Source: Candidatus Pacearchaeota archaeon
GTDB taxonomy: Archaea > Nanobdellota > Nanobdellia > Pacearchaeales > GW2011-AR1
Assembly: GCA_017609285.1 (NCBI GenBank)
Contig: JAFCEE010000002.1
Location: 8,152 to 72,151 of the forward strand
Length of the DNA stretch: 64,000 nucleotides
Direction of reading: 5' to 3'
This document shows, piece after piece, positions 1 to 64,000 of the stretch. How positions within the stretch are numbered: position 1 is the stretch's first letter; every line of letters starts with the position of its first letter. Under the pieces are notes generated by a model. It was not told where the DNA came from, did not search any database, and saw only the letters and a program-made list of their open reading frames with translations. Position numbers and translations under genes: made by a program.

Positions 1-2
1 TA

Positions 3-254
3 GCTAAGGAAATTTTGGGAAAAATAGATTATGATATTTCTGTTTCAGTTAAAGGTGGGGGTATAGAATCAGGAATAGAGGCTGCGAGATTATCAATAGC
101 TAGAGCATTAGTTCTTGCTTCTAAATCTGATAAACTAAAGAAAGCTTTTCTTGCTTATGATAGGAATTTGTTGGTAGCTGATACTAGAAGAAAAGAAACT
201 TATAAGCCTGGCGATAGTAAAGCTAGAAAGAAAAGACAGAAAAGTTATAGGTAA
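3..254 (+). CDS. rps9: 30S ribosomal protein uS9 (S9p), C-terminal part; 5' end outside window
   Basis: The frame is open from the window edge. 'VSVKGGGIESGIEAARLSIARAL' and the K/R-rich C-terminus 'ARKKRQKSYR' are the uS9 signature. Confidence 0.85.
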   Translation, partial: AKEILGKIDYDISVSVKGGGIESGIEAARLSIARALVLASKSDKLKKAFLAYDRNLLVADTRRKETYKPGDSKARKKRQKSYR

Positions 255-296
255 GTGGGGCAAAAACTTGAATTTAATTATAAAATTCTTTTAATC

Positions 297-827
297 TCAT
301 TTTATCCCTAAACTCTCTAATTTGTTTTGTACTTTATTAAAAAGTTCGGGTGTTATTATTGGCTTATGTTTTCCTTGACAAATTTGGCCGGCAAATTTAA
401 CTTTGCCTATATAAGTAAAGTTTCTTAGTATTTTTTTAATTCCGTTTACTGAAAAACCATATTTTTTTGCTAAGGAATTTAAACTTAAATTTTTCTCGAG
501 GAAAGTTGTAAAGATTTCATGTACAATTAAACTTTTTTCAGTATCTATGATTAATTCTTTATTTTCTAATTTATAGCCAAAAGGTGCCCTACTTACTATA
601 CTTCCTGCCCTCGCCTTTTTTTCCATACCAGAAATGTTTTTGTTCTCTTTAGAAAATTTTCTAAATGTTTCAAGAACTTGCCAGTTTATTTTTTCTTGTA
701 AATATTCTTGTAAGTCTGTAGGATTAGAAGGAGCAAATTTACTACATACTAAACACAAATATTTTCCTTTTTCTATTTCTTTTAAATCTTTAGATTCATA
801 ACCGCATTTTTCACATTTTTTATTCAT
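297..827 (-). CDS. Zn-ribbon + serine-recombinase 'Recombinase' DNA-binding domain protein without a resolvase catalytic domain
   Basis: The N-terminus has CxxC...CxxC (CEKCG...CLVCS). 'RAPFGYKLENKELIIDTEKSLIVHEIF...LAKKYG...IKKILRNFTYIGK...HKPIITPELFNKVQ' matches the Recombinase domain that follows the catalytic domain in large serine recombinases. No Ser-nucleophile domain is present. The start overlaps the 3' end of the upstream recombinase gene by 8 nt. Confidence 0.7.
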   Translation of the reverse strand: MNKKCEKCGYESKDLKEIEKGKYLCLVCSKFAPSNPTDLQEYLQEKINWQVLETFRKFSKENKNISGMEKKARAGSIVSRAPFGYKLENKELIIDTEKSLIVHEIFTTFLEKNLSLNSLAKKYGFSVNGIKKILRNFTYIGKVKFAGQICQGKHKPIITPELFNKVQNKLESLGIK

Positions 828-1674
828 TTTTTTCTGTTCTTTGATCCATAAGAGTGTCTAAAGGACTTTTTATTTTTTTCAGTTCTTCTCTTGAGATGTG
901 AGTATAGATTTGGGTCGTAGAAAGATTTGAATGTCCAAGAAGTTCTTGAATTTTTCTTATATCTATCCCATCCTCAAGAAGGTGTGTTGCAAAACTATGC
1001 CTTAAAGTATGACAATGCACATCTTTGTTTATTCCAGCTTTTTTTGCTGCCCTCTTAACTATTTTCTGTATGTTTCTTGCAGTTAATTTACCTTTTGATC
1101 CGGTAAATAAGTATTCTTGCTTTTTTTCTTTTTGTTTTTTAATCTGTTTTTTTAAATCTGAAAAAATAAAGGAGGGGATATTAAAAATTCTATCTTTTCT
1201 ACCTTTAGCTTGTTTTATTTGTCCTATTTTTTCTCCAAAATTTAGATTGTTAATTTTTAAATTTATTAATTCAGAAACACGTAAACCAGCAGCATATAAA
1301 AGAGAAATCATTAATTTGCTTTTTTTATTATTGCAAGAAGAAATTAATTTTCTAACCTCATCTTTTGTCAATACTTCTGGCAGTTTTTTTTCTCTTTTCG
1401 GCCTTTTAATTCCTGCTGTTATATCTCTTCTTAAGATAGACGAGTAAGCATATTTTATTGCAGATAAAAACAAGATTATTGTTGAGCTTGACTTGTCTGA
1501 TAAGTTTTCAGCTATATATTCCTTTACATTTTGCTCATTTATTTGTTCTGGCTGTTTTTTACAAAACTCAATTAAATCAGAGTTGGCTTTAATATAATTT
1601 TTTATTGTGTGTTCTGAATTTTTAGAAATTTTTAATTCTATTTTTAATTTTTTTAAAAACTCCTCTTTTTTCAT
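820..1674 (-). CDS. xerA: Tyrosine site-specific recombinase, XerA/XerC/XerD family
   Basis: 284 aa. It has a core-binding N-terminal domain and the catalytic motifs 'AGLRVSEL' and 'HTLRHSFATHLLEDGIDIRKIQELLGHSNLSTTQIYTH' (R, HxxR, H, Y nucleophile). Confidence 0.85.
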   Translation of the reverse strand: MKKEEFLKKLKIELKISKNSEHTIKNYIKANSDLIEFCKKQPEQINEQNVKEYIAENLSDKSSSTIILFLSAIKYAYSSILRRDITAGIKRPKREKKLPEVLTKDEVRKLISSCNNKKSKLMISLLYAAGLRVSELINLKINNLNFGEKIGQIKQAKGRKDRIFNIPSFIFSDLKKQIKKQKEKKQEYLFTGSKGKLTARNIQKIVKRAAKKAGINKDVHCHTLRHSFATHLLEDGIDIRKIQELLGHSNLSTTQIYTHISREELKKIKSPLDTLMDQRTEKNE

Positions 1675-1767
1675 ATAAAAGGTTATGCGAACTTGTTTAT
1701 AAATTTTGTTGAGGGATTTAGTTAGGTTTTTAAACTCTTTTTTAATGATTTAAACGGAGGAATGTAA

Positions 1768-2124
1768 ATGAAAGTATCAGAACTAAAATCAGGACAAAGT
1801 AACGTAGAGGTTGAAGGAGAGATAAAAGAGATTGGAGATATAAGAGAGTTTAACAGTTATGGAAGACAGCTTAGAGTTGCAACAGCTAAAATCCAAGATG
1901 ATTCTGGAAGCATTGATTTAAGTTTATGGAACGAAGATATTGATAAAGTGAAAGTAGGAGACAAGGTAAAGATAACTAATGGTTATGTAAAAGACTTTCA
2001 AGGAGCATTACAATTAACAGCTGGAAAGTTTGGAAAGATTGAAGTAATTAGAGAATCTGACGAAGAGAAAGCAGAAAAAGCTGAAGAAGTTGAAAAGTCT
2101 GGAAAAGAAGTTGTGGAAGAATAA
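1768..2124 (+). CDS. Single OB-fold ssDNA-binding protein (SSB/RPA-like) with acidic C-terminal tail
   Basis: 118 aa. OB-fold-like beta pattern 'VEVEGEIKEIGDIREF...LRVATAKIQDDSGSIDLSLWNEDI...KVKITNGYVKDFQGALQLT'. Acidic tail 'ESDEEKAEKAEEVEKSGKEVVEE'. A GGAGG motif lies upstream of the ATG. Confidence 0.7.
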   Translation: MKVSELKSGQSNVEVEGEIKEIGDIREFNSYGRQLRVATAKIQDDSGSIDLSLWNEDIDKVKVGDKVKITNGYVKDFQGALQLTAGKFGKIEVIRESDEEKAEKAEEVEKSGKEVVEE

Positions 2125-2218
2125 GAGAAGAAATTTTTCTAAATTATTTTTATTTTTTTCTTAGAAATTCTTTTTTTAAAGATAAATTTTTAAATTTAAA
2201 ATTCTAAATAAAATTACA

Positions 2219-2485
2219 ATGAAAAATAATAAGAAAGAGGTGATTTTGGAATTTGACTTGCCTGATTTTAGTAAGAGAGATATAAGAATTAGGTTGGGAA
2301 AAAATTCTGCTTCAATAAAAGCAGAAAAGAGGCAGGAAAAGAAAGTGCAGAGAAAAGATTTTTTTCATGCAGAAAAGAGCTATAAGAGTTTTAGTTATTA
2401 TACAACCTTACCCAGAATAAATCCTGAGAAAGCAAAAACAGAATTTAAAAAAGGCAAGTTGAAAATTAAAGCTCCAAAAAGTTAA
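2219..2485 (+). CDS. Small Hsp20/alpha-crystallin domain protein
   Basis: 88 aa. 'ILEFDLPDFSKRDIRIRLGKNSASIKAEK...SFSYYTTLPRINPEKAKTEFKKGKLKIKAPK' follows the alpha-crystallin domain pattern (DLPG-like ... A.f.nGvL.i..PK). Confidence 0.6.
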   Translation: MKNNKKEVILEFDLPDFSKRDIRIRLGKNSASIKAEKRQEKKVQRKDFFHAEKSYKSFSYYTTLPRINPEKAKTEFKKGKLKIKAPKS

Positions 2486-2698
2486 TTTTATAATTTTCTT
2501 TTTTTGTTTTTTCTTATATGAAAGAATAAAGAATAGATTTTAATAAAATAGTATGTAGGATATTATAGAGATAATAAAAAAGGAAGTTCTTCTATCCCAG
2601 TATGCAGAAACAAGATTATGGTAAATATGGCAAAATGATAATTAGAGTTAATTGATAACGATTAGAAAGGTTTAAAAGCTGTCTTTATTAGTAGATAG

Positions 2699-2908
2699 AT
2701 GGTTGAAGGAACAGTAAAGTTTTTCAACAGAATGAGGAACTATGGCTTCATCAACGGAGATGACGGGACAAGTTATTTTGTCCATGGAACAGGGTTGAAA
2801 GAAGGAGTTGAGATTGATGAAGGAGATAGGGTTTCTTTTAAAGCTGTCAAAGGGGATAAAGGTCCTAAGGCAGAAGATGTTGAAAAGCTTAAAGAAAAGA
2901 AAGAATAA
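2699..2908 (+). CDS. Cold-shock domain (CspA-like) protein
   Basis: 69 aa. 'GTVKFFNRMRNYGFI' (RNP1-like) and 'SYFVH' (RNP2-like). Confidence 0.8.
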   Translation: MVEGTVKFFNRMRNYGFINGDDGTSYFVHGTGLKEGVEIDEGDRVSFKAVKGDKGPKAEDVEKLKEKKE

Positions 2909-3030
2909 ACAGCAAGTAAACTAATTCTTAGTTTAGTTTTTGTGTTGTCTTTTGTATTTGGGAATTTGGGATTGTTATCTTTAAATTTTTTTAACATAAA
3001 CCTTATAAAGGAAATTTAGGATTTTATTGA

Positions 3031-3708
3031 ATGAAAACTTATAAACTTTCGCCATCAGCATTAACTTTATTTGAAGAATGTCCAAGATGTTTTTGGCTTC
3101 ATTATAATCAAGGGGTAAGAAGGCCTTCTGGGCCTTTTCCTTCTCTTCCAAGTGGAATGGACAGAATATTAAAACAACATTTTGATAAGTTTATGAAAAG
3201 AGGGGAGTTACCTCCTGAATTGCAGGAAAATAAAGAATGTGAAGGAATGAAACTTTTTGATGATGTAGAGTTATTAGAAATATGGAGAAATAATAGGAAG
3301 GGTATAGTATTTGAAGATTCAAAGGGAAATGTTCTGCACGGGGCGGTAGATAATGTTCTTGTTAAAGGTAAAAAATTAATTGTCTTAGATTATAAGACAA
3401 GAGGTTTCCCTCTTAAAGAAGATACAGCTGAACATTATCAGAAACAGTTAGATATTTATTGTTTCTTGTTGAGAAAAAATGGTTATGAGGTAGAGGATTT
3501 TGGTTTCTTGCTTTTTTATGTTCCAAAAGAAGTCTTGGAAACTGGAGAAGTGATATTTGATACTGAGCTGGTAAAGATGAAAGTTGATGAGAAAAGAGCT
3601 GAAAAGCTGTGGAAAAAGGCGTTGAAGTTGTTGAATAGTAAGTGTCCTGAAAAAGATGAAGAGTGTGTATGGTGCAAGTTAGTTGAGGCTGAGGTTAGGG
3701 GGAGTTGA
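3031..3708 (+). CDS. Cas4-like PD-(D/E)XK nuclease with Cys cluster (solo, no CRISPR context)
   Basis: 225 aa. N-terminal 'ECPRCFW', a nuclease core 'VLDYKTRG' plus 'QLDIYCFLL' (QxxxY), and C-terminal 'CPEKDEECVWC'. This is the layout of Cas4/RecB-family Fe-S nucleases. Confidence 0.7.
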   Translation: MKTYKLSPSALTLFEECPRCFWLHYNQGVRRPSGPFPSLPSGMDRILKQHFDKFMKRGELPPELQENKECEGMKLFDDVELLEIWRNNRKGIVFEDSKGNVLHGAVDNVLVKGKKLIVLDYKTRGFPLKEDTAEHYQKQLDIYCFLLRKNGYEVEDFGFLLFYVPKEVLETGEVIFDTELVKMKVDEKRAEKLWKKALKLLNSKCPEKDEECVWCKLVEAEVRGS

Positions 3709-4160
3709 AAATGAAATTGGTTATCAAATTTTTAATTTTATTTGTGATTGTGGCATTTTCAGACTTAATTATATTTACTTATCTTCATGAACTTGCACAT
3801 AAAAGAGCTCTTAAAAAAGCTGGAATTAAAGGGAATATAGCATGGAATGTTAAGGAGAATATAAAACACCTTGGAGCAAGCCCTGTAGCAATTTGTTCTT
3901 TCGATAAGAAAAAACTGGAAAAAATAGGATATGAAAGAAAGAAAAATATATTTTTATCAGGAATTAAGATGGATTTAATAATTCTATTAATATTGTCTAT
4001 TTTATCTATTATTTTTGGAATTTTCTTTATTCTAGGTAAGATGATTATATGGTATATCTTATTAGTTTGTAATACTTTAATTTTAATAAGAGTTTGGCAT
4101 GTGATAAATAACATATTTAAGAAGGATTCAGATTTAGACCAGTTTTTACATGTGGTGTAA
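3705..4160 (+). CDS. Small membrane protein with HExxH motif (M50/zincin-like)
   Basis: 151 aa with several TM segments. 'YLHELAHKRALKKAG' resembles the M50 'HExxHxxxAxxxG' motif. A possible distal 'NNIFKKDSDLDQF' is present. It overlaps the upstream nuclease gene by 4 nt. Confidence 0.45.
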   Translation: MKMKLVIKFLILFVIVAFSDLIIFTYLHELAHKRALKKAGIKGNIAWNVKENIKHLGASPVAICSFDKKKLEKIGYERKKNIFLSGIKMDLIILLILSILSIIFGIFFILGKMIIWYILLVCNTLILIRVWHVINNIFKKDSDLDQFLHVV

Positions 4161-4202
4161 GTTGATTGAAGCTGAAGTCAATAAAGGATAAAAAGAATTA
4201 AT

Positions 4203-6018
4203 TAATCTCTAATCACATCAAAAACTCTCAAATCAGGGGACAAGAGAAAGACCTGGTCTGATTCTGATCTTAAAGCGCGATAAATCCTTTGCAAAAATTC
4301 TCTTCTTGCTTTATCTATATAAAAGGAAGTGTAATGCTGTGGTCTTGTTTTTTTCAAAAGTCTCCAAAAAAGTGAGTTTACATTTGAATAAGGGTATTTT
4401 GTTAGGACTATACTGTTGCAGGTTTTTCCTGGAAAGTCTACACCTCGATTACATTTTGTGGAATATAAAATTTTTATTTTTCCCTGCTTGAATCTCTTTA
4501 CGAATTTACATGAACTAAAGTTGGTTTTTCAGCTTGCTTAATAGATTTTTCTAATGCTTCTAAATATTGTTTTCTTGTCACTTTTCCTGTTTGAAAGTTC
4601 TCGTATTTACAATTAATCTCTAAGCCTGTCCTTAAAGGGATTATTTTTCCAGGCATTTTAGTTTCTGCTTCAATAATTTTAAAATTCTGTAAGCCAAAAA
4701 TCTCTTTCAAAACTTTTTCTGAATGTATGGTTCCAGACATCATAACAAAAATTTTATTTTTATTAAGTATTTCATCAAACCTTTTTTCAAGATTTACTGT
4801 TATTATTTTTACAATTAAATTTTTATCCTCTTTATCAAAAGAGACAAAAGTTTCGTCGAAAAAACCTTCAAAAGTTCTGGCAACTTCATTAACATGATAA
4901 CAATAATTTTCCTCATCATATTCAACTGAATCTAAAAAAGAAGAATTTGTGAAAGCGTCTAAAATCTGGAAAATTGGAGTTTTCTTTAATGGAATTAACT
5001 CTTTGTTTAAAGATTCAAATTTTTTATTTTTTAAAATTTCAGAAGTCAGCTTAATTAAATTGTTAATAATTTTTTGGCTTTCTCTGCTTTCAGGATAGAG
5101 GCTTCCTAAAGAAAAATTCAGCCTGTTAATATTAATTTTCTTTTGGTTTGAAAAAGAGTCGAGAAATTCATCGCACTCATCAATAATTTCTATATCTGTC
5201 TGGGGTTTTCTGTTCATTAAATTTTCAAGTTTATATTTCTGGCTGTTGAAGATTATGACATCTGCATCGATGTATGCCTGATACTGGTCATAATAGCCAC
5301 ACCCTTTTTTTCTTTGGTAAATTGTGTAGTTTATGTTATTAAGAGCTTTGTAAGTTTTTGGAGTTGAATTATCAAGATTTAAATTTGCATCTGAAGGAAC
5401 TATTGGAGACCAGTAAGGACAAACTGGAGCTATTGACATTCTTCTTACATGACTTATTGTATCAAAATCAGAAAATTTGACTCTTGGATTTTTTCTTAAA
5501 TACTGTCTGATTTGTTTGATATTTTTTTCTTTAATTTCGATTTTACATGGGAGGTAATTATTATTACATGAATTTTCTTTATTTTTATCTGAGTTCTCTC
5601 TTTTATTTTCAAATCTTAAATTTTGAAAATCGCTTAGTTTTGAATTCGTTTCTTTTATCTCTATGTTTAAGTTTTCTTCTTTTAAAAAAGGGCAGGTAAA
5701 ATTTTGCCTACCTGTTATTATTTTTATTTTTAATTTTTCTCCATTATTTTTTAAAAGATATTTTTTATTTGTGTAGTCATCTTCATATTGTTTTTGTAAA
5801 GCTTTAACTGGAACTACAACAGAAGCTCTTCCAATTTCTTTTGATAGGTTTAGAGCTATGGCTGATTTTCCTGTTCCGCATTTTCCTTTAATAAAAATTA
5901 CTTTATGGCCTTTATTTATTGCTTCTATCACCTCATTTACTACATCTTCTTGAGTTTTACTATTAGAAAAAACTAAAGGTTTTAGGCTCTTTCCATTTTC
6001 GTACAAGCTCCATGACAT
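4203..6018 (-). pseudogene. SF2 helicase (XPD/DinG-like helicase_C_2 type) interrupted by a frameshift
   Basis: The 4498..6018 ORF has Walker A 'GKCGTGKSAIA' and a DExx box 'IIDECDEF', and ends '...EKPTLVHVNS*'. The -1 frame is open from 4528 to a TAA at 4203..4205. It encodes '...FVKRFKQGKIKILYSTKCNRGVDFPGKTCNSIVLTKYPYSNVNSLFW...FLQRIYRALRSESDQVFLLSPDLRVF', a helicase C-terminal domain. Confidence 0.6.
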
Positions 6019-6121
6019 TTTATATGGTTTGATTGTAGACTGAAGTTTATATGGGTTTGTATTTTGGTGAGAGTTAAAATTAAAAGTGTAGGATTTCTAG
6101 TTTAGGGTATGGTAGGGAAAA

Positions 6122-6682
6122 ATGGTAATAACTTCTGATTTAATAAAAGTATCAATTTTAGAAATTATTCTTTTAGCTATTTTATTTTTATTTTATAAAT
6201 ATAAAAAGAGGAGTTGGATTAAAAATGCTCTTTTAAATTTCAAATTTGGTATCAGGAAACCTTTATTAACAATAATTCTTCCCATGTTAATTAGTCTATT
6301 TATGGTTTTTAGTTATATTTTATTTTTTAAAAGAATTGTTGCCTATAATGTCTATTTACCTATCTTATTTTTTAGTGGGGTAATTTTAGGGCCGATTTTT
6401 GAAGAAGTTCTTTTAAGAGGGGTTTTTCTTGGATGTTTTATAAGATTATCAGAAAATTTGAATGCTAATTTGAGTAAAATTATATTTATATCTCTTGGAT
6501 TTTTATTGCAGTTATTTTTATTTGTATTTGGCCATATGAGGTTTGGTGGGGGAGAGATATTAATTTTAATTTTTAGTGGATTTTTATTTAGCTTATTATT
6601 TTTGATTTATAAAAGGAACATAATTCCCTCAATAATTGCTCATTCTACGTATAATTTGTTTGTAATTTTGATTAATATTTGA
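6122..6682 (+). CDS. CPBP (CAAX/Abi) family intramembrane glutamic protease
   Basis: 186 aa, polytopic. Three CPBP motifs are present: 'EEVLLRG', 'FGHMRF' and 'AHSTYN'. Confidence 0.8.
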   Translation: MVITSDLIKVSILEIILLAILFLFYKYKKRSWIKNALLNFKFGIRKPLLTIILPMLISLFMVFSYILFFKRIVAYNVYLPILFFSGVILGPIFEEVLLRGVFLGCFIRLSENLNANLSKIIFISLGFLLQLFLFVFGHMRFGGGEILILIFSGFLFSLLFLIYKRNIIPSIIAHSTYNLFVILINI

Positions 6683-6797
6683 AACCTAAAATTTTTATAT
6701 GAGGGTTTGTTTTTGTTAGAGGGGTATGGTGGGGAAAGACTTTTTATTTCAAGGCAGTCTGAATTGTTTATTGAGAAAGAGTTAAAAAGGATAAAAA

Positions 6798-7265
6798 ATG
6801 ATAAAAGAAATAATCAATTTTGTTAAGAATCCTGAAAATTTACATTTATTAATATTAATACTCCCTCCTTTTACTTTTTATTTAACAAATCAGAAAAAAC
6901 TATTGCTTATTTTCTCAATTATAGTCTCAACAATCCTTTTTGTTTATAGAATTGATTTAAAAAATAAAGTAGATTTGTTTATTAAGAGTAGGATTAATAC
7001 TAAGAGAAAAAGAAAAAAACAATTCAGGTCTCTTAAAGAACAAATTAAGAATGTAGATCGCGAATTTTGGTATATTTTTTCATGGAAATTCTTTATGATT
7101 GTAAATCTAATCTTTTTAGGTTTGTTAATTTACTCTACCTTTTTGTCGTATAATTATAAATTAGGACTGTTTTTATTGCACCTTGCATCATGGGTGTTCG
7201 TTATTTTTTTATATCTAATTATCAATTATAATTTAAATTTACTACATAAAAGAGAGGAAAAATAA
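6798..7265 (+). CDS. Hypothetical membrane protein
   Basis: 155 aa. It has four hydrophobic segments and a central basic stretch. No family was recognised. Confidence 0.5.
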   Translation: MIKEIINFVKNPENLHLLILILPPFTFYLTNQKKLLLIFSIIVSTILFVYRIDLKNKVDLFIKSRINTKRKRKKQFRSLKEQIKNVDREFWYIFSWKFFMIVNLIFLGLLIYSTFLSYNYKLGLFLLHLASWVFVIFLYLIINYNLNLLHKREEK

Positions 7266-7267
7266 CC

Positions 7268-7405
7268 ATGCCAAAAGAAAACTATTCCGAATGGACAAGG
7301 CAAGAATTGATTAGAGAAATTAAGAAGCTCAAAAAGAGAAAGAGGTACGGAATAGTTTGGGAAGAAAAAATAAAAACCCAATTAATTTTAATGGGATATA
7401 CTTAA
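7268..7405 (+). pseudogene. Orphan 45-aa N-terminal gene fragment (methyltransferase/helicase-type leader)
   Basis: Not in the ORF track. ATG 7268, TAA 7403. It encodes 'MPKENYSEWTRQELIREIKKLKKRKRYGIVWEEKIKTQLILMGYT'. The 'EL..EI.KLKK.K.YG(L/I)VWE.K' leader resembles N-termini of Mod-type methyltransferase or R-M helicase proteins (from memory). The reading frame ends exactly at the border of the R-M cassette. Confidence 0.35.
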
Positions 7406-7411
7406 ATATAT

Positions 7412-9124
7412 GTGTTTAAGACGATTAAAATGAGAATTCCCAAAAAAGTAAGGAACATAACAAAGTGGTTACCTTTTAGTGACCAAAGAAGAAAGAAACA
7501 AATGTGGCATATAAATAAAAGTAATGCTGAAGGATTAATAGAACAGTTTAGAGGTTTCCTGGAGATCTTTATAGAAAAAAATCTAGAAAACAAAAAATGG
7601 AGAAGCATTAAGGAAATTTTAAAAAGAGAGATGAGTAAAAAGGGTCTTTGTGCCCCAAGAATAAGTGATAGTAGAATTGGGACCCTTAAATCAGATATAT
7701 ATCAAATGGGGTTTATTAAATACAATAAAGATGGTTCTTTATCGATTACCAAAATTGGAAGGGAGTTTAGGGAAGATCCAAAAGAAGCATTAACCAAACA
7801 ATTCATAAAACTACAATTTACCAATCCAACAATAATTAATTACTGTAAGGACATATACCTTTTTCCAATAAGAGGTTTAATGAAACTTCTTATCGAATTA
7901 GGATATCTAACTAAGGAGGAGTTAGGATATATTGTATTCTTAAAGTATCTCTACGAAGATGATTTTGGGGTTGTTAAAGAAAAGATAAAAAAGTTTAGAG
8001 GATTATCTCAAAAAGAAAAAATTATAAACGAATTTAAGAAAACACCTGAAGGACATGTTGCTTTAACCTCTGCTTCCAGTGTAACTTATTTATGTTCTAA
8101 ACTTAAATTGACAGGTATTTTTGAGTATGAAAAAGGAATCCTAACGATCAAGCCCAATAAACTAAAATTTGTTAAAGATATTTTAGAAAAATATGAGGAT
8201 GTTTCTCCTTATCCTTATGAGAAAAATGACATTGATCTCTGGTTTGAATATTTTGGTGATCCAAGTCAAGAATACCCTCCAGAATTAAAGACAATTTCGT
8301 TTACAAAAAAGACGAGTGAAGAAAAATCTATTTCTATTTATGTTGGTGATATGGAAATTACACATTTCATAATGAATACAAATGAAGTAAAACAGATTCC
8401 CTTTTTTAATAATAAGAAATACCAATTTAGAATTTTAGATATAAAATCAAATAAAACGATCCAATTTGAGGTATCTACACAATTAAACAAAGACATTATT
8501 ATTGACAACAATCTTGAAAAACCAATAAATCTTGATGGGAATTACTTTAAAAATTCAATTCTTGAATTATGCGACAGTAAAGATTTTGATGGAGATCTGA
8601 GAAATAAAATAGAATTTTTAAAGAAAAAATATGGTAAAAATTTTAGAATAAATATTCCACAAGTGAGAGGTGCCAGACTCGAAGAATTATTATACAAGCT
8701 ATTAAAAATTCTTAAGAACAAAGGAATCTTAAAAGAAGTGATCTGGAAAGGTACGATTGACGAATTAGGAATACCACATCCAACTCCGGGAGGTTCTAAA
8801 GGAAATCCTGATATTGTATTTATAATGGATAAAACTTTATTTTTGTTAGAATTAACAACTCAAAAGGCAAAAAGTTCCCAAGAAAATACTGAGACATTTA
8901 GTATAGTTAGGCATATAAGAAATTTTGAAATTAACAATAAAGAAATTTTTGAAAAATATCATATTGATAATACTCTTTTAATCTTTGCAGCTCCTGTTTT
9001 GCATAAAGACATAATAAAAACATTAAAGGGAATCTTTGAAAGAGAAAGAATTAATTATAAATTTTTTAAGATTGAAGATTTATTAGAGGTTCTTATAAAT
9101 AACCCTCAAAGCTTACTTCTTTAG
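7412..9124 (+). CDS. Type IIS-like restriction (or nicking) endonuclease, AlwI/MlyI/PleI/N.BstNBI/BspD6I family-like
   Basis: 570 aa. C-terminal 'GGSKGNPDIVFIMDKTLFLLELTTQKAKSSQENTETFSIVRH' resembles the PD...E-x-TT-x-K core of this family. N-terminal 'ISDSRIGTLKSDIYQMGFIKYNKDGSLSITKIGREF...QFIKLQFTNP' resembles its recognition domain. Both comparisons are from memory and unverified. The track start is a GTG at 7412; the first ATG is at 7430. Confidence 0.65.
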   Translation: MFKTIKMRIPKKVRNITKWLPFSDQRRKKQMWHINKSNAEGLIEQFRGFLEIFIEKNLENKKWRSIKEILKREMSKKGLCAPRISDSRIGTLKSDIYQMGFIKYNKDGSLSITKIGREFREDPKEALTKQFIKLQFTNPTIINYCKDIYLFPIRGLMKLLIELGYLTKEELGYIVFLKYLYEDDFGVVKEKIKKFRGLSQKEKIINEFKKTPEGHVALTSASSVTYLCSKLKLTGIFEYEKGILTIKPNKLKFVKDILEKYEDVSPYPYEKNDIDLWFEYFGDPSQEYPPELKTISFTKKTSEEKSISIYVGDMEITHFIMNTNEVKQIPFFNNKKYQFRILDIKSNKTIQFEVSTQLNKDIIIDNNLEKPINLDGNYFKNSILELCDSKDFDGDLRNKIEFLKKKYGKNFRINIPQVRGARLEELLYKLLKILKNKGILKEVIWKGTIDELGIPHPTPGGSKGNPDIVFIMDKTLFLLELTTQKAKSSQENTETFSIVRHIRNFEINNKEIFEKYHIDNTLLIFAAPVLHKDIIKTLKGIFERERINYKFFKIEDLLEVLINNPQSLLL

Positions 9125-10363
9125 AACAATTATGTGATCTATGTTTATATCCCCTCCCCTTCCATTCCTAGGTATTCTCAAAAGCCTGTTTTTAATGATA
9201 TATGAAAAATCAAGCTCAACCTCAAATCCAACGTCTTTTGCTATTTCTTTAATTAGTTCATTGTTTTGTATAAGATACCCTTTTATTTTGTTGTTCCCAA
9301 TTACTATAACATACCTTTTTCCATCTTTTAATACTCTATATATTTCCTCTAAATTTTTCTTTATATCAAGATAAAAACTTGATAGAATATACGAGTGTTT
9401 CTTACTTATCTTCCATATTTTAAAGCTTAAAGAATCCAATTTTTCAAAACCAGTTTCTAGAAAATTTTTCCATTTACTTGCCGGAATTTTATCGGTTCCT
9501 ATTTGGCTAATATTTGTTTCTAAAGTTTTTTCTTGAGGTTCTAAATTTAACCAAGCGTACTCTAATTTATGTACATTAATGTAATTTATCGCATTTATGT
9601 ATGGTGGTGAAGTAATAGCCAAATCGATTGTATTATCTTTTAAATCTATATTCCTGGCCTCTTTACTGATTATTTTTGCAAAATTTTTATTTTTTGAAAT
9701 TCTTTTAGAAAACAAAATCATATTTTCTTTTTCTTTGTTTGCTACTTTAATAAAAGTTTCAATTGGATCTACATAAAGTTTTGGAAATCTGCCTGAAACA
9801 TACACTTTTTGTGATTGATTTTCAGCATTCGAAACCCTACGTATAATAGAGGACATAATAATCAAATAGAAGTCTCTTATATCTTTGTCCTCTATTTCTT
9901 CTATATTCTTTTTAATGATACTTAATTTTTTAATTGCTTTTTGTTTGAACCATTTATTTAGGTTTTGTAAATTTGGTTTCCAATAAGAAGAATCATATTT
10001 ATCTTTTTTTATCTTTGCAATTAATTTTTTATGTTCTTTTTTTAACTTATTTGTATTTAGAGGTGTTATTTTTACCTTTGTTATTTTTTTTGCAAGTGTA
10101 CTAATTTCTAATCCAAAACTGTTCCTTCCTAGAAGTAAACTTTCAACAAGCGTAGTTCCACAGCCCATGAATGGGTCTAAGATTATATCATTTTCACTTT
10201 TTGTAAATTTTTTAATAGCCCATCTTGGAATATGTGGGATAAATTTTGCAGGGTATTTATGAATCCCATGAGTGAAAACAGTTACATTATTAGATTTTAT
10301 CGAAAATCTTTCTCCACCTTTAACTTCTATTGGTAATTCATCTACTCCAATTACTTTTCTCAT
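9113..10363 (-). CDS. DNA methyltransferase (N4-C/N6-A class), MTase 1 of cassette
   Basis: 416 aa. 'HKYPAKFIPHIPRWAIKKF...ILDPFMGCGTTLVESLLLGRNSFGLEIS' (AdoMet motif I region) lies near the N-terminus. 'LAITSPPYINAINY' (motif IV) lies about 190 aa downstream. Confidence 0.8.
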   Translation of the reverse strand: MRKVIGVDELPIEVKGGERFSIKSNNVTVFTHGIHKYPAKFIPHIPRWAIKKFTKSENDIILDPFMGCGTTLVESLLLGRNSFGLEISTLAKKITKVKITPLNTNKLKKEHKKLIAKIKKDKYDSSYWKPNLQNLNKWFKQKAIKKLSIIKKNIEEIEDKDIRDFYLIIMSSIIRRVSNAENQSQKVYVSGRFPKLYVDPIETFIKVANKEKENMILFSKRISKNKNFAKIISKEARNIDLKDNTIDLAITSPPYINAINYINVHKLEYAWLNLEPQEKTLETNISQIGTDKIPASKWKNFLETGFEKLDSLSFKIWKISKKHSYILSSFYLDIKKNLEEIYRVLKDGKRYVIVIGNNKIKGYLIQNNELIKEIAKDVGFEVELDFSYIIKNRLLRIPRNGRGGDINIDHIIVLKK

Positions 10364-11682
10364 TTTCTCAACACCACGAGGCTTTCTCTTAATAAGGATT
10401 TATTATTTATTTTTTTATATTGTTGTGAGCTTGTTCCTAAATGTCTTGCCACTTCAATATGATACTTTTTAAAACCAATCTCTAAACCAATTTCGCCTAG
10501 AATTAAATCTGTAGGAATGGCTATATTTCCATAGGCAGAATTCCCCACTACAATAATGCAATAGTGATCCTTTCTTAATAATTCATAGATTCCTTTTAAG
10601 GTTTTCCACATATCTTCAAAATATCCTTCAATCATAAGGGGTATTTTTTTGTTCCACAAATTCTGTTTTTTTATGGTTTCTACAAACATATCCACATATT
10701 TATTTTTTAATAGACTCCTTTCTGTTAATTTCGTGTTTAAATGAGATACTAAACTTTGTTCTCTTAGTGTTCTTAATTCGGGATAGTTTTTTATAAAATC
10801 CCCAAACCATAATTCCATTTTATAAACTTCAGTATAATCAAAACAGTTCATATAAGGAGGAGAAAAAACAACAAGAGAAAGTTTATTTTTAAATTTTATA
10901 ATATTTTTAATATCAAAATTATGAACAAGATCTTTTTTGTTTGAGATATAGGATCCCATCAGCAGATCATATAATTTTCTGACATCCTCTTGAAATAAAT
11001 AGGATCTAACTTTTTGTGTTCTTGTTGATTTTAAGTCATTTATCATTTCTTCTACCTTCTTAAAAAATGTAGGCATTACTTTCTTTGGTATTTTATTTTT
11101 TGGATACTTCAAACCATTCCCATCTTTTTTTGCAATACTTGTATCCTCAAGAATAGATAAAAATGCTAAAAGAAAAAAATCTCTTTTTTTGGAATTAGGA
11201 ATTGAAAGGATATATTCTTTCAACATTAAAAGACTATCCAACCTTTCACCAAATAATTTTTTTACAATTGATAATTTGGGTGGAAGTAATGATGGTTTAA
11301 AATCTATATTCTTAATTTTTTGTAGTTCTTTTTCTATGTCCTCTATTTCATCTTTTTTGAAATTAGTTAATTTTACTTTACTTAAAAAAGCTAGGAAAGG
11401 ATTTATCTCAAAACCAATGCTGTTAATTCCTTTTTCTTTTGCAGATAGTAAGGTAGTTCCACCCCCACTAAAAGGATCCATAATGAAACCCTTCTTTTTA
11501 ATATTAAACCTATCTATAAGATTTAATATTAAATCTCTCGAATATCCTTCTTTTATATCAAACCATCTATGAATTGGCCTGTTTAAGTTTTGAGAGAAAT
11601 TTACTAAGTCTTTATATTCTGACCTCTCAACTACATCTATTTTTTTGGCCAATTCTGTATAGGTTTTTTCAATGACATTCAT
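10360..11682 (-). CDS. DNA methyltransferase (N4-C/N6-A class), MTase 2 of cassette
   Basis: 440 aa. 'IMDPFSGGGTTLLSAKEKGINSIGFEINP' and 'VVFSPPYMNCFDY' occur in the same motif order as MTase 1. It overlaps MTase 1 by 4 nt. Confidence 0.8.
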   Translation of the reverse strand: MNVIEKTYTELAKKIDVVERSEYKDLVNFSQNLNRPIHRWFDIKEGYSRDLILNLIDRFNIKKKGFIMDPFSGGGTTLLSAKEKGINSIGFEINPFLAFLSKVKLTNFKKDEIEDIEKELQKIKNIDFKPSLLPPKLSIVKKLFGERLDSLLMLKEYILSIPNSKKRDFFLLAFLSILEDTSIAKKDGNGLKYPKNKIPKKVMPTFFKKVEEMINDLKSTRTQKVRSYLFQEDVRKLYDLLMGSYISNKKDLVHNFDIKNIIKFKNKLSLVVFSPPYMNCFDYTEVYKMELWFGDFIKNYPELRTLREQSLVSHLNTKLTERSLLKNKYVDMFVETIKKQNLWNKKIPLMIEGYFEDMWKTLKGIYELLRKDHYCIIVVGNSAYGNIAIPTDLILGEIGLEIGFKKYHIEVARHLGTSSQQYKKINNKSLLRESLVVLRK

Positions 11683-11690
11683 TTTAACAC

Positions 11691-11897
11691 CTACTTTAGA
11701 TTTAATCTTTTTTTAATTTTTGATGAAACAAAAGATTTTTCAGCAAGCCAAGCAATTACAATATTCCTAATTATCTCTGCATCAGTATTTCCCATTTCTC
11801 CTTTTAACATTTTAATTAACTCATATTGTTTTTTTGTTAAAGAAAGGTGTATCCTTTTGGTCTCATTTTTTACTGATTTGTTGCTCATTTGTATCAC
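11691..11897 (-). CDS. Ribbon-helix-helix (CopG-like) protein, candidate R-M controller
   Basis: 68 aa. 'KRIHLSLTKKQYELIKMLKGEMGNTDAEIIRNIVIAWLAE' fits the strand-helix-helix pattern. It is the first gene of the MTase operon. Confidence 0.6.
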   Translation of the reverse strand: MIQMSNKSVKNETKRIHLSLTKKQYELIKMLKGEMGNTDAEIIRNIVIAWLAEKSFVSSKIKKRLNLK

Positions 11898-11951
11898 CCT
11901 AGTATTATTTAAGTACTAAATATATATAAATATTTCGATAGTGTAGCACAA

Positions 11952-12227
11952 ATGAATTATTTTGAAAGAGATTTTTATGTTGATTTCATTGTTCAATTTA
12001 AAGATGGTTCTATTGGCTTATTTGATACAAAAAGCGGAATAACAGCAAAAGATGCAGGGCCAAGAGCAGAAGGCTTACAAAGGTATATCAAAGAACAAAA
12101 CAAAAAAGGAAAGAAACTTTGGGGCGGAATTGCTATTTTCGTAAATGGAACATGGAGATATAACAATAATGAAAAGTATGAATACAATCCGAATGATTTA
12201 TTAAGTTGGGAGGTTTTAAAGATTTAG
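11952..12227 (+). pseudogene. Orphan C-terminal fragment of a PD-(D/E)XK nuclease domain (Res/helicase-nuclease type)
   Basis: 91 aa. 'FYVDFIVQFKDGSIGLFDTKSG' is a D...(D/E)xK nuclease core. The tail 'AEGLQRYIKEQNKKGKKLWGGIAIFVNGTWRYNNNEKYEY' resembles C-termini of type III Res-like helicase-nucleases (from memory). No helicase body lies upstream. Confidence 0.4.
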
Positions 12228-12269
12228 ATTAAAAACATACAGACAAAAAATAACTGAAGGGGGTACAAG

Positions 12270-13043
12270 ATGAAAACATCTACAAAAAAAATGTTTCTTT
12301 CTCTTCTAGCCTTAACTATTATAATAACATTGATTGGTGTAGGTTCCTTAAGGTTAATTGAAAAAAAAGACCAAGTAGGAATTAATTGTAACGTATTAAA
12401 AGGATTGTGTATTGAAATGGATATTAACTCTTACATTGATGAATTTGGACTGGTCAGGAATAAATTTGGATTTCCTTCTTCATTCAGACACGGAGATTAT
12501 TTAAGAATAGATGAAATAAGAATCTATAATTTTGGTGAAAAAAATATTTCCCCATTTGATATTGTTATTGATATACATCCCATAGGGGGTCATATTAAAG
12601 AGGGTTATTCATCTAATTATGGATCGCAGAGGATAACAATTAATCAAACATTAAAATCAAAAGATATTTATATAGTAAAGAGGGAAAAATATCAGGGATA
12701 TAATCATTTTTTAAATTCTAAATTTATTAAAAGGGATAAGTTACATGGAATAGAATTGTATAAAACCGGAGAGTGGATTTTCGATGTAAAAATTGAATTA
12801 AAAAAAGAAGGTTCCTTGGGATATACAATTTTAAAAGAGGGGAGATGGAAGGGGGATATATTCTTAGTCAACCCAAAACACGAGATTGACACCTTAATAG
12901 AAAATCAGAAAATGAAAAAAATAGCATTAATTACCTTAATTGCAATTTCAATCATCTCTATATTTCATATATGGAAAAATGAATTTGAAAATATGATCTG
13001 GAAAATTTATAAGAAATATATAAAAAATTATTTAATGTTTTGA
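12270..13043 (+). CDS. Hypothetical protein with N- and C-terminal TM anchors
   Basis: 257 aa. A GGGGG SD-like motif lies upstream. There are TM segments at both ends around a roughly 190-aa soluble domain. No family was recognised. Confidence 0.55.
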   Translation: MKTSTKKMFLSLLALTIIITLIGVGSLRLIEKKDQVGINCNVLKGLCIEMDINSYIDEFGLVRNKFGFPSSFRHGDYLRIDEIRIYNFGEKNISPFDIVIDIHPIGGHIKEGYSSNYGSQRITINQTLKSKDIYIVKREKYQGYNHFLNSKFIKRDKLHGIELYKTGEWIFDVKIELKKEGSLGYTILKEGRWKGDIFLVNPKHEIDTLIENQKMKKIALITLIAISIISIFHIWKNEFENMIWKIYKKYIKNYLMF

Positions 13044-13071
13044 TGAGTAAATCTTTTAGAGGAGATTTAAA

Positions 13072-13308
13072 ATGAGCAATTTGTTTAAAGATTTAACAGA
13101 AGAAATAATTGAAGCATTTAGTTTAGGGATACTTGCAATAATCTCTATTATCATACTTTCATCCGTTGGAGAAGTAACGGGACAAAATGAAATTATTAAG
13201 AATGCTATTCAAGGTATCTTAATAATAGCTTTTGGAATCGGAATACCTATAGGAATAATTGCTATAATAAAATTGTTGGGAGGATTATCGAATGAAAGAT
13301 ATTATTGA
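13072..13308 (+). CDS. Small membrane protein
   Basis: 78 aa with two hydrophobic helices. A GGAG motif lies upstream. Confidence 0.5.
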   Translation: MSNLFKDLTEEIIEAFSLGILAIISIIILSSVGEVTGQNEIIKNAIQGILIIAFGIGIPIGIIAIIKLLGGLSNERYY

Positions 13309-13654
13309 TATTTCAGAACAACGAAAAGAACTCAGAAGTATAAGGACACATATAAATATTCTCTTTGGCTTTATTGCTGTTTTAATTGGATTTGTTCTTA
13401 CTAATAAAAAAGATATTGATTCTATTTTTTCTATAAGTTTATTCCTTGCTTTTTTATTTATTTGTTTAGCATTTATTTATTCAACAATAGGATTAGAAAA
13501 AAACTCTAAACAGAACAATAGGTTATTAAGAAAAATAAATAATTTAATGATATTATCTATTGTTTTTGTTTTATTGGGGGTTACGTATTTAATATTTGAT
13601 TTATGGAAAATCAAAGAGATAATTTCAATTATTTTAATAAAAGCAATAAGATAA
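13292..13654 (+). CDS. Small membrane protein
   Basis: 120 aa with three hydrophobic helices. It overlaps the previous ORF by 17 nt. Confidence 0.5.
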   Translation: MKDIIDISEQRKELRSIRTHINILFGFIAVLIGFVLTNKKDIDSIFSISLFLAFLFICLAFIYSTIGLEKNSKQNNRLLRKINNLMILSIVFVLLGVTYLIFDLWKIKEIISIILIKAIR

Positions 13655-13702
13655 AATGCTCTCCAAAAAATCCCAAATCGCCAAATTTATAAACTCGTTT
13701 AT

Positions 13703-14200
13703 CTAGCCAACCCACCCCAAAACCTCACTCACAACCTCCTCAGGAGTTTTGTTATTTGTGTTTATAATCCTACCTTCATTGAAAGAAGAAACTAATTTGA
13801 AAACATCTTTTACAGCTTTTTCTCCCAATTTATCCTTCCTGTTCTTGTCTCTTTTTATACACTCTTTTAAACTTGCTTTTAAAGTAAAAATAAAATGTTT
13901 AGATTTTAGATTTTTAATTAGATCATCAATCTGCTCTTTATGGTAGAAATTCCCTTCAATAACAAGGTTTCCTTTTTTCAGTTTTTCTTTTAATTTAGGA
14001 AGAATTATTTTGTCAGCTTTTAAAAACTTGTTTAAAGGAATCCATTTTTCTCCTGGAATGTAGTCCAGGCCTAAATTTTCCATAATTTTGTCAAAATGTA
14101 TTACCTCTGCTTTAATTTTCTTAGCTAAAATCTCGCTAATTGTTGATTTTCCTATTCCTGCAGGCCCTCTTATAATTATATATAATAACTCATGACTCAT
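13703..14200 (-). CDS. P-loop kinase-like ATPase (AAA_33/NMP-kinase-like)
   Basis: 165 aa with Walker A 'GPAGIGKST'. The size and layout match small nucleotide or other kinases. Confidence 0.6.
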   Translation of the reverse strand: MSHELLYIIIRGPAGIGKSTISEILAKKIKAEVIHFDKIMENLGLDYIPGEKWIPLNKFLKADKIILPKLKEKLKKGNLVIEGNFYHKEQIDDLIKNLKSKHFIFTLKASLKECIKRDKNRKDKLGEKAVKDVFKLVSSFNEGRIINTNNKTPEEVVSEVLGWVG

Positions 14201-14800
14201 TTAGAGAAGAGAAATATAAAAACTTAACCTTACTCATCGCTTTCAACATGTATAGGAGTAAAGTTTAAAAGAAAATAAAAGCAACAAATATCATGAATGA
14301 AGAAGCTGCTGAAATTTCAAATCAAAACCATAGCCCTTGCACAAAGGTAACCTTAATTAACAAAAAATAAAAGCAGAAAAATTTAAAACTATAAATTTAT
14401 AATGGTTTTTATTAAGGAAGTGAAAATAAGTTCTCAGAATGCCTGAAAACGCCTGATTTTGTGGGGTTCTTATAACGTATATTGTGCGAAGTTTTTATGT
14501 GTAAAAGAGAAAATTAAGTGTTTTGTTATGTTTCTAGGGGTTTTGAGCTGGTTTTTGAGCTTAATTGAACTAAAGTTAGCTTTGTACATGTTTTTAAAAT
14601 GTTAATTTTTGCTATAATTAAAAAGTTATAATCAGACCATAGTCTTATATAATTTAATAAATAGTTTTCTAATTTCATCTAGCTAGTTTTGTTTTTTAAT
14701 TTAAGTATGCCTCTATTGAATTTTTGTTGATTTTGTGCACTTTCCTTACCTTCGTGAAAATAATATGTTTTTGCTTTGTTAGTATATTAAATATAAGAAG

Positions 14801-15199
14801 TTAAAATATTTTAGAGATCTTTTCAAGATATGGCAATTCTAATTTTAAGGTTCGGGATATTTCTAAAGCTGCGGTTTCTGCTTTTTTTTCTAATGAAGTT
14901 AATGCAGGATTGAGATTATGGAAAGTAAGAGGTAATTGTGATCTTCCTGTTTTTTTATCTTTAGTCCTTATAAAATATTGGTGAAAAAGAATATAATGAT
15001 TATTACCATTTTCATCTTTTGATTCAATAATATGCCCTTTCCATAAAGTAGAATTATGAGATGCCCCACCAGAATAGTTAAGATAAATCTCTTCCAATAA
15101 ACCTTGTGAGGAATTTCTAGAATTTCTTTGAAAATATAAACGCCTGTGAAAAGTATTTTTATCTGTTGTATTTTTAACTTCACTATCTCTTAAATCCAT
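14801..15199 (-). CDS. Hypothetical protein
   Basis: 132 aa with non-repetitive composition. No family was recognised. It is the only plausible ORF in the 14.2-15.5 kb gap. Confidence 0.4.
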   Translation of the reverse strand: MDLRDSEVKNTTDKNTFHRRLYFQRNSRNSSQGLLEEIYLNYSGGASHNSTLWKGHIIESKDENGNNHYILFHQYFIRTKDKKTGRSQLPLTFHNLNPALTSLEKKAETAALEISRTLKLELPYLEKISKIF

Positions 15200-15337
15200 A
15201 TAAATTTTAAGTTTAGGATATTTAAAAATATTTATGTGGTGGCTGTAAATCTTAATATTTGTTTTAATTTAATATTTTTGCATTAAGGTTAGCTTAGTTA
15301 AAAATTTTGATAAGAAAATTAATTTGGAATTAATTTT

Positions 15338-15413
15338 AGCTGTTTAAAGCTGTTTAAACAGCTGTTTATGTTGATTTTTATTATTTAAAGGGTGTTTAAG
15401 TAAATAAACACCC
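15338..15413. promoter_or_regulatory. Operator-like palindromes upstream of the 15499 HTH gene
   Basis: GCTGTTTA occurs 3 times (15339, 15349, 15361), including the perfect palindrome GCTGTTTAAACAGC at 15349..15362. A hairpin GGGTGTTTA-N6-TAAACACCC at 15390..15413 is followed by a T-run. Confidence 0.5.
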
Positions 15414-15498
15414 TTATTTTTAGCTAATTTTTTAGTAATTTTTTTCTTAATTTTTATTAAAAATTTAATAAAATGCATAGAATTTTGTCGTCGATATT

Positions 15499-16182
15499 TT
15501 GGAAAAAGAAAAAGTTTATAAATATACTTTCTTTGATTTTTTTATGGTTTGGTGGTTGTTTAGTAAAAGAAAAGAGGTTGAAGGGTTAAAAGAAGAAGTA
15601 AAAGAGAGTTTTGAGAAGGTTAAAAAAGATATTGAAGATGTTGGAAAGTGGCTTAAACACTTTAATGATAAGCATGAGGATCACCATTCTAGGTTTTCTG
15701 TAATTGAACAAAGATTATCGACGATAGAAAATGATTTGGAAGAATTAAAAAATTCCCTTTCTTTGATGGATGTTGGCGTTTATAAACAGCTGTTTAAAAC
15801 ACCCAAACAGGTGTTTAAAGAACAAACAGCTGTTGAAGGTGTTCAAACACCTGTTCAAACACCTGTTCAAACAGGTGAAAGTTCTAATTTTAATTTATCA
15901 AAATTTTCTGTTATGGAAAGAGCAATGATCTATGTTCTTTTGAACACTGATATGAAGTTAAGTTATGATGATATTGCTGCAATGATGGGAAAGTCCAGAA
16001 CAACAATTAGAGGGCAGATAAATAGCATAAAAAGGAAAAGTGAGGGTTTAATTGAAGAGCTAATAGAAAAAAATGGCAAAAAAAGGCTATATATTCCTGA
16101 TTATATAAAAGAAAAAATGCTTAAAAACGTAAAAGTGAGAGTTAGTAAAAAAAGAAAAAGCAAAAAAAACAGTGAAAAGTGA
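15499..16182 (+). CDS. Coiled-coil / short-repeat linker / C-terminal HTH protein (paralogue A)
   Basis: 227 aa. The N-terminal coiled coil is 'VKESFEKVKKDIEDV...'. The linker is 'VQTPVQTPVQT'. The C-terminal HTH is 'FSVMERAMIYVLLNTDMKLSYDDIAAMMGKSRTTIRGQINSIKRKSEGLI'. The track start is TTG, so the true start is uncertain (next ATG at 15544). Confidence 0.65.
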   Translation: MEKEKVYKYTFFDFFMVWWLFSKRKEVEGLKEEVKESFEKVKKDIEDVGKWLKHFNDKHEDHHSRFSVIEQRLSTIENDLEELKNSLSLMDVGVYKQLFKTPKQVFKEQTAVEGVQTPVQTPVQTGESSNFNLSKFSVMERAMIYVLLNTDMKLSYDDIAAMMGKSRTTIRGQINSIKRKSEGLIEELIEKNGKKRLYIPDYIKEKMLKNVKVRVSKKRKSKKNSEK

Positions 16183-16270
16183 GAAAAATTCATGTTCAGT
16201 GAGAGATACAGCTTAAAAAGGATTAAAAGTGAGTGATTTTGAAAAAGAAAAAAGGCTAGAAGTGAGAGAT
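16134..16270. repeat. Phased AGTGAG(A/T)GA(T) iteron-like array
   Basis: AGTGAG starts at 16134, 16178, 16198, 16228 and 16261. The three best copies are AGTGAGAGAT, AGTGAGTGAT and AGTGAGAGAT. Spacings are 44, 20, 30 and 33 nt, close to integral helical turns. The array spans the 3' end of the 15499 gene and the convergent intergenic region. Confidence 0.5.
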
Positions 16271-16402
16271 TAGGGTTAAAATAATACAAAAACAGAAATA
16301 CATAAAATTAAGGTTTTGAGAGCCTGAGAACATAAAAAATGTAGAATTAATAAATCTAGTTAGTAGTTTATTTAATAGTAAATCGTTACACCGAAGAGTA
16401 TT

Positions 16403-17164
16403 TTATATTTCTCTTAGCTTGATAATAGTGTCTAAAGAGGCTATTTTTTTTAAATCTGGTGAAATATGTAGCAAGATCTTTTTATTATTTATCTTTTCTT
16501 TTATTATAGGTATTCCTTTTTTTTGTATTTTGCCTATGTAGTCCCTAATTGATGATTCCGAGAGGTTTAATTTAGAAGAAAGTAGTGGGTAATCTACTAT
16601 CTCACCTTGTTGTTCAAGAGAGTAAAGTAGTGAGAAAACCTGCATTTCTTTTTCTGTAAGTCTTTTAAATTTAATCCGTATATCTTTTTTTAAAGCATCT
16701 AAGCTATCAAGAATTTCTCTAGCTTTGTCAAGATGGTTTTCTGTTGGTTTTTTTCCTATTTCTTGTGTTTTTATGTGTTGGAATATTTGTCTGTCTGTCT
16801 GTTGGTTTGTCTGTCTGTCTGTTGGAACCCCTTTATTTCCTGTGGAAATATCTAAATTTTGCCTTTTTAAAACCTGAGAAAGCAATTTATCTGTTGGAAT
16901 TTCGTTATGTGTTGGAATTATTTGTCTATTTGTTGGTTTTTCTTTTGGATGTGTTGGAACATGTGCCCGCATATTTTTGTATATTTTTTCTTGAATTTCT
17001 GGTTTTTTTAAGAATTTTAACCTTAAATCATCTATGAATCCAGAAATTAATTTGAGATCTGTTTTTATTTCTCTTATTTCCTGCTTTAAATCTTGTATTT
17101 CTTGGCCTAAAGAAAAAATATCTTGCTTGACTTTTTTAAAAGCATCTCTTATTTGTTCTTTCAT
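16403..17164 (-). CDS. Coiled-coil / PT-repeat linker / C-terminal HTH protein (paralogue B)
   Basis: 253 aa. N-terminal 'IRDAFKKVKQDIFSLGQEIQDLKQEI'. The linker has [IVK]PT[HDN] repeats. The C-terminal HTH is 'LTEKEMQVFSLLYSLEQQGEIVDYPLLSSKLNLSESSIRDYIGKIQKKGIPII'. The architecture matches 15499..16182. Confidence 0.65.
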   Translation of the reverse strand: MKEQIRDAFKKVKQDIFSLGQEIQDLKQEIREIKTDLKLISGFIDDLRLKFLKKPEIQEKIYKNMRAHVPTHPKEKPTNRQIIPTHNEIPTDKLLSQVLKRQNLDISTGNKGVPTDRQTNQQTDRQIFQHIKTQEIGKKPTENHLDKAREILDSLDALKKDIRIKFKRLTEKEMQVFSLLYSLEQQGEIVDYPLLSSKLNLSESSIRDYIGKIQKKGIPIIKEKINNKKILLHISPDLKKIASLDTIIKLREI

Positions 17165-17240
17165 TTTTATTTTATGTTAGAGAATTATATAAATTTTTAT
17201 TTGATGTAAAGGATATATTAGGCTCTTTTATTCTTTTATT

Positions 17241-17507
17241 TTAGAGTTGTTTGGTATAAGCTTCATAAGCTTTATTGCTTAATCTCCAGCGAATTCTTCT
17301 ACTATAAAATACGCCTTTTGGATTCTTTTTTATAGCAACAACAAGATTTTTTTCTTTTAGCTCGAACATCAAAGCCTTAATAAATTCCTCATCTCTTGCT
17401 ATCTCGCGAGCTATTTCGGCTGTGAATCTCGCTTTTGGAAATTCGTGATAAAGGAAAGAAAGGATTTGTTCTGCTATTTTATCTCTTTTTTCTTTACTTA
17501 GCTTCAT
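17241..17507 (-). CDS. Small winged-helix DNA-binding protein
   Basis: 88 aa. 'IAEQILSFLYHEFPKARFTAEIAREIARDEEFIKALMFELKEKNLVVAIKK' fits the wHTH pattern. It is the last gene of the ABC operon strand. Confidence 0.55.
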   Translation of the reverse strand: MKLSKEKRDKIAEQILSFLYHEFPKARFTAEIAREIARDEEFIKALMFELKEKNLVVAIKKNPKGVFYSRRIRWRLSNKAYEAYTKQL

Positions 17508-17596
17508 TTTTCCATTATAGATATTCGGTATTAGTTTTTATATGTTTTGTTATAGAAGCCTATTAGTTGGATTTATACTAATCAATAATTTATTGT

Positions 17597-18316
17597 TTAT
17601 AATAAAACTCTTGAGGGTTTTTTCTTGAGTTTTTTATCACTAATAATTAAACCATCTTTTAGTTTTATAACTCTTGAGGCATATTTAAGATGCCATGATT
17701 CATGGGTTACCATAACTATTGTTTGCCCAAATTTTTTATTGAGAGTTTTTAAAACATCTAAAACTTGTTTAGAAGTCCTTGTATCAAGATTTGCGCATGG
17801 TTCATCTGCAAATAATATTTTTGGTTTTTTAGCTATTGCTCTTGCAATAGCAACTCTTTGTTTTTCTCCACCGGAGAGTTGATTTGGGACTCTTTCGGAT
17901 TTATCTTTAAGGCCTACTTTTTCTAAAGCCTGTTTAGCTGTTATTATAGATTCTTTTTTAGATCTGCCTTCCATAAGCGAGAGAATATAAACATTCTCTA
18001 TAGCATTCATTTCATTAATTAATGCATAATCTTGAAATACGTATCCGAGTTGTGTTAATCTATAATATGTTCTTTCTTCTTCTGGCAAATCAATTACATT
18101 GAGATTATTGATTGTGTATTCTCCATCAGTGGGTTTGTCAATTAAGCCGAGTATTCTAAGAAGTGTAGTTTTGCCACTTCCACTTGGACCTATAATTGCA
18201 ATAAACTCTCCTTTTTTTATGTCAAAACTAACCCCATTTAGAGCTTTTACTATAACTTCCCCTGTTTTATAATGCCTTACTAAATTCTTAATTTTAATCA
18301 TAGGTTTTTCATCCAT
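17597..18316 (-). CDS. ABC transporter ATP-binding protein (MacB/LolD type)
   Basis: Walker A 'GPSGSGKTT', signature 'LSGGEKQRVAIARA', Walker B 'ILFADEP', H-loop 'VTHE'. I place the start at ATG 18316 (MDEKPMIKIKNL), 2 nt after the permease stop. The track's TTG start at 18367 looks spurious. Confidence 0.9.
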   Translation of the reverse strand: MDEKPMIKIKNLVRHYKTGEVIVKALNGVSFDIKKGEFIAIIGPSGSGKTTLLRILGLIDKPTDGEYTINNLNVIDLPEEERTYYRLTQLGYVFQDYALINEMNAIENVYILSLMEGRSKKESIITAKQALEKVGLKDKSERVPNQLSGGEKQRVAIARAIAKKPKILFADEPCANLDTRTSKQVLDVLKTLNKKFGQTIVMVTHESWHLKYASRVIKLKDGLIISDKKLKKKPSRVLL

Positions 18317-18318
18317 TT

Positions 18319-19530
18319 TTATTCTCCCCAAATTGCCTCCAAAATGTCTTGTCTTGTCACAAGCCAAGCAGGGATAAATCCTGCAATGACTGCCATTATT
18401 ATCATCATTAAAGCACCTTGAAGTAAATTAGGAATATTAATTTCTGGTGCGATTTTCATTGTTTCATAAAATGTTATTGGATGTGATTTTAAATAGAAAG
18501 TTAGTGAAATAAACATAGCTAATCCTAAAAGAATTCCAAGACAGATGTAAAATAAACTAATAAAAATATATGAAATTTTAATAGAGTTAGGGGTTATCCC
18601 AGTTGCTTTTAAAATTCCAATTTCTCTTTTTCTGTGTAAAGTGTTAATGTAAATTATAATAAAAATTAATGCTGCGCCAACAATTAAACTTACTATCCTT
18701 GACATTGTTCCCAATGCACCTATACTCTGTAAAGCTTGTCGTAATAGAGATTCAGCTTTTTCCTGCCAAGTAAAAACCTTTTCTTTAATTCCTATTTCAA
18801 TAATTTTTTCTTTAATCTCTGCTTCTTTTCCTGGTTCTTTTATTTTTATTATTATTGATGAAGCTTTTCCTTCAGCTTCTTCACCTAATACAGATTCAAG
18901 TTCTTTATAATGAACTATTGCATTCAGATCTGTCAATTCCCATGTTCCTTCATGAATGCCTTTTACTTTGTATGTTTTTTGGATTCCATTAGGATAAGTT
19001 ACATTAATCAAAGAACCTACCTTAATTTCACCTAAATTGTCATAAATTTCTGAACCAGTATAGCCTTCTACTAACATAGCTCCTATCATAATTTCGTCTC
19101 TTGAGAGTTCGCCTAAAAATTCCCCTTCACTTACAATATAAGGATATTTAGAAACAAATTCTTCTTCAGATGGAACAAGTCCGAGAACATTTGCTCCAAC
19201 AATTTTCTGTTTATGGCGTAGAGATGCCCCAACTTCTAATCTTTTTGCTGCACCTATAACACCGTTGATATTTCTGGTTTTCTGCAAAACATTGTCTGCA
19301 TTATTAATATAGGTGTTGTCTTCTGCTGGCTCAATAACAATATTTCCATAAGCATAATCTTGAACAAACCCAACAAAAAGACTCATCATTCCATTTATTA
19401 AAGCTGGCAGGAATACAAGATTCATAAAAATCAAAGCTAAAACAATAACTATAAAAAGAGATGTTTTTTTGTTTCCTCTTTTTATAGAACTTATTGCGAT
19501 AACAGAACCAACTTTAATGTCATTAAGCAT
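18319..19530 (-). CDS. ABC transporter permease, FtsX/MacB family
   Basis: 403 aa. It has an N-terminal TM, a large extracytoplasmic domain, and a C-terminal FtsX bundle with 'REIGILKATGITPNSI'. Confidence 0.85.
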   Translation of the reverse strand: MLNDIKVGSVIAISSIKRGNKKTSLFIVIVLALIFMNLVFLPALINGMMSLFVGFVQDYAYGNIVIEPAEDNTYINNADNVLQKTRNINGVIGAAKRLEVGASLRHKQKIVGANVLGLVPSEEEFVSKYPYIVSEGEFLGELSRDEIMIGAMLVEGYTGSEIYDNLGEIKVGSLINVTYPNGIQKTYKVKGIHEGTWELTDLNAIVHYKELESVLGEEAEGKASSIIIKIKEPGKEAEIKEKIIEIGIKEKVFTWQEKAESLLRQALQSIGALGTMSRIVSLIVGAALIFIIIYINTLHRKREIGILKATGITPNSIKISYIFISLFYICLGILLGLAMFISLTFYLKSHPITFYETMKIAPEINIPNLLQGALMMIIMAVIAGFIPAWLVTRQDILEAIWGE

Positions 19531-19622
19531 TTTTGCCTCTTTTTATATTTGATGAAATGAGAATTTATAAGGTTTTGTAAATGTTCTTTAAAATTGAGAT
19601 AACATTAAGAGAGATTATTTTT

Positions 19623-20234
19623 CTAATTTTGTGTCCCTAATTTTTTATATTCTAAATAAGAGTATAAAACTAGCCATATCGACAATACAAAAATAGGAAT
19701 TAAAATAAACAAAAGAAAGTATTCTGGAGAAAAGAATATCCCAAAAAAGAGAATTACTCCTGTAAATTTAAAAAGAAGTGATCCTAAATGGTGGGTTTTT
19801 TTCCAAACTTTATCACTACTTAAAGTCCAGGGGGTCCTAATCCCTATGAACCAGTTTCTTTTTAGTTTTTTCATAATAATACCAATACAAAAGAACAATA
19901 TTCCTATTGCAGGCATTAGCATTGTGTTTATATTAAGTTTATATTTAAAATTAGATAAAATTATTAAAATAAATATGTAAAATAGAAATAAGATTAGAAT
20001 TAGTATAAGTAAGTTGGGGTCTATTTTTGGGATAAGTAAAAAAATTAAATATACTCCTAAGGATATTAAGGGGATTAAAAATATGCCCCAAAACTTTGGC
20101 ATATAACCATCAACTTGCCCTTTAATATTCCAGTGAGATATAATCTTGTCTTCTTTAATATTATAATAAGAGTATATTCCAATTATAAAAGACAAGAGAA
20201 TTATTAAAATAATTGCGAAAGTTATTTTTTTCAT
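19623..20234 (-). CDS. SdpI/DUF1648-family membrane protein
   Basis: 203 aa. 'IISHWNIKGQVDGYMPKFWGIFLIP' (DUF1648-like) and 'NWFIGIRTPWTLSSDKVWKKTHHLG' (SdpI-family motif). Confidence 0.7.
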   Translation of the reverse strand: MKKITFAIILIILLSFIIGIYSYYNIKEDKIISHWNIKGQVDGYMPKFWGIFLIPLISLGVYLIFLLIPKIDPNLLILILILFLFYIFILIILSNFKYKLNINTMLMPAIGILFFCIGIIMKKLKRNWFIGIRTPWTLSSDKVWKKTHHLGSLLFKFTGVILFFGIFFSPEYFLLFILIPIFVLSIWLVLYSYLEYKKLGTQN

Positions 20235-20271
20235 TTCAAAAATCCAGATTGTTTTATTAAGTATATTTTTC

Positions 20272-21168
20272 TTAAGATTTTTTCTTTTTTTCTATTAAAT
20301 TGTTTCCTTTAAGTAATTGATGTATTATTTTATCTTTTGTTCTTTTTGTTTTAATGGAGTAATATATTCCTAAACTGAAAATTATGATTATTAGTATTAT
20401 AAGGAGAATTGCCAAAATATTAGATTTTTTCTTTAATATGTTTAGAGTTATATGTTTTTTAAATTCGTGTTCTCCAAAATCATCTTTGTATGAGATTGTA
20501 ACTGGAATTTCAAATTCTCCTTCTTTATCTACAATGAAAGTTAAAATAGCTGGACTGTCTTCATTTGGTTCAAGCGCTCCAATAAAAGACTGTTTTAATC
20601 CTTGGAATGGATGGTCTAAATATATTTCTGTTGATTTTGCAGTGCCGTCTCCGGTATTCTCTATTCTTATAACTAATTCAACTGTATCCCCTTTTCTTGG
20701 AATTATAGGGTCTGTTTTAAGGGAAGCTAAACCTATTTCTGCTTTATTCCCTATAATATCAAAAGTGATGTTATAATTTTTTATAATTGAAATTTCATTA
20801 TCTCCATAAGACAATCTTGTTTTGATTAAATGTATTCCTGGTTTGGTGTTTTCTGTAGTTCTCATATGATAGGTAATAAATCTTTCACTATTCCCATAAT
20901 ATAAGTTAGATATGTTGATAATTAAAGGCTCTTTAATCTGAATATCAACTGGCGGATTAATTAATTCAAAAGAAACAAATTCTGGCATCTTGCTTCCACA
21001 ATTTTCAATTTGTATACCAATTGTAAATTCCTCGTTGATTCCAATTGAACTTGGGCTGATATCTGAAATTTCTGCTGTTACGCAATATCCTTTACTTGAT
21101 GCATAAACATCAGGCATAAAAGTCAAAAAAGTTGCAAAAATAAATAAAAACAAAATTTTATTTTTCAT
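20272..21168 (-). CDS. Secreted, C-terminally anchored protein with two CARDB/COG1361-like beta-sandwich repeats
   Basis: 298 aa. Signal peptide 'MKNKILFLFIFATFLTFMPDVYA'. Repeat cores 'FTIGIQIENCGSKMPEFVSFEL' and 'VELVIRIENTGDGTAKSTEIYL'. C-terminal TM 'ILAILLIILIIIIFSLGIYY'. Confidence 0.6.
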   Translation of the reverse strand: MKNKILFLFIFATFLTFMPDVYASSKGYCVTAEISDISPSSIGINEEFTIGIQIENCGSKMPEFVSFELINPPVDIQIKEPLIINISNLYYGNSERFITYHMRTTENTKPGIHLIKTRLSYGDNEISIIKNYNITFDIIGNKAEIGLASLKTDPIIPRKGDTVELVIRIENTGDGTAKSTEIYLDHPFQGLKQSFIGALEPNEDSPAILTFIVDKEGEFEIPVTISYKDDFGEHEFKKHITLNILKKKSNILAILLIILIIIIFSLGIYYSIKTKRTKDKIIHQLLKGNNLIEKKKKS

Positions 21169-21311
21169 TTTCCTCTTTTTTCTGTTTATTTAAATAGAAT
21201 ATCTTATTTAAAGCTTGTGTTAAATTTTAAGTTAAAAAGTTTAATTGTTAAATTAGGATATAGAGAAAAAATTAAATATTTAAAAAGCTTGAAAAAAGAG
21301 GGATTTCTAAG

Positions 21312-23924
21312 ATGCCGGTAAAGTTGGAGATAGCTAAGTTAAGGAAAAGTAAAGAAGTAAAGGAAATGCTACATCCTTTAGTTAGGGAGTGGTTCTTTAG
21401 TAAGTTTAAAGAGTTTAGTTTGCCCCAGTTATATGGAGTAATGCCGATTTGGGAAAGAAAAAATATCTTGATTTCTGCTCCTACTGGAGGAACTAAAACT
21501 TTAACTGCTTTTCTTTCTATTTTAAATTATCTTGTAAGTTTGTCTGCTAAAGAAGAATTAGAAGATAAGATTTATGCTGTTTATTGTTCTCCTTTAAGGG
21601 CTTTGTCTAATGATATTTATGTAAATTTAGTTGAGCCTTTATCTGAGATTGAAAAAATAGCTAAAAGGAAAGGAGTTAAGTTGCAAAAAATAAGAGTTAG
21701 CTTAAGAACAGGAGATACTTCAACAGCTGAAAGACAGAAAATGTTAAAGTCTTGCCCGCATATTTTAGTAACTACTCCTGAGACGCTGGCTATAATCCTG
21801 AATGCAAAGAAATTTTCAGAGAAGTTAGGGGCGGTAGAGTTTGTTATAGTTGATGAGATTCATGCTCTTGCCAATAAAAGAGGTGTTCATCTAAGTTTAA
21901 GTTTAGAAAGATTAGAAGAAATGTCAATTATCAAGCCAGTAAGAATTGGTTTGTCTGCTACTATTGCTCCACTTGAAGAAATTGCAAAATTTTTAGTTGG
22001 TATTGGAAATGATGAAAAAAGAAAATGCTTAACAGCTGATGTTGAGTTTGAGAAAAAAATAGATGTTAAGGTTTTAACTCCTGTTTCTGATTTAATTGAT
22101 ACTACGGGATTAGAGATACATTCTTCTCTTTATAAATTAATTGATAAACTTATTCAGGAACATAAAACAACTTTAATTTTTACTAATACAAGGTCAGCTA
22201 CAGAAAGAGTGATACATCATTTAAAAGAGATGTTTCCTAAAAAGTATTTAGAAGAAATTGGGGCTCATCATTCTTCTCTTTCAAGGGAGTATAGGTTTAA
22301 TATTGAAGAGAGATTAAGAAAAGGAAAATTAAAGGTAGTTGTCACATCAACTTCTTTGGAACTCGGCATAGATATAGGTTATATTGGCTTAGTTATTTTA
22401 TTAGGCTCGCCAAAATCAACTGCCAGGGCATTGCAAAGAATAGGCAGGGCAGGGCATAAACTTCATGATGTGGCAGAAGGAAGATTTATAGTTTTAGATA
22501 GGGATGATTTAGTTGAATGTAGTGTTATGAAAAAAGAGATTGTCGAAAGGAAAATAGATAAAATACAAATTCCTAAAAATTGTTTAGATGTTTTGTCTCA
22601 GCAAATTTATGGTATGGCTATATACAAAATTTGGAATATTAAGGATATGTATGGATTGATTAAGAAAAGTTATTGTTATTCTTCTCTTTCTTATGAAGAT
22701 TTTTTGTCTGTGATTTCTTATTTAAGTGGGGAGTATGCTTTAGAACATAAGAATGTTTATGGTAAGATTTGGTATGATCCGGAAACAAAAATGATAGGTA
22801 AGAAAGGAAAATTAGCTAGAGTTATATATATGACTAATATTGGAACTATTCCAGATGAGTCTTATGTCAGTGTTGTTATCGCAAAAGGAGAAAGGAGAAA
22901 AGGAGAAAAAGTTGGTGTTATAGATGAGGCTTTTCTTGAAAGATTAAAGCCAGGAGATGTTTTTGTTTTAGGTGGCCAAAAATATGAGTTTCTTTACACG
23001 AGGGGGATGAAAGCTTATGTAAATAGTAGTGTTTATAGACCTCCTACAATACCTTCATGGTTTTCTGAAATGTTGCCTTTAAGCTTTGATCTTGCTTTAG
23101 AGATAAGTAGGTTTAGAGGTTTAATTGAGGAGAAATTGAAAAATAAAAAATCTCGACGGGAAATAGAGGGGTTTATAAAAAAATTTTGTTATGTTGATGA
23201 TAAGGTGGCAGAAAAAATTTTTTCGTATCTACAATTACAAGAAAAATACTTGGGTTTGCCTTCTAATAAAAAGATTATAGTGGAAAATTATAAATCTGAT
23301 AAGGACTATTTTATTTTCCATGCTCTTTTTGGGAGAAAAGTAAATGATGCGTTATCGCGGGGAATAGCTTATTTGTTGGGGCAGGTTGGAGGAAGAGATA
23401 TTGAAATCGGAATAAATGATAATGGTTTTTATGTTTGTGGGGAGAAAATTTCCGGGAATAGGATAAAGAAGGTTTTGAATTTTTTAAATTCTGGGAATTT
23501 AAGAGAGGTTTTAGAAGAAGCTATTGAAAGAACCGAGTTATTTAATAGAAGATTTAGACATAATGCTGTTAGAAGTTTAATGATTTTAAGAACCTATAAG
23601 GGTAGAAGAAAAAGTGCGGGAAAACAACAATTAAGAAGTGGGTTTGTTTTGGGGGCTGTAAGAAAAATAAGCAGGGAGTTTCCTATTTTGAAAGAGACAA
23701 GGAGGGAAATTTTAGAAGATGTTATGGATTTGAGCAATGCAAAAAAGGTTTTAGATTGGTTACAAGAAGGAAAAATTAAAGTTGAGTTTAAAAAAACTTC
23801 TCTGCCCTCACCTTTTTCTTTAAACTTAATTATGCAAGGTCGGGCAGATTTAATTAAAATTGAAGACAAAATTGAATTTTTGAAGAGGATTTATAAACTT
23901 ATTCAAAAACAGATAAATAAGTAA
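21312..23924 (+). CDS. lhr: Lhr-type ATP-dependent DNA helicase (SF2, DExH)
   Basis: 870 aa. 'APTGGTKTLTAF', 'VDEIHAL', 'SAT', 'KGKLKVVVTSTSLELGIDIG' and 'QRIGRAGH', plus a long Lhr-type C-terminal domain. Confidence 0.85.
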   Translation: MPVKLEIAKLRKSKEVKEMLHPLVREWFFSKFKEFSLPQLYGVMPIWERKNILISAPTGGTKTLTAFLSILNYLVSLSAKEELEDKIYAVYCSPLRALSNDIYVNLVEPLSEIEKIAKRKGVKLQKIRVSLRTGDTSTAERQKMLKSCPHILVTTPETLAIILNAKKFSEKLGAVEFVIVDEIHALANKRGVHLSLSLERLEEMSIIKPVRIGLSATIAPLEEIAKFLVGIGNDEKRKCLTADVEFEKKIDVKVLTPVSDLIDTTGLEIHSSLYKLIDKLIQEHKTTLIFTNTRSATERVIHHLKEMFPKKYLEEIGAHHSSLSREYRFNIEERLRKGKLKVVVTSTSLELGIDIGYIGLVILLGSPKSTARALQRIGRAGHKLHDVAEGRFIVLDRDDLVECSVMKKEIVERKIDKIQIPKNCLDVLSQQIYGMAIYKIWNIKDMYGLIKKSYCYSSLSYEDFLSVISYLSGEYALEHKNVYGKIWYDPETKMIGKKGKLARVIYMTNIGTIPDESYVSVVIAKGERRKGEKVGVIDEAFLERLKPGDVFVLGGQKYEFLYTRGMKAYVNSSVYRPPTIPSWFSEMLPLSFDLALEISRFRGLIEEKLKNKKSRREIEGFIKKFCYVDDKVAEKIFSYLQLQEKYLGLPSNKKIIVENYKSDKDYFIFHALFGRKVNDALSRGIAYLLGQVGGRDIEIGINDNGFYVCGEKISGNRIKKVLNFLNSGNLREVLEEAIERTELFNRRFRHNAVRSLMILRTYKGRRKSAGKQQLRSGFVLGAVRKISREFPILKETRREILEDVMDLSNAKKVLDWLQEGKIKVEFKKTSLPSPFSLNLIMQGRADLIKIEDKIEFLKRIYKLIQKQINK

Positions 23925-23950
23925 AGAAAGAGCTATACAGAAAATAGAAA

Positions 23951-24688
23951 ATGAGATTTATAGACAAAGCTGTTTGGTTGGAAAAAGAAAAAATTTTAGT
24001 TTTAGCAGATTTGCATTTAGGGTTTGAAGAAAGTTTAATTGAGCAAGGAATTCTTTTACCTCGAACCCAGTATAAAAAAATTGTGAGGGATTTAAAGAAT
24101 ATATTTAAGGAAGTTAAAAAATCAAACATTGAAGTTAAGGAAGTTGTTATTCTGGGTGATTTAAAACATGAATTTGGTTCTGTTAGCAAACAAGAATGGA
24201 AAGAAACCCTTAATTTATTGAATTTTTTGTCTAAGAAAATTGAAAAAGGAAAAATAGTTTTAGTTAAAGGAAATCATGACACTATTTTAGAACCTATTGC
24301 TAAGAAAAAAGGTTTGGAAGTTAAAGATTTTTATATTAAAGATAATTTAGCTTTTTTACATGGACATAAATTTTTTCCTGAAATTTTAGATAAGAAAATT
24401 AAGAAAATATTTTTAGGGCATATTCATCCCGCTATTTCTATTAGGGAGTGTGTAAAAAGCGAGATATATAAGTGTTTTTTAGTTGGTAAATGGAAAGGTA
24501 AGGAAGTTGTGATTTTGCCGAGTTTTTTTCCTCTTATTGAGGGGGTTGATGTTTTAATTGAAGGAACTAATTTAGCTTCTGAATTAAAATTAAAGTTGAA
24601 AAATTTTGAGGTTTATGTGCCAGTTTCTGTTGATGAGGTTTTAGATTTTGGTAAGGTTGGGGCGAACAAGTTAGCGAGACTGATTTGA
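23951..24688 (+). CDS. Metallophosphoesterase (Lhr-associated MPE type)
   Basis: 245 aa. 'VLADLHLG', 'ILGDLKHE', 'KGNHD', 'LHGH' and 'GHIHP'. Confidence 0.8.
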   Translation: MRFIDKAVWLEKEKILVLADLHLGFEESLIEQGILLPRTQYKKIVRDLKNIFKEVKKSNIEVKEVVILGDLKHEFGSVSKQEWKETLNLLNFLSKKIEKGKIVLVKGNHDTILEPIAKKKGLEVKDFYIKDNLAFLHGHKFFPEILDKKIKKIFLGHIHPAISIRECVKSEIYKCFLVGKWKGKEVVILPSFFPLIEGVDVLIEGTNLASELKLKLKNFEVYVPVSVDEVLDFGKVGANKLARLI

Positions 24689-24712
24689 TTTATTATCTAC
24701 GAGCTAACTTGT
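24666..24712. terminator. 10-bp-stem inverted repeat between convergent genes
   Basis: ACAAGTTAGC (24666..24675) pairs with GCTAACTTGT (24703..24712) across a 27-nt loop that spans the MPE stop codon. Its function is uncertain. Confidence 0.25.
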
Positions 24713-24733
24713 GAGGGGGATTGGTAAGTTGGT

Positions 24734-25810
24734 TTAAATCCTCCACTTTCCATTTTTCTGTATAATTTTGTTATCAAGAATGATAGAAGCATGAGACATA
24801 TCTTTTACAATATCCCAGTGTATTGAGGAGTCGTTTCCTCCTCCGTTTTCTTTATAAGCCATTCCAAGAGCGAGATGTATTGTACCATTTATTTTTTCAT
24901 CAAACAAAAGATTTTTAGTGAATTTTTTTATATTTGGATTACAGCCTATTCCAAATTCTCCTACATATTTCGCATTATAATCTGTCTCTAAAACTGCTTT
25001 AAGCAAATCTTTATTTTTACTTGCATTATATTTTACTACCTTACCATCTTTAAATTTAAGAAAAATATCAGTAACTTCTTTTCCGTTATATAAGGCAGGG
25101 TAATCAAACTTGATGAAGCCATTTAAACTTTCTCTGACTGGAGCCATGAAAATTTCTCCACCAGGCATGTTTTCTTTTCCATCATCTACTACACTATTTT
25201 TTCCTTCTATTGAAAATTTTAAATCTACTCCTTCTCCTTTAAGATAAACTTGCTCGCCTTTCTCAAAAACTTTATTAATTTTTTTTAGTTTCTTACCAAA
25301 TTTTTTCCAGTTTATAAGACAAGAGGAATAAACAAAATTTTCCCATTCTGTTAATGACATCTCGGCTTCTATTGCGTGAGCAAGGCATGGATAAGCTATT
25401 GTTACTCTTCTAATCTTCTGTTTTTCATTTACTATATAGTCTGAAATTGGTCTCATTACTTTTTGTCTTATTGTTAATTTTTTGGGATTAGAAGAAGTTA
25501 AGTCGCGAGTGTTTTCATCTGTATATACTCCAATATAAGCTTGTGCCTGTTTTATTGTAGAAAACCAGTATTGTGGAAAAAATTTTAGTTGATGGTCTTT
25601 GGCATATTTATAAAAAAACTGGTTTATATGGGGAAGAGAAACTTTTACAATGGGATAGGCTCCTCTCAATATGATTTCTTTGTATAATTCAGTTAAGAAA
25701 GGTAGGGCTTCTGCGCCACCAGAAATAATTACTTTTTCTTTTGGCTTTACAGCTACACTATACTGAACTGCTATTTTTGCCAGTTCTCTTGTTCTCAAGT
25801 CTAAAGGCAT
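24734..25810 (-). CDS. Aminopeptidase, M29 (AmpS/PepS/aminopeptidase T) family
   Basis: 358 aa. Overall similarity to M29 enzymes, for example 'PGGEIFMAP', 'GEFGIGCNP' and 'GTIHLALG'. Confidence 0.7.
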   Translation of the reverse strand: MPLDLRTRELAKIAVQYSVAVKPKEKVIISGGAEALPFLTELYKEIILRGAYPIVKVSLPHINQFFYKYAKDHQLKFFPQYWFSTIKQAQAYIGVYTDENTRDLTSSNPKKLTIRQKVMRPISDYIVNEKQKIRRVTIAYPCLAHAIEAEMSLTEWENFVYSSCLINWKKFGKKLKKINKVFEKGEQVYLKGEGVDLKFSIEGKNSVVDDGKENMPGGEIFMAPVRESLNGFIKFDYPALYNGKEVTDIFLKFKDGKVVKYNASKNKDLLKAVLETDYNAKYVGEFGIGCNPNIKKFTKNLLFDEKINGTIHLALGMAYKENGGGNDSSIHWDIVKDMSHASIILDNKIIQKNGKWRI

Positions 25811-25822
25811 TTTAATTTGTTT

Positions 25823-26158
25823 TTATTTTTTTAATTGAAATTCTTGTAAAGCTTTCAAAGCTTCTTGGTATTCTTTTTGAGCAGTTTCTATTGCCTGTCT
25901 AGCATTATAGGATGGTTTTGAAAGTAAAATGTTTTGAGCCTCTTCTTGGATATAATCAAGATGTTTTCTAGCTCTTCTTATTTCTTGTTTTAAATGATAT
26001 TCTTCATTAAATTTTTCCTTTAATTTTCTACACCCATAATAGATGAGGAGAAAGGGACTAACTAATAAAGTTGCCCCTGTTACTAAACACCCAATCCCTA
26101 ATAAACCTGCATCAGTCAATTTATCTTCTAATTTGTTATGATTATTTTTCATTTTCAC
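25823..26158 (-). CDS. Hypothetical TM + coiled-coil protein
   Basis: 111 aa with one TM helix followed by a helical tail. Confidence 0.45.
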   Translation of the reverse strand: MKMKNNHNKLEDKLTDAGLLGIGCLVTGATLLVSPFLLIYYGCRKLKEKFNEEYHLKQEIRRARKHLDYIQEEAQNILLSKPSYNARQAIETAQKEYQEALKALQEFQLKK

Positions 26159-26230
26159 ACTCAGAATTCTAAGGCGATTCTGTTGCCATCACCCTAATTT
26201 TGTCTGTGTTCTTAAGTATAAAAACTTAAC

Positions 26231-26324
26231 GCCAGCGCTAGGATTCGAACCTAGAAGCCCTTGTGGGCGCGGTTATCTCTTTCAAGATTCGAGACCGCTC
26301 CATTAACCATTCTGGCACGCTGGC
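26231..26324 (-). tRNA. tRNA-Ser (anticodon CGA) with a 13-nt intron after position 37
   Basis: Reverse complement, with the anticodon in brackets: GCCAGCG-TG-CCA-GAATGGTTAA-TGG-A-GCGGT-CT[CGA]A-(TCTTGAAAGAGAT)-A-ACCGC-GCCCACAAGGGC-TT-CTAGG-TTCGAAT-CCTAG-CGCTGGC. It has a 7-bp acceptor stem, a 3-bp D stem, a 5-bp anticodon stem, a long variable arm (type II) and a T-loop TTCGAAT. The intron is at 26275..26287. No CCA is encoded. Confidence 0.85.
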
Positions 26325-26355
26325 TTAAATAAATAAGAAATATAGAAATATAAAT

Positions 26356-26787
26356 TTATCCTGTATATCTTGCGTTTCCTTTTTCTGATTGAGGTTTTAT
26401 TGACGGCAAAGGTATGTGTGTAGGAAGACCAAATTCTTCTTCAAACTGCAATGCCTTAATATTACATTTAGTTAATATAAAATTGAATAAAGGTATTCTT
26501 ATATCATCTGAGATTTTTTTGTTTTTCCATTTTTTAATTATTTCTTTTGATTGGGTTTTTTCAAATAAAGCAAGAATAAATCCTTCAAAAATTAATTCTG
26601 CAATTTTGGGCTTATATTCTATTGTAAATTTAAAATTGAACTTTAAGGGATTTTGTTCCTTTACAATATCTATTTTTTCTTGTTTTATTTCTTTTATATT
26701 TATATTTGAAGAAATCTCTAACTTACTTTTTATGGGGTTTTTTCTTTCTACTGATATTTTTTCAAAATTAAGACCTATGATTTTCAT
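26356..26787 (-). CDS. Hypothetical protein
   Basis: 143 aa with non-repetitive composition. No family was recognised. Confidence 0.5.
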   Translation of the reverse strand: MKIIGLNFEKISVERKNPIKSKLEISSNINIKEIKQEKIDIVKEQNPLKFNFKFTIEYKPKIAELIFEGFILALFEKTQSKEIIKKWKNKKISDDIRIPLFNFILTKCNIKALQFEEEFGLPTHIPLPSIKPQSEKGNARYTG

Positions 26788-26799
26788 TTTAAAGAAAAA

Positions 26800-27057
26800 T
26801 TAAACTAAATCTTCTTCGCTGACCACAACAAAATCTCCAACTGCGATTATAGCTGAGTAGGGTAAAAGAACTTCTTTTTCTTTTGTTATTTCTAAGTTTA
26901 AATTTTTAATATAAGGTGTTGGATCTTTTACTACTAACTGTATTAATTCGCCAACACGGGTTTCAAAAGTTATATCTTTTACTATTCCCAACCTTTTCCC
27001 TTCTTTTGTTACCACTAGTTTACCTATAATTTCGCTGAAGGGTTTTTTTTCAATCAT
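26800..27057 (-). CDS. PRC-barrel domain protein
   Basis: 85 aa. 'GKLVVTKEGKRLGIVKDITFETRVGELIQLVV...LLPYSAIIAVGDFVVV' fits the PRC-barrel pattern. Confidence 0.7.
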   Translation of the reverse strand: MIEKKPFSEIIGKLVVTKEGKRLGIVKDITFETRVGELIQLVVKDPTPYIKNLNLEITKEKEVLLPYSAIIAVGDFVVVSEEDLV

Positions 27058-27224
27058 GTCAGATGGAAATAGAAAATCTTTATAAACTTTTCTGTTAATG
27101 AAAAGTTGTTTTTAAGTAATATTGTTAAAAAAATATGTCTTTATTAGGGAATTTTTAATTTTTTTGAATTTGTTTTTAATTAAATAGAAAGCAAAGATTT
27201 TCCTAAATAAAATTGTTTAAATAA

Positions 27225-27250
27225 CCCCACCCCTTTAGTTCATTTGGAAA
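27225..27250 (-). promoter_or_regulatory. ORB-like origin recognition box 1
   Basis: The reverse complement TTTCCAAATGAACTAAAGGGGTGGGG contains a TTTCCA..TGAA core plus a G-string, as in archaeal ORB elements (TTCCA-N-TGGAAA...GGGG). Confidence 0.6.
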
Positions 27251-27278
27251 TTAAAAAAAAAGATTTAAAAAGGAATTA

Positions 27279-27308
27279 TTTTTATTTTTATTTTTATTTT
27301 TATTTTTA
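27279..27308. repeat. (TTTTTA)x5 tandem repeat
   Basis: Five perfect hexamer units were read directly from the sequence. Confidence 0.9.
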
Positions 27309-27317
27309 AAGATTTAT

Positions 27318-27345
27318 ATATTATATTATATATATTATATTATAT
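27318..27345. repeat. ATATTATATTATAT x2 tandem, with a third exact copy at 27437..27450
   Basis: Read directly from the sequence. The repeat lies inside a stretch of roughly 230 bp with almost no G/C. Confidence 0.85.
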
Positions 27346-27484
27346 ATAATAATTATAATTATTATATATAATGATTTTAAAATTGATTTAATATGTTATG
27401 CTGATTATATTATACATTATATATAACAAAAAATATATATTATATTATATGTGATATGAGATATATTTCTTACTATATAATTTA

Positions 27485-27498
27485 TTTCCATAAGAAAT
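27485..27498 (+). promoter_or_regulatory. mini-ORB-like box (no G-string)
   Basis: TTTCCATAAGAAAT shares the TTTCCA-NN-(T/A)GAA core with the two flanking boxes. Confidence 0.35.
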
Positions 27499-27580
27499 CT
27501 AGTATATACTTTTGATTATTTTTCATTCTAAAGTTATACTAACTTAAAATTTACCGATGATAAATTTTTTTCTTTTTTAG

Positions 27581-27603
27581 TTTCCACTTGAAATTAGGGT
27601 GTG
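27581..27603 (+). promoter_or_regulatory. ORB-like origin recognition box 2
   Basis: TTTCCACTTGAAATTAGGGTGTG has the same core plus a G-rich tail. It is in inverted orientation relative to box 1. Confidence 0.6.
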
Positions 27604-27690
27604 ACCTATATTTTACAAAACATAAAAATTTATAAAAAAGAAAAATGTGAAAATTCTACATATAATAAAAATTTAAAATAAAGAGGTAAA

Positions 27691-28896
27691 ATGCCTGTTC
27701 AAATTGATAAAATTTTTGATTCTTTTTCAAAAAATGTTCTATTTGAAAACAAATTTGTTTTACAGACATCATATACTCCTGAGAATATACCTCATAGAGA
27801 CAAACAAATAGAGCAAGTAGCAAGTATTTTAGCTCCAGCTTTGAGGGGAGAAAGGAGTAGCAATCTATTTATTTATGGTCAAACTGGGACAGGAAAGACA
27901 TTAAGTTGTCAGTATGTAAGAAATGAGATGTTAAAAAGAGCTAAAAAAAATTCCCTCCCATTAAGAATAGAGTATTTAAATTGTAAATTAAAAAAAGTTG
28001 CAGATACCGAGTATAGGATTTTAGCTGAATTAATAAAGAAGTTAGGTGGTAATGTGCCCGCTACAGGTTTGCCAACAGATCAGGTTTATAATAAGTTTGT
28101 GGATATTGTTGAAGAAGAAAAGAAATTAATTATTTTAGTTTTAGATGAAATAGACCAGGCAGTAAAAAAAATTTCTGATGGTTTTCTTTATAATTTAACA
28201 AGATTGAATTCTGAACTCTCACAGACACAAATAAGTTTAATAGGTATAAGTAATGACTTAAAATTTTTAGATAATTTAGATCCTAGGGTTAAGAGTAGTT
28301 TGAGTGAGGAAGAAGTAGTCTTTCCACCTTACAATGCTATACAATTACAAGAAATCTTAAAAGAAAGAGCAGAAAAAGCCTTTAGGAAAGGTATTTTGGA
28401 AGAGGGTGTTATTGCTAAATGCGCAGCATTTGCTGCTAGAGAACATGGTGATGCTAGAAGGGCATTAGATTTATTAAGAATTTCAGGGGAGTTAGCTGAA
28501 AGGTTAGGGAACAAGAAAGTAAAAATAGAGCATGTAGATTTGGCAAATAACAAAATAGATAACGATAAAGTTATTGAAGTAGTTGAGAACGCCCCAAAAC
28601 AATTCCAATTAACTCTACTTGCAATAATTAATCTAACAGAAAATAAAAAAGTTGAGAAAATCTATACAGGCGATGTTTATAATATTTATCACGATTTATG
28701 TTTAAGATATAAGACAGAAACTTTAACTCAGAGAAGAATTTCAGATATTATAGCTGAGATGGATATGTTGGGTTTAATAAATGCTAGGGTTATAAGTAAA
28801 GGAAGACATGGCAGGACTAGGGAAATAAAACTTTCAATACCACAAAAAACATTGGGTAAGACAAAAAAGATTTTACACGAATATTTAGGAGTATAA
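27691..28896 (+). CDS. cdc6: Orc1/Cdc6 replication initiator
   Basis: 401 aa. 'PHRDKQIEQV', Walker A 'GQTGTGKT', Walker B 'ILVLDEID', 'GDARRALDLLR' and a C-terminal winged helix. Confidence 0.95.
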   Translation: MPVQIDKIFDSFSKNVLFENKFVLQTSYTPENIPHRDKQIEQVASILAPALRGERSSNLFIYGQTGTGKTLSCQYVRNEMLKRAKKNSLPLRIEYLNCKLKKVADTEYRILAELIKKLGGNVPATGLPTDQVYNKFVDIVEEEKKLIILVLDEIDQAVKKISDGFLYNLTRLNSELSQTQISLIGISNDLKFLDNLDPRVKSSLSEEEVVFPPYNAIQLQEILKERAEKAFRKGILEEGVIAKCAAFAAREHGDARRALDLLRISGELAERLGNKKVKIEHVDLANNKIDNDKVIEVVENAPKQFQLTLLAIINLTENKKVEKIYTGDVYNIYHDLCLRYKTETLTQRRISDIIAEMDMLGLINARVISKGRHGRTREIKLSIPQKTLGKTKKILHEYLGV

Positions 28897-28931
28897 GTTA
28901 TTTGGCTTATATTAGAAAATTCAATTTCAAA

Positions 28932-30521
28932 ATGAATCAAAATATTCTTAAGTTTTGTATTGAGAAAGGTCTTTTGTTAGATAAAGAAACATTAAAATTC
29001 TTAGGAGAGATTGATGAAGAGATAGCTAAGGATGTTATTGAGAAAATTTCTAATTTAAAGGAGAGAGTAATAACAAGGTCTTTTATAACAAAAAATGCTG
29101 AAAAAATTCAAGAATTAATCAAAGATAGCAAGGTGATAGAAAAATTCAAGATTAATTTTGGTTTATCTTTCGAAATTTCAAGAGAAAGATTAATTGAGAA
29201 GTCAAAAGAAAGTTTAGATGAGGAGAAAGAAACTAAAAAAGAAAAGGAAGTGAAGTTAGACCATTTAAAAATTATTTATTCTCTTGCAAATTCTACTAGG
29301 AAAATAGAGCCTGATGATTTTGTTAAATATTTTAGAAATAGGTATTCTGAAATGAAGAAAATTATGCAAGAAAGAAAAGAGTTAGAAAATTTAAGTTCTA
29401 TTAATAAGATTAATGGTTCTAGGCAAAGTGTTTCAATTATTGGAATGGTTTTTGATAAAAGGATAACAAAAAATAAAAACATCTTATTAGATATAGAAGA
29501 TTTAACTGGAAAAATTAGGGTTTTAGTTAATAAAAATAAGGAGGATGTTTATGATAAAGCAAAAGAGATTTTGGTAGACGATATTATTGGTGTAAGAGGT
29601 TTTGGTGACAGAGAGATAATTTTTGCTAATGAAATTATTTACCCAGATGTTTTTTTACCCGAAAAAGTTAGTATAGACAGAGATGATAGGGCAGCTTTTA
29701 TTTCTGACATACATATTGGGTCTACAAACTTCCTTGAGAAAAATTTTTTGAAATTTATTAGGTGGATTAATGGCGAGGTTGGAGATGAAAAACAAAAAGA
29801 GGAGGCATTAAAAGTTAAGTATTTGTTTATTACTGGAGACAGTATAGATGGTGTTGGAATTTTTCCTGGGCAAGAAGAGTTATTGACAATAAAAGATATA
29901 GAAAAGCAGTATGATAAATTAGCAAGTTATCTTTCTAAAATAAGAAAAGATGTCAAAATAATTATCTGCCCAGGCCAACATGATGCTGTTAGAGTTGCTG
30001 AACCACAACCTTTTATAGGAGAGGATTATGGTTCTGCTTTATATAAACTGGATAATGTTATTCTTGTTAGCAATCCAGCTTTAATCGAAATTACTAATGA
30101 TGGGAATAGAGGACTTAAAATTTTAATGTATCATGGAGCAAGTATGAATTCTTATATTAATGAAATTGAAACTTTGAGATTAGGGAAAGCACACAACAAT
30201 CCTGCAAGAGTAGTTAAAGAGTTACTTAAAAGAAGACATCTTGCATCCATACACTCGTCTGTTACATATATACCTTCTGAGAAAGGAGACCCTCTTATGA
30301 TAAAAGAAGTACCGGATATAATTAATACAGCTGACTTACATAGATGTGATATAGACACTTATCATAATATTTTAATTATTTGTTCAAGTTGTTGGCAGAG
30401 TATTACACCTTTTGAAGAAAAAGTTGGGAATAAACCTGATCCATGTAAAGTTCCAGTTTTGAATTTAAAGACAAGAGAAATTAAAATTCTAGATTTTTCT
30501 GAAGAAAATGAACACAAATGA
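28932..30521 (+). CDS. polB: DNA polymerase II (PolD) small subunit DP1
   Basis: It has an OB-fold plus a calcineurin-like phosphoesterase domain ('FISDIHIGS', 'ITGDSIDG', 'CPGQHD', 'MYHG'). I place the start at ATG 28932; the track's TTG at 28902 is less likely. Confidence 0.9.
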   Translation: MNQNILKFCIEKGLLLDKETLKFLGEIDEEIAKDVIEKISNLKERVITRSFITKNAEKIQELIKDSKVIEKFKINFGLSFEISRERLIEKSKESLDEEKETKKEKEVKLDHLKIIYSLANSTRKIEPDDFVKYFRNRYSEMKKIMQERKELENLSSINKINGSRQSVSIIGMVFDKRITKNKNILLDIEDLTGKIRVLVNKNKEDVYDKAKEILVDDIIGVRGFGDREIIFANEIIYPDVFLPEKVSIDRDDRAAFISDIHIGSTNFLEKNFLKFIRWINGEVGDEKQKEEALKVKYLFITGDSIDGVGIFPGQEELLTIKDIEKQYDKLASYLSKIRKDVKIIICPGQHDAVRVAEPQPFIGEDYGSALYKLDNVILVSNPALIEITNDGNRGLKILMYHGASMNSYINEIETLRLGKAHNNPARVVKELLKRRHLASIHSSVTYIPSEKGDPLMIKEVPDIINTADLHRCDIDTYHNILIICSSCWQSITPFEEKVGNKPDPCKVPVLNLKTREIKILDFSEENEHK

Positions 30522-33500
30522 GTATTTTAAAGATTTAGAAATGAAGACACGAGCAGTGTATAGTGTAGCAGAGGAAGCAAGAAAAAAAGGGCTTGATCCT
30601 GTTAGTAAGGTAGAGCCTCCACTTGCTATGTCTCTTGCTGAAAAATGTTTGGGGTTAGTTTCTACTCTTTATCCACAATTAAATGATAGAAGAATTATTA
30701 ATAGGATTTTAGAATTAGAAAAGGAATATGGGCAGTTAGATGTTGCTGTTAGTTTTAAAATTGCCGAGGAAATAGCAAAAGAGAAATTCTGCAAATTTAA
30801 GAATCTGTTAGAGGGAATTGAAGCAGGAATAAGGGTTGGCTTTGCTTATAATACCTTAGGTGTTGTATCAAGCCCAATAGAAGGATTTACTGGTTTAAAA
30901 TTAGGCAAGACAAAAGATGGAAAAGATTATTTTATTGCTAATTTTTCAGGGCCAATTAGAAGTGCGGGGACTACGGCGAGTTGTGTTGTATTAATGTTAA
31001 TTGATTATTTAAGAGAAATGTTTGGCTTTGCCAAATATGACCCAACAGAAAAAGAAATTAAAAGATATGTAATAGAAAATTATGATTATCATGAAAGAGT
31101 CACGAATCTACAATATCTTCCAACAGAAGAAGAAATAATTTTTTTAGCTAAAAATTTACCGATACAAATTGCAGGAGAGCCAACTGAAAAATTGGAGGTG
31201 AGTAATTATAAAGATTTAGAGAGAGTAGATACTAATTTTATCAGAGGGGGCATGTGTTTAATTTTTTCTGAGGGTTTAGCTCAGAAAGCAAAAAAAGGTT
31301 TCAGATTATTAAAAAGTTTGAAAGAAAAAGGTTTTAAGACTAGTGGATGGGATTTTTTAGAAGAGTATATTAAGTTGCATGAAAAAAGAGAGGTTGGAAA
31401 AGAGGACTCTTCTCCAGTTTATATTAAGGATTTGGTTGCTGGCAGACCTGTTTATGGTCATCCTTCTAAATCAGGAGGGTTTAGGTTTAGATATGGGAGA
31501 AGTAGGACTAATGGTTTTTCTGCAGCTTCTATTCATCCAGCTACAATGGGTATAAGTAACGGTTATTTGTCTATAGGAACACAGCTTAAAATAGAAAAGC
31601 CTACAAAAGGATGTGTAGTTACCTCTTGTGATAGCATTGATGGACCTATAGTAAAATTAAAAAATGGTAGTGTTAAAAAATTAAATAATTTTCAAGATGC
31701 TAAAAAATTATATCATGAAATTGAGGAAATTATATATCTGGGAGATATTCTTCTTTCTTTAGGCGATGTTATTAATAGAAATTATGATTTATTAAAGCAA
31801 GGATATGTGGAGGAGTGGTGGGAGTTAGAGTTGCAAGAGAAGGCAGGGGAAAAAGAAAATATTGATAAGTTTGATGTTGACATATATAAAGCAATTGAGC
31901 TTTCAGAAAAATATAAGATTCCTTTACATCCCGCACATATTTTTTATTGGACACAGATAAGTTTTGAACAGTTTTATGCTTTTTTGGATTGGTTAGGACA
32001 TGCACATTTAGCTAATAAAATAATTCTTCCTTGGAATGAAACAGAAAAGGAGAGGTTTAGAAAAGGGAAAAGAGCTTTAGAGTTATTGGGGGTAGAGCAT
32101 GATGTTACTACAGAGAATGTTGTTTTATCTGAAAATTTAAGTAAGAGTCTTTTAACTAATCTCGGAATTCCTTTAAAGATTTTAGAAAAAAAATTTCTTT
32201 CTGAAGAAATTAATAATATTTCAAATAAAATAAAAGATTATAAGGATGTTTTAGAAGCTATTAATAAAATTTCTAAATATGAGATTAAAGATAAATCAGG
32301 AACTTTTATTGGAACTCGTATGGGCAGGCCTGAAAAAGCAAAAATGAGAAAATTGACAGGAAGTCCAAATGTTTTGTTTCCTGTTGGTTATGAAGGGGGG
32401 AGGTTAAGAAGTGTAAATGAAGCTGTTAATATAGGAAGTGTTAAAGCTGATTTTCCTATTTATTATTGTAAAAAATGTGAAAGAGAGACCATATATTTTA
32501 GATGTGAGGTATGCGGGGAAGAGTGTAAAAAGATGTATTATTGTCCCGAATGTAAACAAAAATTTTTTTCTGAAAAATGCCCTGAGCATGTGAAGGGACA
32601 GAGTTATGTTAATAAAAGAATAGATATAAAGCATTATTTTGATCTTGCTATTAAAAAATTAGATTTGTTACCTACAGAAGTTCCTAAACTTGTAAAAGGA
32701 GTCAGGGGAACATCAAGCGAAGGGCATAATTTTGAGCATTTAGGAAAAGGATTGTTAAGGGCAATTTTCGGTTTGAATGTTAATAAAGATGGTACTATAA
32801 GATATGATGCTACAGAACTTCCATTAACTCATTTTAAGCCTAAAGAAATTAGGACTAGTATTGAGAGGTTAAAGGAGTTGGGATATACGAAAGATATGTA
32901 TGGGAAAGAGTTAGAAAATGAAGAACAGATTTTGGAATTAAAACCTCATGATATTATTTTACCTTCATGTCCAGAAACTAAAGATGAAAAAGCTGATGAT
33001 GTTTTTTTGAATATTGCTCATTTTATTGATATGCTTCTGCTAAAATTTTATGGCTTAAAACCTTTTTATAATCTTAGAGACAAGGAAGATTTGGTGGGGC
33101 ATTTGGTTGTGTGTATGGCACCACATAATTGTGCGGGAGTTATCGGCAGAATTATAGGTTTTTCAAAAGCACAAGGAGTTTTTGCTAGTCCTTATATGCA
33201 TGCTGCAATGAGAAGAGATTGTGATGGCGATGAAATGGCAGTTATGCTGCTTTTAGATGTGTTATTAAATTTCTCAACTAAATTTCTCCCATCTCATAGA
33301 GGAGGAACTCAGGATGCTCCATTAGTTTTAAATGTTAGAATAAAGGCAGGAGAGGTAGATGATCAGATTTTGGATTTTGAATTAGGGGAATATGGTTTAG
33401 AATTATATAGGGCTGCTGAACAAGGAAAACATTCTTCTGAAATAAATTTGGAAACTGTTAAAATAAGGTTGAAGGAGGGAAAAGACCCTTTTGTTAATAT

Positions 33501-33966
33501 CTATTTTACTCATAATTCTTCTGATATTAATTTAGGAGTTATTAATTCTGCTTATAAAACAATTCCTAATATGCAAGAAAAAGTTAGGGGGCAGATGTTA
33601 TTGGCTGAGAAAATTAGGGCAGTAGATACAAAAGATGTTGCAAGATTAATTATCGACAGACATTTTATGAGAGACATAAGAGGAAATTTGAGAAAGTTCT
33701 CTCAACAGGCATTTAGGTGTAGCAAGTGTAATGAAAAATATAGAAGGCCGCCCCTTGTAGGGAAATGTTTGAATTGTGGAGGAAATATAATATTTACTGT
33801 TTCTGAAGGTTTTATAATTAAGTATCTTGAACCAGCAATAGAATTGGCTGAGAAATATGAAATTCCGAGTTATATAAAACAGAGTTTAGAACTAACAAAA
33901 AGTTATGTAGAGAGTATTTTTGGTAAAGAAAAAGAAAAACAAGAAGGTTTGGGTAAATGGTTTTAA
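30508..33966 (+). CDS. polC: DNA polymerase II (PolD) large subunit DP2
   Basis: 1152 aa. The N-terminus 'YFKDLEMKTRAVYSVAEEARKKGLDP' is characteristic of DP2. It has Cys clusters ('CKKCERETIYFRCEVCGEEC...CPECK', 'CSKCNEKYRRPPLVGKCLNCGG') and 'MRRDCDGDE'. It overlaps DP1 by 14 nt. Confidence 0.95.
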   Translation: MNTNEYFKDLEMKTRAVYSVAEEARKKGLDPVSKVEPPLAMSLAEKCLGLVSTLYPQLNDRRIINRILELEKEYGQLDVAVSFKIAEEIAKEKFCKFKNLLEGIEAGIRVGFAYNTLGVVSSPIEGFTGLKLGKTKDGKDYFIANFSGPIRSAGTTASCVVLMLIDYLREMFGFAKYDPTEKEIKRYVIENYDYHERVTNLQYLPTEEEIIFLAKNLPIQIAGEPTEKLEVSNYKDLERVDTNFIRGGMCLIFSEGLAQKAKKGFRLLKSLKEKGFKTSGWDFLEEYIKLHEKREVGKEDSSPVYIKDLVAGRPVYGHPSKSGGFRFRYGRSRTNGFSAASIHPATMGISNGYLSIGTQLKIEKPTKGCVVTSCDSIDGPIVKLKNGSVKKLNNFQDAKKLYHEIEEIIYLGDILLSLGDVINRNYDLLKQGYVEEWWELELQEKAGEKENIDKFDVDIYKAIELSEKYKIPLHPAHIFYWTQISFEQFYAFLDWLGHAHLANKIILPWNETEKERFRKGKRALELLGVEHDVTTENVVLSENLSKSLLTNLGIPLKILEKKFLSEEINNISNKIKDYKDVLEAINKISKYEIKDKSGTFIGTRMGRPEKAKMRKLTGSPNVLFPVGYEGGRLRSVNEAVNIGSVKADFPIYYCKKCERETIYFRCEVCGEECKKMYYCPECKQKFFSEKCPEHVKGQSYVNKRIDIKHYFDLAIKKLDLLPTEVPKLVKGVRGTSSEGHNFEHLGKGLLRAIFGLNVNKDGTIRYDATELPLTHFKPKEIRTSIERLKELGYTKDMYGKELENEEQILELKPHDIILPSCPETKDEKADDVFLNIAHFIDMLLLKFYGLKPFYNLRDKEDLVGHLVVCMAPHNCAGVIGRIIGFSKAQGVFASPYMHAAMRRDCDGDEMAVMLLLDVLLNFSTKFLPSHRGGTQDAPLVLNVRIKAGEVDDQILDFELGEYGLELYRAAEQGKHSSEINLETVKIRLKEGKDPFVNIYFTHNSSDINLGVINSAYKTIPNMQEKVRGQMLLAEKIRAVDTKDVARLIIDRHFMRDIRGNLRKFSQQAFRCSKCNEKYRRPPLVGKCLNCGGNIIFTVSEGFIIKYLEPAIELAEKYEIPSYIKQSLELTKSYVESIFGKEKEKQEGLGKWF

Positions 33967-33978
33967 AGAACTAATTAA

Positions 33979-34263
33979 TTATATAGAATACCTTGGTAAT
34001 GCTTGTACAAAAATTCCTCCTCTTCCAGTTAAATCATTTTCATAATCAGAAATTATATGGTTAGCGAGATCTTGTATCGTTTTTTCAATATTTCCATTAT
34101 GTTTTTTTAAACCCTTTATTATATTACAATAGAGAATTCCAGAATATTTAGATTTTACTTCTAATGGAGGATTATTATTTTTTAATTGGTTTTCTATTCC
34201 TTCTTTTACTCTCTCAATATCCGCTATATCTGGCAGATCTGAAACTTGTGAATCAAGCGACAT
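33979..34263 (-). CDS. Hypothetical protein
   Basis: 94 aa. No family was recognised. Confidence 0.45.
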   Translation of the reverse strand: MSLDSQVSDLPDIADIERVKEGIENQLKNNNPPLEVKSKYSGILYCNIIKGLKKHNGNIEKTIQDLANHIISDYENDLTGRGGIFVQALPRYSI

Positions 34264-34305
34264 CTTTATTTTTAAAAAAAATTAGGATATATAAAGATTT
34301 TGAAA

Positions 34306-35517
34306 TTAAAAAGGCATGTAAAGCAAAATAGAAGGCAACATTAAGCTTCCCATTAAATGTGTTCTTCTTATTCCAAGTAAAATTGCAGACAAACCTGTAA
34401 AAGTTGAAATAATAAAAATCAATAAGCCAAGGAAGCCCGAAAAAATAAAAGAGAGTATAGTTAAAAATATCAAAACAGAAAGGGATAAAAATTTGTAATT
34501 GAATTTGTTTATATTTTTTGCAAATAGTTTTCCTATGTAAATGGTGAGAAAGAAAGCAACTAAACCAGAAATAAAAATTGTTATTGAAATTATAGAGAGA
34601 TGAAGAAGATTTAAGGAATTTAAAACTTTTGATAATGCTAAAGCGGTTCCTGTTCTTGCTTTTTTTATAGAATATAAAGTTATGAAAGATAAGCCAGCAA
34701 CAATTGTATTTATGCTGCCCAATAATATTAAAAATTGTTTTCTGTTAGTTTCTCCTGTTAAATCTGAACCTATAACTGCTGCTTGTGACGAGCCGAGAGA
34801 AGGAAGGAAAGTGCAGAGGGGGGCGGCAAGACAAGAAGCTATTCCAGAATTTGCCAATTCTTTTTTTGTAATTTTTATTTTTTTTAAAGGAGTTAGGGTT
34901 TGCTTTGGTATTTTTTCTTTTTTCATTAAACTTGTTATTAAGGAAGAAGAACCAAACAATCCAGTTAATAAAGGTAAAAGAGAATTTTTAATAGGTAAGT
35001 TTAGAGTCGCTAAACCCAAGAAACCAGAAAGAAAAAAGACGATTAAGGCAAATAATTTTGATTTTCTTTCCTTTATAATTAAATAGAGGGAAGCAAAAAT
35101 AAGGATAAGAAACATTATTGTTTTTATATAAGAATATATTTTTGGCAAGATAAAAAGAAAAAGGGGAGTAAAAATAAAAATAATTATAATGCCTATACAA
35201 CTACCATAGAGAGTATAAAGAATAGCTTTATAACCCCCTCCTTTATTGAGAAGTTCATGGCCAGGCAAAATAGAAAGGGAGGTATCTTCATCTGGAGCTC
35301 CTAAAAATATTGATGGAATAAAGTCAAGAAAGGTGTGAGTTATTGACATACTCACAATAAAAATTAAAGAAGCAAGAGGGGGGATAAAAGCTAGAGGCAG
35401 GGAAATGAGAAAAATAGAAATTAAATTTACATGGATTCCTGGGATTAGGCCAGTAATTAAGCCAGCAAAAATTCCAAGGACTAAAGCTAAAATTAATACA
35501 AGAATTTCAAGTAACAT
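34306..35517 (-). CDS. Polytopic membrane protein, TctA/DUF112-like
   Basis: About 403 aa from ATG 35517 (MLLEILVLILA...). It has at least 10 TM segments and 'GLITGLIPGIHVN'. The family call is tentative. Confidence 0.45.
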   Translation of the reverse strand: MLLEILVLILALVLGIFAGLITGLIPGIHVNLISIFLISLPLAFIPPLASLIFIVSMSITHTFLDFIPSIFLGAPDEDTSLSILPGHELLNKGGGYKAILYTLYGSCIGIIIIFIFTPLFLFILPKIYSYIKTIMFLILIFASLYLIIKERKSKLFALIVFFLSGFLGLATLNLPIKNSLLPLLTGLFGSSSLITSLMKKEKIPKQTLTPLKKIKITKKELANSGIASCLAAPLCTFLPSLGSSQAAVIGSDLTGETNRKQFLILLGSINTIVAGLSFITLYSIKKARTGTALALSKVLNSLNLLHLSIISITIFISGLVAFFLTIYIGKLFAKNINKFNYKFLSLSVLIFLTILSFIFSGFLGLLIFIISTFTGLSAILLGIRRTHLMGSLMLPSILLYMPF

Positions 35518-35824
35518 TTTTAATTTTTTCTGCCTGAATATGTAAATTTTGTTTATATTCTGTGACTTTGCCTTCAACTTCTATTTCTTGGTTTTCTTTT
35601 AAATTACAATTTGAACAGGTTATAGTGATGTTATTGTGTAGTTTAATTATTAAAAAATCATCATATGTTTCTACTTCTATTATTTTTCCTATTGTCTTTA
35701 CTCTTTCATTTGTCTTTAATTGCGGGTAATTGAAAACTTGTTTTGGTTTTATTATATTGGGGAGAAATAAAAGAAAAAATATTCCGAGGAAAGACAGTGA
35801 GAGGGAAAGTTTCATGAGCCTCAT
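35507..35824 (-). CDS. Membrane-anchored OB-fold (tRNA_anti-like) protein
   Basis: 105 aa. It has an N-terminal anchor and the OB-like segment 'ERVKTIGKIIEVETYDDFLIIKLHNNITITC...EIEVEGKVTEYK'. Confidence 0.5.
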   Translation of the reverse strand: MRLMKLSLSLSFLGIFFLLFLPNIIKPKQVFNYPQLKTNERVKTIGKIIEVETYDDFLIIKLHNNITITCSNCNLKENQEIEVEGKVTEYKQNLHIQAEKIKNVT

Positions 35825-35870
35825 TTTTAGATTAGAAAGATTTATAATTTAAAGTTTTTTTTAGTCAGTT

Positions 35871-36944
35871 ATGGATATCGAAGAAAAGTTAGAATTGATA
35901 AAAGATTTTGCTGAGGAGATAGTTACAGAAGCTGAACTCATAAGATTATTTGAAACTGATGACAAGCTTGTTGCTTATGATGGTTTTGAACCGAGCGGGA
36001 TAGCCCCTATACATTTTGGTTTGTTAAGGGCAACTAATTTGCGGAATATGTTAAAAGCAGGGATTAAATTTAAATTATATCTGGCAGACTATTTTGCTTT
36101 TATTAATAACAAGTTAGGTGGGAATCTGAAAAATATACAAACAGCAGGAAAATATTTTATCGAAGTATGGAAAGCTTGTGGAATTGATACAAAAAAAGTT
36201 GAGATAGTTTGGGCAAGTGAAATTATGGACGATCTTGCATACTGGGACAAGGTTTTGAGAGTTGCTAGAGAAATAAGTTTTAGCAGAACTAAAAAATCTT
36301 TAACAATTGCAGGAAGAAAAGCTACTGACAAGTTGTCAACAGCGCAACTATTTTATCCAAGCATGCAGGTCGCAGATATTTTTCACATGAAAATTGATAT
36401 ATGCCAACTAGGAATGGACCAACGAAGAGCGAATATGCTTGCAAGAGATGTCGCCCCTAAATTAAAATTCAAAAAGCCGGTAGCTGTTCATCATCATATT
36501 TTACTTGGATTGCAGGGATTGCAAAAAAAGGAAACAAAAGAAGAAACATTGATGGCTTCTAAAATGTCAAAATCTGACCCAAGAACCTGCATTTATATGC
36601 ATGATTCTTTAGATGAATTAAAACAAAAATTAAGAAAAGCTTATTGTCCTGAAGGTATTGTAGAAGGGAATCCTGTTTTAGAGTATTTTAAATATATTAT
36701 TTTTAAAAATATGAAGAGCTTGCAAATTGAAAGGCCAAGAAAATATGGAGGGGATATTAATTTTGGTAGCTATACTGATTTGGAAAAAAGTTATAAAGAA
36801 AAAAAGTTACACCCTCTTGACTTGAAGATGAGCTGTGCTGTTGAATTAGACAAATTAATCAAGCCGGTCAGAGCTTATTTTGAGAAGAATAAGAAAGCGA
36901 GAGAATTGTATAATACTGTAAGAAAATATATTATTACACGTTAA
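35871..36944 (+). CDS. tyrS: Tyrosyl-tRNA synthetase, archaeal type
   Basis: 357 aa. 'AYDGFEPSGIAPIHFG' is the HIGH-region equivalent and 'KMSKS' is present. 'RKAYCPEGIVEGNPVLEYFKY' and 'RPRKYGGDINFGSYTDLEKSYKEKKLHPLDLK' align closely with the M. jannaschii TyrRS sequence as I recall it. Confidence 0.9.
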   Translation: MDIEEKLELIKDFAEEIVTEAELIRLFETDDKLVAYDGFEPSGIAPIHFGLLRATNLRNMLKAGIKFKLYLADYFAFINNKLGGNLKNIQTAGKYFIEVWKACGIDTKKVEIVWASEIMDDLAYWDKVLRVAREISFSRTKKSLTIAGRKATDKLSTAQLFYPSMQVADIFHMKIDICQLGMDQRRANMLARDVAPKLKFKKPVAVHHHILLGLQGLQKKETKEETLMASKMSKSDPRTCIYMHDSLDELKQKLRKAYCPEGIVEGNPVLEYFKYIIFKNMKSLQIERPRKYGGDINFGSYTDLEKSYKEKKLHPLDLKMSCAVELDKLIKPVRAYFEKNKKARELYNTVRKYIITR

Positions 36945-37849
36945 TTTGTATAAAACTCCACAACATCTTTATCTTTAAGCTGATGTTTTAATCCAACTTT
37001 TTGATTCGGAAATTTGCTTGAGGGGCCAGTTATTCTTACTTCTTTAATTTTAATCCCTTTTTTAAAAATTTTTTCTGCTAATTGCCCTATTGTCGAGTTC
37101 GCAGGCATAATTATTGGTGTTTTGTCTACAGCTTTTCCTGGCTCTTTTGTATACACTCTTATTACTTCAGAATTTTCAAACAAAATTGATTTTAAATTCT
37201 CGAGCCCTTCAGAAGTTTTGCAAGAGACTAAACAACAAGGAAATCTTTTGGTTTTTATTCTCGCTTCAAATTTTCTTTTCTCTTCTTGGCTTAATAAATC
37301 TATTTTGTTTATCACAACTATTTTCTTGCCTATTGATTTTTCAAGAAAAGGTAGAGTTTCTTCTAATTCTTCTGGCTTTGTTATTACAACGAGAAGAATA
37401 TCTGCTGTATTGGCTAAACCTTGCTCAAAATTTTCATGATTTATTGCAGGCATATCTATTATCTGGAACAAAAGGCCTTGATAATTCAATGCCCCCAGAA
37501 TAGGCTTTTTTGTTGTAAATTCATATTCTGCAATTAGGGGTTTTGCATTTGTGAGTATAGAAAGTAAAGAAGATTTTCCTGAATTGGTTAAACCACAAAG
37601 AACAACCTGTATTCCCTGCTTTTTAATCCCTTCTTTTTTTCTTATTTTTTTCTGTCTTTCTTTTTTTTCTAAATATTGTCTTAATTTTTTAAATCTCTGC
37701 CTTATATTTGCTCTTAAGGCTTCAGCTCCTTTGTGTTGAGGCATGAATTTTATCATTTCTTTTAATGCCCCTAATCTTTCTTCATCTGTTTTTGCTTCTA
37801 AGTATTTGCTTTGAGCTTTACTAAATTCTGGAGATACATTAGTTGGCAT
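36941..37849 (-). CDS. OBG/DRG-family GTPase with C-terminal TGS domain
   Basis: 302 aa. G1 is 'GLTNSGKSSLL' and G4 is 'NKID'. The TGS-like C-terminus is 'IRVYTKEPGK...PIIMPANSTIGQLAEKI...KVGLKHQLKDKDVVEF'. Confidence 0.8.
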   Translation of the reverse strand: MPTNVSPEFSKAQSKYLEAKTDEERLGALKEMIKFMPQHKGAEALRANIRQRFKKLRQYLEKKERQKKIRKKEGIKKQGIQVVLCGLTNSGKSSLLSILTNAKPLIAEYEFTTKKPILGALNYQGLLFQIIDMPAINHENFEQGLANTADILLVVITKPEELEETLPFLEKSIGKKIVVINKIDLLSQEEKRKFEARIKTKRFPCCLVSCKTSEGLENLKSILFENSEVIRVYTKEPGKAVDKTPIIMPANSTIGQLAEKIFKKGIKIKEVRITGPSSKFPNQKVGLKHQLKDKDVVEFYTN

Positions 37850-37879
37850 AATCTTAAAAGAAAAGAGAAATTTATAAAA

Positions 37880-38416
37880 CTAATCAACCAATAAAGAAGC
37901 TTTTCTTTTACTAATTTTTCCAGAAACAAGCTCCTCTAATGTTTTTTGTCGATATAGGTAATTTGCAAGACTGTCTGCGAGGAGAGTTATATGATTTGTT
38001 TTTTGATATTTTCCCCTTCTGCTTTTGATTAGGGGTCGCACTTCTACACATAGAAAAGTGAGATTTAAAGTTTTGGTTATTATCTCCTTTATTTCCTCTC
38101 TTTCTTTCCTTCTTAATTCTCCATCTACAAAAATTTCTAAGAAATTTTCTTGAGGATTTAATGCAGTTATGAGAGAAGTTGCCGTATAAACTTTAATTTC
38201 ATGTGGACCGAAATTTTTATAATCCGTTTCAGAAACAATAAGATATCTCCAATTTCTTTTTGCTAATCTTGCGAAAAGCGAAGGAGGCTTTATCCTCTCA
38301 TAAAAATTGATTGAAGTATCTGAGGGAAAATGAGAATAAACACCAACAAAAATTTCTGGAAACCTTCCATGATTAGATTCATCTATTCCAATATAAGCTG
38401 TCCCTTCTTTTTGCAT
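37880..38416 (-). CDS. Hypothetical protein, DUF3800-like
   Basis: 178 aa. N-terminal 'YIGIDESNHG' and C-terminal 'LLADSLANYLYR' resemble the DUF3800 pattern. The call is tentative. Confidence 0.35.
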   Translation of the reverse strand: MQKEGTAYIGIDESNHGRFPEIFVGVYSHFPSDTSINFYERIKPPSLFARLAKRNWRYLIVSETDYKNFGPHEIKVYTATSLITALNPQENFLEIFVDGELRRKEREEIKEIITKTLNLTFLCVEVRPLIKSRRGKYQKTNHITLLADSLANYLYRQKTLEELVSGKISKRKASLLVD

Positions 38417-38477
38417 TAACTTTTTTAATTAAATCAGTTATAAAAATCTTTTTAAGTTAGTTTTTTATTAAGTGTTA

Positions 38478-39005
38478 ATGTTAGAAAAAAATTTCTTTGA
38501 AAGAAAAGCTGAAATTGTGGCAAGAGAGTTGTTGGGGAAGGTTATAGTTAGGAATCTTGGTAAAGAAAAATTAAAAGCGAAGATAGTTGAGACAGAGGCT
38601 TATTATGATGAAACAGATCCTGCATCAAGAGCACGCCAAAATGGAAATTTAAGAAGAACAATGCAAGATGAAGCAGGAACGATTTTAGTTTATGGTGTCC
38701 ATAACAATTGGCTCATCAATTTTGTTACAGGCAAGAAAGGAAAAGCAGAAGCTGTTTTATTAAGAGCAGTTGAGCCATTAAATTTTAAAGCAAAAACTAA
38801 TGGACCTGGTTTATTATGTAAGGCTTTAAAGATAGATAAGAGTTTTCATGACAAAGATGTTTTTGATATTAAGGATTTATGGTTAGAAGATTCAAAGAAC
38901 GAAAAATTAGAGATAACAGAAGCGAAGAGAATTGGAGTTAGAGAAGATTTAGAAAAACCTTTGAGGTTTTATATTAAGGATAATAATTGGGTAAGTAGGA
39001 AATGA
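38478..39005 (+). CDS. DNA-3-methyladenine (alkylpurine) glycosylase, AAG/Mpg family
   Basis: 'VARELLGK', 'AKIVETEAYYDETDPAS', 'GTILVYGVHNNWLINFVTG', 'AVLLRAVEPL' and 'NGPGLLCKALKID'. The ATG is at 38478; the track start is a GTG at 38472. Confidence 0.85.
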   Translation: MLEKNFFERKAEIVARELLGKVIVRNLGKEKLKAKIVETEAYYDETDPASRARQNGNLRRTMQDEAGTILVYGVHNNWLINFVTGKKGKAEAVLLRAVEPLNFKAKTNGPGLLCKALKIDKSFHDKDVFDIKDLWLEDSKNEKLEITEAKRIGVREDLEKPLRFYIKDNNWVSRK

Positions 39006-39676
39006 AAGGAAAGAAAAAAGCTGCCGTATTATTCACAGGAGGCAAGGATAGCTGTTTAGCTTTGTATAAAGTTAGGGAAAAGTATAAAGTTAAATTTCTC
39101 CTTATAATTTTACCAAAAAATCCTGATTCATATATGTTCCATAAACCAAACCAAGAATTATTAGAAAAACAAGCAGAAATGTTAGGTCTGCCATTAATTG
39201 CAAAAGAAAGTAAAGGTGAGAAGGAAAAAGAATTAAAGGATTTAGAAAAATTATTGGAATTAATTAAAAGCGAAATTAGTATTGTTGTTGTTGGTGGAAT
39301 TGCTAGTTCATATCAAGGGAAAAGAATAGAAAGAATATGTAAAAAATTAGGATTAAAATTTTATGCTCCTTTGTGGGATTATTCTCCCGATAAAATATGG
39401 AACGAATTATTAAGGAAAAAATTTAAAGTTATTTTAACTAAAATAAGTTGTGAGGGTTTAGGAAAAGAGTGGTTAGGAAAAATTATAGATAAAGAAAAAT
39501 TAGAAAAGCTTAAAGAATTAAGTAAAAAATATAAATTTAGATTAGATTTTGAAGGTGGGGATGCAGAAACATCTGTTTTATATATGCCTGGTTTTAAAAA
39601 AGAAATAAAAATTAAATATAATGTGGAAAGCGAGGGAAGATATACGCATTTTTTGAAAGTAAATAAAATAGGATGA
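39002..39676 (+). CDS. PP-loop ATPase, diphthine-ammonia ligase (Dph6/MJ0570)-like
   Basis: 224 aa. 'AVLFTGGKDSCLAL' is the PP-loop. The layout is DUF71-type. Confidence 0.7.
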   Translation: MKGKKKAAVLFTGGKDSCLALYKVREKYKVKFLLIILPKNPDSYMFHKPNQELLEKQAEMLGLPLIAKESKGEKEKELKDLEKLLELIKSEISIVVVGGIASSYQGKRIERICKKLGLKFYAPLWDYSPDKIWNELLRKKFKVILTKISCEGLGKEWLGKIIDKEKLEKLKELSKKYKFRLDFEGGDAETSVLYMPGFKKEIKIKYNVESEGRYTHFLKVNKIG

Positions 39677-39679
39677 AGA

Positions 39680-40867
39680 ATGAAAGCAGAATTTTATAAA
39701 GAAAAAATGAATAATGGTATAACGATATTATTTGAAAAAAGAAAACAAAATGTTGTTTCTGTTTCTTCAAGTGTTAAGGAAGGTTCAGCTTTTGAAACTG
39801 AGAAAGAAAAAGGAATAAGTCATTTTATCGAGCATTTAATGTTTAAAGGAACTAAGACAAGAAGTTATAAAGAAATAGCAGAGGAGATTGAGAAAAAAGG
39901 AGGTATTTTAAACGCTTTTACTGCAGAGGAATTTACAAGTTATTGGGCAAAATTACCTAAAAAACATTTTTCGATAGGTTCGGATATAGTTAGGGATTTA
40001 ATTCTAAATCCTAAGTTTGATAAAAAAGAATTTGAAAAAGAAAAAAGAGTTATTTTAGAAGAAATTAAGATGTATCATGACAATCCTGCTTTGTACGTGA
40101 TTGATAAAATTAAATCTTTAGTTTATAAAAAACCTTTCGGTTTGTCTGCCTTAGGGGGTGAGAAAAACATAATTGGTTTAACTAGAGATAAAGTAAAAGA
40201 TTACTTTGAAAAAAAATACACAACAAACAAAATGATTTTTTGCGTTGTCGGAAATACAGATTTTGAAGATGTTAAAAAAGAAGCTGAAAAATTTCCAAAG
40301 AAAACTGCACGCGAGGAAGAATTAAAAGCAGAGAGAATTGGCAGGAGAAATGTTATTGAATTTAGGAAAGGGTTAAAACAGGCACATCTTGTTATTGGCA
40401 TACCTTTTGATATTAAAGATAGGTATGCTTTTGATATTTTTAATACTTATCTTGCTTATGGAATGTCTTCAAAATTATTTGAAGAGATAAGGGAAAAAAG
40501 AGGTTTAGCTTATCATATTAGAGGGAACATAGAATGTGGCAAGGGATATAGTTATCAAGTAATTTATATAGGAACAACAAAAGAAAAAGTTAAGTTATGT
40601 AAAGATATTGTTTTGAAGGAAATTAGAAAAATAAAAAAACTTGAAAAAAAGGATTTTGATGAAGTTAAAGAGCAGTTAATTGGTTTAAGAGATATTGCAA
40701 TTGAAAATAGTGAAGAAGTTATGACTGCTTTAGTTAACGAGGAAATCCTTGGAAATGCTTATGATTTTTATAAATACGAAGATTTTATCATGGATGTAAA
40801 ATTAAGCGAGATAAGAAAGATAGGAAAAATTAAGAATTTTAGTTTTCTAACTTTAATCCCAAAATAA
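39680..40867 (+). CDS. M16 (pitrilysin) family zinc peptidase
   Basis: 395 aa with the inverted zinc motif HxxEH in 'GISHFIEHLMFKGT'. Confidence 0.85.
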   Translation: MKAEFYKEKMNNGITILFEKRKQNVVSVSSSVKEGSAFETEKEKGISHFIEHLMFKGTKTRSYKEIAEEIEKKGGILNAFTAEEFTSYWAKLPKKHFSIGSDIVRDLILNPKFDKKEFEKEKRVILEEIKMYHDNPALYVIDKIKSLVYKKPFGLSALGGEKNIIGLTRDKVKDYFEKKYTTNKMIFCVVGNTDFEDVKKEAEKFPKKTAREEELKAERIGRRNVIEFRKGLKQAHLVIGIPFDIKDRYAFDIFNTYLAYGMSSKLFEEIREKRGLAYHIRGNIECGKGYSYQVIYIGTTKEKVKLCKDIVLKEIRKIKKLEKKDFDEVKEQLIGLRDIAIENSEEVMTALVNEEILGNAYDFYKYEDFIMDVKLSEIRKIGKIKNFSFLTLIPK

Positions 40868-40886
40868 AAAATAAAAAAAATAAATT

Positions 40887-41051
40887 TTAACTAGATTTGT
40901 AGTTCCTTACAAGCTTGCCTATACCTATCGCTAAGACTGCCAAAGCTACAACCCAATTAAACCAAGTTCCACTAAATGTATCTGGTATGAGTTGTTCAAG
41001 TACAAGCAAGATACCAATTAAAGTAACAAGCCATGCAGTTAATTTTGCCAT
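40887..41051 (-). CDS. Unannotated 54-aa two-helix membrane protein
   Basis: Not in the track. It encodes 'MAKLTAWLVTLIGILLVLEQLIPDTFSGTWFNWVVALAVLAIGIGKLVRNYKSS'. A strong SD (AAGGAGGT) lies 7 nt upstream of the ATG. Confidence 0.6.
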   Translation of the reverse strand: MAKLTAWLVTLIGILLVLEQLIPDTFSGTWFNWVVALAVLAIGIGKLVRNYKSS

Positions 41052-41126
41052 TTTTTTACCTCCTTTTATTTTTTAATTTATTTTTAAAAGAAAAAGTTAT
41101 TTAAATATCTTTCCTTTACCGGGAAT

Positions 41127-41933
41127 ATGTTAATTGTTAAAGTTCCAGGTTTAAATTCTTTGAATAGAAATGCAGGCTGTAGAAATGCTGGAAATGCTAT
41201 ACTTGAAAAGTTAAATGAGATTTATAGTAATGAAAAAAAGAAAATCATAGATAAAAAATCGTTAAATATAGAAGAAATACATCTTGATAACAATAATTTA
41301 GATGAACAGGAAAAACTAATTTATAAAAATTCAAGAGATATTTTAGAAGAGCAAGATAAAGTTATCTTTTTAGGGGGAGACCATAGTATTAGTTATAGTA
41401 TCGGAAAAGCTTTTTTTGATTATTGTAAAAAGAATTCAAAAAAGCCTTGCCTGATTGTTTTTGATGCTCATGCTGATTGTATGCCTGTTATGAAAAATCC
41501 CACACATGAAGAGTGGTTAAGAGCTTTGATAGAAAAAGGTTTTCCTGCTGAAAATGTTTTATTGGTTGGAGCGAGAAATTTAGAAAAAGAGGAAATTGAA
41601 TTTTTGTCTGAAAATAAAATTAAACAAATTGGTATGGATAAATTGATGTTAAATTTAGAAGAACTTACTGATACAATAATGGAGTTTGCATTTGGAAAAG
41701 AACTGTATGTGAGTTTTGATATAGATGTTGTTGATCCGGCATTTGCTCCTTCTACTGGTTATAAAGAGGTAGGGGGATTAACATCAGGACAAGCTCTCTA
41801 TATTTTATTGAGAATGAATAAGATGAAAAATCTAAAAGTTTTTGATTTAGTAGAGGTTAATAGTGAAAATGACAAGAAAAAAGATAGTATGACTGTTAAG
41901 TTAGCTAGTAAGTTATTGGCAGAGTTATTATAA
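41127..41933 (+). CDS. Ureohydrolase (arginase/agmatinase) family protein
   Basis: 268 aa. 'GGDHSISY', 'FDAHADC' and 'SFDIDVVDPAFAPSTG'. Confidence 0.8.
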   Translation: MLIVKVPGLNSLNRNAGCRNAGNAILEKLNEIYSNEKKKIIDKKSLNIEEIHLDNNNLDEQEKLIYKNSRDILEEQDKVIFLGGDHSISYSIGKAFFDYCKKNSKKPCLIVFDAHADCMPVMKNPTHEEWLRALIEKGFPAENVLLVGARNLEKEEIEFLSENKIKQIGMDKLMLNLEELTDTIMEFAFGKELYVSFDIDVVDPAFAPSTGYKEVGGLTSGQALYILLRMNKMKNLKVFDLVEVNSENDKKKDSMTVKLASKLLAELL

Positions 41934-41975
41934 TTAGACTTTTAAATAAATGTTATTTAAAACAAAAAGGGAAAA

Positions 41976-42590
41976 ATGAAAATTAATAGGGTAATTGGTT
42001 GTCTTATAATTTCAGATATTTTGATATTGTCAGCTTTTGGTTTAATCCTGCCTATTTTCGCTATTTTTGTTAAAGAGAGAGTTGCAGGAGGGAGTATTTT
42101 AGCAGCAGGAATCGCAAGCTCTATATATTTATTAACTAAGTCTATAGTTCAACTACCTCTTTCTCTCTATGTAGACACAAAAAGAAAAAAACTTTCTTTT
42201 ATTTTGTTTGGAACTTTTTTAGTTGTCTTAGTGCCTTTGATTTATGCTTTTTCCCCTAATATTAAGTTTATTTTTGCTGCTCAGTTTATTTATGGTGTTG
42301 GGGCTGCAACTTTATATCCTGCATGGCTTGCTCTTTTTACTATGAATGTTGACAGAAAACATAGAGGCTTTGAGTGGTCTTTGTGGTCTACAGGAGTCGG
42401 CTTAGGGACAGCTATGGCAGCTTATGTAGGGGCAAGATTAGTAGGAGTAATTGGTTTTAAGAATTTGTTTTTTGTTGTTTCTGGCATGTCTTTTATTGGC
42501 ATGCTTGTATTGTTTTTGATAAGTAAAAAAAATCTGGGGGATGTTCAAAAAGTAGGGAAAATTTTCCTTTCTAAAACAAATAAAAGATAA
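41976..42590 (+). CDS. MFS-like transporter, half-size (about 6 TM)
   Basis: 204 aa. It has six hydrophobic helices and a TM2-3 loop 'YVDTKRKK' that resembles MFS motif A. No second half follows. Confidence 0.5.
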   Translation: MKINRVIGCLIISDILILSAFGLILPIFAIFVKERVAGGSILAAGIASSIYLLTKSIVQLPLSLYVDTKRKKLSFILFGTFLVVLVPLIYAFSPNIKFIFAAQFIYGVGAATLYPAWLALFTMNVDRKHRGFEWSLWSTGVGLGTAMAAYVGARLVGVIGFKNLFFVVSGMSFIGMLVLFLISKKNLGDVQKVGKIFLSKTNKR

Positions 42591-42597
42591 ATAAAAA

Positions 42598-43140
42598 ATG
42601 AAAAGATGTTTTATTTCTATAGAGATTCCTGAAAAAATTAAAGAGGATATGAAAAAAATTCAAAATCAGTTGCCAGAATTTAAAGGTAAGAAAACTAAGA
42701 TAGGAAACTTACATTTAACTTTAAAATTTTTAGGAGAAATCAATGATGAGAAAATAGAAAGAGTAAAAGAAAAGTTAGAGGAAATTAAATTCGAAAAATT
42801 TAAAATTAAGATAAATAAAGTTGGAGTTTTTTCTGAGAAGTTTATAAAAATTGTGTGGTTGGGTGTTGGTGAGGAAGATGAGGAAAGCAAGAAATTATGG
42901 AACCTACAAAAAGAAATAGATGAAAAGTTAGAAAAGGTATGTGAAAAAGAGAAGAGATTTATGGGACATATTACTATTGCGAGAGTTAAAAATTTGAGAA
43001 ACAAAAAAGAATTTTTAGATAAACTTAAAAAAATTAAAGTTAATCTCGAATTTCAGATTAGAGGGTTTAGATTAAGGTTTTCTGTTTTAAAACCAGAAGG
43101 ACCAGAGTATAAAGATATAGAGATTTATAATCTGACATAA
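42598..43140 (+). CDS. thpR: RNA 2',3'-cyclic phosphodiesterase (2H family, ThpR/LigT)
   Basis: 180 aa with two HxT/S motifs, 'HLTLKFLGE' and 'HITIARV'. Confidence 0.85.
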   Translation: MKRCFISIEIPEKIKEDMKKIQNQLPEFKGKKTKIGNLHLTLKFLGEINDEKIERVKEKLEEIKFEKFKIKINKVGVFSEKFIKIVWLGVGEEDEESKKLWNLQKEIDEKLEKVCEKEKRFMGHITIARVKNLRNKKEFLDKLKKIKVNLEFQIRGFRLRFSVLKPEGPEYKDIEIYNLT

Positions 43141-43260
43141 TTAAAGAAAAAAAGAAATACACTATTAAAAAGATAATTCATACTTATATATTTTTCTTTT
43201 TGAAAATATGTTTTTTATTGCAAGTTTATTTATAAGTTATATTTATTTTAAATTATTTTG

Positions 43261-43650
43261 ATGGGAAAAGACGGAAAAGAAAATTTTTATAAAATAAGGG
43301 TTATTGTTGAGAGCTTTGTTAGAAATGCTTTAGTTTTATCTAAAGATTATCCAAGTGTTTCTGAATTTGATAGGCAGTGGTATGAGAGAGTTTCTAAAGA
43401 TACCGGTTTAAGTGTAGAAGAAGCAAAAAGAATTCATCATCCAGTATATTGGTATCTCATATCTTCTAATAATAGAGAATCTCCTTTAGAGTATGTGCAG
43501 GCAACAAAGCATGGTGAGAAAGATAGGATATGTTTTAGAGGTAGTTTGAATGAAGAGGATAATTTAATTAAAAAACTGACAGATGTTATATTGGTTAGGC
43601 ATGGTGTATGTTTAGAATCAAAATTCAATAATCTTCGTCAACAAGTTTGA
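43261..43650 (+). CDS. Hypothetical protein
   Basis: About 129 aa from ATG 43261. No family was recognised. Its 3' end overlaps the convergent XPF gene by 26 nt. Confidence 0.45.
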   Translation: MGKDGKENFYKIRVIVESFVRNALVLSKDYPSVSEFDRQWYERVSKDTGLSVEEAKRIHHPVYWYLISSNNRESPLEYVQATKHGEKDRICFRGSLNEEDNLIKKLTDVILVRHGVCLESKFNNLRQQV

Positions 43651-44290
43651 AAATTTCAGCTTTTTTACCTATTTCGGCTTTTAATTCTTTTACATCTTGT
43701 TTAATTATGCTTTTTATTGTTTTATATTTCTTTAATAATTTTTTTGCTGTTTTTGGACCTATTCCTGGAAAACCTTCTAGGATATACTGCAGGGTTTCTT
43801 TTTTATCAAGTGTTTTTTTTCTTGCTCTTATCCCCATATCTTTTCCTTGTTTTTTTGTAAGTAAGAAGAGAAAAGTGGCTGTGTCTTCATAATCTTTTGT
43901 GTAAATTATAGGTACCTTATATTTGAGCAATATATCAAGTAAAAACCCACGAATAGCATTCCCATGAATCCCAGAAGGTTCGTCGTTATAAAGTTCTCTT
44001 TCTTCTATGCCCTCAATTATTAGAAGGTAATTAGGATATTGTTTTATCTCTTCGAGTTGTTTTATTAACCTTTTATTAATCATACTATTAAGAAAATCTG
44101 AGACAGTTTTTCTTTCTATAGCTACATCTTTAATAATAAAATCCGCAACTTTTAAATGCTCAAATCCTATTTTTACTCCCAAAGATATTAATTCGGATAT
44201 TACAAGAGAGTTTTTTTCATGTATGTCTGCTATTATTTTAGGCTTTATACTTTTCTTTACTCTCTTTTCTGAAAATATATCTTCAAACAT
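43625..44290 (-). CDS. XPF/ERCC4-type nuclease with (HhH)2 domain (Hef nuclease half)
   Basis: 221 aa. 'IIADIHE', 'VAIERKTVSDFLNS' (ERK motif) and C-terminal HhH 'GFPGIGPKTAKKLL'. Confidence 0.85.
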   Translation of the reverse strand: MFEDIFSEKRVKKSIKPKIIADIHEKNSLVISELISLGVKIGFEHLKVADFIIKDVAIERKTVSDFLNSMINKRLIKQLEEIKQYPNYLLIIEGIEERELYNDEPSGIHGNAIRGFLLDILLKYKVPIIYTKDYEDTATFLFLLTKKQGKDMGIRARKKTLDKKETLQYILEGFPGIGPKTAKKLLKKYKTIKSIIKQDVKELKAEIGKKAEIFKLVDEDY

Positions 44291-44291
44291 T

Positions 44292-45866
44292 TTAAAACAA
44301 TGTTTTCTGTTTCCCTGCAGTTTTTTTATTTTCTAAATTTTCTTTGATATGATTTATTGCTTTATACATTTTCTTTTCTTTATGGAAGGCTGCCCAATAA
44401 TAAGCTTCATCTCTTGTACCTTTTGTTATTAGAATTATAAGTTTACCTTTTTGCAATCTAGCAGTACGACCTCGACGTTGAATTTGTCTTATTGCCGAGG
44501 GAATTGGTTCATAAAAAATTACAGTTGAAACTTCAGGTATGTCAAGCCCCTCTTCTCCTATTGAAGTACATACAAGACAATTTACTTTCCCTAATGAAAA
44601 TTCCCTTATTAATTCCCTCTGTTCTTTTTGACTTAATCCTGTTTCTTCTTTTCCCATCCTTGATTTTTTTGCTTGTCCGACAAAAACTCTCGCATTTATT
44701 CTAGGAATAGAATTTAGTTCTTTGCAGATTTTTGTTACTGTATCTCTATACTGGGCAAAGACTATAATTTTAATTTTTTTATTCTTTTTTGATTCTTTTT
44801 CTACAATCTCTTTTAGCTTTAAAAGTTTGGGATGTTCCTGTTTCTTCGCGAATAAGTAAAGAAGTTTAGTGTGAGCAAGATTAAATTCTTTTTGTTTTAC
44901 AAGTTGTTTAACTGCTTTACTCTTTCCCTGTTTTGCTTGATCAAATAGATTCTGTATATATGAGAGTAAAGATGAAAGAGTCTGTGTTTCAAGTAACTCA
45001 AGAGCATGTTGTAGCTTAATAGTTATTGCAACAACAGAAGCCCCTGCAAGAACATTAAAATGTTTATTTCCAGTAGCAATTACCCTTGTTATCTTTTTTT
45101 GAAGAGAAAGCAAGTTTTTTTTAGTTGGTCTTTCAAAAAGTAATTTACGATTTTTTAGTTCTCCTATTTTCCTATCAAAAATTTTCTTGAATAGGCCTTT
45201 AATTTCTTTTAATTCGGGAGGAAATTCTACTTTAATTATTTCAAATTCTAATTTTTGTAAATATTTTTTCACATCTTCGCTTTCTCTTGTTCTTATTTCC
45301 ACAGCTTCTATGTTCAGATTTTCACAAATTTTTCTTATTTTTTCTTGTTCGTGTCCTGGGGAAGCTGTTAAGCCAAGGATTCTGGGATGTTTAGCTTGCT
45401 CCAAATATTTTCTTGCAACAAAAGTGTAAGAGTAATTTTTGATACATCTGTGGCATTCGTCTTCAATTAAAAGAGACACATCTTCTAACGTGTAAATGGA
45501 ATTTTTTAAGTCATTAGCTATACATTGTGGTGTTGAGAAGACTATTTCAGCTGACCGCCATATTTTCATCCTTTTTTTTGCAGGGGTTTTTCCAGTAAAT
45601 AATTCAAGAGAAGAAAATAATTCTGGCAAATGTTTTTTAAAGTAGTTGAAGTGTTGTTCTGCTAGAGGTCTTGTGGGAGCAAGAAAAAGTATTCTTTCTT
45701 CAGGATATTTAATTAGCCTGTTTATAGTTAGCATTAAAGCAATTAAAGTTTTTCCCAAACCTGTTGGCAAGACTACTAAACAATTTTTTTCTTTACAAGT
45801 ATCATAAACATCTTGCTGATACTTACGAGGTTCTATATCTTTAAGATATTTTTTTATGTTCTCCAT
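44292..45866 (-). CDS. Hef/FANCM-type SF2 helicase (Hef helicase half)
   Basis: 524 aa. 'PTGLGKTLIA', 'IEDECHR', 'TASPG', 'VCTSIGEEGLDIPE' and 'QRRGRTAR'. Confidence 0.85.
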   Translation of the reverse strand: MENIKKYLKDIEPRKYQQDVYDTCKEKNCLVVLPTGLGKTLIALMLTINRLIKYPEERILFLAPTRPLAEQHFNYFKKHLPELFSSLELFTGKTPAKKRMKIWRSAEIVFSTPQCIANDLKNSIYTLEDVSLLIEDECHRCIKNYSYTFVARKYLEQAKHPRILGLTASPGHEQEKIRKICENLNIEAVEIRTRESEDVKKYLQKLEFEIIKVEFPPELKEIKGLFKKIFDRKIGELKNRKLLFERPTKKNLLSLQKKITRVIATGNKHFNVLAGASVVAITIKLQHALELLETQTLSSLLSYIQNLFDQAKQGKSKAVKQLVKQKEFNLAHTKLLYLFAKKQEHPKLLKLKEIVEKESKKNKKIKIIVFAQYRDTVTKICKELNSIPRINARVFVGQAKKSRMGKEETGLSQKEQRELIREFSLGKVNCLVCTSIGEEGLDIPEVSTVIFYEPIPSAIRQIQRRGRTARLQKGKLIILITKGTRDEAYYWAAFHKEKKMYKAINHIKENLENKKTAGKQKTLF

Positions 45867-45903
45867 GTCTTAGAAAAGAGCTGCTCGATTTATATATCTA
45901 TCA

Positions 45904-46425
45904 TTAACTAACAAATCCCTTAAATTTTTTTGACATATTTGCTGTTTTTCTTACCCCCGATCTTGCGTAATATTCTATAGCTAGGTAACAAAGCCTGGGA
46001 TTTTCTTTTCCTAATGGAAGTAATAAGGCATAAGGTCCTATCCAAGGAATTGCAGAGAGTATAGCAGTTCCTAATCCATAAATTTTTTCTACATTCTTTT
46101 TTTTATTTTTTCTTATTTCTCGTAGGGTCCAAAAAAACCTTCCTGGAGATGTGAAAAAACTTCCAATTGGTGGTGGAAGAAAAGCAAATGGAATTCCTGC
46201 TGTTAAAACAATTCCAAAATTCTTTAAAACATAGCGAGTGGTTTCATTATCAAGATCTTCATACATTTTGCTTGCTTGAGAATAATTTATTTTGCCTTTT
46301 TCATATAATTCCTGTATTCTTTTTCTTATTTCTGAAAAATAATCATCTTCTTGAAGAGATAACTCTAAATCGCTTTCTTTTGTTCTTGAATTTCCCTCTT
46401 TATTTAACTCATAAGAAATATTCAT
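45904..46425 (-). CDS. Hypothetical membrane protein
   Basis: 173 aa with a soluble N-terminal part and two or three hydrophobic segments. Confidence 0.45.
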   Translation of the reverse strand: MNISYELNKEGNSRTKESDLELSLQEDDYFSEIRKRIQELYEKGKINYSQASKMYEDLDNETTRYVLKNFGIVLTAGIPFAFLPPPIGSFFTSPGRFFWTLREIRKNKKKNVEKIYGLGTAILSAIPWIGPYALLLPLGKENPRLCYLAIEYYARSGVRKTANMSKKFKGFVS

Positions 46426-46426
46426 T

Positions 46427-47050
46427 CTAAATTAAGAATAAAGCATATCCCAATGCAATTATAGCAATTACTACAAGTATTGTGTAGAGAACTCGCGAGC
46501 CAAAGAAAATTCGTGAGCCATCAAGTTTTCCGATAGGGAGAAGGTTGAATGAAGAAAAATATACAGAAAGTCTTGCTAACTCAGACAAATTTAAAAGATA
46601 GGATAGAAAAGATAGGATAAAGCAAGAGAAAATTCCTGAAGCTGAAATTAAAGCAAGATGGAACTCTGTCATTTCTGTAAAGGAATAATAATCATGTCTT
46701 TTTACTGCTCTTGCTTCTGTGGGTTTTACTTCTGACTCTGTTACTGCAAACCACTTCACATAACCGAAAGTTAGAAAAGAGAGAATAAAAGGCAAGATTA
46801 TACCTATTGGAATTGGTTTTTTGAAATAGCTTCTTTCATACAACCCATAACGTTGGAATGTCCAAATTTTTGTTTCTTCTTTTGATTCAAGATAATAAGC
46901 TGTTGCTTTTTTTGCAGCTATATAAACTGTTAAGATTATCGAAAAAAAGATTAATGACTTAAGAAAAAGTTGCGGATTAATAAAAGAATTTGAAAATGAA
47001 AGGATAATTATTGCTAATATTATGCTGATAATCTCTTTGTAGGTTAGCAT
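46427..47050 (-). CDS. M50/site-2-protease-like membrane protein lacking the HExxH motif
   Basis: 207 aa. The distal motif 'FNLLPIGKLDGSRIF' (NxxPxxxLDG) is present. Where HExxH is expected the sequence reads 'YIAAKKATAYYLE'. Confidence 0.45.
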   Translation of the reverse strand: MLTYKEIISIILAIIILSFSNSFINPQLFLKSLIFFSIILTVYIAAKKATAYYLESKEETKIWTFQRYGLYERSYFKKPIPIGIILPFILSFLTFGYVKWFAVTESEVKPTEARAVKRHDYYSFTEMTEFHLALISASGIFSCFILSFLSYLLNLSELARLSVYFSSFNLLPIGKLDGSRIFFGSRVLYTILVVIAIIALGYALFLI

Positions 47051-47182
47051 ATTCTCTCAATAGAAAAAGATTTTTATAAACCTTGCTATCTCAGAACTAT
47101 AACTATAATCCTTATTTTGTTGCAATATAGAAAAATATATAAAGAGTAGCTTTTTAATTTTGTTAAGTGGAGGATTTATGAT

Positions 47183-47476
47183 ATGTTAAGAATTAAAAAA
47201 ATTTCAGAGGTGTTAGGAAGGAATGCATATACTGATACTGGAGATTTTCTTGGGCAAGTTGAAGAAGTTAATTTAGCTGAGAACAAAGTAGATGGCTGGC
47301 GTATAAGGATTTCAGGAAATATGGCTCATCTAATAGGAGGAGCTCGTGGGATAATAGTGCCGCATCAGTTTGTTAAGGCAATAGGAGACATCTTTATAAT
47401 AAACAAAGCCAGCTTGCCTATAAGAGAAGAAACTGAAGAAGAAGTTGAAGAAGTAAAAGAATTAGAAGTGGAATAA
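47183..47476 (+). CDS. PRC-barrel domain protein with acidic tail
   Basis: 97 aa. 'VLGRNAYTDTGDFLGQVEEVNLAENKVDGWRI...IIVPHQFVKAIGDIFII' and the tail 'EETEEEVEEVKELEVE'. Confidence 0.7.
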   Translation: MLRIKKISEVLGRNAYTDTGDFLGQVEEVNLAENKVDGWRIRISGNMAHLIGGARGIIVPHQFVKAIGDIFIINKASLPIREETEEEVEEVKELEVE

Positions 47477-47501
47477 ATTAATCTGAATTGAAAAAGGAAA
47501 A

Positions 47502-47999
47502 ATGACAATACTTTCACACCCATTCTTTACAGAACAAGTTCTTCCCTTCTTATTGGTTTTTACTTTAATTTTTGCTATACTTGATAAGACAAAAATATTG
47601 GGAGAAGGTAAAAGACAAATTAATGCTATAATCGGTCTTGTTGTTGCTTTGATGTTAATAGCTTTTCCTTTTCCAAGAAGCATAATTGTTAATTTAATGC
47701 CTCTTTTGGCGGTGTTAGCTGTTATTTTTTTAGTTTTCATTCTTTTATATACTTTTGCTTCAGGAGAATCTGAATTTAAAACTCCAAAAGGCTTGAAAAT
47801 AACTTTTGGCATTTTAATTGGTTTAGCTTTAATTATAGCTATTTTAGTCTTAACTGGATATTGGGACTTGGTTTTGAGAGCTGTTTTTGGGGGGGCTGGT
47901 TCAGAAATAGCTACTAATATCTTTTTTATTTTAATTATAATTGCTGCTATTGCTGTTGTTTTAGGAGCAGGCAAGGGTGGTGGAAGTTCTAAGAGTTAA
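47502..47999 (+). CDS. Membrane protein, paralogue 1 of 3
   Basis: 165 aa. N-terminal motif 'FFTEQVLPFLLVFTLIFAILDKTKILGEG', 4-5 TM segments, Gly-rich C-terminus. Confidence 0.6.
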   Translation: MTILSHPFFTEQVLPFLLVFTLIFAILDKTKILGEGKRQINAIIGLVVALMLIAFPFPRSIIVNLMPLLAVLAVIFLVFILLYTFASGESEFKTPKGLKITFGILIGLALIIAILVLTGYWDLVLRAVFGGAGSEIATNIFFILIIIAAIAVVLGAGKGGGSSKS

Positions 48000-48176
48000 T
48001 TGTGTTTATTACATATAAGGGCTATATAAAACTATTAAATTTTTCGTTAATTATCAGATTAAGAAAATTATTAAGGTATTTTTATATTAGAATGTTTGAT
48101 TATACGAATTTTAAAATAGACTTTTGTCAAAGTCAGAGATGGAAAGATATTTAAATAATCTTTTTCTTTTGTTAAT

Positions 48177-48680
48177 ATGTTAGGAATAATGTTACAAGGA
48201 GCTGGTTTAGGTTTTCAGAATTTGCTCAGTCAATTAGAGAATTTAGGTTTTTTTCAATATGTTTTGCCTTTTTTATTGATATTTGCAGTTGTTTATGCTA
48301 TTCTTACAAGACTAAAAGTTTTTGAGAATAATAAAGGAGCTGCTCTTATAGTTGCTTTAGCTATTGGTTTATTGTCATTACAATTAGATTTTGTTCCTGC
48401 TTTTTTCCAGAATATTTTTCCTAAATTTGGTATTGGTCTTGCTGTATTGCTTGTTGCTTTGATATTAGCTGGAGCTTTTATTGCAGATGAAGAGAAAACT
48501 TACAAATGGATATTTTTTGGTTTAGGGGCTTTAATTTTTCTTGTTGTCGCCATTACTTCATTATCAGATTGGCAATTTGTTGGGAGTTGGTGGTGGAACC
48601 AATATGGTGGTTTAATTATTACCTTAATTGTTGTTATTGCTGCTGTAATTGGAGTTATTATAGCAAGTAAAAAATCTTAA
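48177..48680 (+). CDS. Membrane protein, paralogue 2 of 3
   Basis: 167 aa with 'FFQYVLPFLLIFAVVYAILTRLKVFENNKG'. Confidence 0.6.
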   Translation: MLGIMLQGAGLGFQNLLSQLENLGFFQYVLPFLLIFAVVYAILTRLKVFENNKGAALIVALAIGLLSLQLDFVPAFFQNIFPKFGIGLAVLLVALILAGAFIADEEKTYKWIFFGLGALIFLVVAITSLSDWQFVGSWWWNQYGGLIITLIVVIAAVIGVIIASKKS

Positions 48681-48687
48681 AGAGAAA

Positions 48688-49152
48688 ATGGCAATTGATA
48701 TTTCAGGTTTAAGTTATTTTATGCCTATTTTTGGTTTTCTATTTGTTTTTGTTATTGTTTATGCTCTATTATCTAAAACAGAATTATTGGGAGATAATAA
48801 ATTCATTAATTTACTTATTAGTTTTATTATTGCTGTTATCTTTTCTACTTTGGGGAGTATGCAGGAGTATGTTCAGACAGTTACGCCATGGTTTGTTGTT
48901 TTAGTTATTGCTTTATTTTTTATACTCATTATTATTGGTTTGAGTCAACAAAAAATTAGCGAGGTAATGAAGCCAGGTTTTGTTTGGGTTTTTATTATTC
49001 TTCTTATACTTGTGTTTTTAATTTCAGCAATAAAAGTTTTTTCTATATGGCAGCCCATTAAAGAGTTTGTTACTATGGAAGGGAGTATTGCCGGAGCAAT
49101 AATCTTATTGATTATTGCTGCTATAACTGCTTGGGTTTTGACTAAAAGTTAG
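48688..49152 (+). CDS. Membrane protein, paralogue 3 of 3
   Basis: 154 aa with 'YFMPIFGFLFVFVIVYALLSKTELLGDNK'. Confidence 0.6.
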   Translation: MAIDISGLSYFMPIFGFLFVFVIVYALLSKTELLGDNKFINLLISFIIAVIFSTLGSMQEYVQTVTPWFVVLVIALFFILIIIGLSQQKISEVMKPGFVWVFIILLILVFLISAIKVFSIWQPIKEFVTMEGSIAGAIILLIIAAITAWVLTKS

Positions 49153-49166
49153 GATAATTTGTTTGT

Positions 49167-49967
49167 TTATCTTCTTAAATAGTGTTCTATTCCTGACTTC
49201 TTTTTACCTGTCTTTTTTACTTGTTTCTTTTTTGCTGTTGTTATTTTTGTTTTTGGTTTTTTAAAGCTAGGAAGAGCTTTAGAAAAAGATTCTTGCATTA
49301 AGAACATTTCTTTTTTTATATCTTGTAAGCTTTGTCCGTAACTGCCTATCTTTCCTATAATTGATGCTTGCAATTTGTCAATTATTTCTTCTATTTTTTT
49401 GAGTCTTTCATCTATGTTTTTAATTTTTCTTTCTGCTGTTGTTTTAAAATTAGAAAATAAACCTAATTCTTTTTTTAATTTGTTAAGCTTTTCATCTACT
49501 ATTTGTTCTGCTATGTCTGTTACTGTTTCTGTTTCCATTTGAGGTTGATAAGGTTGATATTCTGGGTAGTATGTTTGAGGAGTTGGATAAATATATTCGG
49601 GAGTTTCTTCTATAGTTTCTGCAGGGACTGGAGCAGGCTCTGTTGGTTGTGGTTGTATTGGAGCTGTTTCTGGAGGAGCTTGAGCTATTTCAGAAGCTTG
49701 TGGTTGGGGTGTTGTAGTCGGTGAAGGAAGAATAGATGGTTTCATCTCTTCTGCCTCTAAAGATTGGGTTTCAGGGGAGGTCATGGTTTGGGGAGGAGCC
49801 ATTCCTTGTTGTGTTTCATCTGGAGAAATAGCTGCTTTAATTTTTGCCTGCTCTAAAGCTTGTTGTATTTCAAGAGGTTTAACTCCTTGTTCTTTTAGTT
49901 GTTGACTTATCTGCTCGTCAGATAAACCTTTTTCTTTCATAGATTTTACTTGGTCTAGCAAAGGCAT
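49167..49967 (-). CDS. P/Q/T-rich linker + C-terminal coiled-coil protein (FlaC_arch-like segment, tentative)
   Basis: 266 aa. The N-terminal helical module is 'LSDEQISQQLKEQGVKPLEIQQALEQAK'. A roughly 90-aa P/Q/T/E-rich stretch follows. The coiled coil is 'ERKIKNIDERLKKIEEIIDKLQASI'. The tail is basic. Confidence 0.5.
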   Translation of the reverse strand: MPLLDQVKSMKEKGLSDEQISQQLKEQGVKPLEIQQALEQAKIKAAISPDETQQGMAPPQTMTSPETQSLEAEEMKPSILPSPTTTPQPQASEIAQAPPETAPIQPQPTEPAPVPAETIEETPEYIYPTPQTYYPEYQPYQPQMETETVTDIAEQIVDEKLNKLKKELGLFSNFKTTAERKIKNIDERLKKIEEIIDKLQASIIGKIGSYGQSLQDIKKEMFLMQESFSKALPSFKKPKTKITTAKKKQVKKTGKKKSGIEHYLRR

Positions 49968-49968
49968 T

Positions 49969-50283
49969 TTATTTTTTTAGTGGCTCAAATATTTTAAATT
50001 GTCTTTCTAACATTTCTACCTCGCTTCTTCTGGCTCTTTTTTCTATTTCTTCTGTTAATCTAAGCAAAGTAGTTTTTATTTTTTTAATATCTTCTTGCAT
50101 CTCTTGTACATCTAACTTTAATTCTGTTACTTGTTTGTCTAGATTTTCTTTACTTTCAATTAAATTCTGTCCTATTAATAAAACTCTTTCTTTTAATAAT
50201 CTTTGTCTTTCTTCTATATCTCTGAGTTTGGTATTAAATTCTGTTAATAATGGAGTTACAAAATCCTGTTGTTCTTCTGGCAT
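49969..50283 (-). CDS. Small coiled-coil protein
   Basis: 104 aa with heptad-rich sequence. It lies 1 nt upstream of 49167..49967. Confidence 0.5.
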   Translation of the reverse strand: MPEEQQDFVTPLLTEFNTKLRDIEERQRLLKERVLLIGQNLIESKENLDKQVTELKLDVQEMQEDIKKIKTTLLRLTEEIEKRARRSEVEMLERQFKIFEPLKK

Positions 50284-50460
50284 TTTATTTCCTCTTTTCT
50301 TTAAGAATAAAGAAGATGATATTTAAAAATTCTTCTAAAGATGATTTTAAGAGAAATTCTTGCAGAAATTTCTTATAGACCAAGGTTTTAATTCTAAGAA
50401 AAATTTATATAAACCGTTGTTTTTCTTTTTTCAACTTTTGGGAAAAGGAAAAAGAGGAAA

Positions 50461-52758
50461 ATGATGTTCAAAAAAGGCACTGCCTTGTATGCTTATGAGG
50501 TTATGAGGGAAGTAGGAGAAGATGTTATGTATATTAATTATCTTGGAAGTCCTTTAATTCCAAGCTTATCCGATAATGCAGAAGTTATGGCTAGGACAAT
50601 AGATGCTTTAATAGAAAGTCCTAATGTATCGAGAATAGTTTTTGTTCAGCAAAGAAACTATAATTATGACTTTAGAGAAGTTTCTTTGTTGCTTGAAATA
50701 GCTCAATTATACACATATCTTGTAAAACAAGAGAAAATTTTAGGCCCTGAAAGATTAGTTATGCAGTGTCAGCAATGTTTGGGAAAAAGACATAATGATA
50801 TGACTTATTTTCTCATGTTGCTGAAACAAGACCCCATATCTGCTTATTTAGAGGCTAAAAGATTTCTGAGAGAAGAAAGAAATTTGTTAGAGAAAATTCC
50901 TGTTGAATGCAAGGTCTGCCAGATGAATTATATAAGGTTATTAGAGAAAATTTCAGCTTTAATGGAAAATCTAACTTTGATTAAAGAAGCAAGTCCTTTT
51001 TTAGATAGTCATAAAATAGGGGGCAGGGAGATATACCAACAGTTCTTTAGGCCTGACATTATTCCAAATTTTACTTTTACAAGATTAGTTGCCAGTCTTC
51101 CTGAGGACGCAGAGATTATTGATGAATATACCATAGGAAAAGGTTATGATAAATCTACTGTTACGATATTAAAGAAAAAAAATGAAGCAAAATATATCTA
51201 TCATTTAACTCCTCCTGAATATGTTTTAGATGAGGACTTTCATTTGTTATTGAATCTAGCAAGAAATGTTTTAATAGAGCATAGACCTAGACAAGAGGAA
51301 TTTACAGATATTGAAAGGACAAGACAGGTTTTTTTTAATGTATCAAGAGATTTATTACAGGAGTTGAGTGGGAATAAAAAAATTAGTCTGACTTATAATG
51401 AGTTGAATAAATTAGCAACAATATTGGTTAGGCATACAATTGGTTTTGGTTTATTAGAGGTTTTGTTGCAAGATTCTAAAATACAAGATATTGTTTTAAA
51501 TGCACCTATTGCCTTAAATCCTATTTTTGTAAGACATCAGAATTATGATGAATGTTTAACTAATATTTTACCAAGTCATGAAGATGCTGACTCCTGGGCT
51601 GCTAAATTGAGGATGTTATCAGGTAGGCCTTTAGATGAAGCAAACCCTATTTTAGATACTGACTTGTTGCTGGGAAAAATAAGGGCGAGAGTAGCTGTAA
51701 TACAACAACCTTTATCACCGAGGGGCTTGTCTTATGCTTTACGTAGACATAGAGAAGAGCCATGGACTCTTCCTTTATTTATCAAGAATAAGATGATAAA
51801 TAGCTTTACTGCTGGTTTGCTTTCCTTCTTAATTGACGGTTCTAGGACAATGTTGATAGCTGGAACTAGGAGTTCAGGTAAAACATCTATGTTAGGAGCT
51901 TTAATGTTAGAGATTATGTCTAAGTTAAGAATAATATGTTTAGAGGACACCCTTGAGCTTCCTGTTGAAAGTTTAAGAAAATTAGGTTATGATATTTTGA
52001 GAATGAAAGTCAGGTCAGCCTTATTACAAAAAACTACTGAGGTGGCGGCAGATGAAGGTATAAGAACTAGCTTAAGGTTTGGTGATTCTTGTTTGATAGT
52101 AGGCGAGGTTAGAAGTATAGAGGCAAAGGCTTTATATGAAGCTATGAGAGTAGGGGCTTTGGCTAATGTTGTTGCAGGTACAATACATGGAGCTTCCCCT
52201 TATGCCGTATTTGATAGAGTTGTTAATGATTTGGGAGTTCCTGTTACAAGTTTTAAGGCTACTGATGTTGTTTTAGTTTGTAATCCTGTTAAATCTCCGA
52301 GTGGATTACAATCATGGAAAAGAGTAGTCCAATTATCTGAAGTAAGGAAATACTGGACTAAAGATCCTCTTGAGGAGAAGGGTTTTGTCGATCTGCTTAA
52401 GTATAATGTTGATAAAGATGAGTTAGAAGCAAGTCAAGAATTAATTAATGGTGATAGTGAAGTTATAAAACAAGTAGCTTCTGGAGTGAAAGGATGGGCT
52501 GGGAATTGGGATGCTGTTTATGATAATATTCTCCTTAGAAGTAGAATAAAAGAGGAATTAGTTAAGGTGGCTGAAAAATTAAAACAACCAGAACTTTTGG
52601 AAGCTAAATTTAATTCTCTTGCCAACAACGCTTTTTATGAAATATCTGAGCAGGTAAGAGAAGAAATTGGTTTGCCTGTAAGCGAGAAAGTTTTTCCTTT
52701 ATGGCAGGAATGGTTGAAGAAGGAAGTAAAGAGAGTTAAAGAGAAAGGCGAGATTTAG
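50461..52758 (+). CDS. Type II/IV secretion-family ATPase (archaeal pilus assembly ATPase, FlaI/PilB-like) with long N-terminal extension
   Basis: 765 aa. Walker A is 'AGTRSSGKTS', the Walker B region is 'DSCLIVGEVRSIEA', and the His-box region is 'VAGTIHG'. About 330 aa precede the core. Confidence 0.85.
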   Translation: MMFKKGTALYAYEVMREVGEDVMYINYLGSPLIPSLSDNAEVMARTIDALIESPNVSRIVFVQQRNYNYDFREVSLLLEIAQLYTYLVKQEKILGPERLVMQCQQCLGKRHNDMTYFLMLLKQDPISAYLEAKRFLREERNLLEKIPVECKVCQMNYIRLLEKISALMENLTLIKEASPFLDSHKIGGREIYQQFFRPDIIPNFTFTRLVASLPEDAEIIDEYTIGKGYDKSTVTILKKKNEAKYIYHLTPPEYVLDEDFHLLLNLARNVLIEHRPRQEEFTDIERTRQVFFNVSRDLLQELSGNKKISLTYNELNKLATILVRHTIGFGLLEVLLQDSKIQDIVLNAPIALNPIFVRHQNYDECLTNILPSHEDADSWAAKLRMLSGRPLDEANPILDTDLLLGKIRARVAVIQQPLSPRGLSYALRRHREEPWTLPLFIKNKMINSFTAGLLSFLIDGSRTMLIAGTRSSGKTSMLGALMLEIMSKLRIICLEDTLELPVESLRKLGYDILRMKVRSALLQKTTEVAADEGIRTSLRFGDSCLIVGEVRSIEAKALYEAMRVGALANVVAGTIHGASPYAVFDRVVNDLGVPVTSFKATDVVLVCNPVKSPSGLQSWKRVVQLSEVRKYWTKDPLEEKGFVDLLKYNVDKDELEASQELINGDSEVIKQVASGVKGWAGNWDAVYDNILLRSRIKEELVKVAEKLKQPELLEAKFNSLANNAFYEISEQVREEIGLPVSEKVFPLWQEWLKKEVKRVKEKGEI

Positions 52759-52801
52759 TAAGGTTTATAAAGTTACTAAAGGTTACTTTTAGTAACCTAA
52801 T

Positions 52802-52975
52802 ATGCCTGACGCTGTAGTAAAAATAGATAAGGAACTGGTAAAGAAAATTGAAAACTTTATTAGGAGGAATAGGTTTCTTTATACAAGTAAGAAACAGGTA
52901 GTTAATTTAGCTATAATTGAATTTTTAAACTCACATACACTTAAACTTAAGAGTAAAGGTAAAAAAAAGAGGTAA
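52802..52975 (+). CDS. Unannotated 57-aa ribbon-helix-helix-like protein
   Basis: Not in the track. It encodes 'MPDAVVKIDKELVKKIENFIRRNRFLYTSKKQVVNLAIIEFLNSHTLKLKSKGKKKR'. The strand-helix-helix pattern fits an RHH. Its stop lies 1 nt before the platform gene ATG. Confidence 0.55.
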   Translation: MPDAVVKIDKELVKKIENFIRRNRFLYTSKKQVVNLAIIEFLNSHTLKLKSKGKKKR

Positions 52976-52976
52976 A

Positions 52977-55133
52977 ATGCCCAATATTGATGAAATTTTT
53001 AGGAAATACGGGAGAAAGTTAGAGCAAGAGATTAATACAGAAAGGTCAGACGTAGGTAAGTTTAGTAAAGAGTATCTACAATTTAAAAAAGATATGTTGC
53101 CAGAATTATCAAGATATGAAAGCTGGTGTCATACATTAGGGAATATTATCCGATTAAAAGTGGCAAGGAAAGACGAAGAAAAAATCCAAAAACAGTTAGA
53201 TATAGCTCATCTTGACGTAAGTCCAAGTCAAACAATAACCTTGGCTATAGTTTCTCTTTTACTGATTTTTTTTGTCGGTGTTTTAATTTCTCTTGCCTTA
53301 TTCATAATTTCTGGAGACTTTCCTTTTATATTTCTTTTTTTAATTTTAATAGCGAGTTTGTTTTTATTTTATTATTTTTATTCAATGCCAGCGAGATTAG
53401 CTAATAAGTGGCGTTTAAAAGCTTCTTCGCAAATGGTGCCTTGTATTTTGTATATTGTGGCTTATATGAAACACACCTCTAATTTGGAAAGAGCTATAGC
53501 TTTTGCTTCTCAACATCTTTCTCCTCCTTTGTCTTTAGATTTAAGAAAAGTTTTTTGGGATATAGAAACAGGAAAATTCACTAACATCAAAGATTCTTTA
53601 GATTCATATTTAGAGACATGGAGGGAAAGCAATATAGAGTTTATAGAAAGTTTTCATTTAATAGAAAGCAGTTTATATGAGCCTTCTGAAACAAGGAGAA
53701 TAGAGGTTTTGGAGAGAGCTTTACAAGTCATTCTTGATGGTGTATATGAAAAAATGTTAAAATATTCTAGAGAAGTTAGAAGTCCTTTAACTAACTTGTA
53801 TATGTTGGGCATAGTCTTACCTACTTTAGGTATTGCTTTACTACCTCTTGCTTCTACTTTGTTGGGAGGGGTTTTGCAGTGGTATCATGTTTTTATTTTG
53901 TTTAATTTAATTATACCTTTTTTTGTTTTTTATTTAACTAGTGAAGTGTTATTGAAGAGGCCTGGAGGTTATGGAGAAACAGAATTACTTGAGATGAATC
54001 CTAGGTATGCAAAATTTAAGAGCAAGAAGCCTTACCTTACTGCTTTTTTAATATGTGTGCCTTTTTTAATTATTGGCTTATTACCATTTATATTTCAGTA
54101 TACTGGCTTCCCTGAAATTATAGGTTTGGAAAAAGACTATAGCTTTTCACAATTTGGAATTAAATTTTTGCAGGATATGAAGCTTTTTGATTTTAAATCT
54201 GTTGAGGGAGGCGGAGTAGTCGGACCTTATGGATTATTTGCAGTTATATTAGGTTTATTTATTCCTTTTTCAATAGCTTTATTTTTTTCAATAGCTTATA
54301 ACAAAAAAACAAAAGAGTTGATTAAAACAAGAGAGGAGAGTAAAAAATTAGAGAGTGAATTTACTAATAGTTTGTTTCAGTTAGGAAATAGATTAGGAGA
54401 CGGTACTCCTGCTGAAATTGCTTTCGCTCATATTGCTGAATCAACAAGAGGACAGGTTACAGAAGGTTTTTTTAGAACTGTAAATACTAATATACAACAA
54501 CTTGGAATGTCTCTTGAAGAAGCTATTTTTAATAAAAGGAGAGGAGCCATTATTTATTATCCTTCTGCTTTGATTTCTACAAGTATGAAAATCTTGGTAG
54601 AATCTGTAAAAAAAGGTTTACAAGTTGCAGCAAGAGCATTAATGAGCATTTCTGAATATATTAAGAATATATACAAGATTAATGAGAGAATGCGTGATTT
54701 GTTAGCTGAAGTTGTTAGTGATATGAAGAGTAATATGACTTTTCTTGCTCCTCTGTTAGCTGGAATTGTAGTAGGTTTGGCTAGCATGATTACTATTATA
54801 CTAAATAAATTACAAGTTATGTTTGAGATGCAAGGAGAATTTGAAGTTACTGGTTTAGGAAATGTTTCTGGTATACTTGAAATTTTTGATTTAACTGCTA
54901 TGATATCACCATATTTTTTACAAGTTGCGATTGGAATTTATATTATTGAGATTATTTTTATTCTTTCTAATACATTAGTAACAGTAGATGCAGGAGAGGA
55001 CAAGTTAAGGGTTGTATATGAAACAGGAAAAAATTTGAAGAGAGGAATAATACTTTATTTAATTGTAAGTTTTATAGCTATACTTTCTCTTGCTTTGTTA
55101 GCGAGTATAGCTTTAGGAGGATTAAGTGTTTAG
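52977..55133 (+). CDS. Polytopic platform protein, FlaJ/TadC/PilC (T2SSF)-like
   Basis: 718 aa. Clusters of TM helices are separated by two helical cytoplasmic domains. Its position is directly after the ATPase. Confidence 0.65.
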   Translation: MPNIDEIFRKYGRKLEQEINTERSDVGKFSKEYLQFKKDMLPELSRYESWCHTLGNIIRLKVARKDEEKIQKQLDIAHLDVSPSQTITLAIVSLLLIFFVGVLISLALFIISGDFPFIFLFLILIASLFLFYYFYSMPARLANKWRLKASSQMVPCILYIVAYMKHTSNLERAIAFASQHLSPPLSLDLRKVFWDIETGKFTNIKDSLDSYLETWRESNIEFIESFHLIESSLYEPSETRRIEVLERALQVILDGVYEKMLKYSREVRSPLTNLYMLGIVLPTLGIALLPLASTLLGGVLQWYHVFILFNLIIPFFVFYLTSEVLLKRPGGYGETELLEMNPRYAKFKSKKPYLTAFLICVPFLIIGLLPFIFQYTGFPEIIGLEKDYSFSQFGIKFLQDMKLFDFKSVEGGGVVGPYGLFAVILGLFIPFSIALFFSIAYNKKTKELIKTREESKKLESEFTNSLFQLGNRLGDGTPAEIAFAHIAESTRGQVTEGFFRTVNTNIQQLGMSLEEAIFNKRRGAIIYYPSALISTSMKILVESVKKGLQVAARALMSISEYIKNIYKINERMRDLLAEVVSDMKSNMTFLAPLLAGIVVGLASMITIILNKLQVMFEMQGEFEVTGLGNVSGILEIFDLTAMISPYFLQVAIGIYIIEIIFILSNTLVTVDAGEDKLRVVYETGKNLKRGIILYLIVSFIAILSLALLASIALGGLSV

Positions 55134-55167
55134 TTAAATTTATATTTATAGAAGGATTGTGAAAAAT

Positions 55168-55344
55168 ATGAAAAGAGGAAAAAGAGAGAAGGGTAAGAGT
55201 GGCGCTATAGAATTAGAAATGTTAGCTTGGTGGATTATAGCTTTGATTATTCTTGTTTTGATTATTATTGCTTATTTTATTTTGTCAGAAAAAGGAGCTG
55301 GCATAATTGAACATATGAAGAATTTGTTTAGGTTTAGAAGATGA
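55168..55344 (+). CDS. Class III signal-peptide (pilin-like) mini-protein
   Basis: 'MKRGKREKGKSG/AIELEMLAWWIIALIILVLIII'. The ATG is at 55168; the track start is a GTG at 55159. Confidence 0.55.
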   Translation: MKRGKREKGKSGAIELEMLAWWIIALIILVLIIIAYFILSEKGAGIIEHMKNLFRFRR

Positions 55345-57158
55345 ATAAAAAAGGGGCTGAACTTGCGATTAGGAAACTGGTTTTGATAGTAATTATTCTT
55401 CTGGTTTTGTTTATAGCTTTACTTGCTTTTGTTCCTATGTTTAGGGAAAAAGTTTTAGGATGGATTAGGGGTTTGCCAGAATATAAATACGAATATGATG
55501 AGGAAATTGATGTTAGTGAGTTAAGTGATGAGGAAAGGGCTGGTTTGTGTTCTGGAGATTTGTTTGTAGGAAAAATAAAAGGAGAAACTGAGAGGGCAGG
55601 AGGAACAAAAAGCTTTATTGATATTTATTACGACGAGTTTGGAATAAAAACCTTGCTTTATTGGAGTGGGAATGACAGAAATGCTGAAATAAAAGTATTT
55701 ATTCCAGGTTGGTTTTGGGGTAAGAAAGATGTTGTTGTGGCAGAAGTGAAAAATAGAAAAATTAGTGTAAAAAAAGAATTTTTAGATAAAAGTGAGGCAT
55801 ATATTGCTTTGAATAATAAAATAATAAAAGAAACAGATAGGGAGTGGGGGTTGCCAGGTACAGAAGTGTTTGAACTTTTAGATAATGCTTATTATAGATC
55901 AGGAAATCTTATTTGTAGAACTGAACTTTCCCAATTTCAAATATGCGAAAAAGCGTGGCAGGAATTAAAAAATAAGAAATTTACTCTTATTTTTAAAGGA
56001 AAATGTGGGGTAGATAAAAATAATATTATTAACTTTAGAGAATGGGGTACCTGTTGTTTAGAAGTTAGCAATCTTTTCTTGAAAACAGGAGAAAAAGAAC
56101 AGCAATGGTATTGGACACCAGATAATACAAATTTTTGCGAAGAATTTTCTAATTATGATTTTGACTTGATATTTGATACAAAAACACAATTTTGGAAAGT
56201 TAAAGTTTGGATTCCTGAAAAAGGAGAAGTTTTGTATTTTGGAGGAGGAGATTGTTCTCAACCTTTAGGTTATTATAATTGTGAACTCGGATTTGAAGAG
56301 GGATTTGAAAAATATGGTGGGGTTTATGTTAGAGATGATGTAACTTGTAAGGAAGTAAAAGAAAAAGTGGTAAAGAAAGGAGAGTTTGATAAAATTAAAA
56401 ATTTAATTAAAAATAATTATTTTATTCTAAAAAGAGAAAATAAACCTTTGATTGAACCTTTATGTATAGATAGTGATGCGAAAACTAATCCGATAAAATT
56501 GAGATTTAAAGGTGGTTTTCTTGGACTTAGTAGTGGAGATGTTTATTTTGTTTGGCAAGCTGAAAAAAGAAAGGTACTTGCTTCTGAAAAAATTAACTTT
56601 ATTCTTGAAGAAGAGGACCCATTAGTGTATGATGCTGCAGAATTTGAAGCTGAATTAAATTCAAAGGGTAAAGATTCTGAGATATTTAATCATATAAATG
56701 ATATATGGGAAAATAATATAATTTTGTATATCCTAAAAGCAAAAGATTTAATAGAATTTATTGATAGGGTGACTTTAACATTCAATAACGCTGAAGATGT
56801 ATTTTATATTTTTCAGGGAGAACAGCCCTGGGATGACATTAGAAGAAACAGGCCTTATTATTTAGAATCTTGGCATAATCCTGGTTATTGTCTTGATAAA
56901 TACAGGGGAAAACATGATTGTAAGTTTTATAATTCAGACAAAAAAGAAGAAAGGATTTGCGAAATTAAGGATGATGGTAGAATATGTTTGGTTGGTAAGG
57001 AGGAAAAATGTGGAGAAACTTGTTTTTGTGAAGAAGATTATGAGGACGGTGATGAGTTAATTATATCAGACCTAAATATAGTTAAAGAAAGATGGAAAAT
57101 TGAAAAAGAATTTTGGGAAGGAAAAGCATATTTGTATTTAAATAAAGAAGGGAATTAG
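55341..57158 (+). CDS. Large Cys-rich class III signal-peptide protein (605 aa)
   Basis: 'MNKKG/AELAIRKLVLIVIILLVLFIALLAF'. I count about 18 Cys, with a dense C-terminal cluster 'RICEIKDDGRICLVGKEEKCGETCFCEE'. Confidence 0.7.
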   Translation: MNKKGAELAIRKLVLIVIILLVLFIALLAFVPMFREKVLGWIRGLPEYKYEYDEEIDVSELSDEERAGLCSGDLFVGKIKGETERAGGTKSFIDIYYDEFGIKTLLYWSGNDRNAEIKVFIPGWFWGKKDVVVAEVKNRKISVKKEFLDKSEAYIALNNKIIKETDREWGLPGTEVFELLDNAYYRSGNLICRTELSQFQICEKAWQELKNKKFTLIFKGKCGVDKNNIINFREWGTCCLEVSNLFLKTGEKEQQWYWTPDNTNFCEEFSNYDFDLIFDTKTQFWKVKVWIPEKGEVLYFGGGDCSQPLGYYNCELGFEEGFEKYGGVYVRDDVTCKEVKEKVVKKGEFDKIKNLIKNNYFILKRENKPLIEPLCIDSDAKTNPIKLRFKGGFLGLSSGDVYFVWQAEKRKVLASEKINFILEEEDPLVYDAAEFEAELNSKGKDSEIFNHINDIWENNIILYILKAKDLIEFIDRVTLTFNNAEDVFYIFQGEQPWDDIRRNRPYYLESWHNPGYCLDKYRGKHDCKFYNSDKKEERICEIKDDGRICLVGKEEKCGETCFCEEDYEDGDELIISDLNIVKERWKIEKEFWEGKAYLYLNKEGN

Positions 57159-57162
57159 AAAG

Positions 57163-58023
57163 ATGAGAAAAAAAGCAGATATATTAATGCCGGAATTTTT
57201 GAAATTGATGATAGCAGTAATTGTAATTGGTTTGCTTTTATATTTAGCTTATCAACTTTACGGAATTTTTATAGCTAAATCTGATTTAGAAAAAGCAAGA
57301 AGTACTTTAAATCAGATTGTTGGGAAAATAGAAAGTTTAGAAGAAGGTGAGAAAATAGATTATATAATTAATAGTCCTGAAGGTTGGAATCTTTTATTAT
57401 ATGAAGATGAATCTTTATGTGATGGTGAGAAATGTTTATGTATTTGTGAAAAGAAAACTAAGAATAATTGTAAGAATTATGGTGTTTGTAAGGCTTTTCC
57501 TTATGAATATGAGCCATTTATAGAGGGATATTTTAATCCTAGGGAAATTGACAATGCACAGGTGCAATTTGGTATTTACCATTCTAAAAAAATTTTCCTT
57601 TCTAAAAATGATGGGATTATTTATTTTTTAAAAGATAAATTACATGAAAAAGAGAGAGATGTTTTAAATAATTTGTTAGTTTATGAATTTAAAAAGAAGA
57701 AGATTGAGAGTTATCTTAATGATTTTATTAATTCTGGAGGAAATAAAAAGTATTCTCAATTATATATGGCTATTAAAGATTATTTTGATAATCATAATTT
57801 GAAAGGAATTTTTAAAGTTGAAACAGAGGAAAAATATAATGAGGGGAGACCAATAGTTAAATTGGGAGAGATTTATTTTAAATTTGAAAAACCTGAAAGA
57901 TTCAGAGTTCAAGCAGGATTATGGAATATATATAAAACAACTAAAAAAATATCTGATGATAAAGGAAATATTTATGTAATTTCATTTATAGCTGATTTAT
58001 CTAATTATGAAAATGAAAACTAA
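57163..58023 (+). CDS. Pilin-like N-terminal anchor protein with Cys cluster (286 aa)
   Basis: 'MRKKADILMPEFLKLMIAVIVIGLLLYLAY' and the cluster 'CDGEKCLCICEKKTKNNCKNYGVC'. Confidence 0.6.
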   Translation: MRKKADILMPEFLKLMIAVIVIGLLLYLAYQLYGIFIAKSDLEKARSTLNQIVGKIESLEEGEKIDYIINSPEGWNLLLYEDESLCDGEKCLCICEKKTKNNCKNYGVCKAFPYEYEPFIEGYFNPREIDNAQVQFGIYHSKKIFLSKNDGIIYFLKDKLHEKERDVLNNLLVYEFKKKKIESYLNDFINSGGNKKYSQLYMAIKDYFDNHNLKGIFKVETEEKYNEGRPIVKLGEIYFKFEKPERFRVQAGLWNIYKTTKKISDDKGNIYVISFIADLSNYENEN

Positions 58024-58126
58024 AAAAGCCCAGATGTCAGAATTATTCAGGTATTTGTTGTGGATAGTTGTATTTTTAATTTTAGGGACAGGCTTATATT
58101 TGATGTTAAAAAAACTGATAGGATAA
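58007..58126 (+). CDS. Unannotated 39-aa pilin-like mini-protein
   Basis: Not in the track. It encodes 'MKMKTKKAQMSELFRYLLWIVVFLILGTGLYLMLKKLIG'. It overlaps the 3' end of the previous gene in another frame. Confidence 0.4.
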   Translation: MKMKTKKAQMSELFRYLLWIVVFLILGTGLYLMLKKLIG

Positions 58127-58156
58127 AAATTTAAATTAAAGAGTATTGGTAAGGAA

Positions 58157-59293
58157 ATGTTAAGAGGAATAAAAAGAGGGAAAAAAGCAGCATTAAGTGC
58201 GAAAATGATAGTCACAATTATCTTACTTATAATGGGTTTTATTATTTTACTTTTTTTTATGTTGAGATTTGTTTGGACTGAAAGAGTTGATAAAGAGGTT
58301 TGTCATGAATCTGTGATTTTAAGAGCTACTTTACCTTCTATTGTCAAAGAATATATTCCTTTAAAATGCAAGACAGCTAAATACTGCATAACTACTAGTG
58401 GATTTTTAGGAATTGGTGGTGGAAAATGTAATGGTAAAGGAGAGGCTTTTCAAGGCGAGAAAGGTATAACTAAAGTTAAAGTTAAAAGTAAAGAAGATAT
58501 AGAAAGGTTTCTTGCTAGAGAAATTATTGATTGTTGGAGTATGATGGGAGAAGGAAAAGTTTCTTTGTTTACTCAGCATATGGCTAAAAACTTTGGTGTT
58601 GGAGGAATTAGTTCTTCTTGTGTCATATGCAGTAGAATTGCTTTTGATAATGAAAGTTTAGTTAAGGCAGGGATTAATTTTAGTGAGATTGATGTTTTAA
58701 ATTATATGGCAACTCATAAAGCTCCTAATAAAGATGTTTCTTATCTTGAGTATTTGGTGGGGGAAAAAGGAAAAATAAGTATAAAAACTGATGAAGATAT
58801 CAAGGAAGTTGTGAAGTCTTTTTCTGAAATTAAAGAAAGTGAGACCTTTAAAAAAGAATTTAAGGAAGAAGATTTGAGTGGAGAGATAAATTTGGAAGAG
58901 GTTTCAGAAGAAGAAATAAATAAAGCTGATGAAACACAGAAGGAGTTTGCTATTATGTTTATGCAGGTTATAGCTCCTAAACATTCAGATGTTCTGAAAA
59001 ATACTGCTTATGTTGCTTTTGGCGGAGCAGGAGCTAGCGCTATTTTATCCCCTATAACTACAATTAAGGTTATTGGAAGCGTTGTTTTTTGGAAAATAGC
59101 TCTGCCTGTGGCTGCTCTTTTCACAGCTGGCCAACACGTTAATGTTATGATACAGAGAGATATTGCAGCAGGTTATTGTGGAGATGTTTCTGTTGGTGGA
59201 GAGGCAAGAGATGGTTGTTCAGTAGTCAGGACAATAAATTATAATATAGATGATTTAACAAAATATTGTTCTATTATTGAGAGCATACCTTAA
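58157..59293 (+). CDS. Class III signal-peptide-like protein (378 aa), Cys-rich
   Basis: 'MLRGIKRGKKA/ALSAKMIVTIILLIMGFIILLFF'. It has about 12 Cys, an acidic insert, and a second hydrophobic region near the C-terminus. Confidence 0.6.
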   Translation: MLRGIKRGKKAALSAKMIVTIILLIMGFIILLFFMLRFVWTERVDKEVCHESVILRATLPSIVKEYIPLKCKTAKYCITTSGFLGIGGGKCNGKGEAFQGEKGITKVKVKSKEDIERFLAREIIDCWSMMGEGKVSLFTQHMAKNFGVGGISSSCVICSRIAFDNESLVKAGINFSEIDVLNYMATHKAPNKDVSYLEYLVGEKGKISIKTDEDIKEVVKSFSEIKESETFKKEFKEEDLSGEINLEEVSEEEINKADETQKEFAIMFMQVIAPKHSDVLKNTAYVAFGGAGASAILSPITTIKVIGSVVFWKIALPVAALFTAGQHVNVMIQRDIAAGYCGDVSVGGEARDGCSVVRTINYNIDDLTKYCSIIESIP

Positions 59294-59294
59294 A

Positions 59295-59675
59295 ATGAGA
59301 AAAACTGGAATGTTAATACTTGGAGAAATAATATTTTTTTCTTTAAATGCTGTTTTTTTTATAATTATGTTAATTTTTGTTGTTAGTAATGCTAATGGCA
59401 AGCCTATTTATGAACAAGCATATGCTAAACAAATCGCTTTAATGATAGATGAAGCAAAGCCAGGTATGACTTTTTCTTTAAATATGCGGGATGTTGTTGA
59501 GAAATATGATAGGGAGTTGTCAGAGATTATAAAAATAGACAATAATGAAAAGAAAGTTGTTGTTAAATTAGGTTCAAGAGGTGGTTATAGTTATAGATTT
59601 TTTACTCAAGCTAAGATAGAATCTAAAGTTCAGGAAAAATATAATATTATAATCAGTGTAAAGGAAAATGAATAA
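59295..59675 (+). CDS. Pilin-like protein (126 aa)
   Basis: 'MRKTG/MLILGEIIFFSLNAVFFIIMLIFVV'. The ATG at 59295 lies 1 nt after the previous stop. Confidence 0.55.
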   Translation: MRKTGMLILGEIIFFSLNAVFFIIMLIFVVSNANGKPIYEQAYAKQIALMIDEAKPGMTFSLNMRDVVEKYDRELSEIIKIDNNEKKVVVKLGSRGGYSYRFFTQAKIESKVQEKYNIIISVKENE

Positions 59676-60207
59676 TTTATTAAGGAATAAAAAGGGAGGA
59701 GAAAAGTATCTTAGTATTTGGTGGTTTTTTGTTTTAGTTGTTATTGCTGGTGGAATTGTTATGGTTATATCTGCTTATAATGTTTCTGATATTTCTACTA
59801 AAAAATTAGAATCATATATCTTAGTTACGAGATTTGTTGATTGTGTTGTTGATTCCGGCTATTTAAATGAAAAATTTTTGGCTGGGAATTTTGATATCTT
59901 TAAGAGTTGTTATTTAAGTAGGGAAATTATAGAGGATGGAAAACATTATTTTGCCTATGAAGTTTACAAACTTAATGATTGTAAATATGAAAAAGGAATG
60001 TTGAAATGTAAAGAGCCATTAATTTCAAACTCTTTTGGCGTAACCGATTTTAAAAATCAATGTAAGATTAAAGAAAAAATGAAAGAAGCTAAACACTATC
60101 CTGAATGTTCTGAAAAGAAGATTTATGTTTTAAGTAAAGAAAAAGAAAAATTAATGATGTATGTTGTTGCTGGTTCAAATCAAAAAATTAAGAAAGAAGT
60201 ACTTTAA
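59668..60207 (+). CDS. Pilin-like protein (179 aa), Cys-containing
   Basis: 'MNNLLRNKKGGEKYLSIWWFFVLVVIAGGIVMVI' with 7 Cys. Confidence 0.55.
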   Translation: MNNLLRNKKGGEKYLSIWWFFVLVVIAGGIVMVISAYNVSDISTKKLESYILVTRFVDCVVDSGYLNEKFLAGNFDIFKSCYLSREIIEDGKHYFAYEVYKLNDCKYEKGMLKCKEPLISNSFGVTDFKNQCKIKEKMKEAKHYPECSEKKIYVLSKEKEKLMMYVVAGSNQKIKKEVL

Positions 60208-60208
60208 A

Positions 60209-60826
60209 ATGGTAAGAAAGTTAAGAAGTAAAAAGGGACAAGTACCTTCTGCACTAACTTGGATTGTTGCTTTTCTTATAATATTTTTTATTATGTTCTT
60301 GTTTGTGTCTGCTTCACTTATTATTATAGGAAAGAGGAAAATTCCGATAGTTGAAGGGGGGAAAAGTAAGATTGGGATCGAAAAGGCGAGAAGAAATTTA
60401 ATAGAGAGTGAGATACTTTTTGCTTTATTAGAAACAAAAATTTATGGCATTAAATTAAGAGAAAGGATTTTAGAATGGAATAAGATACAACCTATTTCTA
60501 GTGAAGAGAGAGAGAATACAAGAAAAAAAATTGAAAATGAAGTTAGCGACATTCTTTTTTTATATGAAAACTGCAAATATATTTTTGATGTAGATGCTGT
60601 TCCTGAAAATTTGAGAAATATGCCTGTAGATCCAAGAGGAGCAGGGCCTTATTATAGAGCAATTTCTTATTATAAATTAAGAAAAACAAACATTCAGCCT
60701 GTTACAAGCGACCCTCGCGGAATGCAGTATTTTACAAGCTATTTTAATGCTCTTTTAAATCAAGCATCCAAAATAAATATAGGAAAGGAAAATCCAATAT
60801 GGGTTAGATTTTATTTAGAGTGTTAA
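60209..60826 (+). CDS. Pilin-like protein (205 aa)
   Basis: 'MVRKLRSKKGQVPSALTWIVAFLIIFFIMFLFV'. The ATG at 60209 lies 1 nt after the previous stop. Confidence 0.55.
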   Translation: MVRKLRSKKGQVPSALTWIVAFLIIFFIMFLFVSASLIIIGKRKIPIVEGGKSKIGIEKARRNLIESEILFALLETKIYGIKLRERILEWNKIQPISSEERENTRKKIENEVSDILFLYENCKYIFDVDAVPENLRNMPVDPRGAGPYYRAISYYKLRKTNIQPVTSDPRGMQYFTSYFNALLNQASKINIGKENPIWVRFYLEC

Positions 60827-60827
60827 A

Positions 60828-61163
60828 ATGAAACGTAAAAAGGGAGCTACTATCATTTCAATTTTGTTACTTGTGTTTATAGCTTTGGCTTTATCTGCCT
60901 CAACTTTGTTTGTTCTTCTAACTAATGAGAAAGTAGAGAAGATAATTTCTGATGCAAGATTTTTGGAGAAAGTTTATTTTAAAGAAGAGCAGATTAAATT
61001 TTTTTTGAATCAAAATGTAAGTGTTGAAGAGGCCGTCAGATTAATTGAAGGGGCCAAATTAGTAGGAGAGGAAATTGAAATTACAGAAGAATTAGAAACT
61101 AAAGAAGGTAAAATTAATGTAGTGTATAGATTTAAACCAAACAAAAATAGGGAAAAGATTTAA
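60828..61163 (+). CDS. Class III signal-peptide pilin-like protein (111 aa)
   Basis: 'MKRKKG/ATIISILLLVFIALALSAS'. Confidence 0.65.
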   Translation: MKRKKGATIISILLLVFIALALSASTLFVLLTNEKVEKIISDARFLEKVYFKEEQIKFFLNQNVSVEEAVRLIEGAKLVGEEIEITEELETKEGKINVVYRFKPNKNREKI

Positions 61164-61196
61164 AAATATACCCGACTTAAGTTAAGCAAGAAAAAG

Positions 61197-61640
61197 ATGG
61201 TGAAAAATAAAAAAGGAGCTGAACTTACTATAGGAACTTTAGTTGTTATAGTTTTAGCTATAATAGTTTTAGTTGTGTTAGCTTTGGGATTTGGAACTGG
61301 CTGGACTAATTTGTGGAGCAAGATTACAGGTTATTTTTCTCCAGTTAATGTTGATGCTGTTAAGCAGGCTTGCGTTTATGCTTGTACTACTAATGCTAAA
61401 TATGATTGGTGTTATAGGGTTAGGGAGATAAAGTATGAACAAGGTCAGCCAAAAATAAAAATTACTTGTGATAGTTGGAGTAATGATAAACTTGCTTTAG
61501 GAAAATCAGAAAATTTGCCTTCTCAACTCCTACATATGCTTGAGAAATGTGATAATATTGAATGTCCTAGCGCAGAAGGATCAGAAACTTCACCCACAAG
61601 TAGAGATTCAGAAACAGCCCTTCCTGAGGGGGGAGGATAA
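61197..61640 (+). CDS. Small Cys-patterned pilin (147 aa), candidate major pilin
   Basis: 'MVKNKKG/AELTIGTLVVIVLAIIVLVVLALG' and the Cys pattern C-x3-C-x8-C...ITC...C-x4-C. The tail is S/T/E-rich. Confidence 0.7.
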   Translation: MVKNKKGAELTIGTLVVIVLAIIVLVVLALGFGTGWTNLWSKITGYFSPVNVDAVKQACVYACTTNAKYDWCYRVREIKYEQGQPKIKITCDSWSNDKLALGKSENLPSQLLHMLEKCDNIECPSAEGSETSPTSRDSETALPEGGG

Positions 61641-61681
61641 TTTAACACCAAATTTAAAAACATCTTTTTCTTATTTTTAGC

Positions 61682-61981
61682 ATGAATAAAAAAGGTTTTG
61701 AGTTAACTATTAACACTCTTGTTATAATAGTTCTTGCCTTACTTGTTTTATTAGCTTTAAGTTTAGCTTTTACTGGAGGATTTAAGAAATTCTGGCGAGA
61801 AATTAAGGGTTATTCTGGGAGTGAAATTGATTCTTTGAGTAAGATATGCCAGAGTCAGTGTGTTCAGGGAAATAAGTATAGTTTCTGTTGCGAAAAAAAG
61901 ATATTGGGTAAGGAAGAGATAACATGTTTAGATAAAAGGTTAAATGTTGATTGTGAGATAAGTTGCAGAGGAGTTTGTTGA
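61682..61981 (+). CDS. Small Cys-patterned pilin (99 aa), paralogue of 61197..61640
   Basis: 'MNKKG/FELTINTLVIIVLALLVLLALS'. 'ICQSQCVQGNKYSFCC...ITC' parallels 'ACVYACTTNAKYDWC...ITC'. Confidence 0.7.
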   Translation: MNKKGFELTINTLVIIVLALLVLLALSLAFTGGFKKFWREIKGYSGSEIDSLSKICQSQCVQGNKYSFCCEKKILGKEEITCLDKRLNVDCEISCRGVC

Positions 61982-61982
61982 A

Positions 61983-62099
61983 ATGTCAGAATTTGTATAT
62001 CCTGAGAAAAGAAAGAAGAAGAAACATAAGAAAAAAGAGAAAAAGAGATTTCCTTATAAAAAAGGTGGAAAGTATAGAGGTAGTAAGATAAAAGGTTGA
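61983..62099 (+). CDS. Possible 38-aa highly basic peptide
   Basis: Not in the track. It encodes 'MSEFVYPEKRKKKKHKKKEKKRFPYKKGGKYRGSKIKG'. The ATG lies 1 nt after the pilin stop. It could be a chance ORF in A-rich DNA. Confidence 0.25.
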   Translation: MSEFVYPEKRKKKKHKKKEKKRFPYKKGGKYRGSKIKG

Positions 62100-62160
62100 A
62101 GTTAGAGAAAAAAATTTAGATTTTAGCAAATCTTAAAAAGCTTTATTGATAAAATATTAA

Positions 62161-63036
62161 ATGATTAGCTTTTTGATTTTCCTTGCTTTAATCTGGCTTG
62201 TAATAGCTTCAATGCAAGATATAAAAAAAAGAGAAGTTCCAAATTGGTTGTCTTTTTCCCTTATTTTGTTTGCTTTAGCTTTTCGTTTGATTTACTCTGT
62301 TATTAATTCTGATGCTTGGTTTTTTTTGTTTGGCTTATTCGGTTTTATGATTTTTTTCTTGTTAGCTTATATGTTTTATTATGCAAGAGTTTTTGCTGGC
62401 GGCGACGCTAAACTTTTAATGGGTATTGGGGCTGTTTTACCTTTAAGTTTTAGTATGTATTATAATTTGATTTTATTCGGAACCTTTATTTTTCTTTTTT
62501 TGTTAACAGGAGCAGTCTATGGTTTGGTTTATTCTTTTGTGTTAGTTGCCTTAAACAGAAAAAAATTTTCTAAAGAGTTTTTTAAGCAGTTTAAATTAAG
62601 AAAAAACCTAGTTTTTATCTTTTTAATTCTAGCTTTGACGAGTTTGATTTTTGTTATTTATTCTAGAGAATTTTTATTATTACTTTTGCCTTTCCCAATT
62701 TTTATTTTCCCTATGCTTTTTATTTATGCTAAGGCAGTAGAGGAGAGTTGTATGGTTAAGGAAGTTAATAGTAAGGATGTGGTGATTGGAGATTGGTTGT
62801 ATGAAGAGATTGTAGTAAAATTTAGTGGAAAAAGAAAAAAAATTAAGCCTTGTTGGGAAGGTTTGAGTGAAGAAGAGGTTGAGTTATTGAAAAAGGCGAG
62901 GAAAAAAGTAAAAATAAAACAAGGCATACCTTTTGTTCCTTGTTTTTTAGTTTCCTTTTTATTATTCTTATGGTTATGGTATTCTAACTGGAGCTTTTTC
63001 CAGTGGTTTTGGCTTTTTAGCTTTAATTTTCCTTGA
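62161..63036 (+). CDS. Prepilin/preflagellin peptidase (A24 family, PibD/FlaK-like)
   Basis: 291 aa, polytopic. The first Asp motif is '[15 protein letters not shown]' and the second is '[13 protein letters not shown]'. Confidence 0.85.
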
Positions 63037-63603
63037 TTTTCTTTTTTTAACTTTTAATTTTTCCTGTACCTGTTTTAGCTCTTCTTCTTTTGCTTTATAT
63101 TTTTCTAATTTTTTATTTTTATAAATTGGAATTACATTTATAGTGGCGTGCTCAAATATTTCAGCTGTTTGTATACTTATGCTTTCAGCTTTTAGTTTAG
63201 ATTTTATTTTTCTTGCTATTTTTTTAGCCAGGGTAAATGCTGATGAATGAAGTTTGTCTATTTTGAGATGTTTTTTTGGAATTATTAGTGTATGGCCTTT
63301 ACTTAGGGGATTTATTTCTAGTACTGCTATACTTTCTTTATCCTCATCTATTTTATAAGAAGGAATTTTCCCTTCTACTATTAAGCAGAAAGGACATTGT
63401 TGCTCTGTTGCCGGGTTTGGTTGTTTTTCTTTATTAGAGGTTTTAATCAGCTTGTTTTGGATGAGAAACTGTTCTAGTTGTTTTGGATTTAAGGATAAAA
63501 TATATCTTCTTGCTTCCTCCTTTTTTTCTTCATTTGTTTGCCAAGAATCAATTTGCTTCAAAAGTTGAGATTTTATATTCTTAACTTGTCCTTCTGATAA
63601 CAT
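62974..63603 (-). CDS. HIT-fold protein with degenerate histidine triad and Lys-rich tail
   Basis: 209 aa. '[43 protein letters not shown]' is a typical HIT N-terminal half. The triad position reads 'EHATINVIP' instead of HxHxHxx. Confidence 0.65.
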
Positions 63604-63707
63604 GTGTAAATAAATAGGAAGAGATTTAAATATTTATTGAAAGTTCAGAAACCTCTATCCAAAAGCTTTCCCCCTTTGGATTCGTAGTTATAATAAAAAA
63701 GAATGTT

Positions 63708-63977
63708 TCATCCAAATGCTCGCCTATAATCAATAATGTCAAGAGAAGAGACATCTTTAACTTCTCTGATAGCTTTTTCAGCTTTTTCTGTTTCTTGTTC
63801 TTCTGGCCATGTTAATGTTACAATTAAAGCCTTTAAACCAAAAGCTACTTCTTGTTCTTCTATACTATCGACTTTTCCTTTTACTGCCCCAATTTTTTCT
63901 TTAATCTCTTTTTTTATCTGTTCTAAATCAGAGCTTTGTTCTGGCATGACTTTAATTTTTAGTATTGCTATTCCCAT
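63708..63977 (-). CDS. ef1b: Translation elongation factor aEF-1 beta
   Basis: 89 aa. 'ILKIKVMPEQSSDLEQIKKEI...EEQEVAFGLKALIVTLTWPEEQ...VKDVSSLDIIDYRR' fits the aEF-1beta pattern. Confidence 0.85.
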   Translation of the reverse strand: MGIAILKIKVMPEQSSDLEQIKKEIKEKIGAVKGKVDSIEEQEVAFGLKALIVTLTWPEEQETEKAEKAIREVKDVSSLDIIDYRRAFG

Positions 63978-64000
63978 AAGTTTTCTCCTATTTCTATGTT

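Follow-up and report, generated by a model that had tools for sequence, protein, structure and literature searches.

The window (the whole stretch of 64,000 nt analysed here) contains two genes, designated A and B, which together with a third, small gene form a cluster conserved in the 80 related genomes examined:

15544..16182, + strand: gene A, 212 aa, a coiled-coil/linker/winged-helix gene
16403..17164, - strand: gene B, 253 aa, a paralogue of gene A
17241..17507, - strand: gene for an 88-aa small winged-helix-like protein, the third conserved cluster member

Protein A consists of an N-terminal MFxWLF motif, invariant at this position in its homologues, a long helix (aa 2-82), a disordered linker (aa 80-114), a winged helix-turn-helix (aa 120-195) and a basic tail. 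Protein B has a coiled coil (aa 2-63), a disordered linker (aa 58-143), and then a helix and winged helix-turn-helix (aa 144-252). The disorder is predicted from pLDDT, which stays under 50 throughout residues 80-114 of A and over most of residues 58-138 of B. Although similarity between the two is weak by BLASTP (E = 7e-4), profile-profile comparison with hhalign gave a probability of 94.6% (E = 6.9e-8, 164 columns), and the homology is full length, with the linker arrays of both aligning together. By alignment, A and B are true paralogues, as the initial annotation had proposed, and are built of coiled coil, disordered linker and winged helix. They belong to uncharacterised families with more than 2,000 members each, the homologues of A being 199-235 aa long (n = 80) and those of B 209-387 aa. 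The C-terminal domain of A has a MarR/Lrs14-type winged-helix fold (best Foldseek matches 3eco, 6cmv and 2d1h; E ~2e-4). Pfam HTH_11 (PF08279) scored 22.6 bits for A and 21.8 bits for B of the window against a cut-off of 25; at E <=0.01 it matched 22 of the 28 homologues of A and 30 of the 34 homologues of B, several of which carry precomputed PF08279 assignments. The Pfam winged-helix matches of the 88-aa protein were all sub-threshold.

The 88-aa gene adjoins gene B in 75 of the 80 loci, and the conserved neighbours comprise gene B, this gene, and genes for a 141-aa protein and a PRC-barrel protein. The recurrent order is A/B/88-aa/141-aa/PRC-barrel/oriC/orc1; 54 of the 80 loci were found to contain the PRC-barrel gene, mostly so ordered, and orc1 is present at every one of the 80 with a long enough flank. 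The oriC/orc1 region adjoins the cluster in most of these genomes, at a distance of 1.5-2 kb. In this window the distance is about 10 kb, and tight physical linkage to the origin is therefore not essential. A P-loop kinase gene at 13703-14200 is not conserved among the relatives.

Four features were located upstream of gene A:

15277..15300: conserved inverted-repeat element GCATTAAGGTTAGCTTAGTTA (family consensus GCACTWAGGTTANCTWAGTTA), just 5' of the half-site cluster
15338..15413: cluster of SSTGTTTA half-sites, 130-205 nt upstream of the gene A start codon
15487..15496, + strand: GTCGTCGATA motif, ~15 nt upstream of the gene A BRE/TATA and related to TATCGACGATA
15511..15524, + strand: putative archaeal BRE/TATA box AAAGTTTATAAATA of gene A, conserved in position and sequence in relatives

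Gene A most likely starts with the ATG at 15544, 20 nt past the BRE/TATA-like sequence. A TTG at 15499, upstream of that sequence, was disfavoured as the start. By analogy with archaeal promoter architecture, the location of the ATG only 20 nt beyond the BRE/TATA suggests that the gene A mRNA is leaderless. In the half-site cluster, the + strand copies of GCTGTTTA begin at 15339, 15349 and 15361, and the - strand copy begins at 15355. Positions 15349-15362 form the palindrome GCTGTTTAAACAGC, and an everted pair, GGGTGTTTA-AGTAAA-TAAACACCC (N6 spacer), occupies 15390-15413. The three-copy motif, palindrome and hairpin described in the initial annotation, as well as the repeats within gene A (see below), are all present in the window. 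Nearly all related species carry such a cluster, mostly with 5-12 half-sites 100-230 nt upstream of gene A and often with ~10-bp spacing, and the motif density there is ~6.3 per kb versus 0.157 per kb elsewhere in the loci. The GCATTAAGGTTAGCTTAGTTA element also recurs 5' of gene A in many relatives, and TCGNCGATA was found inside gene A in 44 loci, upstream of it in 25 loci, and almost nowhere else. The distance from the half-site cluster to the TATA box downstream of it is 70-200 nt, which is far for a simple repressor operator.

Within and behind gene A, the following were assigned:

15716..15726: palindrome TATCGACGATA in codons 58-61 of gene A
15782..15877, + strand: intragenic array of six AAACA-SS-TG(TT) sites on a 12-nt unit, GTTCAAACASST, encoding KQLFKTPKQVFKEQTAVEGVQTPVQTPVQTG
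16035..16268, + strand: purine motif AAAGTGAGRG / AGTGAG, six strand-specific copies

The array reads ATAAACAGCTGTTTAAAACACCCAAACAGGTGTTTAAAGAACAAACAGCTGTTGAAGGTGTTCAAACACCTGTTCAAACACCTGTTCAAACAGGTG and its peptide YKQLFKTPKQVFKEQTAVEGVQTPVQTPVQTG. AAACASSTGTT has nine matches in the 64 kb, all within 15356-15867, against 0.16 expected, and none of 100 shuffles reached nine. The numbers for GCTGTTTA are 10 against 2.5 expected, and for SSTGTTTA 20 against 7.5, with 9 of the 20 in the gene A/B locus. An exact inverted match of 17 nt connects 15353-15369 with 15782-15798. Judged by its motifs, the array belongs to the same family (AAACA-SS-TGTTT, half-site SSTGTTTA) as the conserved upstream cluster. 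Translation of the motif uses two frames in the window (KQLF/KQVF and QTAV/QTPV), and in some homologues the frame is shifted. No segment of the protein is better conserved than the array, which has three [VI]Q[TS] (VQT) units in 67 of 80 homologues and a nearly fixed copy number, and the suggestion that the linkers evolve by repeat expansion is not supported for gene A. The residue x in VQT-x-VQT, which is Ala, Pro or Gly, nearly always has an SST codon; the palindrome varies at its centre but keeps the T at the third position. The central dinucleotides rank GC > GG > CC, never CG, with the same spectrum in coding and non-coding copies, and in some species all repeats have a GG centre. At the TATCGACGATA site, Ser is encoded by TCG in 92% of homologues versus 12% for gene A Ser overall. 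Two copies of the purine motif, read in different frames (KSEG, KVRV), fall within the 3' portion of gene A, and the others at the gene A stop codon and in the A-B spacer; in relatives, all 250 matches to AAAGTGAG in these regions are on the gene A strand.

The linker of gene B contains three kinds of repeat or element:

16742..16957, - strand: eight CCAACA (Pro-Thr) units, consensus WTCCAACASA, on the gene B coding strand
16787..16825, - strand: (ACAG)n tetranucleotide tracts, encoding TDRQTNQQTDRQ
16822..16851, - strand: ORB-like element ATATTTCCACAGGAAATAAAGGGGTTCCAA, a dyad TTCCA-N3-GGAAA plus a G-string, encoding ISTGNKGVP of gene B

The eight copies of TGTTGG reported previously were confirmed (starts at 16742, 16776, 16800, 16820, 16892, 16910, 16931 and 16952). 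The CCAACA unit is a one-base variant of the gene A unit (GTTCCAACAG versus GTTCAAACAG), and each occurs only in its own gene, on that gene's coding strand. The (ACAG)n tracts encode one cyclic peptide in all three frames. Across gene B homologues CCAACA varies from 0 to 13 copies and perfect (ACAG)n runs from 0 to 9; with the variable protein length, these numbers partly support repeat expansion for gene B, apart from its ORB block, which is invariant. The CCAACA and ACAG units do not occur in the oriC spacers and vary in number, which leaves their role the least constrained element of the model.

The ORB-like element was compared with the predicted origin of the window, which is organised as follows:

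27049..27690: predicted oriC, between the PRC-barrel gene and orc1/cdc6
27224-27253, - strand: oriC ORB
27254-27481: AT-rich unwinding region of oriC, 7.9% GC, flanked by inverted ORBs
27482-27511, + strand: weak oriC ORB
27578-27607: stronger oriC ORB, beyond the weak + strand ORB
27691-28896: orc1/cdc6 (Cdc6_C and Cdc6_lid matches above threshold), with the PolD genes DP1 and DP2 next to it

A matrix was derived from 49 ORBs of 24 relatives, taken from their PRC-orc1 spacers; neither the window nor gene B was used for training. Its top match in the 64 kb is 16822-16851 (30.5 bits; training median 31.1, shuffle maximum 15.0), as compared with 23.4 and 20.4 bits for the oriC ORBs of the window itself; it gave no match in the dp1 gene of this window. 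Besides the dyad, the G-string and its spacing match the oriC ORBs. Among relatives, matches of at least 16 bits are confined to gene B (74 of 78 loci, on the coding strand and with essentially invariant codons), the oriC regions and three positions 5' of gene A. The TTCC and GAA core motifs of the element are as described for ORBs in PMC1904270 and as present in the oriC ORBs of this clade. The element lies outside the oriC spacer, within a gene 10.4 kb from oriC, and has the polarity of the ORB on that arm of the origin. By sequence criteria, the gene B array holds one full origin recognition box. Neither this element nor the origin-proximal position of the cluster was part of the initial annotation.

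In both genes, conservation is highest in the linker arrays, which are fixed at synonymous sites across 80 species. In the gene A array, as compared with the rest of the gene, Thr is encoded by ACA in 95% versus 48%, Ala by GCT in 91% versus 38%, Gly by GGT in 80% versus 30%, Leu by CTG in 64% versus 6%, and Val by GTA in 0% versus 30%. In the gene B block, Ser TCC reaches 100% (14% in gene B overall), GGG 99% (30%) and GAC 99% (39%). Codon identity at conserved degenerate columns is 0.87 in the A array versus 0.57 in the A winged helix, and 0.96 in the ORB block versus 0.47 in the C-terminal part of B. The rare codons CAG, CTG, GTG, TCC, GGG and GAC are fixed in the arrays, whereas the invariant winged-helix residues show normal synonymous variation. 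A conserved alternative-frame ORF was not found. On this codon evidence, the arrays are under purifying selection at the nucleotide level beyond the need of the peptide. Since the DNA motifs in the linker codons are fixed at that level, the repeats seen in the linker peptides are probably a by-product of DNA sites that are regulatory or linked to the origin. The fixed synonymous sites, the use of two frames and the shared site grammar support the view that the gene-embedded motifs are functional nucleic-acid sites of the upstream palindrome family, and autoregulation or partition-like sites, both raised previously, remain the leading mechanistic reading of the sequence data.

We consider it rather likely that the DNA encoding the linkers doubles as protein-binding sites, i.e. 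an operator/iteron array in gene A, and a putative Orc1/Cdc6 site plus a variant array in gene B. It is proposed that i) protein A, as a coiled-coil dimer or oligomer, would bind the two half-site clusters flanking its own promoter, at about -170 and +280, ii) it would bridge them by looping, or act as a roadblock, which could provide negative autoregulation and a large, unique nucleoprotein landmark beside the origin, iii) protein B may act likewise on its variant sites, iv) Orc1/Cdc6 may bind the ORB inside gene B and so tie expression of B, or organisation of the chromosome neighbourhood, to the replication initiator, and v) the conserved repeat peptides would be largely passengers of the DNA sites, tolerated because they are located in a disordered linker.

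The ORB of gene B may also provide an outlying Orc1 site similar to that of the Thermococcales, in which a cluster of ORBs and mini-ORBs lies in dp1 (the PolD small subunit gene) next to oriC; in Pyrococcus, Cdc6/Orc1 binds this cluster both in vivo and in vitro (Matsunaga et al. 2007, PMC1904270). Like the dp1 cluster, the gene B ORB, with its TTCC...GAA core and G-rich tail, is inside a protein-coding gene, is within a few kb of oriC/orc1 in relatives and is conserved order-wide. Unlike it, the gene B ORB is a single full box in the codons of a disordered linker, flanked by unrelated CCAACA and ACAG arrays, its host is an uncharacterised coiled-coil/winged-helix gene on the other side of oriC, and its binding by Orc1 is a prediction from sequence. 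If Orc1 does bind there, the replication initiator would be linked to a conserved pair of DNA-binding proteins and the dp1 observation would extend to a very distant lineage. An ORB cluster downstream of oriC2 of Haloarcula hispanica has been proposed to titrate Cdc6 like E. coli datA (Wu et al. 2014, summarised in PMC4010727). The two cases are similar in that a candidate Orc1/Cdc6 element outside the core origin could modulate initiation, and differ in that here a single, gene-embedded ORB was recognised by its sequence.

Several other explanations were considered. Plain autoregulation, to which we give some, if limited, likelihood, would make A and B ordinary repressors with the arrays as their operators; the ORB-like block would be B's own (or A's) operator resembling an ORB, and the proximity to the origin would be accidental. 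The half-site clusters flanking the gene A promoter, the restriction of all AAACASSTGTT sites in the window to this locus and the distance of 10 kb from oriC are consistent with this, as is the MarR/Lrs14-type fold of A. The MarR/Lrs14/AbfR regulators are dimeric, palindrome-binding and often autoregulatory, but A and B differ from them in their long N-terminal coiled coil as a putative dimeriser, in the disordered linker of 35-85 residues between coiled coil and winged helix, in the absence of a Pfam MarR match at threshold and in having operator-like arrays embedded in the genes. However, a matrix trained without gene B places the gene B block at the median of true oriC ORBs and otherwise matches only oriC regions and the 3 sites upstream of gene A; G-string and spacing agree in addition to the dyad, and the order from gene A to orc1 is recurrent. 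These observations argue against plain autoregulation.

A rather doubtful alternative is a centromere-like or iteron-type system of chromosome maintenance, with A and B nucleating on the arrays in and beside their own genes mainly for origin segregation, organisation or replication control rather than gene regulation. The conserved origin-proximal location, the use of one half-site as ~10-bp direct repeats and as inverted repeats, and the essentially unique site cluster in the 64 kb point in this direction; the invariant MFxWLF could be a membrane or partner anchor. Weak matches to HTH_ParB (20.2 bits, cut-off 22.6) and TIGR00180 (18.3, cut-off 58.45), and the HTH_36, DnaD_N and RPA_C matches of gene B homologues, could be taken likewise, but the ParB- and Rep-like matches are all under the curated cut-offs. 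Moreover, the conserved cluster contains no gene for a ParA/SegA-type ATPase, a ParB N-terminal (ParB/Srx, CTP-binding) domain was not found in A or B, whose N-terminus is a coiled coil, and the gene A motif has 0 matches in 13.9 kb of oriC spacers.

A parS centromere site reportedly lies inside spo0J/parB near the Bacillus subtilis origin (Lin and Grossman 1998). By analogy only, palindromic sites of a candidate helix-turn-helix binder here lie within its own origin-proximal gene, and they may, as parS does, nucleate a larger nucleoprotein complex. They differ in forming a 6-site array plus an upstream half-site cluster instead of one 16-bp parS, and A and B differ from ParB in having neither its N-terminal (CTPase) domain nor a ParA partner and in the sub-threshold ParB-HTH similarity. 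Iteron Rep proteins such as pPS10 RepA, with leucine zipper and winged-helix domains, use the same half-site in direct-repeat iterons and an inverted-repeat operator. A and B resemble RepA in the N-terminal zipper or coiled coil followed by a winged helix, in the half-site used as phased direct and inverted repeats at the own promoter, and in autoregulation, as proposed here. In contrast to RepA, they are chromosomal, conserved and non-mobile, have a single winged-helix domain and have sites partly in coding sequence, and the gene A motif is absent from oriC.

With low confidence, we extend the preferred reading of dual-use linker DNA to a ParA-less, minimal chromosome-landmark system of DPANN archaea: A and B would load on the arrays in their own linker codons beside oriC, possibly in cis and co-translationally, the Orc1/Cdc6 box would couple origin recognition, A/B expression and organisation or segregation of the origin region, and the linker peptides would be a pure by-product of the dual-use DNA. 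The locus provides the first concrete, testable candidate origin-associated cis elements and factors for Pacearchaeota-type DPANN, which cannot be grown or manipulated. The candidates are a defined oriC (ORB / unwinding region / ORB-ORB beside orc1-dp1-dp2), an outlying ORB in a regulator gene, and two protein families with predicted binding sites.

An element at the RNA level, in which the mRNA, an antisense transcript or an embedded small RNA must fold or be recognised, e.g. for translational control or RNA-protein binding, is improbable. Taken singly, sequences of the gene A array have a much stronger folding potential than their shuffled versions (median z-score -5.2), the fold of the window's array reaching -34 kcal/mol, and AAAGTGAG is strictly strand-specific; both leave room for some function at the RNA level. 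However, the consensus fold of the alignment amounts to -1.1 kcal/mol with covariation near zero, and the central dinucleotides are non-complementary between repeats in many species. The same motif is also kept upstream of the TATA box, where it would fall outside the gene A mRNA, and the gene B block equals the ORB of the non-transcribed oriC spacers. Rfam returned generic hairpin-type miRNA precursor models (E ~0.3) and no family at threshold.

It is very improbable that only the peptides are conserved, with VQTPVQT and PTDRQTDRQ serving as short linear motifs in disorder, or the repeats as contingency repeats, and codon uniformity being incidental. The peptides are near-invariant, the gene B repeats and linker length vary between species, and (ACAG)n gives the same cyclic peptide in three frames, all as this explanation would have it. 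Against it stand the synonymous variation of invariant winged-helix residues but not of the arrays, the fixed rare codons, the lack of a conserved alternative-frame ORF, the fixed copy number in gene A, and the occurrence of the motif in different frames and in non-coding DNA. The near-invariant "protein motif" of the linker is better explained by embedded DNA sites, which makes this an unusually clean case of natural dual-coding DNA, and the dual use of linker codons is a caution for motif hunters in tiny genomes.

The remnant or regulatory hub of a mobile element, inferred previously from the low coding density of the region at 14.2-17.5 kb, can practically be dismissed, since relatives of gene A occur with invariant synteny in 391 stretches of a one-genome-per-species collection, on contigs of up to 857 kb, while no relatives are found in IMG/VR (2.9 million viral contigs) or among PLSDB plasmids, and the G+C content of the cluster resembles its surroundings; this holds even though the region is coding-poor as described (50-63% coding) and some relatives have recombinase genes no more than a few kb away. 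In Pacearchaeota-type DPANN archaea, A and B form a pair of chromosomal paralogues close to the origin and are not mobile. In relatives, the gene A motif also occurs at lower density elsewhere, e.g. within xerA-like and serine-recombinase genes, suggesting that its factor may have other targets.

Genes A and B, convergent genes for proteins with a coiled coil, a linker and a winged helix, lie in an AT-rich (29% GC) segment of a DPANN archaeal chromosome, and the top protein matches are from MAGs of Pacearchaeota, Woesearchaeota or Nanoarchaeota. The initial annotation described repeated DNA motifs in the linker codons of both genes and upstream of gene A, and all its sequence statements held when checked against the window. 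The features are as follows (S, G or C):

15544-16182 (+), gene A, 212 aa
upstream of gene A, three direct copies of GCTGTTTA
15349-15362, palindrome GCTGTTTAAACAGC, upstream of gene A
15390-15413, everted pair GGGTGTTTA-N6-TAAACACCC, upstream of gene A
15782-15877, gene A array, six AAACA-SS-TG(TT) sites with the 12-nt unit GTTCAAACASST; motif in the form for whole-genome matching, AAACASSTGTTT
16403-17164 (-), gene B, 253 aa
16742-16957, gene B array, eight copies of TGTTGG (coding strand CCAACA); array unit, TTCCAACAG
protein A, putative recognition helix GKSRATIRGQINSIK
protein B, putative recognition helix LSESSIRDYIGKI

The sequence AAACASSTGTT has 9 matches in the 64 kb (0.16 expected), all inside 15356-15867, a number reached by 0 of 100 shuffled sequences. 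Positions 15353-15369 are an exact 17-nt inverted match to 15782-15798.

More than 2,500 homologues were found for gene A and more than 2,100 for gene B, some on contigs of several hundred kb. The two proteins are paralogous across their full length (profile-profile comparison: probability 94.6%, E = 6.9e-8), and the AlphaFold models predict one common architecture, consisting of a long N-terminal helix (residues 2-82 in A and 2-63 in B), a disordered linker (80-114 and 58-143) and a C-terminal winged-helix fold. The solved folds nearest to the C-terminal domain of A are those of MarR, MepR, AbfR2 and Lrs14-type regulators (E ~2e-4). Pfam detected HTH_11 alone, near threshold, in A and B, a sequence search for solved-structure relatives returned only coiled-coil noise, and a literature search on the two families, including in Pacearchaeota, gave nothing relevant. 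The start of gene A is most plausibly the ATG at 15544, 20 nt past a conserved BRE/TATA-like element, AAAGTTTATAAATA, and its mRNA is predicted to be leaderless. At the N-terminus of gene A (15544-15561, residues 1-6), M-F-x-W-L-F with basic residues is near-invariant among homologues, with M1, W4 and F6 invariant in a 28-sequence alignment; it may form an amphipathic helix that anchors the protein to the membrane or binds a partner. Gene B does not have this motif.

Alignment of 28-80 homologues (50-80% identity) shows that conservation in both proteins is highest in the linkers. They contain near-invariant stretches, KQTAVxGVQTxVQTxVQT in A and S[TI]GNxGV[PS]TDRQT..QTD in B, which are both predicted to be disordered and show almost no synonymous change in the codon alignments. 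Codon use was as follows:

Codon shares in the gene A array (rest of gene A) and in the gene B invariant block (gene-wide share)
Gene A, Thr ACA: 95% (48%)
Gene A, Ala GCT: 91% (38%)
Gene A, Gly GGT: 80% (30%)
Gene A, Val GTA: 0% (30%)
Gene A, Leu CTG: 64% (6%)
Gene B, TCC: 100% (14%)
Gene B, GGG: 99% (30%)
Gene B, GAC: 99% (39%)
Gene B, CAG: 97% (36%)

In contrast to the arrays, codon choice is free at the invariant residues of the winged helix. At conserved degenerate columns, a pair of homologues has the same codon with a probability of 0.87 in the gene A array versus 0.57 in the winged helix of A, and 0.96 in the invariant block of gene B versus 0.47 in its C-terminal part. An explanation of array conservation by the peptide alone fails, since these codon data count against it. 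In gene A, the variable array residue (Ala, Pro or Gly) almost always has an SST codon, and the palindrome has constant flanks and a variable centre. Two frames are used for the motif (AAA-CAG-CTG-TTT, KQLF; C-AAA-CAG-CTG-TT, QTAV), with the frame altered in some homologues, and the centres of coding and non-coding copies have the same spectrum (GC > GG > CC, never CG). The SST coding, the two frames and the common spectrum speak for a DNA-level target in gene A. No overlapping gene on either strand accounts for the arrays, as each alternative frame is closed in some species (minimum 4-22 codons). The arrays are under nucleotide-level selection, the coding and upstream copies belong to one motif family, and the arrays very probably function as nucleic-acid elements.

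The gene A motif was followed in 80 loci, the best 80 of 391 stretches encoding a gene A relative in a collection that represents each species by one genome. In these loci AAACANNTGTT reaches a density of 6.5 per kb within gene A and 6.3 per kb over the 400 nt upstream, compared with 0.157 per kb elsewhere. In nearly every species, SSTGTTTA half-sites (mostly 5-12) cluster at -230 to -100 of gene A, arranged partly as inverted repeats and partly as direct repeats with ~10-bp spacing. Among 241 million metagenome records, an exact 20-mer of the palindrome gave ~109 matches; 62 of them lie inside or upstream of gene A homologues, and another 8 are no more than 5.5 kb from such a gene. The others are partly chance matches in unrelated DNA, and further ones fall in other DPANN genes (for example xerA-like, serine-recombinase, and a signal peptide CLNSCLNS). 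The window has no copies of this palindrome outside the A/B locus. In relatives, the palindrome TTTAAACAGCTGTTTAAA is also embedded in genes for a xerA-like tyrosine recombinase and a serine recombinase, again as K-Q-L-F-K codons, at these positions:

within the xerA-like gene, at ~nt 512: loci L118, L130, L175 and L125
upstream of the xerA-like gene: L014, L029 and L165
at the 3' ends of recombinase genes: L042, L056, L078, L069 and L073

Relatives often carry a xerA-like gene 1-2.4 kb upstream of gene A; that of the window (820-1674, - strand) is without a gene A site. Sites in or near the xerA-like gene occur in only 8 of 26 loci, too inconsistently for a regulon link.

The invariant gene B sequence TCC-AYA-GGA-AAT-NNN-GGG-GTT corresponds to the motif TTTCCAYAGGAAAT-N3-6-G(T)GGGG, which sits in the PRC-orc1 spacer of relatives. 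This spacer has the classical layout of an inverted origin recognition box (ORB), an AT-rich unwinding region and two ORBs just upstream of orc1. The window has a well-formed predicted oriC of its own:

26803-27048, PRC-barrel gene
27049-27690, predicted oriC, between the PRC-barrel gene and orc1/cdc6
27224-27253 (-), inverted ORB, followed by a 228-nt AT-rich stretch (7.9% GC)
27482-27511 (+), weak ORB
27578-27607 (+), stronger ORB
27691-28896, orc1/cdc6, with Cdc6_C and Cdc6_lid above threshold

The PolD genes DP1 and DP2 follow orc1 (27691-33966 including orc1), an arrangement beside the predicted oriC that resembles Thermococcales. A 30-nt ORB matrix was built without the window, from 49 oriC ORBs in 24 relatives. 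Its top match in the 64 kb is inside gene B (16822-16851, - strand) at 30.5 bits, close to the training median of 31.1; the window's own oriC ORBs score lower than this block (23.4 and 20.4 bits), and the maximum on shuffled sequence was 15.0 bits. Matches of at least 16 bits in relatives are confined to gene B and the oriC regions, apart from three sites upstream of gene A. The gene B match is on the coding strand in 74 of 78 relatives' loci, and its polarity matches that of the ORB on its arm of the origin. In Pyrococcus, ORBs have a TTCC/GAA core, and Cdc6-bound ORBs occur inside the dp1 coding gene adjoining oriC (PMC1904270). By its sequence the gene B block is an ORB, and it is probably a genuine Orc1-type one. 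The peptide ISTGNRGV in the Lhr helicase (23150-23173) was considered as another; its 12.9 bits are below the shuffle maximum, and it was taken as chance. An origin at the A/B locus itself was rejected because GC skew tracks gene orientation without a switch at 15-17 kb and the gene A motif is absent from oriC spacers.

The rest of the gene B array, made of CCAACA units (consensus WTCCAACASA) and (ACAG)n tracts, is codon-fixed too, with Pro CCA at 85-92% of these columns (44% in gene B overall) and Thr ACA at 98-100% (66%). These units were rejected as mini-ORBs, their density being 0.07 per kb in oriC spacers versus a background of 0.53 per kb. Their copy number differs among species, so the suggestion that the linkers evolve by repeat expansion applies to parts of gene B and not elsewhere. 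Perfect (ACAG)n runs in the gene B homologues of the 80 loci range from 0 to 9 units, with 7 units in 15 species, and those of the window (16787-16825) are only 3 units long; long tracts could cause slippage and frameshift, switching gene B on or off by phase variation. GTTCCAACAG is confined to gene B and GTTCAAACAG to gene A, each on its own coding strand, and the two arrays align to each other (hhalign). We infer that an ancestral array diverged along with the duplicated proteins, and this co-divergence is the chief, though indirect, reason to expect each protein to recognise the array of its own gene.

Gene B is convergent to gene A in all of the best 80 loci, and in 75 of them it is followed by the gene for a small winged-helix-like protein of 88 aa (17241-17507, - strand, in the window), with no detectable relationship to A or B. 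Past it, a 141-aa protein and a PRC-barrel protein were each detected in ~50 of the 80, and an AT-rich spacer with orc1/cdc6 came next in all 25 loci whose 3-kb flank reaches far enough. This synteny places the cluster close to the predicted origin. The window has the same PRC-barrel/oriC/orc1 module at 26.4-28.9 kb; its A/B cluster stands apart from the origin because, compared with most related genomes, an insertion of ~9 kb (17597-26350) separates the 88-aa gene from the 141-aa/PRC-barrel/oriC module. Within it are genes for ABC transporters, a CARDB protein, the Lhr helicase, a phosphoesterase and an M29 peptidase, together with an intron-containing tRNA. The view of the region as a remnant or hub of a mobile element was abandoned because gene order is conserved and IMG/VR and PLSDB contain no gene A relatives. 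The tRNA (26230-26324, - strand, 95 nt; Rfam tRNA model, 44 bits), missed by ARAGORN, fits an intron-containing archaeal tRNA.

We propose that A, as a coiled-coil dimer or oligomer, would bind the clusters at ~-170 and ~+280 flanking its own promoter and loop or block them, giving autoregulation and a unique nucleoprotein landmark. B would do likewise on the variant units of gene B, and Orc1/Cdc6 would bind the gene B ORB, which would either couple B or its neighbourhood to the initiator or serve as an outlying Orc1 site. Binding of A to the SSTGTTTA sites has about an even chance of being correct; the combined reading, with linker-codon arrays as binding sites of A and B plus an Orc1/Cdc6 ORB, is somewhat favoured. 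A centromere- or iteron-like role of the arrays, which the present data do not tell apart from autoregulation, is unlikely. A site may lie within the gene of its binding protein, as does parS inside spo0J, and in Rep proteins one half-site serves both iterons and operator. A purely RNA-level role is a minor possibility: folding potential of single sequences is strong and the AAAGTGAG motif is strand-specific, but the alifold consensus is -1.1 kcal/mol with zero covariation, conserved copies lie upstream of the TATA box, and the gene B block is identical to ORBs of a non-transcribed origin. Rfam at the gathering threshold found only the intron-containing tRNA in the window, away from the A/B locus, and a permissive scan of 14.0-17.6 kb gave only meaningless miRNA-hairpin matches (E ~0.3). 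The individual components thus have precedents (ORBs in dp1, parS in spo0J, Rep half-sites). Their combination, in which site arrays that include an ORB dictate the disordered-linker codons of paralogous origin-proximal winged-helix proteins as a conserved feature of a DPANN lineage, appears to be undescribed.

Several other elements around the locus are conserved. AAAGTGAGRG/AGTGAG occurs in six strand-specific copies at 16035-16268 (+), two in the 3' coding region of gene A in different frames (KSEG, KVRV) and the others at its stop codon and in the A-B spacer. Relatives have 250 AAAGTGAG matches in the 3' part of gene A and the spacer, all on the gene A strand. These copies could serve as sites for a third protein, act as a 3'-UTR element or signal termination of the convergent gene B. 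The palindrome TATCGACGATA (15716-15726) lies inside gene A codons 58-61, where a rare TCG Ser codon is fixed at 92% of homologues, and the related GTCGTCGATA (15487-15496) is ~15 nt upstream of the gene A BRE/TATA. In relatives, TCGNCGATA is almost limited to gene A and its upstream region, and the related TATCGTTG is found between ORB2 and ORB3 in the oriC of several. A non-coding element of ~45 nt, GGTTCTTATAACGTATATTGTGCGAAGTTTTTATGTGTAAAAG (14466-14512), in a coding-poor stretch, has no Rfam match; its core, TTGTGCGAAGTTTTTAYGTGTAAAA, is found again in at least 13 related loci, ~1 kb upstream of gene A, and the element may be the promoter or the start of an unannotated small RNA. Directly upstream of the half-site cluster is a conserved inverted repeat, GCATTAAGGTTAGCTTAGTTA (GCACTWAGGTTANCTWAGTTA in relatives), at 15277-15300. 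Abutting the gene B stop codon, a TTATTCGGT/GTTA-N-CCGA-like element (16385-16402; CGTTACACCGAAGAGTATTTTA in the window) may signal the 3' end of gene B, and ACCGAATA and CCGAATAA are present in 33-37 of 79 A-B spacers.

Follow-up and report, generated by a model that had tools for sequence, protein, structure and literature searches.

Does a single run of genes in a tiny Pacearchaeota/Woesearchaeota-type archaeon suffice to build a surface filament, and is that filament peculiar to this genome? The window that we analysed (the whole 64,000-nucleotide stretch of DNA) carries at 50461..63036 a gene string that a first-pass annotation, made from the sequence alone, read as a type IV pilus-like operon with an unusually large set of class III signal-peptide proteins. 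We find that the locus is a complete gene cluster for a pilus-like surface filament.

A gene string kept across a DPANN lineage

All ORFs of the string lie where the first-pass annotation placed them on the + strand, and with the most plausible start codons the inter-gene gaps run from -17 to +61 nt, confirming one string with tiny gaps or overlaps. The genome was also rightly taken to be DPANN-like, its nearest relatives being Pacearchaeota/Woesearchaeota MAGs and an archaeal PolD being encoded within the window. In a one-genome-per-species collection, 397 stretches matched the locus. Our comparison set comprised 81 related loci, or 82 in HMM counts, which include the window. Gene set and order are kept in dozens of species, with the same families in the same order; from platform gene to peptidase gene, the number of class III-like genes has a median of 9 and a mode of 10 (40 of 41 loci fall between 5 and 12). 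The number of pilin-like genes is thus the lineage norm and not unusual, and the locus as a whole is neither unusual nor genome-specific, contrary to what had been proposed. A highly basic 38-aa ORF (61983..62099, +) is probably not a real component: it has no hydrophobic segment or signal, and tblastn found no homologue in the 81 loci.

Assembly machinery

The string opens with a 765-aa assembly/secretion ATPase of the GspE/FlaI/TadA superfamily (50461..52758, +), an assignment in which the first-pass annotation was correct. The protein scored 47 bits against Pfam T2SSE. Its best NCBIfam match was FlaI (132 bits), with TadA at 123 bits, both below the equivalog cut-offs of 550 and 373 bits; against the PDB, A. 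fulgidus GspE2 (2OAP) scored 113 bits, CpaF 74 and FlaI 63. A Walker A motif (GTRSSGKTS, residues 468-476), a Walker-B-like CLIVGEVR and a His box (TIH) are kept in orthologues, 60 of 62 of which exceed 700 aa. GspE2 and archaellum FlaI (4IHQ/4II7), with an N-terminal domain and a RecA-like C-terminal domain, match the core best, but the window protein has about 200 additional N-terminal residues. This extension had been put at about 330 aa; judged relative to GspE2, whose chain residues 27-423 align with query residues 216-638, it is closer to 190-215 aa, and about 200 aa family-wide. The extension is conserved within the family and yet had no match anywhere in Pfam or the PDB, and its CxxC...CxxC pattern is not conserved among orthologues.

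The 718-aa polytopic platform protein (52977..55133, +) had been called FlaJ/TadC-like. It gave no direct match in Pfam, NCBIfam (T2SSF) or PDB sequences, but is linked to T2SSF through divergent relatives and local fold similarity. Pfam T2SSF was matched by 16 of 43 divergent relatives (best E 3.2e-10, most matches scoring below the Pfam gathering score), and the matches map to both of two divergent T2SSF-type repeats, at residues ~157-290 and ~466-595 of the single polypeptide. An AF2 model (pLDDT 78) locally matched the cytoplasmic domains of EpsF, OutF and PilC, with target-normalised TM-scores of 0.63-0.72 and an rmsd of ~3 Å, the Foldseek E-values for the whole query being non-significant (>0.4). 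The family numbers 1228 representatives at 50% clustering.

The last gene (62161..63036, +) encodes an A24 prepilin (class III signal) peptidase of FlaK/PibD-like type. It scored 52.8 bits against Pfam Peptidase_A24, and in NCBIfam 47.6 bits against FlaK compared with 16.1 bits against EppA; alignment to FlaK 3S0X (E 1.7e-10) brought the Asp-motif regions into register with QDFRSRE and GGGD of FlaK. All 41 orthologues retain both aspartates noted at first pass, D20 and D82 (GGD). The parts list of an archaeal type IV filament system (an ATPase, a platform, an A24 peptidase and substrates of class III-like type) is present as had been claimed, and the window proteins miss the NCBIfam equivalog cut-offs for FlaI, BasE, FlaK and EppA all by a wide margin.

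The pilin-like proteins

Eleven ORFs (61, 605, 286, 39, 378, 132, 179, 221, 111, 147 and 99 aa) each begin, as described at first pass, with a basic leader and, after it, a hydrophobic segment. Across the whole window, a rule requiring [KR][GA] before a hydrophobic stretch selected 13 of the 92 ORFs that begin with ATG and reach 60 aa or more; such signals exceed chance, because 8 of the 13 sit in the 7-kb block that holds these genes. In the 81 related loci, N-K-[KR]-[GA] stands directly before the helix in every pilin-like family, in 82-100% of orthologues. Median leader lengths are 6-11 aa, and nine of the ten families represented by seven or more sequences fall at 6-8. The strict FlaFind-type pattern, a check that had been suggested, matched only 5 of the 11 in the form that we take it to have; the KKG/AEL and KKG/FEL proteins fail it solely because of the E at +2.

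Between families, similarity is confined to the N-terminal 30-45 residues (hhalign), just as type IV pilins share only the N-terminus from one family to another. Among the pilin-like proteins, Cys occupy conserved columns and are even in number, which suggests extracellular disulfide-bonded domains. Among 109 pilin-like orthologues, none consistently matched a known pilin Pfam family. Pfam detected no DNA-binding domain in the pilin-like proteins, orthologues included, and Pfam and NCBIfam detected no substrate-binding or enzymatic domain in the window's eleven.

Five of these proteins, all encoded on the + strand, form a single-copy core. The mini pilin-like p61 (55159..55344; 72 of 82 loci by HMM) lacks a globular domain: its leader and single hydrophobic helix lead into a short conserved tail, GKG..AI.FIKNLFRF. 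Of 41 orthologues, 40 have the [KR][GA]-plus-hydrophobic motif. The same motif occurs in 41 of 47 orthologues of p286 (57163..58023; 67 of 82 loci), whose six conserved Cys columns are kept in 42-45 of 46. For p378 (58157..59293; 61 of 82 loci), an AF2 model (pLDDT 76.7) places a 44-residue N-terminal helix before an alpha/beta domain and a helical hairpin and has no fold match in PDB or BFVD; its 10 Cys are mostly conserved, the count being even in 59 of 60 orthologues. The ORF of p132 (59277..59675; 60 of 82 loci, motif in 49 of 54 orthologues) probably starts at ATG 59295, 1 nt past the previous stop, and the window copy has KTG in place of K[KR]G. Four conserved Cys mark p179 (59668..60207; 59 of 82 loci, motif in 35 of 39 orthologues). 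To this core can be added the mini class III-like p39 (58007..58126, +), which drew only two tblastn matches because the ORF is so short; a class III-like ORF of 35-58 aa nonetheless occupies the equivalent position, before the p378 orthologue, in many of 41 loci.

Other members vary more. The large class III-like p605 (55341..57158, +; 18 Cys, motif in 7 of 7 orthologues) fills a variable slot: its family occurs in 23 of 82 loci, and proteins of 171-641 aa are found at its position. It had no Pfam match and is a candidate adhesin. Semi-conserved p221 (60161..60826, +; 37 of 82 loci, motif in 14 of 15 orthologues) probably starts at ATG 60209, 1 nt past the previous stop, and one orthologue, in locus L034, carries a C-terminal Amidase_2 domain (73 bits). 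Its neighbour p111 (60828..61163, +) is likewise semi-conserved, in 39 of 82 loci, with the motif in 11 of 12 orthologues.

The candidate major filament subunit is p147 (61197..61640, +; motif in 41 of 41 orthologues). Its alignment shows near-invariance over ~80 N-terminal residues and a C-terminus that is rich in Cys and hypervariable; E stands at +2 in 78% of orthologues, and 40 of 41 have an even number of Cys. A paralogue with 8 Cys, p99 (61682..61981, +; motif in 33 of 33 orthologues), is homologous to p147 over its full length (hhalign probability 100%, E 1e-40) and is a second candidate subunit. The p147/p99 family is present in one or two copies in 56 of 82 loci.

A putative regulator and upstream neighbours

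Between the ATPase and platform genes lies a 57-aa ORF (52802..52975, +) that had been called RHH-like. The ORF is real and conserved, with 46-68% identity in 9 loci by tblastn and detection in 13 of 82 loci by HMM, the window included, but the RHH class comes only from a 15-bit VapB match and a strand-helix-helix-like pattern; we regard it as a putative transcriptional regulator. Sequence reading and an inverted-repeat scan located several signals upstream of it (52764..52797): a TATA-like TTTATAAA at 52764-52771, a perfect inverted repeat, GGTTACT-TTT-AGTAACC, at 52781-52797, and an additional half-site, AGTTACT, at 52771-52777. These are possibly a promoter and operator, and the RHH protein probably regulates the operon.

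Upstream, the left boundary at 50461 probably misses two ATPase-linked coiled-coil genes. The 104-aa coiled-coil protein cc104 (49969..50283, -) is encoded divergently from the ATPase across a 177-bp intergenic region; it occurs in 55 of 81 loci and adjoins the ATPase gene divergently in the listed gene orders, including the rearranged loci L018, L027 and L080. Next to it lies the gene for cc266 (49167..49967, -; 266 aa), a protein in which a short helical module at the N-terminus is joined by a P/Q-rich linker to a C-terminal coiled coil with a basic tail, and for which Pfam returned only coiled-coil noise. Found in 51-53 of 81 loci and always adjoining cc104 and the ATPase, in the same three rearranged loci as well, cc266 is probably an accessory coiled-coil protein of the filament system. 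Farther out, three tandem paralogous genes (47502..49152, +; 47502-47999, 48177-48680 and 48688-49152) encode membrane proteins of ~160 aa, without a Pfam match, whose families are related pairwise at hhalign probabilities of at least 99%. They are conserved neighbours that keep synteny with the ATPase gene in 34-47 of the 81 loci, and their membership in the filament system is uncertain. Synteny of the coiled-coil and membrane-protein genes could simply mirror relatedness, because an unrelated HIT gene is equally syntenic.

Relation to known systems

As the first-pass annotation noted, the locus differs in content and order from the Aap, Ups, Epd and bindosome loci, taking their compositions from the literature. 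DPANN islands of pilin "dark matter" were reported earlier (PMC6393860), and loci of this kind in cluster-2 DPANN, including Pacearchaeota, have been described as T4P-like loci with coiled-coil proteins, or CCPs (Hamm et al. 2024, Nat Commun, PMC11291902, Fig. 4). In the parts of that paper that deal with them, they are given for Woesearchaeota, Pacearchaeota, Nanoarchaeota, Nanohaloarchaeota, Aenigmarchaeota and Undinarchaeota, with the coiled-coil genes adjoining CpaF/TadC genes, and a nanohaloarchaeal proteome contained several of the proteins that they encode. The window likewise has a CpaF/TadA-like ATPase, a TadC-like platform and adjoining coiled-coil genes, and we liken cc104 and cc266 to the CCPs by their description and by their ATPase linkage, kept in rearranged loci. 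As filament proteins, the same parts of the paper name FlaF and PilA alone (Locus 1); they mention neither the block of ~10 class III genes that ends in a peptidase, nor its conserved core, nor the N-K-[KR]-[GA] motif.

Some DPANN are reported to carry System 1 (ATPase clade 1), the archaeal TFF system to which the Epd pilus of Methanococcales belongs (Makarova et al. 2016, PMC4858521; Sivabalasarma and Albers 2026 preprint). The window locus is about as complex and shares with it an ATPase, a platform, at least five minor pilins, a dedicated in-locus prepilin peptidase, extra membrane proteins and pilins without a globular domain (p61 and p39). It differs in having a single 718-aa protein with both T2SSF repeats in place of two platform genes, a FlaK/PibD-like peptidase in place of the 9-TM EppA/EpdA, no FleN/MinD ATPase seen, and pilin families without detectable similarity to known ones. 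The bacterial Tad/Flp pilus (CpaF/TadA, TadB/TadC, Flp, TadV) is echoed in the ATPase matches to TadA and CpaF, the very short Flp-like subunits p61 and p39, and a peptidase without a methyltransferase domain. The ATPase nevertheless falls short of the TadA cut-off (123 versus 373 bits), the platform is one protein instead of a TadB/TadC pair, the system of this archaeal monoderm has no secretin or outer-membrane component, and its pilin-like genes are far more numerous, their products having globular domains rich in disulfides.

A model of the filament and its alternatives

We put at roughly 0.8 the probability that the locus holds a complete machine, specific to the lineage, for assembling an archaeal type IV filament (TFF), and from the parts, conservation, motifs and folds above we infer how it would work. 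About ten membrane-inserted precursors, with short leaders ending in N-K-[KR]-[GA], would be processed at the cytoplasmic face by the in-operon A24 aspartyl peptidase (D20, D82). A hexameric GspE2/FlaI/TadA-like ATPase would dock onto the two-repeat T2SSF-type platform and drive extraction of the processed subunits from the membrane, their N-terminal hydrophobic helices stacking into a surface filament. The bulk subunit is most likely supplied by the p147/p99 family, given that its first 80 residues are invariant, that its exposed C-terminus is hypervariable and rich in disulfides, and that a locus holds one or two copies. Flp and EpdE pilins have no globular domain and yet are major subunits, and p61 could take that role instead. 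The set that is single-copy and conserved throughout (p61, p286, p378, p132 and p179, with p39) would most likely form a priming/tip or membrane-proximal assembly complex; the variable p605, p221 and p111 would probably be tip adhesins or cargo, and the divergent pair cc104/cc266 would probably supply ATPase-tied accessory components.

Other uses of the same parts can be envisaged. Com pili combine one major and several minor pilins with a single ATPase, a list that the locus resembles, and reduced DPANN genomes would plausibly need to scavenge nucleotides. A competence-type filament taking up nucleic acids for a genome without nucleotide biosynthesis is nonetheless improbable, given that no ComEA-, ComEC- or DprA-like gene was seen at the locus or among the scanned window ORFs and that the pilin-like proteins have no detected DNA-binding domain. 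A divergent archaellum, serving rotary motility, would fit the FlaK-like peptidase, the FlaI match of the ATPase and the p147 N-terminus G/AEMTIGTLVVIVLA, which resembles archaellin N-termini. We consider it very improbable indeed: the FlaI score of 132 bits lies far below 550, GspE2 and CpaF outrank FlaI in the PDB, and, in keeping with the earlier claim that archaellum-specific genes are lacking, FlaH, FlaF, FlaG, FlaC/D/E and archaellin domains went undetected in the window proteins and 109 orthologues. The large ATPase extension also contrasts with archaellum ATPases, described as the most minimal (10.64898/2026.04.22.720090, section 6).

The many diverse class III proteins with variable slots, and the peptidoglycan amidase domain behind a class III-like N-terminus in one p221-family orthologue, could instead point to a short pseudopilus or bindosome-like surface scaffold, in place of a long adhesive pilus, that mainly displays or secretes, at the cell surface, functionalised class III-signal proteins such as enzymes and binding proteins; a 2026 preprint makes the case that functionalisation with class III-signal binding proteins is frequent among archaeal TFF machines (10.64898/2026.04.22.720090). 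We think this unlikely, as the window's own eleven proteins have no detectable domain of either kind, NCBIfam BasE gives a score of 60 where the cut-off is 1000, and the conservation pattern of p147/p99 is typical of a polymerising major pilin.

Judged from sequence, the type IV filament that we favour is probably an adhesive pilus, directed toward host cells or surfaces; host attachment or uptake, the role first proposed for it, may be its function. The locus itself is the standard version across a Pacearchaeota/Woesearchaeota-type DPANN lineage, already in the literature, and most of it escapes routine annotation.

Results

A probable type IV filament gene string with a divergent platform protein

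The first-pass annotation had described a + strand gene string at 50461–63036, and this string is present as described. The gaps within it are small: taking the likeliest start codons (ATG 59295 for p132 and ATG 60209 for p221, two of the eleven pilin-like ORFs, which are named by their length in amino acids), they lie between −17 and +61 nt. The window has a G+C content of ~29% and is archaeal, because it carries both PolD subunits at 28902–33966.

The 765-aa protein at the head of the string had been called a secretion ATPase, and profile searches bear this out. It scores 47.4 bits against Pfam T2SSE (cut-off 24.9), and in NCBIfam it comes closest to FlaI (132 bits; equivalog cut-off 550) and TadA (122.6 bits; cut-off 373). 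In the PDB, Archaeoglobus fulgidus GspE2 (2OAP, 113 bits) ranks ahead of CpaF (74) and FlaI (63). Orthologues keep Walker A, a Walker-B-like motif and the His box, which places the protein with the GspE/PilB/FlaI/TadA ATPases of the type IV filament (TFF) superfamily. Its N-terminal extension, first put at roughly 330 aa, is shorter than that: because residues 216–638 align with GspE2 chain 27–423, the extra part spans ~190–215 residues. The extension is common to the family, with 60 of 62 orthologues exceeding 700 aa. We rejected a Zn-ribbon within it, as C103, C106, C150 and C153 (CxxC...CxxC) are kept in only 5–8 of 60 orthologues.

The 718-aa polytopic protein had been likened to FlaJ/TadC platforms. 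It has no direct match in Pfam, NCBIfam or PDB sequences; PDB searches with the single sequence and two profiles gave EpsF as the best match, at E 0.36. The protein belongs to a family with more than 4786 word-index matches, or 1228 representatives at 50% clustering. The best 120 of these matches are 66–90% identical to it, contain no Pfam domain and, where a source is named, come from Nanoarchaeota or Pacearchaeota. Among 43 divergent members (24–58% identical to the window protein), 16 match Pfam T2SSF, with a best E of 3.2e-10, and three match Spore_III_AB; one of ten relatives scanned individually exceeded the T2SSF gathering score. The T2SSF matches fall on two regions, equivalent to window residues 157–290 and 466–595. 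It is these matches in relatives that establish the two repeats, not self-comparison, in which hhalign of the N half against the C half gave a probability of 0.3 with profiles at Neff 1.8. An all-helical AlphaFold model (pLDDT 78, pTM 0.77) gave insignificant whole-query Foldseek E-values and matched locally the cytoplasmic domains of EpsF, OutF, PilC and SpoIIIAB (probability 0.87–1.00, target-normalised TM-score 0.54–0.72, rmsd ~3 Å). On the strength of the relatives' profiles and the predicted fold, we accept the protein as a divergent platform whose single gene encodes two T2SSF repeats. The platform assignment stands through T2SSF matches in relatives and local folds, though not through any direct T2SSF match, and its tie to the GspF/PilC/TadC/FlaJ platforms is indirect.

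At the other end of the string, the 291-aa protein is, as proposed, an A24 prepilin peptidase with both Asp motifs. It scores 52.8 bits against Pfam Peptidase_A24 (cut-off 26.5) and aligns with FlaK (3S0X) over both motifs, and each of 41 orthologues retains D20 and D82, so that the protein has the two catalytic Asp residues of the TFF superfamily peptidases. NCBIfam scores of 47.6 bits for FlaK and 16.1 bits for EppA (EppA cut-off 450) show it to be more FlaK-like than EppA-like.

Pilin-like proteins share a leader motif and an N-terminus

All eleven pilin-like ORFs carry a basic leader, and in each a hydrophobic segment begins within the first 40 residues. The claim that all eleven carry class III signals fared differently by test. 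A strict FlaFind-type pattern matched only 5 of 11; proteins with KKG/AEL or KKG/FEL miss it at +2 only. At the level of families, however, orthologues in all ten families with at least seven sequences keep N-K-[KR]-[GA] directly before the helix, in 82–100% of members. The median leader is 6–11 residues over the ten families and 6–8 in nine of them. In profile-profile comparison the families are alike only over the first 30–45 residues, full-length homology being limited to p147 and p99 (E 1e-40). A motif and shared N-terminus of this kind are the pattern expected of type IV pilin-like proteins, and the family-level motif would make these proteins class III-signal substrates of the TFF superfamily, with predicted cleavage.

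HMM searches over 82 loci including the window, many of them truncated so that the counts are lower bounds, separated these families by retention. A single-copy core of p61, p286, p378, p132 and p179 has a member in 72, 67, 61, 60 and 59 loci, respectively. The semi-conserved p111, p221 and p605 are found in 39, 37 and 23, and the p147/p99 family, with one or two copies per locus, in 56. A mini-ORF of 35–58 aa, similar to p39, precedes the p378 orthologue in many loci. In the p147 family the N-terminal ~80 residues are nearly invariant and the C-terminus is hypervariable and Cys-rich, the classic pattern of a major pilin.

The pilin-like proteins are rich in cysteine, at 2.34% compared with 0.94% for the remainder of the window. 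The alignments show conserved Cys columns, and the number of Cys is even in 59 of 60 p378, 40 of 41 p147 and 32 of 33 p99 orthologues, which points to structural disulfides. A PDB profile search with the p147 family matched nothing, and a p378 model (pLDDT 76.7), comprising a 44-residue N-terminal helix, an alpha/beta domain and a helical hairpin, had no match in the PDB or the viral library BFVD. A Pfam scan of 109 pilin-like orthologues matched no known pilin family consistently and gave single matches each to Amidase_2, Flp1_like and Cleaved_Adhesin. The Amidase_2 match (N-acetylmuramoyl-L-alanine amidase; residues 194–389, 73 bits) is C-terminal in a p221-family orthologue of a Woesearchaeota MAG (locus L034, 16515–17735, +), whose N-terminus is class III-like, …KSKKA/TLGKTLTWVSSFIMIFF. 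This fusion would be a pilin-like protein with peptidoglycan-hydrolase cargo, and hints at interaction with bacterial cell walls.

The pilin set and gene order are typical of the lineage

A scan of a one-genome-per-species collection returned 397 matching stretches. We fetched 80 related loci, titled Pacearchaeota, Woesearchaeota, Nanoarchaeota or just "archaeon", and mapped every window protein onto them. Platform and peptidase are both present in 41 loci, and there we counted the class III-like ORFs that separate them. The median count is 9 and the mode 10; 40 of the loci have 5–12, and the remaining one scored 0 because its peptidase gene is on the other strand. The same rule gives 10 for the window, or 11 counting p132. 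A pilin set that had seemed unusually large is thus the norm for the lineage.

The consensus order begins with three membrane-protein genes (m165, m167, m154), followed on the facing strand by the coiled-coil protein genes cc266 and cc104, and continues with ATPase, (RHH), platform, p61, (p605), p286, (p39), p378, p132, p179, (p221), (p111), p147, (p99) and the A24 peptidase, which faces a HIT-family gene. In a common variant (L017, L021, L025, L026, L029, L035 and ~25 other loci) only the platform gene, which lies between ATPase and pilin block, is flipped to the opposite strand, and p378 comes ahead of p286. This arrangement implies a small inversion fixed in a large subclade.

Both coiled-coil genes (49167–50283, −) adjoin the ATPase gene divergently in the window and in 51–55 of 81 Pacearchaeota/Woesearchaeota loci, and are still next to it in the rearranged loci L018, L027 and L080. 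A left boundary at 50461, as drawn in the first-pass annotation, therefore probably cuts off this pair. The cc266 product (266 aa) contains a linker rich in P/Q and ends in a very basic tail; that of cc104 has 104 aa. Further upstream, 47502–49152 (+) encodes a tandem of three membrane proteins, each ~160 aa long and containing several hydrophobic segments, which are paralogues by hhalign (probability at least 99%) and fall in no Pfam family. Their genes are syntenic with the ATPase/coiled-coil unit in 34–47 of 81 related loci. When 65 orthologues of the RHH, coiled-coil and membrane proteins were scanned against Pfam, the only matches were coiled-coil noise.

On the right, the HIT-family gene (62974–63603, −) is convergent with the peptidase gene, and the two overlap by 63 nt at the peptidase gene's 3' end. 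They stay together in 34 related loci, even in those whose pilin block has moved (L001, L016, L022). Because this unrelated gene is equally sticky, synteny alone is weak evidence at such phylogenetic depth, and conserved synteny in the lineage need not imply common function.

Other features of the string and window

The 43-nt gap between the ATPase and RHH genes contains a TATA-like TTTATAAA (element region 52764–52797) and a perfect palindrome, GGTTACT-TTT-AGTAACC, at 52781–52797, ending 4 nt ahead of the RHH start codon; an additional AGTTACT half-site lies upstream of the palindrome. Together, the TATA-like element and the palindrome are a candidate promoter/operator for RHH autoregulation. 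Between p99 and the peptidase, a 38-aa ORF at 61983–62099 (+) is nearly all K/R (MSEFVYPEKRKKKKHKKKEKKRFPYKKGGKYRGSKIKG); none of 81 related loci has a homologue, and the ORF is unlikely to be a gene.

Elsewhere in the window, two adjacent N6/N4 DNA methylase genes (9113–10363 and 10360–11682, both −) adjoin a 570-aa ORF with a weak Mrr_N match (7412–9124, +), and 7412–11682 may be a restriction-modification island. Rfam reports a 95-nt tRNA at 26230–26324 (−; 44 bits), where ARAGORN finds none. Introns are common in archaeal tRNAs, and this one probably carries an intron.

Discussion

We consider it likely, at a probability of roughly 0.8, that the locus encodes a type IV filament assembly machine. 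We infer the following scheme of processing, polymerisation and per-protein roles, along with a function in adhesion or host contact. The peptidase would cut off the N-K-[KR]-[GA] leader, and the ATPase, acting on the platform, would polymerise the subunits via their N-terminal helices. The probable bulk subunit is p147/p99, the alternative being p61. The five-protein core could form a priming or tip complex, or a basal complex, and the variable members may be adhesins or cargo.

Other products of such a locus seem less probable. A short pseudopilus for display or secretion is improbable in our estimate, and a filament for DNA uptake is a long shot. An archaellum is very hard to reconcile with the gene content: FlaH (KaiC-like), FlaF/FlaG and archaellin domains are all absent from the locus proteins and the 109 orthologues (Pfam/NCBIfam), and the FlaI score falls well below its cut-off. 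The earlier description of a pilus locus free of archaellum genes is thus upheld.

Nor does this presumed filament machine coincide with the Epd pilus or the bindosome, as had also been anticipated. The Epd pilus, or TFF System 1 (clade 1), is nearest to it in complexity; its defining features are a pair of platform genes and a peptidase of the EppA type (PMC4858521; preprint 10.64898/2026.04.22.720090). Whereas System 1 has two separate TadC-like platform genes, the window has a single one with both T2SSF repeats and no second platform homologue; and in place of an EppA/EpdA-type 9-TM peptidase it has one that FlaK fits better. For the bindosome (Bas), the ATPase reaches 60 bits against a BasE cut-off of 1000, and no locus protein contains a substrate-binding domain, whereas the Bas system has class III-signal sugar-binding proteins. 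The bacterial Tad pilus differs as well, as the ATPase is below the TadA equivalog cut-off and the platform is one gene rather than a split TadB/TadC.

The closest published description is that of Hamm et al. 2024 (PMC11291902). They describe two type IV pilus-like loci, composed of a CpaF ATPase, TadC and coiled-coil proteins, that are conserved among cluster-2 DPANN (Woesearchaeota and Pacearchaeota included); several of the proteins were detected in a nanohaloarchaeal proteome. The window locus has the same elements: a CpaF-like ATPase, a TadC-like platform and adjacent coiled-coil genes in a cluster-2 DPANN archaeon. The genes cc104 and cc266 are probably the 'CCP' genes that these authors place beside CpaF/TadC. 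The published CCP profiles feature a sigma-1-like or 'nucleoporin-like' domain; for cc104 and cc266, Pfam returned generic coiled-coil noise. In addition, Makarova et al. 2019 (PMC6393860) described DPANN pilus islands with signal-peptide 'dark matter' genes, probably pilins. The locus is a solid, well-conserved example of a known, already reported kind, not a new kind of system, and its value lies in annotation detail and experimental targets rather than categorical novelty. The annotation supplies a leader motif, N-K-[KR]-[GA], and a split into single-copy core, variable set and p147/p99 family, the last being a candidate major subunit and a target for proteomics, antibody labelling and cryo-ET.

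A wider reading can be offered only tentatively, and we rate it as rather unlikely. It would make the locus the main cell-surface interaction machine of Pacearchaeota/Woesearchaeota and a distinct TFF subtype, marked by a platform whose two repeats sit in one gene and have diverged beyond the reach of T2SSF models, a unique ~200-aa ATPase N-terminal domain, five minor pilin-like proteins that are invariant and rich in disulfides, and coiled-coil partner proteins. The variable subunits would carry adhesins or cell-wall-degrading cargo, as in the relative's amidase fusion, and the filament would serve for attachment to host cells and perhaps for breaching them.

Both Pacearchaeota and Woesearchaeota are abundant archaea that have reduced genomes and have not been cultivated; in this locus they have a conserved candidate machine for a surface filament. 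Standard annotation identifies the ATPase and peptidase only, leaving the platform and all ~10 subunits 'hypothetical', which helps explain why a groundwater study stated that DPANN lack type IV pilus components and took pili as a sign of CPR cells (10.1101/2020.05.14.094862). That study illustrates how readily the locus escapes routine annotation. Since the CPR assignment assumed DPANN to be without type IV pili, some of the piliated ultra-small groundwater cells assigned to CPR bacteria could, if the wider reading is true, be Pacearchaeota or Woesearchaeota.

What the first reader, a model, noticed from the sequence alone, without database searches (positions are those of the whole stretch)
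55341..59293. Very large Cys-rich proteins with pilin-type N-termini: candidate tip adhesins
Seen in sequence: three consecutive ORFs of 605, 286 and 378 aa start with pilin-like anchors and are rich in cysteines. The 605-aa protein has about 18 Cys, including 'RICEIKDDGRICLVGKEEKCGETCFCEE'. The 286-aa protein has 'CDGEKCLCICEKKTKNNCKNYGVC'. The 378-aa protein has about 12 Cys plus an acidic insert 'EEDLSGEINLEEVSEEEINKADE'. I recognise no known domains in them. Inference: these are minor-pilin or tip-complex components that present novel extracellular domains, and they are the most likely specificity determinants of the filament.
Basis: partly seen in the sequence, partly recalled or inferred. 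Interest (0 to 1): 0.6.

Follow-up and report, generated by a model that had tools for sequence, protein, structure and literature searches.

The report
Swappable-headed pilin-like proteins in a DPANN archaeon
Three cysteine-rich proteins in the pilus operon of a tiny uncultivated archaeon all carry prepilin-type starts: two are carriers whose outer modules are exchanged between close relatives (likely surface or host-contact parts), and the third is a conserved core part of the machine.

Summary
The 378-aa protein has 10 Cys, not about 12. A conserved 39-aa gene lies between the second and third ORF.

The window comes from a 0.59-Mb Pacearchaeota-type DPANN genome. The three genes sit in a tight operon: secretion ATPase, platform protein, 11 proteins with KK[G/A] + hydrophobic-helix starts, then an A24 prepilin peptidase. 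The same gene order recurs in 60 related loci.

- **p605 (605 aa)** is the most divergent gene of the operon. Only the N-terminal 170-200 aa are shared across the slot. Downstream modules fall into at least 6 unrelated groups and are shuffled as units. One close relative is 93% identical at the DNA level up to codon 79 and has no detectable DNA similarity from there to the start of p286.
- **p286 (286 aa)** has a conserved core of about 110 aa with six clustered Cys, then a variable extension.
- **p378 (378 aa)** is different. It is conserved over its full length, all 10 Cys are invariant, and it is found in 142 of 151 genomes of the order. It is a core component, not a specificity determinant.

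No protein family, solved structure or fold matches any mature domain. In relatives, the same slots carry murein hydrolases (SLT, Amidase_2).

Best reading: archaeal modular minor pilin-like carriers with exchangeable cargo. A tip position and an adhesin role remain untested.

The parts
55341..57158 (+). p605: modular pilin-like carrier with cargo (605 aa, 18 Cys)
   Evidence: ORF. Cys count. Only 2 homologues by word search and 78 representatives by HMMER, most matching only residues 1-200. Most divergent operon gene.
55341..55490 (+). p605 residues 1-50: MNKKG|AELAIRKL leader, hydrophobic helix and conserved W-I-R-G-L-P-E-Y motif (Pro46 invariant)
   Evidence: A2 alignment. Motif count 37/42. 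AF2 helix 4-43 with pLDDT 70-95. 96% identical to the L001 orthologue.
55503..55925 (+). p605 module A (about residues 55-195): the carrier head shared by most slot proteins
   Evidence: AF2 pLDDT 75-98 with beta strands 74-143. Minimal slot proteins of 167-210 aa consist of the helix plus this module, and most have 2 Cys. Foldseek found no PDB match.
55932..56360 (+). p605 module B (about residues 198-340): orphan Cys-rich module with 8 conserved Cys
   Evidence: Shared with P0124, P0125, P0126 and P0127 in different combinations. No Pfam or PDB match. Absent from 30 related genomes.
56373..57140 (+). p605 module C (about residues 345-600): orphan module ending in the Cys cluster C517...C563
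   Evidence: Shared only with P0124, P0126 and P0129. AF2 confidence is low except residues 520-600.
57163..57537 (+). p286 conserved core (residues 1-125): RKKA|DILMPE leader, long helix, and a six-Cys cluster at residues 86-109
   Evidence: A3 alignment: C95 and C103 invariant; C93 and C109 at least 90% conserved. Conservation profile. Weak match of the helix to bacterial pilins, E 0.07-0.13.
57538..58023 (+). p286 variable C-terminal extension (residues 126-286)
   Evidence: Not conserved in 51 orthologues. Absent from 30 related genomes. Family length ranges from 149 to 382 aa.
58007..58126 (+). p39: conserved 39-aa pilin-like mini-protein between p286 and p378
   Evidence: 65% identical orthologue in L002. 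Present in 35 loci with bit-score ratio 0.38.
58157..59293 (+). p378: conserved disulfide-rich core component with a prepilin-like start
   Evidence: At least 289 homologues. 10 invariant Cys. KK[GA] motif in 51/54. Found in 142/151 genomes of the order. AF2 pLDDT 72.7 and pTM 0.67. No fold match.
58793..58930 (+). p378 acidic insert (residues 213-258): variable and predicted disordered
   Evidence: pLDDT below 50. The variable stretch containing it is 49-80 aa long across homologues, with median acidic fraction 0.25.
58982..59179 (+). p378 helical hairpin (residues 276-341): moderately hydrophobic, possibly membrane-associated
   Evidence: AF2 helices 276-297, 299-305 and 308-341. Median maximum Kyte-Doolittle 19-residue hydropathy (KD19) 1.72, with 27/40 homologues at or above 1.6.
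50461..52758 (+). Context: secretion ATPase (765 aa) with an N-terminal extension
   Evidence: Pfam T2SSE, NCBIfam FlaI/TadA. PDB 2OAP at E 1.8e-31.
52977..55133 (+). Context: single-gene platform protein (718 aa, polytopic)
   Evidence: Hydropathy. 82% identical in L002. Present in 147/151 genomes of the order.
55159..55344 (+). Context: p61, a tiny conserved prepilin-like protein whose stop overlaps the p605 start
   Evidence: Bit-score ratio 0.49.
59277..61981 (+). Context: six further prepilin-like genes (p132, p179, p221, p111, p147, p99)
62161..63036 (+). Context: A24 prepilin peptidase (291 aa). The sequence shows D20 and an AGGD motif.
   Evidence: Pfam Peptidase_A24 at E 5.9e-14; NCBIfam FlaK at E 1.5e-12. 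Sequence.

Best explanation
All three proteins are prepilin-type (class III signal peptide) products of a conserved type IV filament operon of Pacearchaeota-type DPANN archaea.

**Inferred pathway.** The operon's A24 peptidase removes the short basic leader after KK[G/A]. The hydrophobic N-terminal helix is then handled by the GspE/FlaI-like ATPase and the single platform protein.

**p605 and p286** are modular minor pilin-like carriers. Each has a conserved N-terminal assembly part: helix plus LPxY motif plus a head of about 140 aa in p605, and helix plus a six-Cys knot in p286. Each then carries a lineage-specific extracellular cargo module, disulfide-stabilised in this genome. Cargo is replaced by recombination at a junction just after the conserved start. 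These cargo modules are the exposed, fast-changing working ends. They could bind ligands or host surfaces, or be enzymes as in relatives.

**p378** is not variable cargo. It is a conserved core subunit with five likely disulfides, of unknown fold, probably part of the initiation or anchoring complex.

**Status of each step.**
- Shown: operon membership, the motif, modularity, the divergence ranking, and the orphan status of the domains.
- Inferred: cleavage, incorporation into a filament, tip position, and ligand or host function.
For: **Operon and synteny**
- Tight single-strand operon with ATPase, platform and A24 peptidase.
- Same gene order in 60 loci from Pace-, Woese- and Nanoarchaeota MAGs.
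- The platform is present in 147/151 genomes of the order.

**Prepilin-like starts**
- A [KR][GA] motif precedes the hydrophobic helix in 37/42, 47/51 and 51/54 orthologues.
- The three families align with each other only over this N-terminal stretch (hhalign E 1e-5 to 3e-6).

**Divergence ranking** (median bit-score ratio over all locus pairs)
- ATPase 0.67, platform 0.63, p378 0.34, p286 0.16, p605 slot 0.075.

**Cassette boundary**
- L001 is 93% identical at the DNA level over 55014-55577, then shows no similarity until 57235.
- Protein identity falls from 95% (residues 1-79) to 25-30% after that.

**Modularity**
- Slot proteins range from 167 to 682 aa, and 11/42 have no cargo.
- C-terminal parts fall into at least 6 unrelated groups.
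- Homologues exist as helix+B+C, helix+B, helix+A+B and helix+A+B+C.
- The cargo parts are absent from 30 related genomes.

**Structure prediction**
- p605 residues 1-205 are confident, with a long helix followed by a beta sheet.

**Cargo in relatives**
- SLT in the p605 slot (L058) and the p286 slot (L036); Amidase_2 in the p221 slot (L010, L015).

**p378 as a core part**
- At least 289 homologues, 10 invariant Cys, present in 142/151 genomes.
Against: - No curated pilin or class III signal HMM matches any of the three.
- Foldseek finds no known pilin head for the confident p605 N-domain.
- Some homologues lack module A altogether (P0124, P0127), so it is not an obligatory pilin head.
- p378 has a second, moderately hydrophobic helical hairpin. 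This is unusual for a subunit that must be extracted from the membrane.
- p605 modules B and C are predicted with low confidence, so their function is open.
- p605 and p286 cargo types do not co-vary, so there is no evidence that they act as a pair.
Confidence: 0.6

Rival explanations
1. The proteins are membrane-resident accessory or assembly parts of the machine, such as alignment, stator or envelope-passage proteins. Their pilin-like starts only target them to the apparatus. They are not polymerised into the filament.
For: - p378 is conserved like a machine part.
- p378 has an extra hydrophobic hairpin.
- No pilin-head fold was recognised.
- A 2026 survey notes pilin-like proteins and membrane proteins of unknown role in archaeal T4F loci (PMC13705601).
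Against: - p605 and p286 are the least conserved genes of the operon and carry swapped extracellular modules. That fits exposed working ends better than internal machine parts.
- Murein hydrolase cargo in relatives must reach outside the cell.
Confidence: 0.25
2. The variable modules are enzymes or effectors that act on a bacterial partner's envelope, not adhesins. Modules B and C of p605 and the p286 extension would be unrecognised hydrolase or binding domains for cell wall polymers.
For: - The same slots carry SLT and Amidase_2 in relatives.
- The genome itself encodes a membrane-anchored SLT-domain protein with sequence repeats resembling peptidoglycan-binding motifs, beside a second filament locus.
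- Castelle et al. 2021 proposed bacterial hosts for Pace- and Woesearchaeota on the basis of SLT proteins (PMC8204110).
Against: - The window's modules show no family, structure or motif match.
- Only 4 of 184 slot proteins scanned have a recognisable hydrolase domain.
Confidence: 0.2
3. The operon builds a bindosome-like or pseudopilus-like surface display. It would make no long pilus. It would serve as a short platform that holds prepilin-type surface proteins at the cell surface.
For: - Eleven prepilin-like genes sit in one operon, several with bulky domains.
- The genome has many more large prepilin-like proteins.
- The Sulfolobus bindosome is a precedent (PMC13705601).
Against: - No substrate-binding-protein domains or ABC transporter genes were recognised among the operon proteins scanned.
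- Small Cys-scaffold pilins (p147, p99) that could form a shaft are present.
Confidence: 0.15
4. The N-termini are ordinary uncleaved signal anchors, and the proteins are unrelated to the filament.
For: No curated class III signal or pilin HMM matches.
Against: - The KK[G/A] motif sits at a fixed position in 11 consecutive genes and in about 90% of orthologues.
- Operon position is fixed next to a dedicated A24 peptidase in 60 loci.
Confidence: 0.05

Closest known systems
Bacterial modular type IV pilins (Streptococcus sanguinis PilB with a vWA module, PilC with a lectin module; CofB, GspK, ComZ). Raynaud et al. 2021, PMC8179133.
   Same: - A small N-terminal pilin-type carrier has a bulky functional module grafted on.
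- Architectures vary widely between lineages.
- The proteins are encoded in the pilus operon as single-copy minor subunits.
   Different: - These are archaeal, with a class III signal that curated HMMs do not recognise.
- The carrier head has no detectable similarity to known pilin folds.
- The cargo in this genome consists of orphan Cys-rich modules.
- Cargo turnover is visible between near-identical strains.
- Incorporation into a filament is unproven.
Archaeal type IV filament loci with adhesin-like proteins ('system 2' as described in PMC13705601, 2026; classification after Makarova et al. 2016)
   Same: - ATPase with an N-terminal extension.
- A single platform gene.
- Many pilins and pilin-like proteins.
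- Large adhesin-like proteins in the locus.
   Different: - That survey reports that DPANN rarely show an ordered locus. Here the locus is ordered and nearly universal in the order.
- The arCOG markers that define the subsystems could not be tested.
Large extracellular SLT-domain proteins of Pacearchaeota and Woesearchaeota (fam00969; Castelle et al. 2021, PMC8204110)
   Same: - Same lineages.
- Extracellular and thought to target bacterial cell walls.
- SLT domains occur in the p605 and p286 slots of relatives.
   Different: - The window's three proteins have no SLT domain.
- The slot proteins are small carrier fusions inside a filament operon, not giant stand-alone proteins.
PilY1/PilC tip adhesins with the four core minor pilins of bacterial T4aP
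   Same: The idea of a variable adhesive part presented by a conserved minor-pilin complex.
   Different: - No PilY1 beta-propeller domain was found.
- Here the variable part is fused to the pilin-like carrier itself. L013 and L014 are exceptions, where a separate 274-aa gene follows a 171-aa carrier.

Membership tests
Archaeal class III signal peptide (prepilin-type) proteins | Short basic leader ending in [KR]-[GA], directly followed by a hydrophobic helix of about 20 aa | tested here: met
   Seen in p605 (KKG|AELAIRKLVLIV), p286 (KKA|DILMPEFLKLMIAV) and p378 (KKA|ALSAKMIVTII). Conserved in 37/42, 47/51 and 51/54 orthologues.
Archaeal class III signal peptide (prepilin-type) proteins | A cognate A24 (FlaK/PibD/EppA-type) peptidase is available | tested here: met
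   A 291-aa Peptidase_A24 (E 5.9e-14) closes the operon. D20 and an AGGD motif are visible in its sequence. It holds the same position in at least 37 loci.
Archaeal class III signal peptide (prepilin-type) proteins | Match to curated pilin, archaellin or class III signal HMMs | tested here: not met
   No Pfam or NCBIfam match at E up to 0.1 for any of the three.
Archaeal class III signal peptide (prepilin-type) proteins | Cleavage by the peptidase and assembly into a filament | not testable with these tools
   This needs proteomics, a cleavage assay or imaging.
Type IV pilin fold | A long N-terminal alpha helix packed against a beta-sheet head that resembles solved pilins | tested here: inconclusive
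   The AF2 model of p605 residues 1-205 shows helix 4-43 followed by beta strands at high confidence. Foldseek against the PDB gives nothing better than E 0.33. The p286 helix gives only weak matches to bacterial pilins (E 0.07).
Modular pilins (Raynaud et al. 2021) | An N-terminal pilin-type module plus at least one extra module that is not part of pilus biology | tested here: met
   Slot proteins range from the carrier alone (167-210 aa) to 682 aa. Modules A, B and C occur in different combinations. C-terminal parts fall into at least 6 unrelated groups.
Modular pilins (Raynaud et al. 2021) | The extra module has an identifiable function | tested here: not met
   The window's modules have no family or structure match. 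The feature is met only in relatives: SLT in L058 and L036, Amidase_2 in L010 and L015.
Modular pilins (Raynaud et al. 2021) | Presentation on the filament, probably at the tip | not testable with these tools
   No multimer folding or imaging was available.
PilY1/PilC adhesins | C-terminal PilY1-type beta-propeller | tested here: not met
   No Pfam match and no Foldseek match.
Epd-type pilus ('system 1' of archaeal T4F) | The platform is encoded by two genes | tested here: not met
   The window has a single 718-aa platform gene. A separate locus on contig C1 does have two platform-size genes.
Bindosome-type class III substrate-binding proteins | A solute-binding-protein domain behind the class III signal | tested here: not met
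   No such domain was found in the three proteins.

The most novel reading that the evidence does not exclude
The type IV filament operon of Pacearchaeota-type archaea is a cargo-display device that sets partner range. At least three slots (p605, p286, p221) take exchangeable working heads. These heads are swapped by recombination at a conserved junction just behind the assembly helix, much as phages swap receptor-binding proteins.

In this genome the heads would be unrecognised, disulfide-locked binding or lytic domains aimed at a bacterial partner. The conserved p378, with its hydrophobic hairpin, would be the part that anchors or inserts at the contact site.
Probability: 0.2. Interest if true: 0.75.

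Novelty: new variant of a known kind. Interest (0 to 1): 0.55.

Why it matters
Almost nothing is known about how Pacearchaeota and Woesearchaeota, a large share of archaeal diversity, recognise and hold their partners. None of them is cultivated.

- **Concrete candidates.** This locus is present in nearly every genome of the order. It contains a sharply delimited hypervariable cargo slot, and that cargo is the obvious candidate for partner specificity.
- **Possible bacterial partners.** Relatives place murein hydrolases in the same slots, which points to bacterial rather than archaeal partners.
- **Invisible to current surveys.** The latest T4F survey reports that DPANN rarely have ordered loci. 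These pilin-like families are probably missed by the profiles in current use.
- **New targets.** p378 and modules A-C of p605 are families without any structural relative. They are good targets for structure determination and binding assays.

Tried and rejected
**Searches that found nothing**
- Pfam and NCBIfam scans of the three proteins.
- PDB sequence searches with single sequences and with family profiles A1, A2, A3 and A4.
- Foldseek of the p378 model against PDB and BFVD and of the p605 model against PDB. Best E values were 3.5, 1.4 and 0.33.
- A second word-based homologue search restricted to p605 residues 198-605 found only the query itself.

**Ideas tested and rejected**
- Silent cassettes or paralogues of the three genes elsewhere in the genome: none found by tblastn.
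- Co-variation of p605 and p286 cargo types, as a sign that they work as a pair: 2 overlapping pairs, P=0.056, not significant.
- Homology between the three families beyond the N-terminus: only 32-40 N-terminal columns align.
- p378 as a variable adhesin: rejected because it is conserved.
- The operon as an Epd or 'system 1' pilus: rejected because it has a single platform gene.

**Could not be done**
- Mapping public reads to measure population diversity or expression.
- The AF2 model of p605 residues 213-517 is unreliable (pLDDT below 50), so nothing was built on it.

Full report
**Where the window comes from.** G+C content is 25-33%. A tRNA of 95 nt suggests an intron. The genome is 588.5 kb in 8 contigs. 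The nearest relatives are MAGs labelled Pacearchaeota, Woesearchaeota or Nanoarchaeota. This is a Pacearchaeota-type DPANN archaeon.

**Checking the observation.** The three ORFs are at the stated coordinates on the + strand, at 605, 286 and 378 aa.
- Cys counts are 18, 6 and 10.
- Background Cys is 1.08% in the window's long ORFs and 1.27% genome-wide.
- By count alone the enrichment is clear for p605 (P=1.4e-4), moderate for p378 (P=0.009) and not significant for p286 (P=0.09).
- Conservation is the stronger argument. All 10 Cys of p378 are invariant in 54 homologues. Four of the six clustered Cys of p286 are invariant or nearly so in 51 orthologues. The Cys of p605 modules B and C are kept in the few proteins that share those modules.
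- The ORFs are not strictly consecutive. A 39-aa pilin-like gene (58007-58126) lies between p286 and p378 and is conserved in relatives.

**Context.** The three genes are part of one tight + strand operon, in this order:
- a 765-aa secretion ATPase (Pfam T2SSE; NCBIfam FlaI/TadA; closest solved chain 2OAP at E 1.8e-31);
- a 57-aa ORF;
- a single polytopic 718-aa platform protein;
- eleven proteins with a basic leader ending in K-K-G/A followed by a hydrophobic helix: p61, p605, p286, p39, p378, p132, p179, p221, p111, p147 and p99;
- a 291-aa A24 prepilin peptidase (Peptidase_A24 at E 5.9e-14; FlaK model at E 1.5e-12). Its sequence shows D20 and an AGGD motif.

Sixty loci fetched around p378 homologues show the same gene order. 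The platform protein is found in 147 of 151 genomes sampled from the order, and in 68 of 68 high-quality genomes.

**Are the N-termini prepilin-like?**
- A [KR][GA] pair lies within 12 residues before the hydrophobic helix in 37/42 p605-slot proteins, 47/51 p286-family proteins and 51/54 p378-family proteins.
- Profile-profile comparison of the three families aligns only this N-terminal stretch, with the KKG motifs in register (E 1e-5 to 3e-6 over 32-40 columns).
- Curated pilin and class III signal HMMs do not match.
- The motif, its fixed position and the dedicated peptidase make an ordinary signal anchor unlikely. Cleavage itself was not shown.

**p605.**
- Word-based search of 5.8 billion proteins found only two homologues.
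- Exhaustive HMMER search of 1.84 billion representatives found 78, nearly all matching only residues 1-200.
- In the 42 positional orthologues the length runs from 167 to 682 aa. Eleven are carriers only, at 210 aa or less, and most of these have two Cys.
- The only invariant residue is Pro46, in a W-[IL]-[KR]-N-L-P-x-Y motif just after the helix.
- C-terminal parts fall into at least six mutually unrelated groups.
- Aligning the few proteins that share the window's downstream sequence shows three units: module A (about residues 55-195), module B (about 198-340, eight conserved Cys) and module C (about 345-600, ending in the cluster C517...C563).
- These units occur as helix+B+C (P0124), helix+B (P0127), helix+A+B (P0125) and helix+A+B+C (P0126, L021, and the window). 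Modules are therefore shuffled as units.
- A close relative, L001, is 93% identical at the DNA level over window 55014-55577. That stretch covers the end of the platform gene, p61 and the first 79 codons of p605. No detectable similarity follows until 57235, inside p286.
- Protein identity with the L001 orthologue drops from 95% (residues 1-79) to 25-30% after that.
- Modules B and C are absent from 30 related genomes of different genera. The genome holds no paralogues or silent copies.
- AF2 on the 42-sequence alignment gives a confident N-terminal 205 residues (pLDDT 75-98), with helix 4-43, then strands 74-143 and helices. Residues 213-517 are unreliable.
- Foldseek against the PDB finds nothing better than E 0.33.

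**p286.**
- The family has a conserved core of about 110 aa: leader, a long helix with a conserved EQAK stretch, and the knot C-x4-C-x-C-x-C-x7-C-x5-C.
- Family length ranges from 149 to 382 aa.
- The window's residues 126-286 are not conserved in any orthologue. They are absent from 30 related genomes.
- The helix gives only weak matches to bacterial pilin helices (E 0.07-0.13).

**p378.** This protein behaves differently.
- It has at least 289 homologues at 40-55% identity over the full length, none with a Pfam domain or an informative name.
- Ten Cys are invariant.
- It is found in 142/151 genomes and 84/85 genera of the order. In more distant genomes often only the first 200 or so positions match.
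- AF2 gives pLDDT 72.7 and pTM 0.67. The model has a mixed alpha/beta ectodomain, a disordered acidic insert (residues 213-258; the variable stretch around it is 49-80 aa long in homologues), and a helical hairpin (residues 276-341). A final strand returns to the sheet.
- The hairpin is moderately hydrophobic. Median maximum Kyte-Doolittle 19-residue hydropathy (KD19) is 1.72, at or above 1.6 in 27/40 homologues, with few charges. A membrane association is possible but not settled.
- There is no fold match in PDB or BFVD.

**Divergence ranking.** Median bit-score ratios over all pairs of loci, with the three study proteins in bold:

| Gene | Ratio |
|---|---|
| ATPase | 0.67 |
| platform | 0.63 |
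| p61 | 0.49 |
| peptidase | 0.42 |
| p39 | 0.38 |
| **p378** | **0.34** |
| p132 | 0.33 |
| p179 | 0.30 |
| **p286** | **0.16** |
| p111 | 0.16 |
| p221 | 0.12 |
| **p605 slot** | **0.075** |

It also applies to p221 and p111.

**What the cargo is in relatives.** I ran Pfam scans on all slot proteins.
- L058: SLT lytic transglycosylase in the p605 slot (253 aa, E 1.4e-12, with the ES...GLMQ motif).
- L036: SLT in the p286 slot (382 aa, E 5.7e-9).
- L010 and L015: Amidase_2 in the p221 slot (E 3.4e-20 and 1.9e-18).
- Sources.
- That is only 4 of 184 proteins. The rest, including the window's, are orphans.
- The window's own genome encodes a membrane-anchored SLT-domain protein with sequence repeats resembling peptidoglycan-binding motifs. 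It lies beside a second filament locus on another contig.
- Castelle et al. 2021 had proposed bacterial hosts for these lineages on the basis of large SLT proteins (PMC8204110).
- Cargo types of p605 and p286 assort independently.

**Interpretation.** p605 and p286 fit the concept of modular pilins described for bacteria: a small pilin-type carrier with a grafted functional module, probably tip-exposed (Raynaud et al. 2021, PMC8179133).
- This is an archaeal version with its own carrier families, orphan disulfide-rich cargo and visible cassette replacement between strains.
- p378 is a conserved core part of the same machine.
- Not shown: cleavage, polymerisation, tip position, and whether the window's modules bind or cut anything.
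- Main rivals: membrane-resident accessory proteins (most plausible for p378), enzymatic rather than adhesive cargo, and a bindosome-like display platform.

**Relation to the literature and to earlier notes.**
- A 2026 survey of archaeal type IV filaments states that DPANN rarely show an ordered locus and that their pilins appear scattered (PMC13705601). The ordered, nearly universal operon seen here suggests these pilin-like families escape the profiles used there.
- Earlier AI notes from this scan report pilin-like carriers with murein hydrolase heads in other Pacearchaeota genomes.
- I found the SLT fusions independently before reading those notes. They agree but are not independent proof.

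**Verdict.**
- It is right about fast divergence for p605 and p286, wrong for p378, and unproven for tip location and adhesion.
- Overall this is a new archaeal variant of a known design principle, and it supplies concrete candidates for partner recognition in an uncultivated lineage.

Noticed in passing
window 58007-58126 (+): A 39-aa ORF (MKMKTKKA|QMSELFRYLLWIVVF...) overlaps the end of p286. It is conserved in about 35 related loci (65% identity in L002; bit-score ratio 0.38). It is a real mini pilin-like gene.
   Followed up: partly
window 55159-55344 (+): p61 is a 61-aa prepilin-like protein (KSG|AIELEMLAWW...) with a basic tail. It is the best conserved of the pilin-like genes (bit-score ratio 0.49; 92% identity in L001). 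Its stop overlaps the p605 start (ATGA). It might be a helix-only subunit.
   Followed up: partly
genome contig C1:56000-75400 (outside the window): A second type IV filament locus lies here. It has a 582-aa ATPase (31% identical to the window's), two platform-size genes, a KaiC-like gene, and several prepilin-like proteins, including ones of 848 aa (13 Cys) and 877 aa (18 Cys). A 369-aa membrane-anchored SLT-domain protein with sequence repeats resembling peptidoglycan-binding motifs sits at C1:74231-75340.
   Followed up: partly
genome contigs C4 and C5 (outside the window): More large Cys-rich proteins with KK[GA]-type starts occur here: C4:39550-42345 (931 aa, 23 Cys), C5:9970-11817 (615 aa, 10 Cys) and several of 160-320 aa. 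Large Cys-rich prepilin-like proteins are a genome-wide theme.
   Followed up: no
L058:8206-8964, L036:2569-3714, L010:12049-13269, L015:9214-10386: Relatives carry murein hydrolase domains on pilin-like carriers in three different operon slots. SLT is in the p605 slot (L058) and the p286 slot (L036). Amidase_2 is in the p221 slot (L010, L015).
   Followed up: yes
L013:6086-6910 and L014:5870-6694: In two relatives the p605 slot is split. A 171-aa carrier is followed by a separate 274-aa protein without a signal or helix. This could be a non-covalent cargo arrangement or a frameshift.
   Followed up: no
L029 (two ORFs of 377 and 404 aa): The p378 family is duplicated in tandem in one relative. 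Several genomes of the order also show two matches.
   Followed up: no
window 50461-51350 (+): The first 295 or so residues of the 765-aa ATPase have no family match. The recognised ATPase core starts near residue 296.
   Followed up: no
window 60161-61163 (+): The p221 and p111 slots are as divergent as p286 (bit-score ratios 0.12 and 0.16). Their lengths vary widely (160-407 aa and 43-431 aa). The operon therefore has at least four variable slots, not two.
   Followed up: partly
window 26230-26324 (-): The only Rfam hit in the window is a tRNA spanning 95 nt, which suggests an intron.
   Followed up: no
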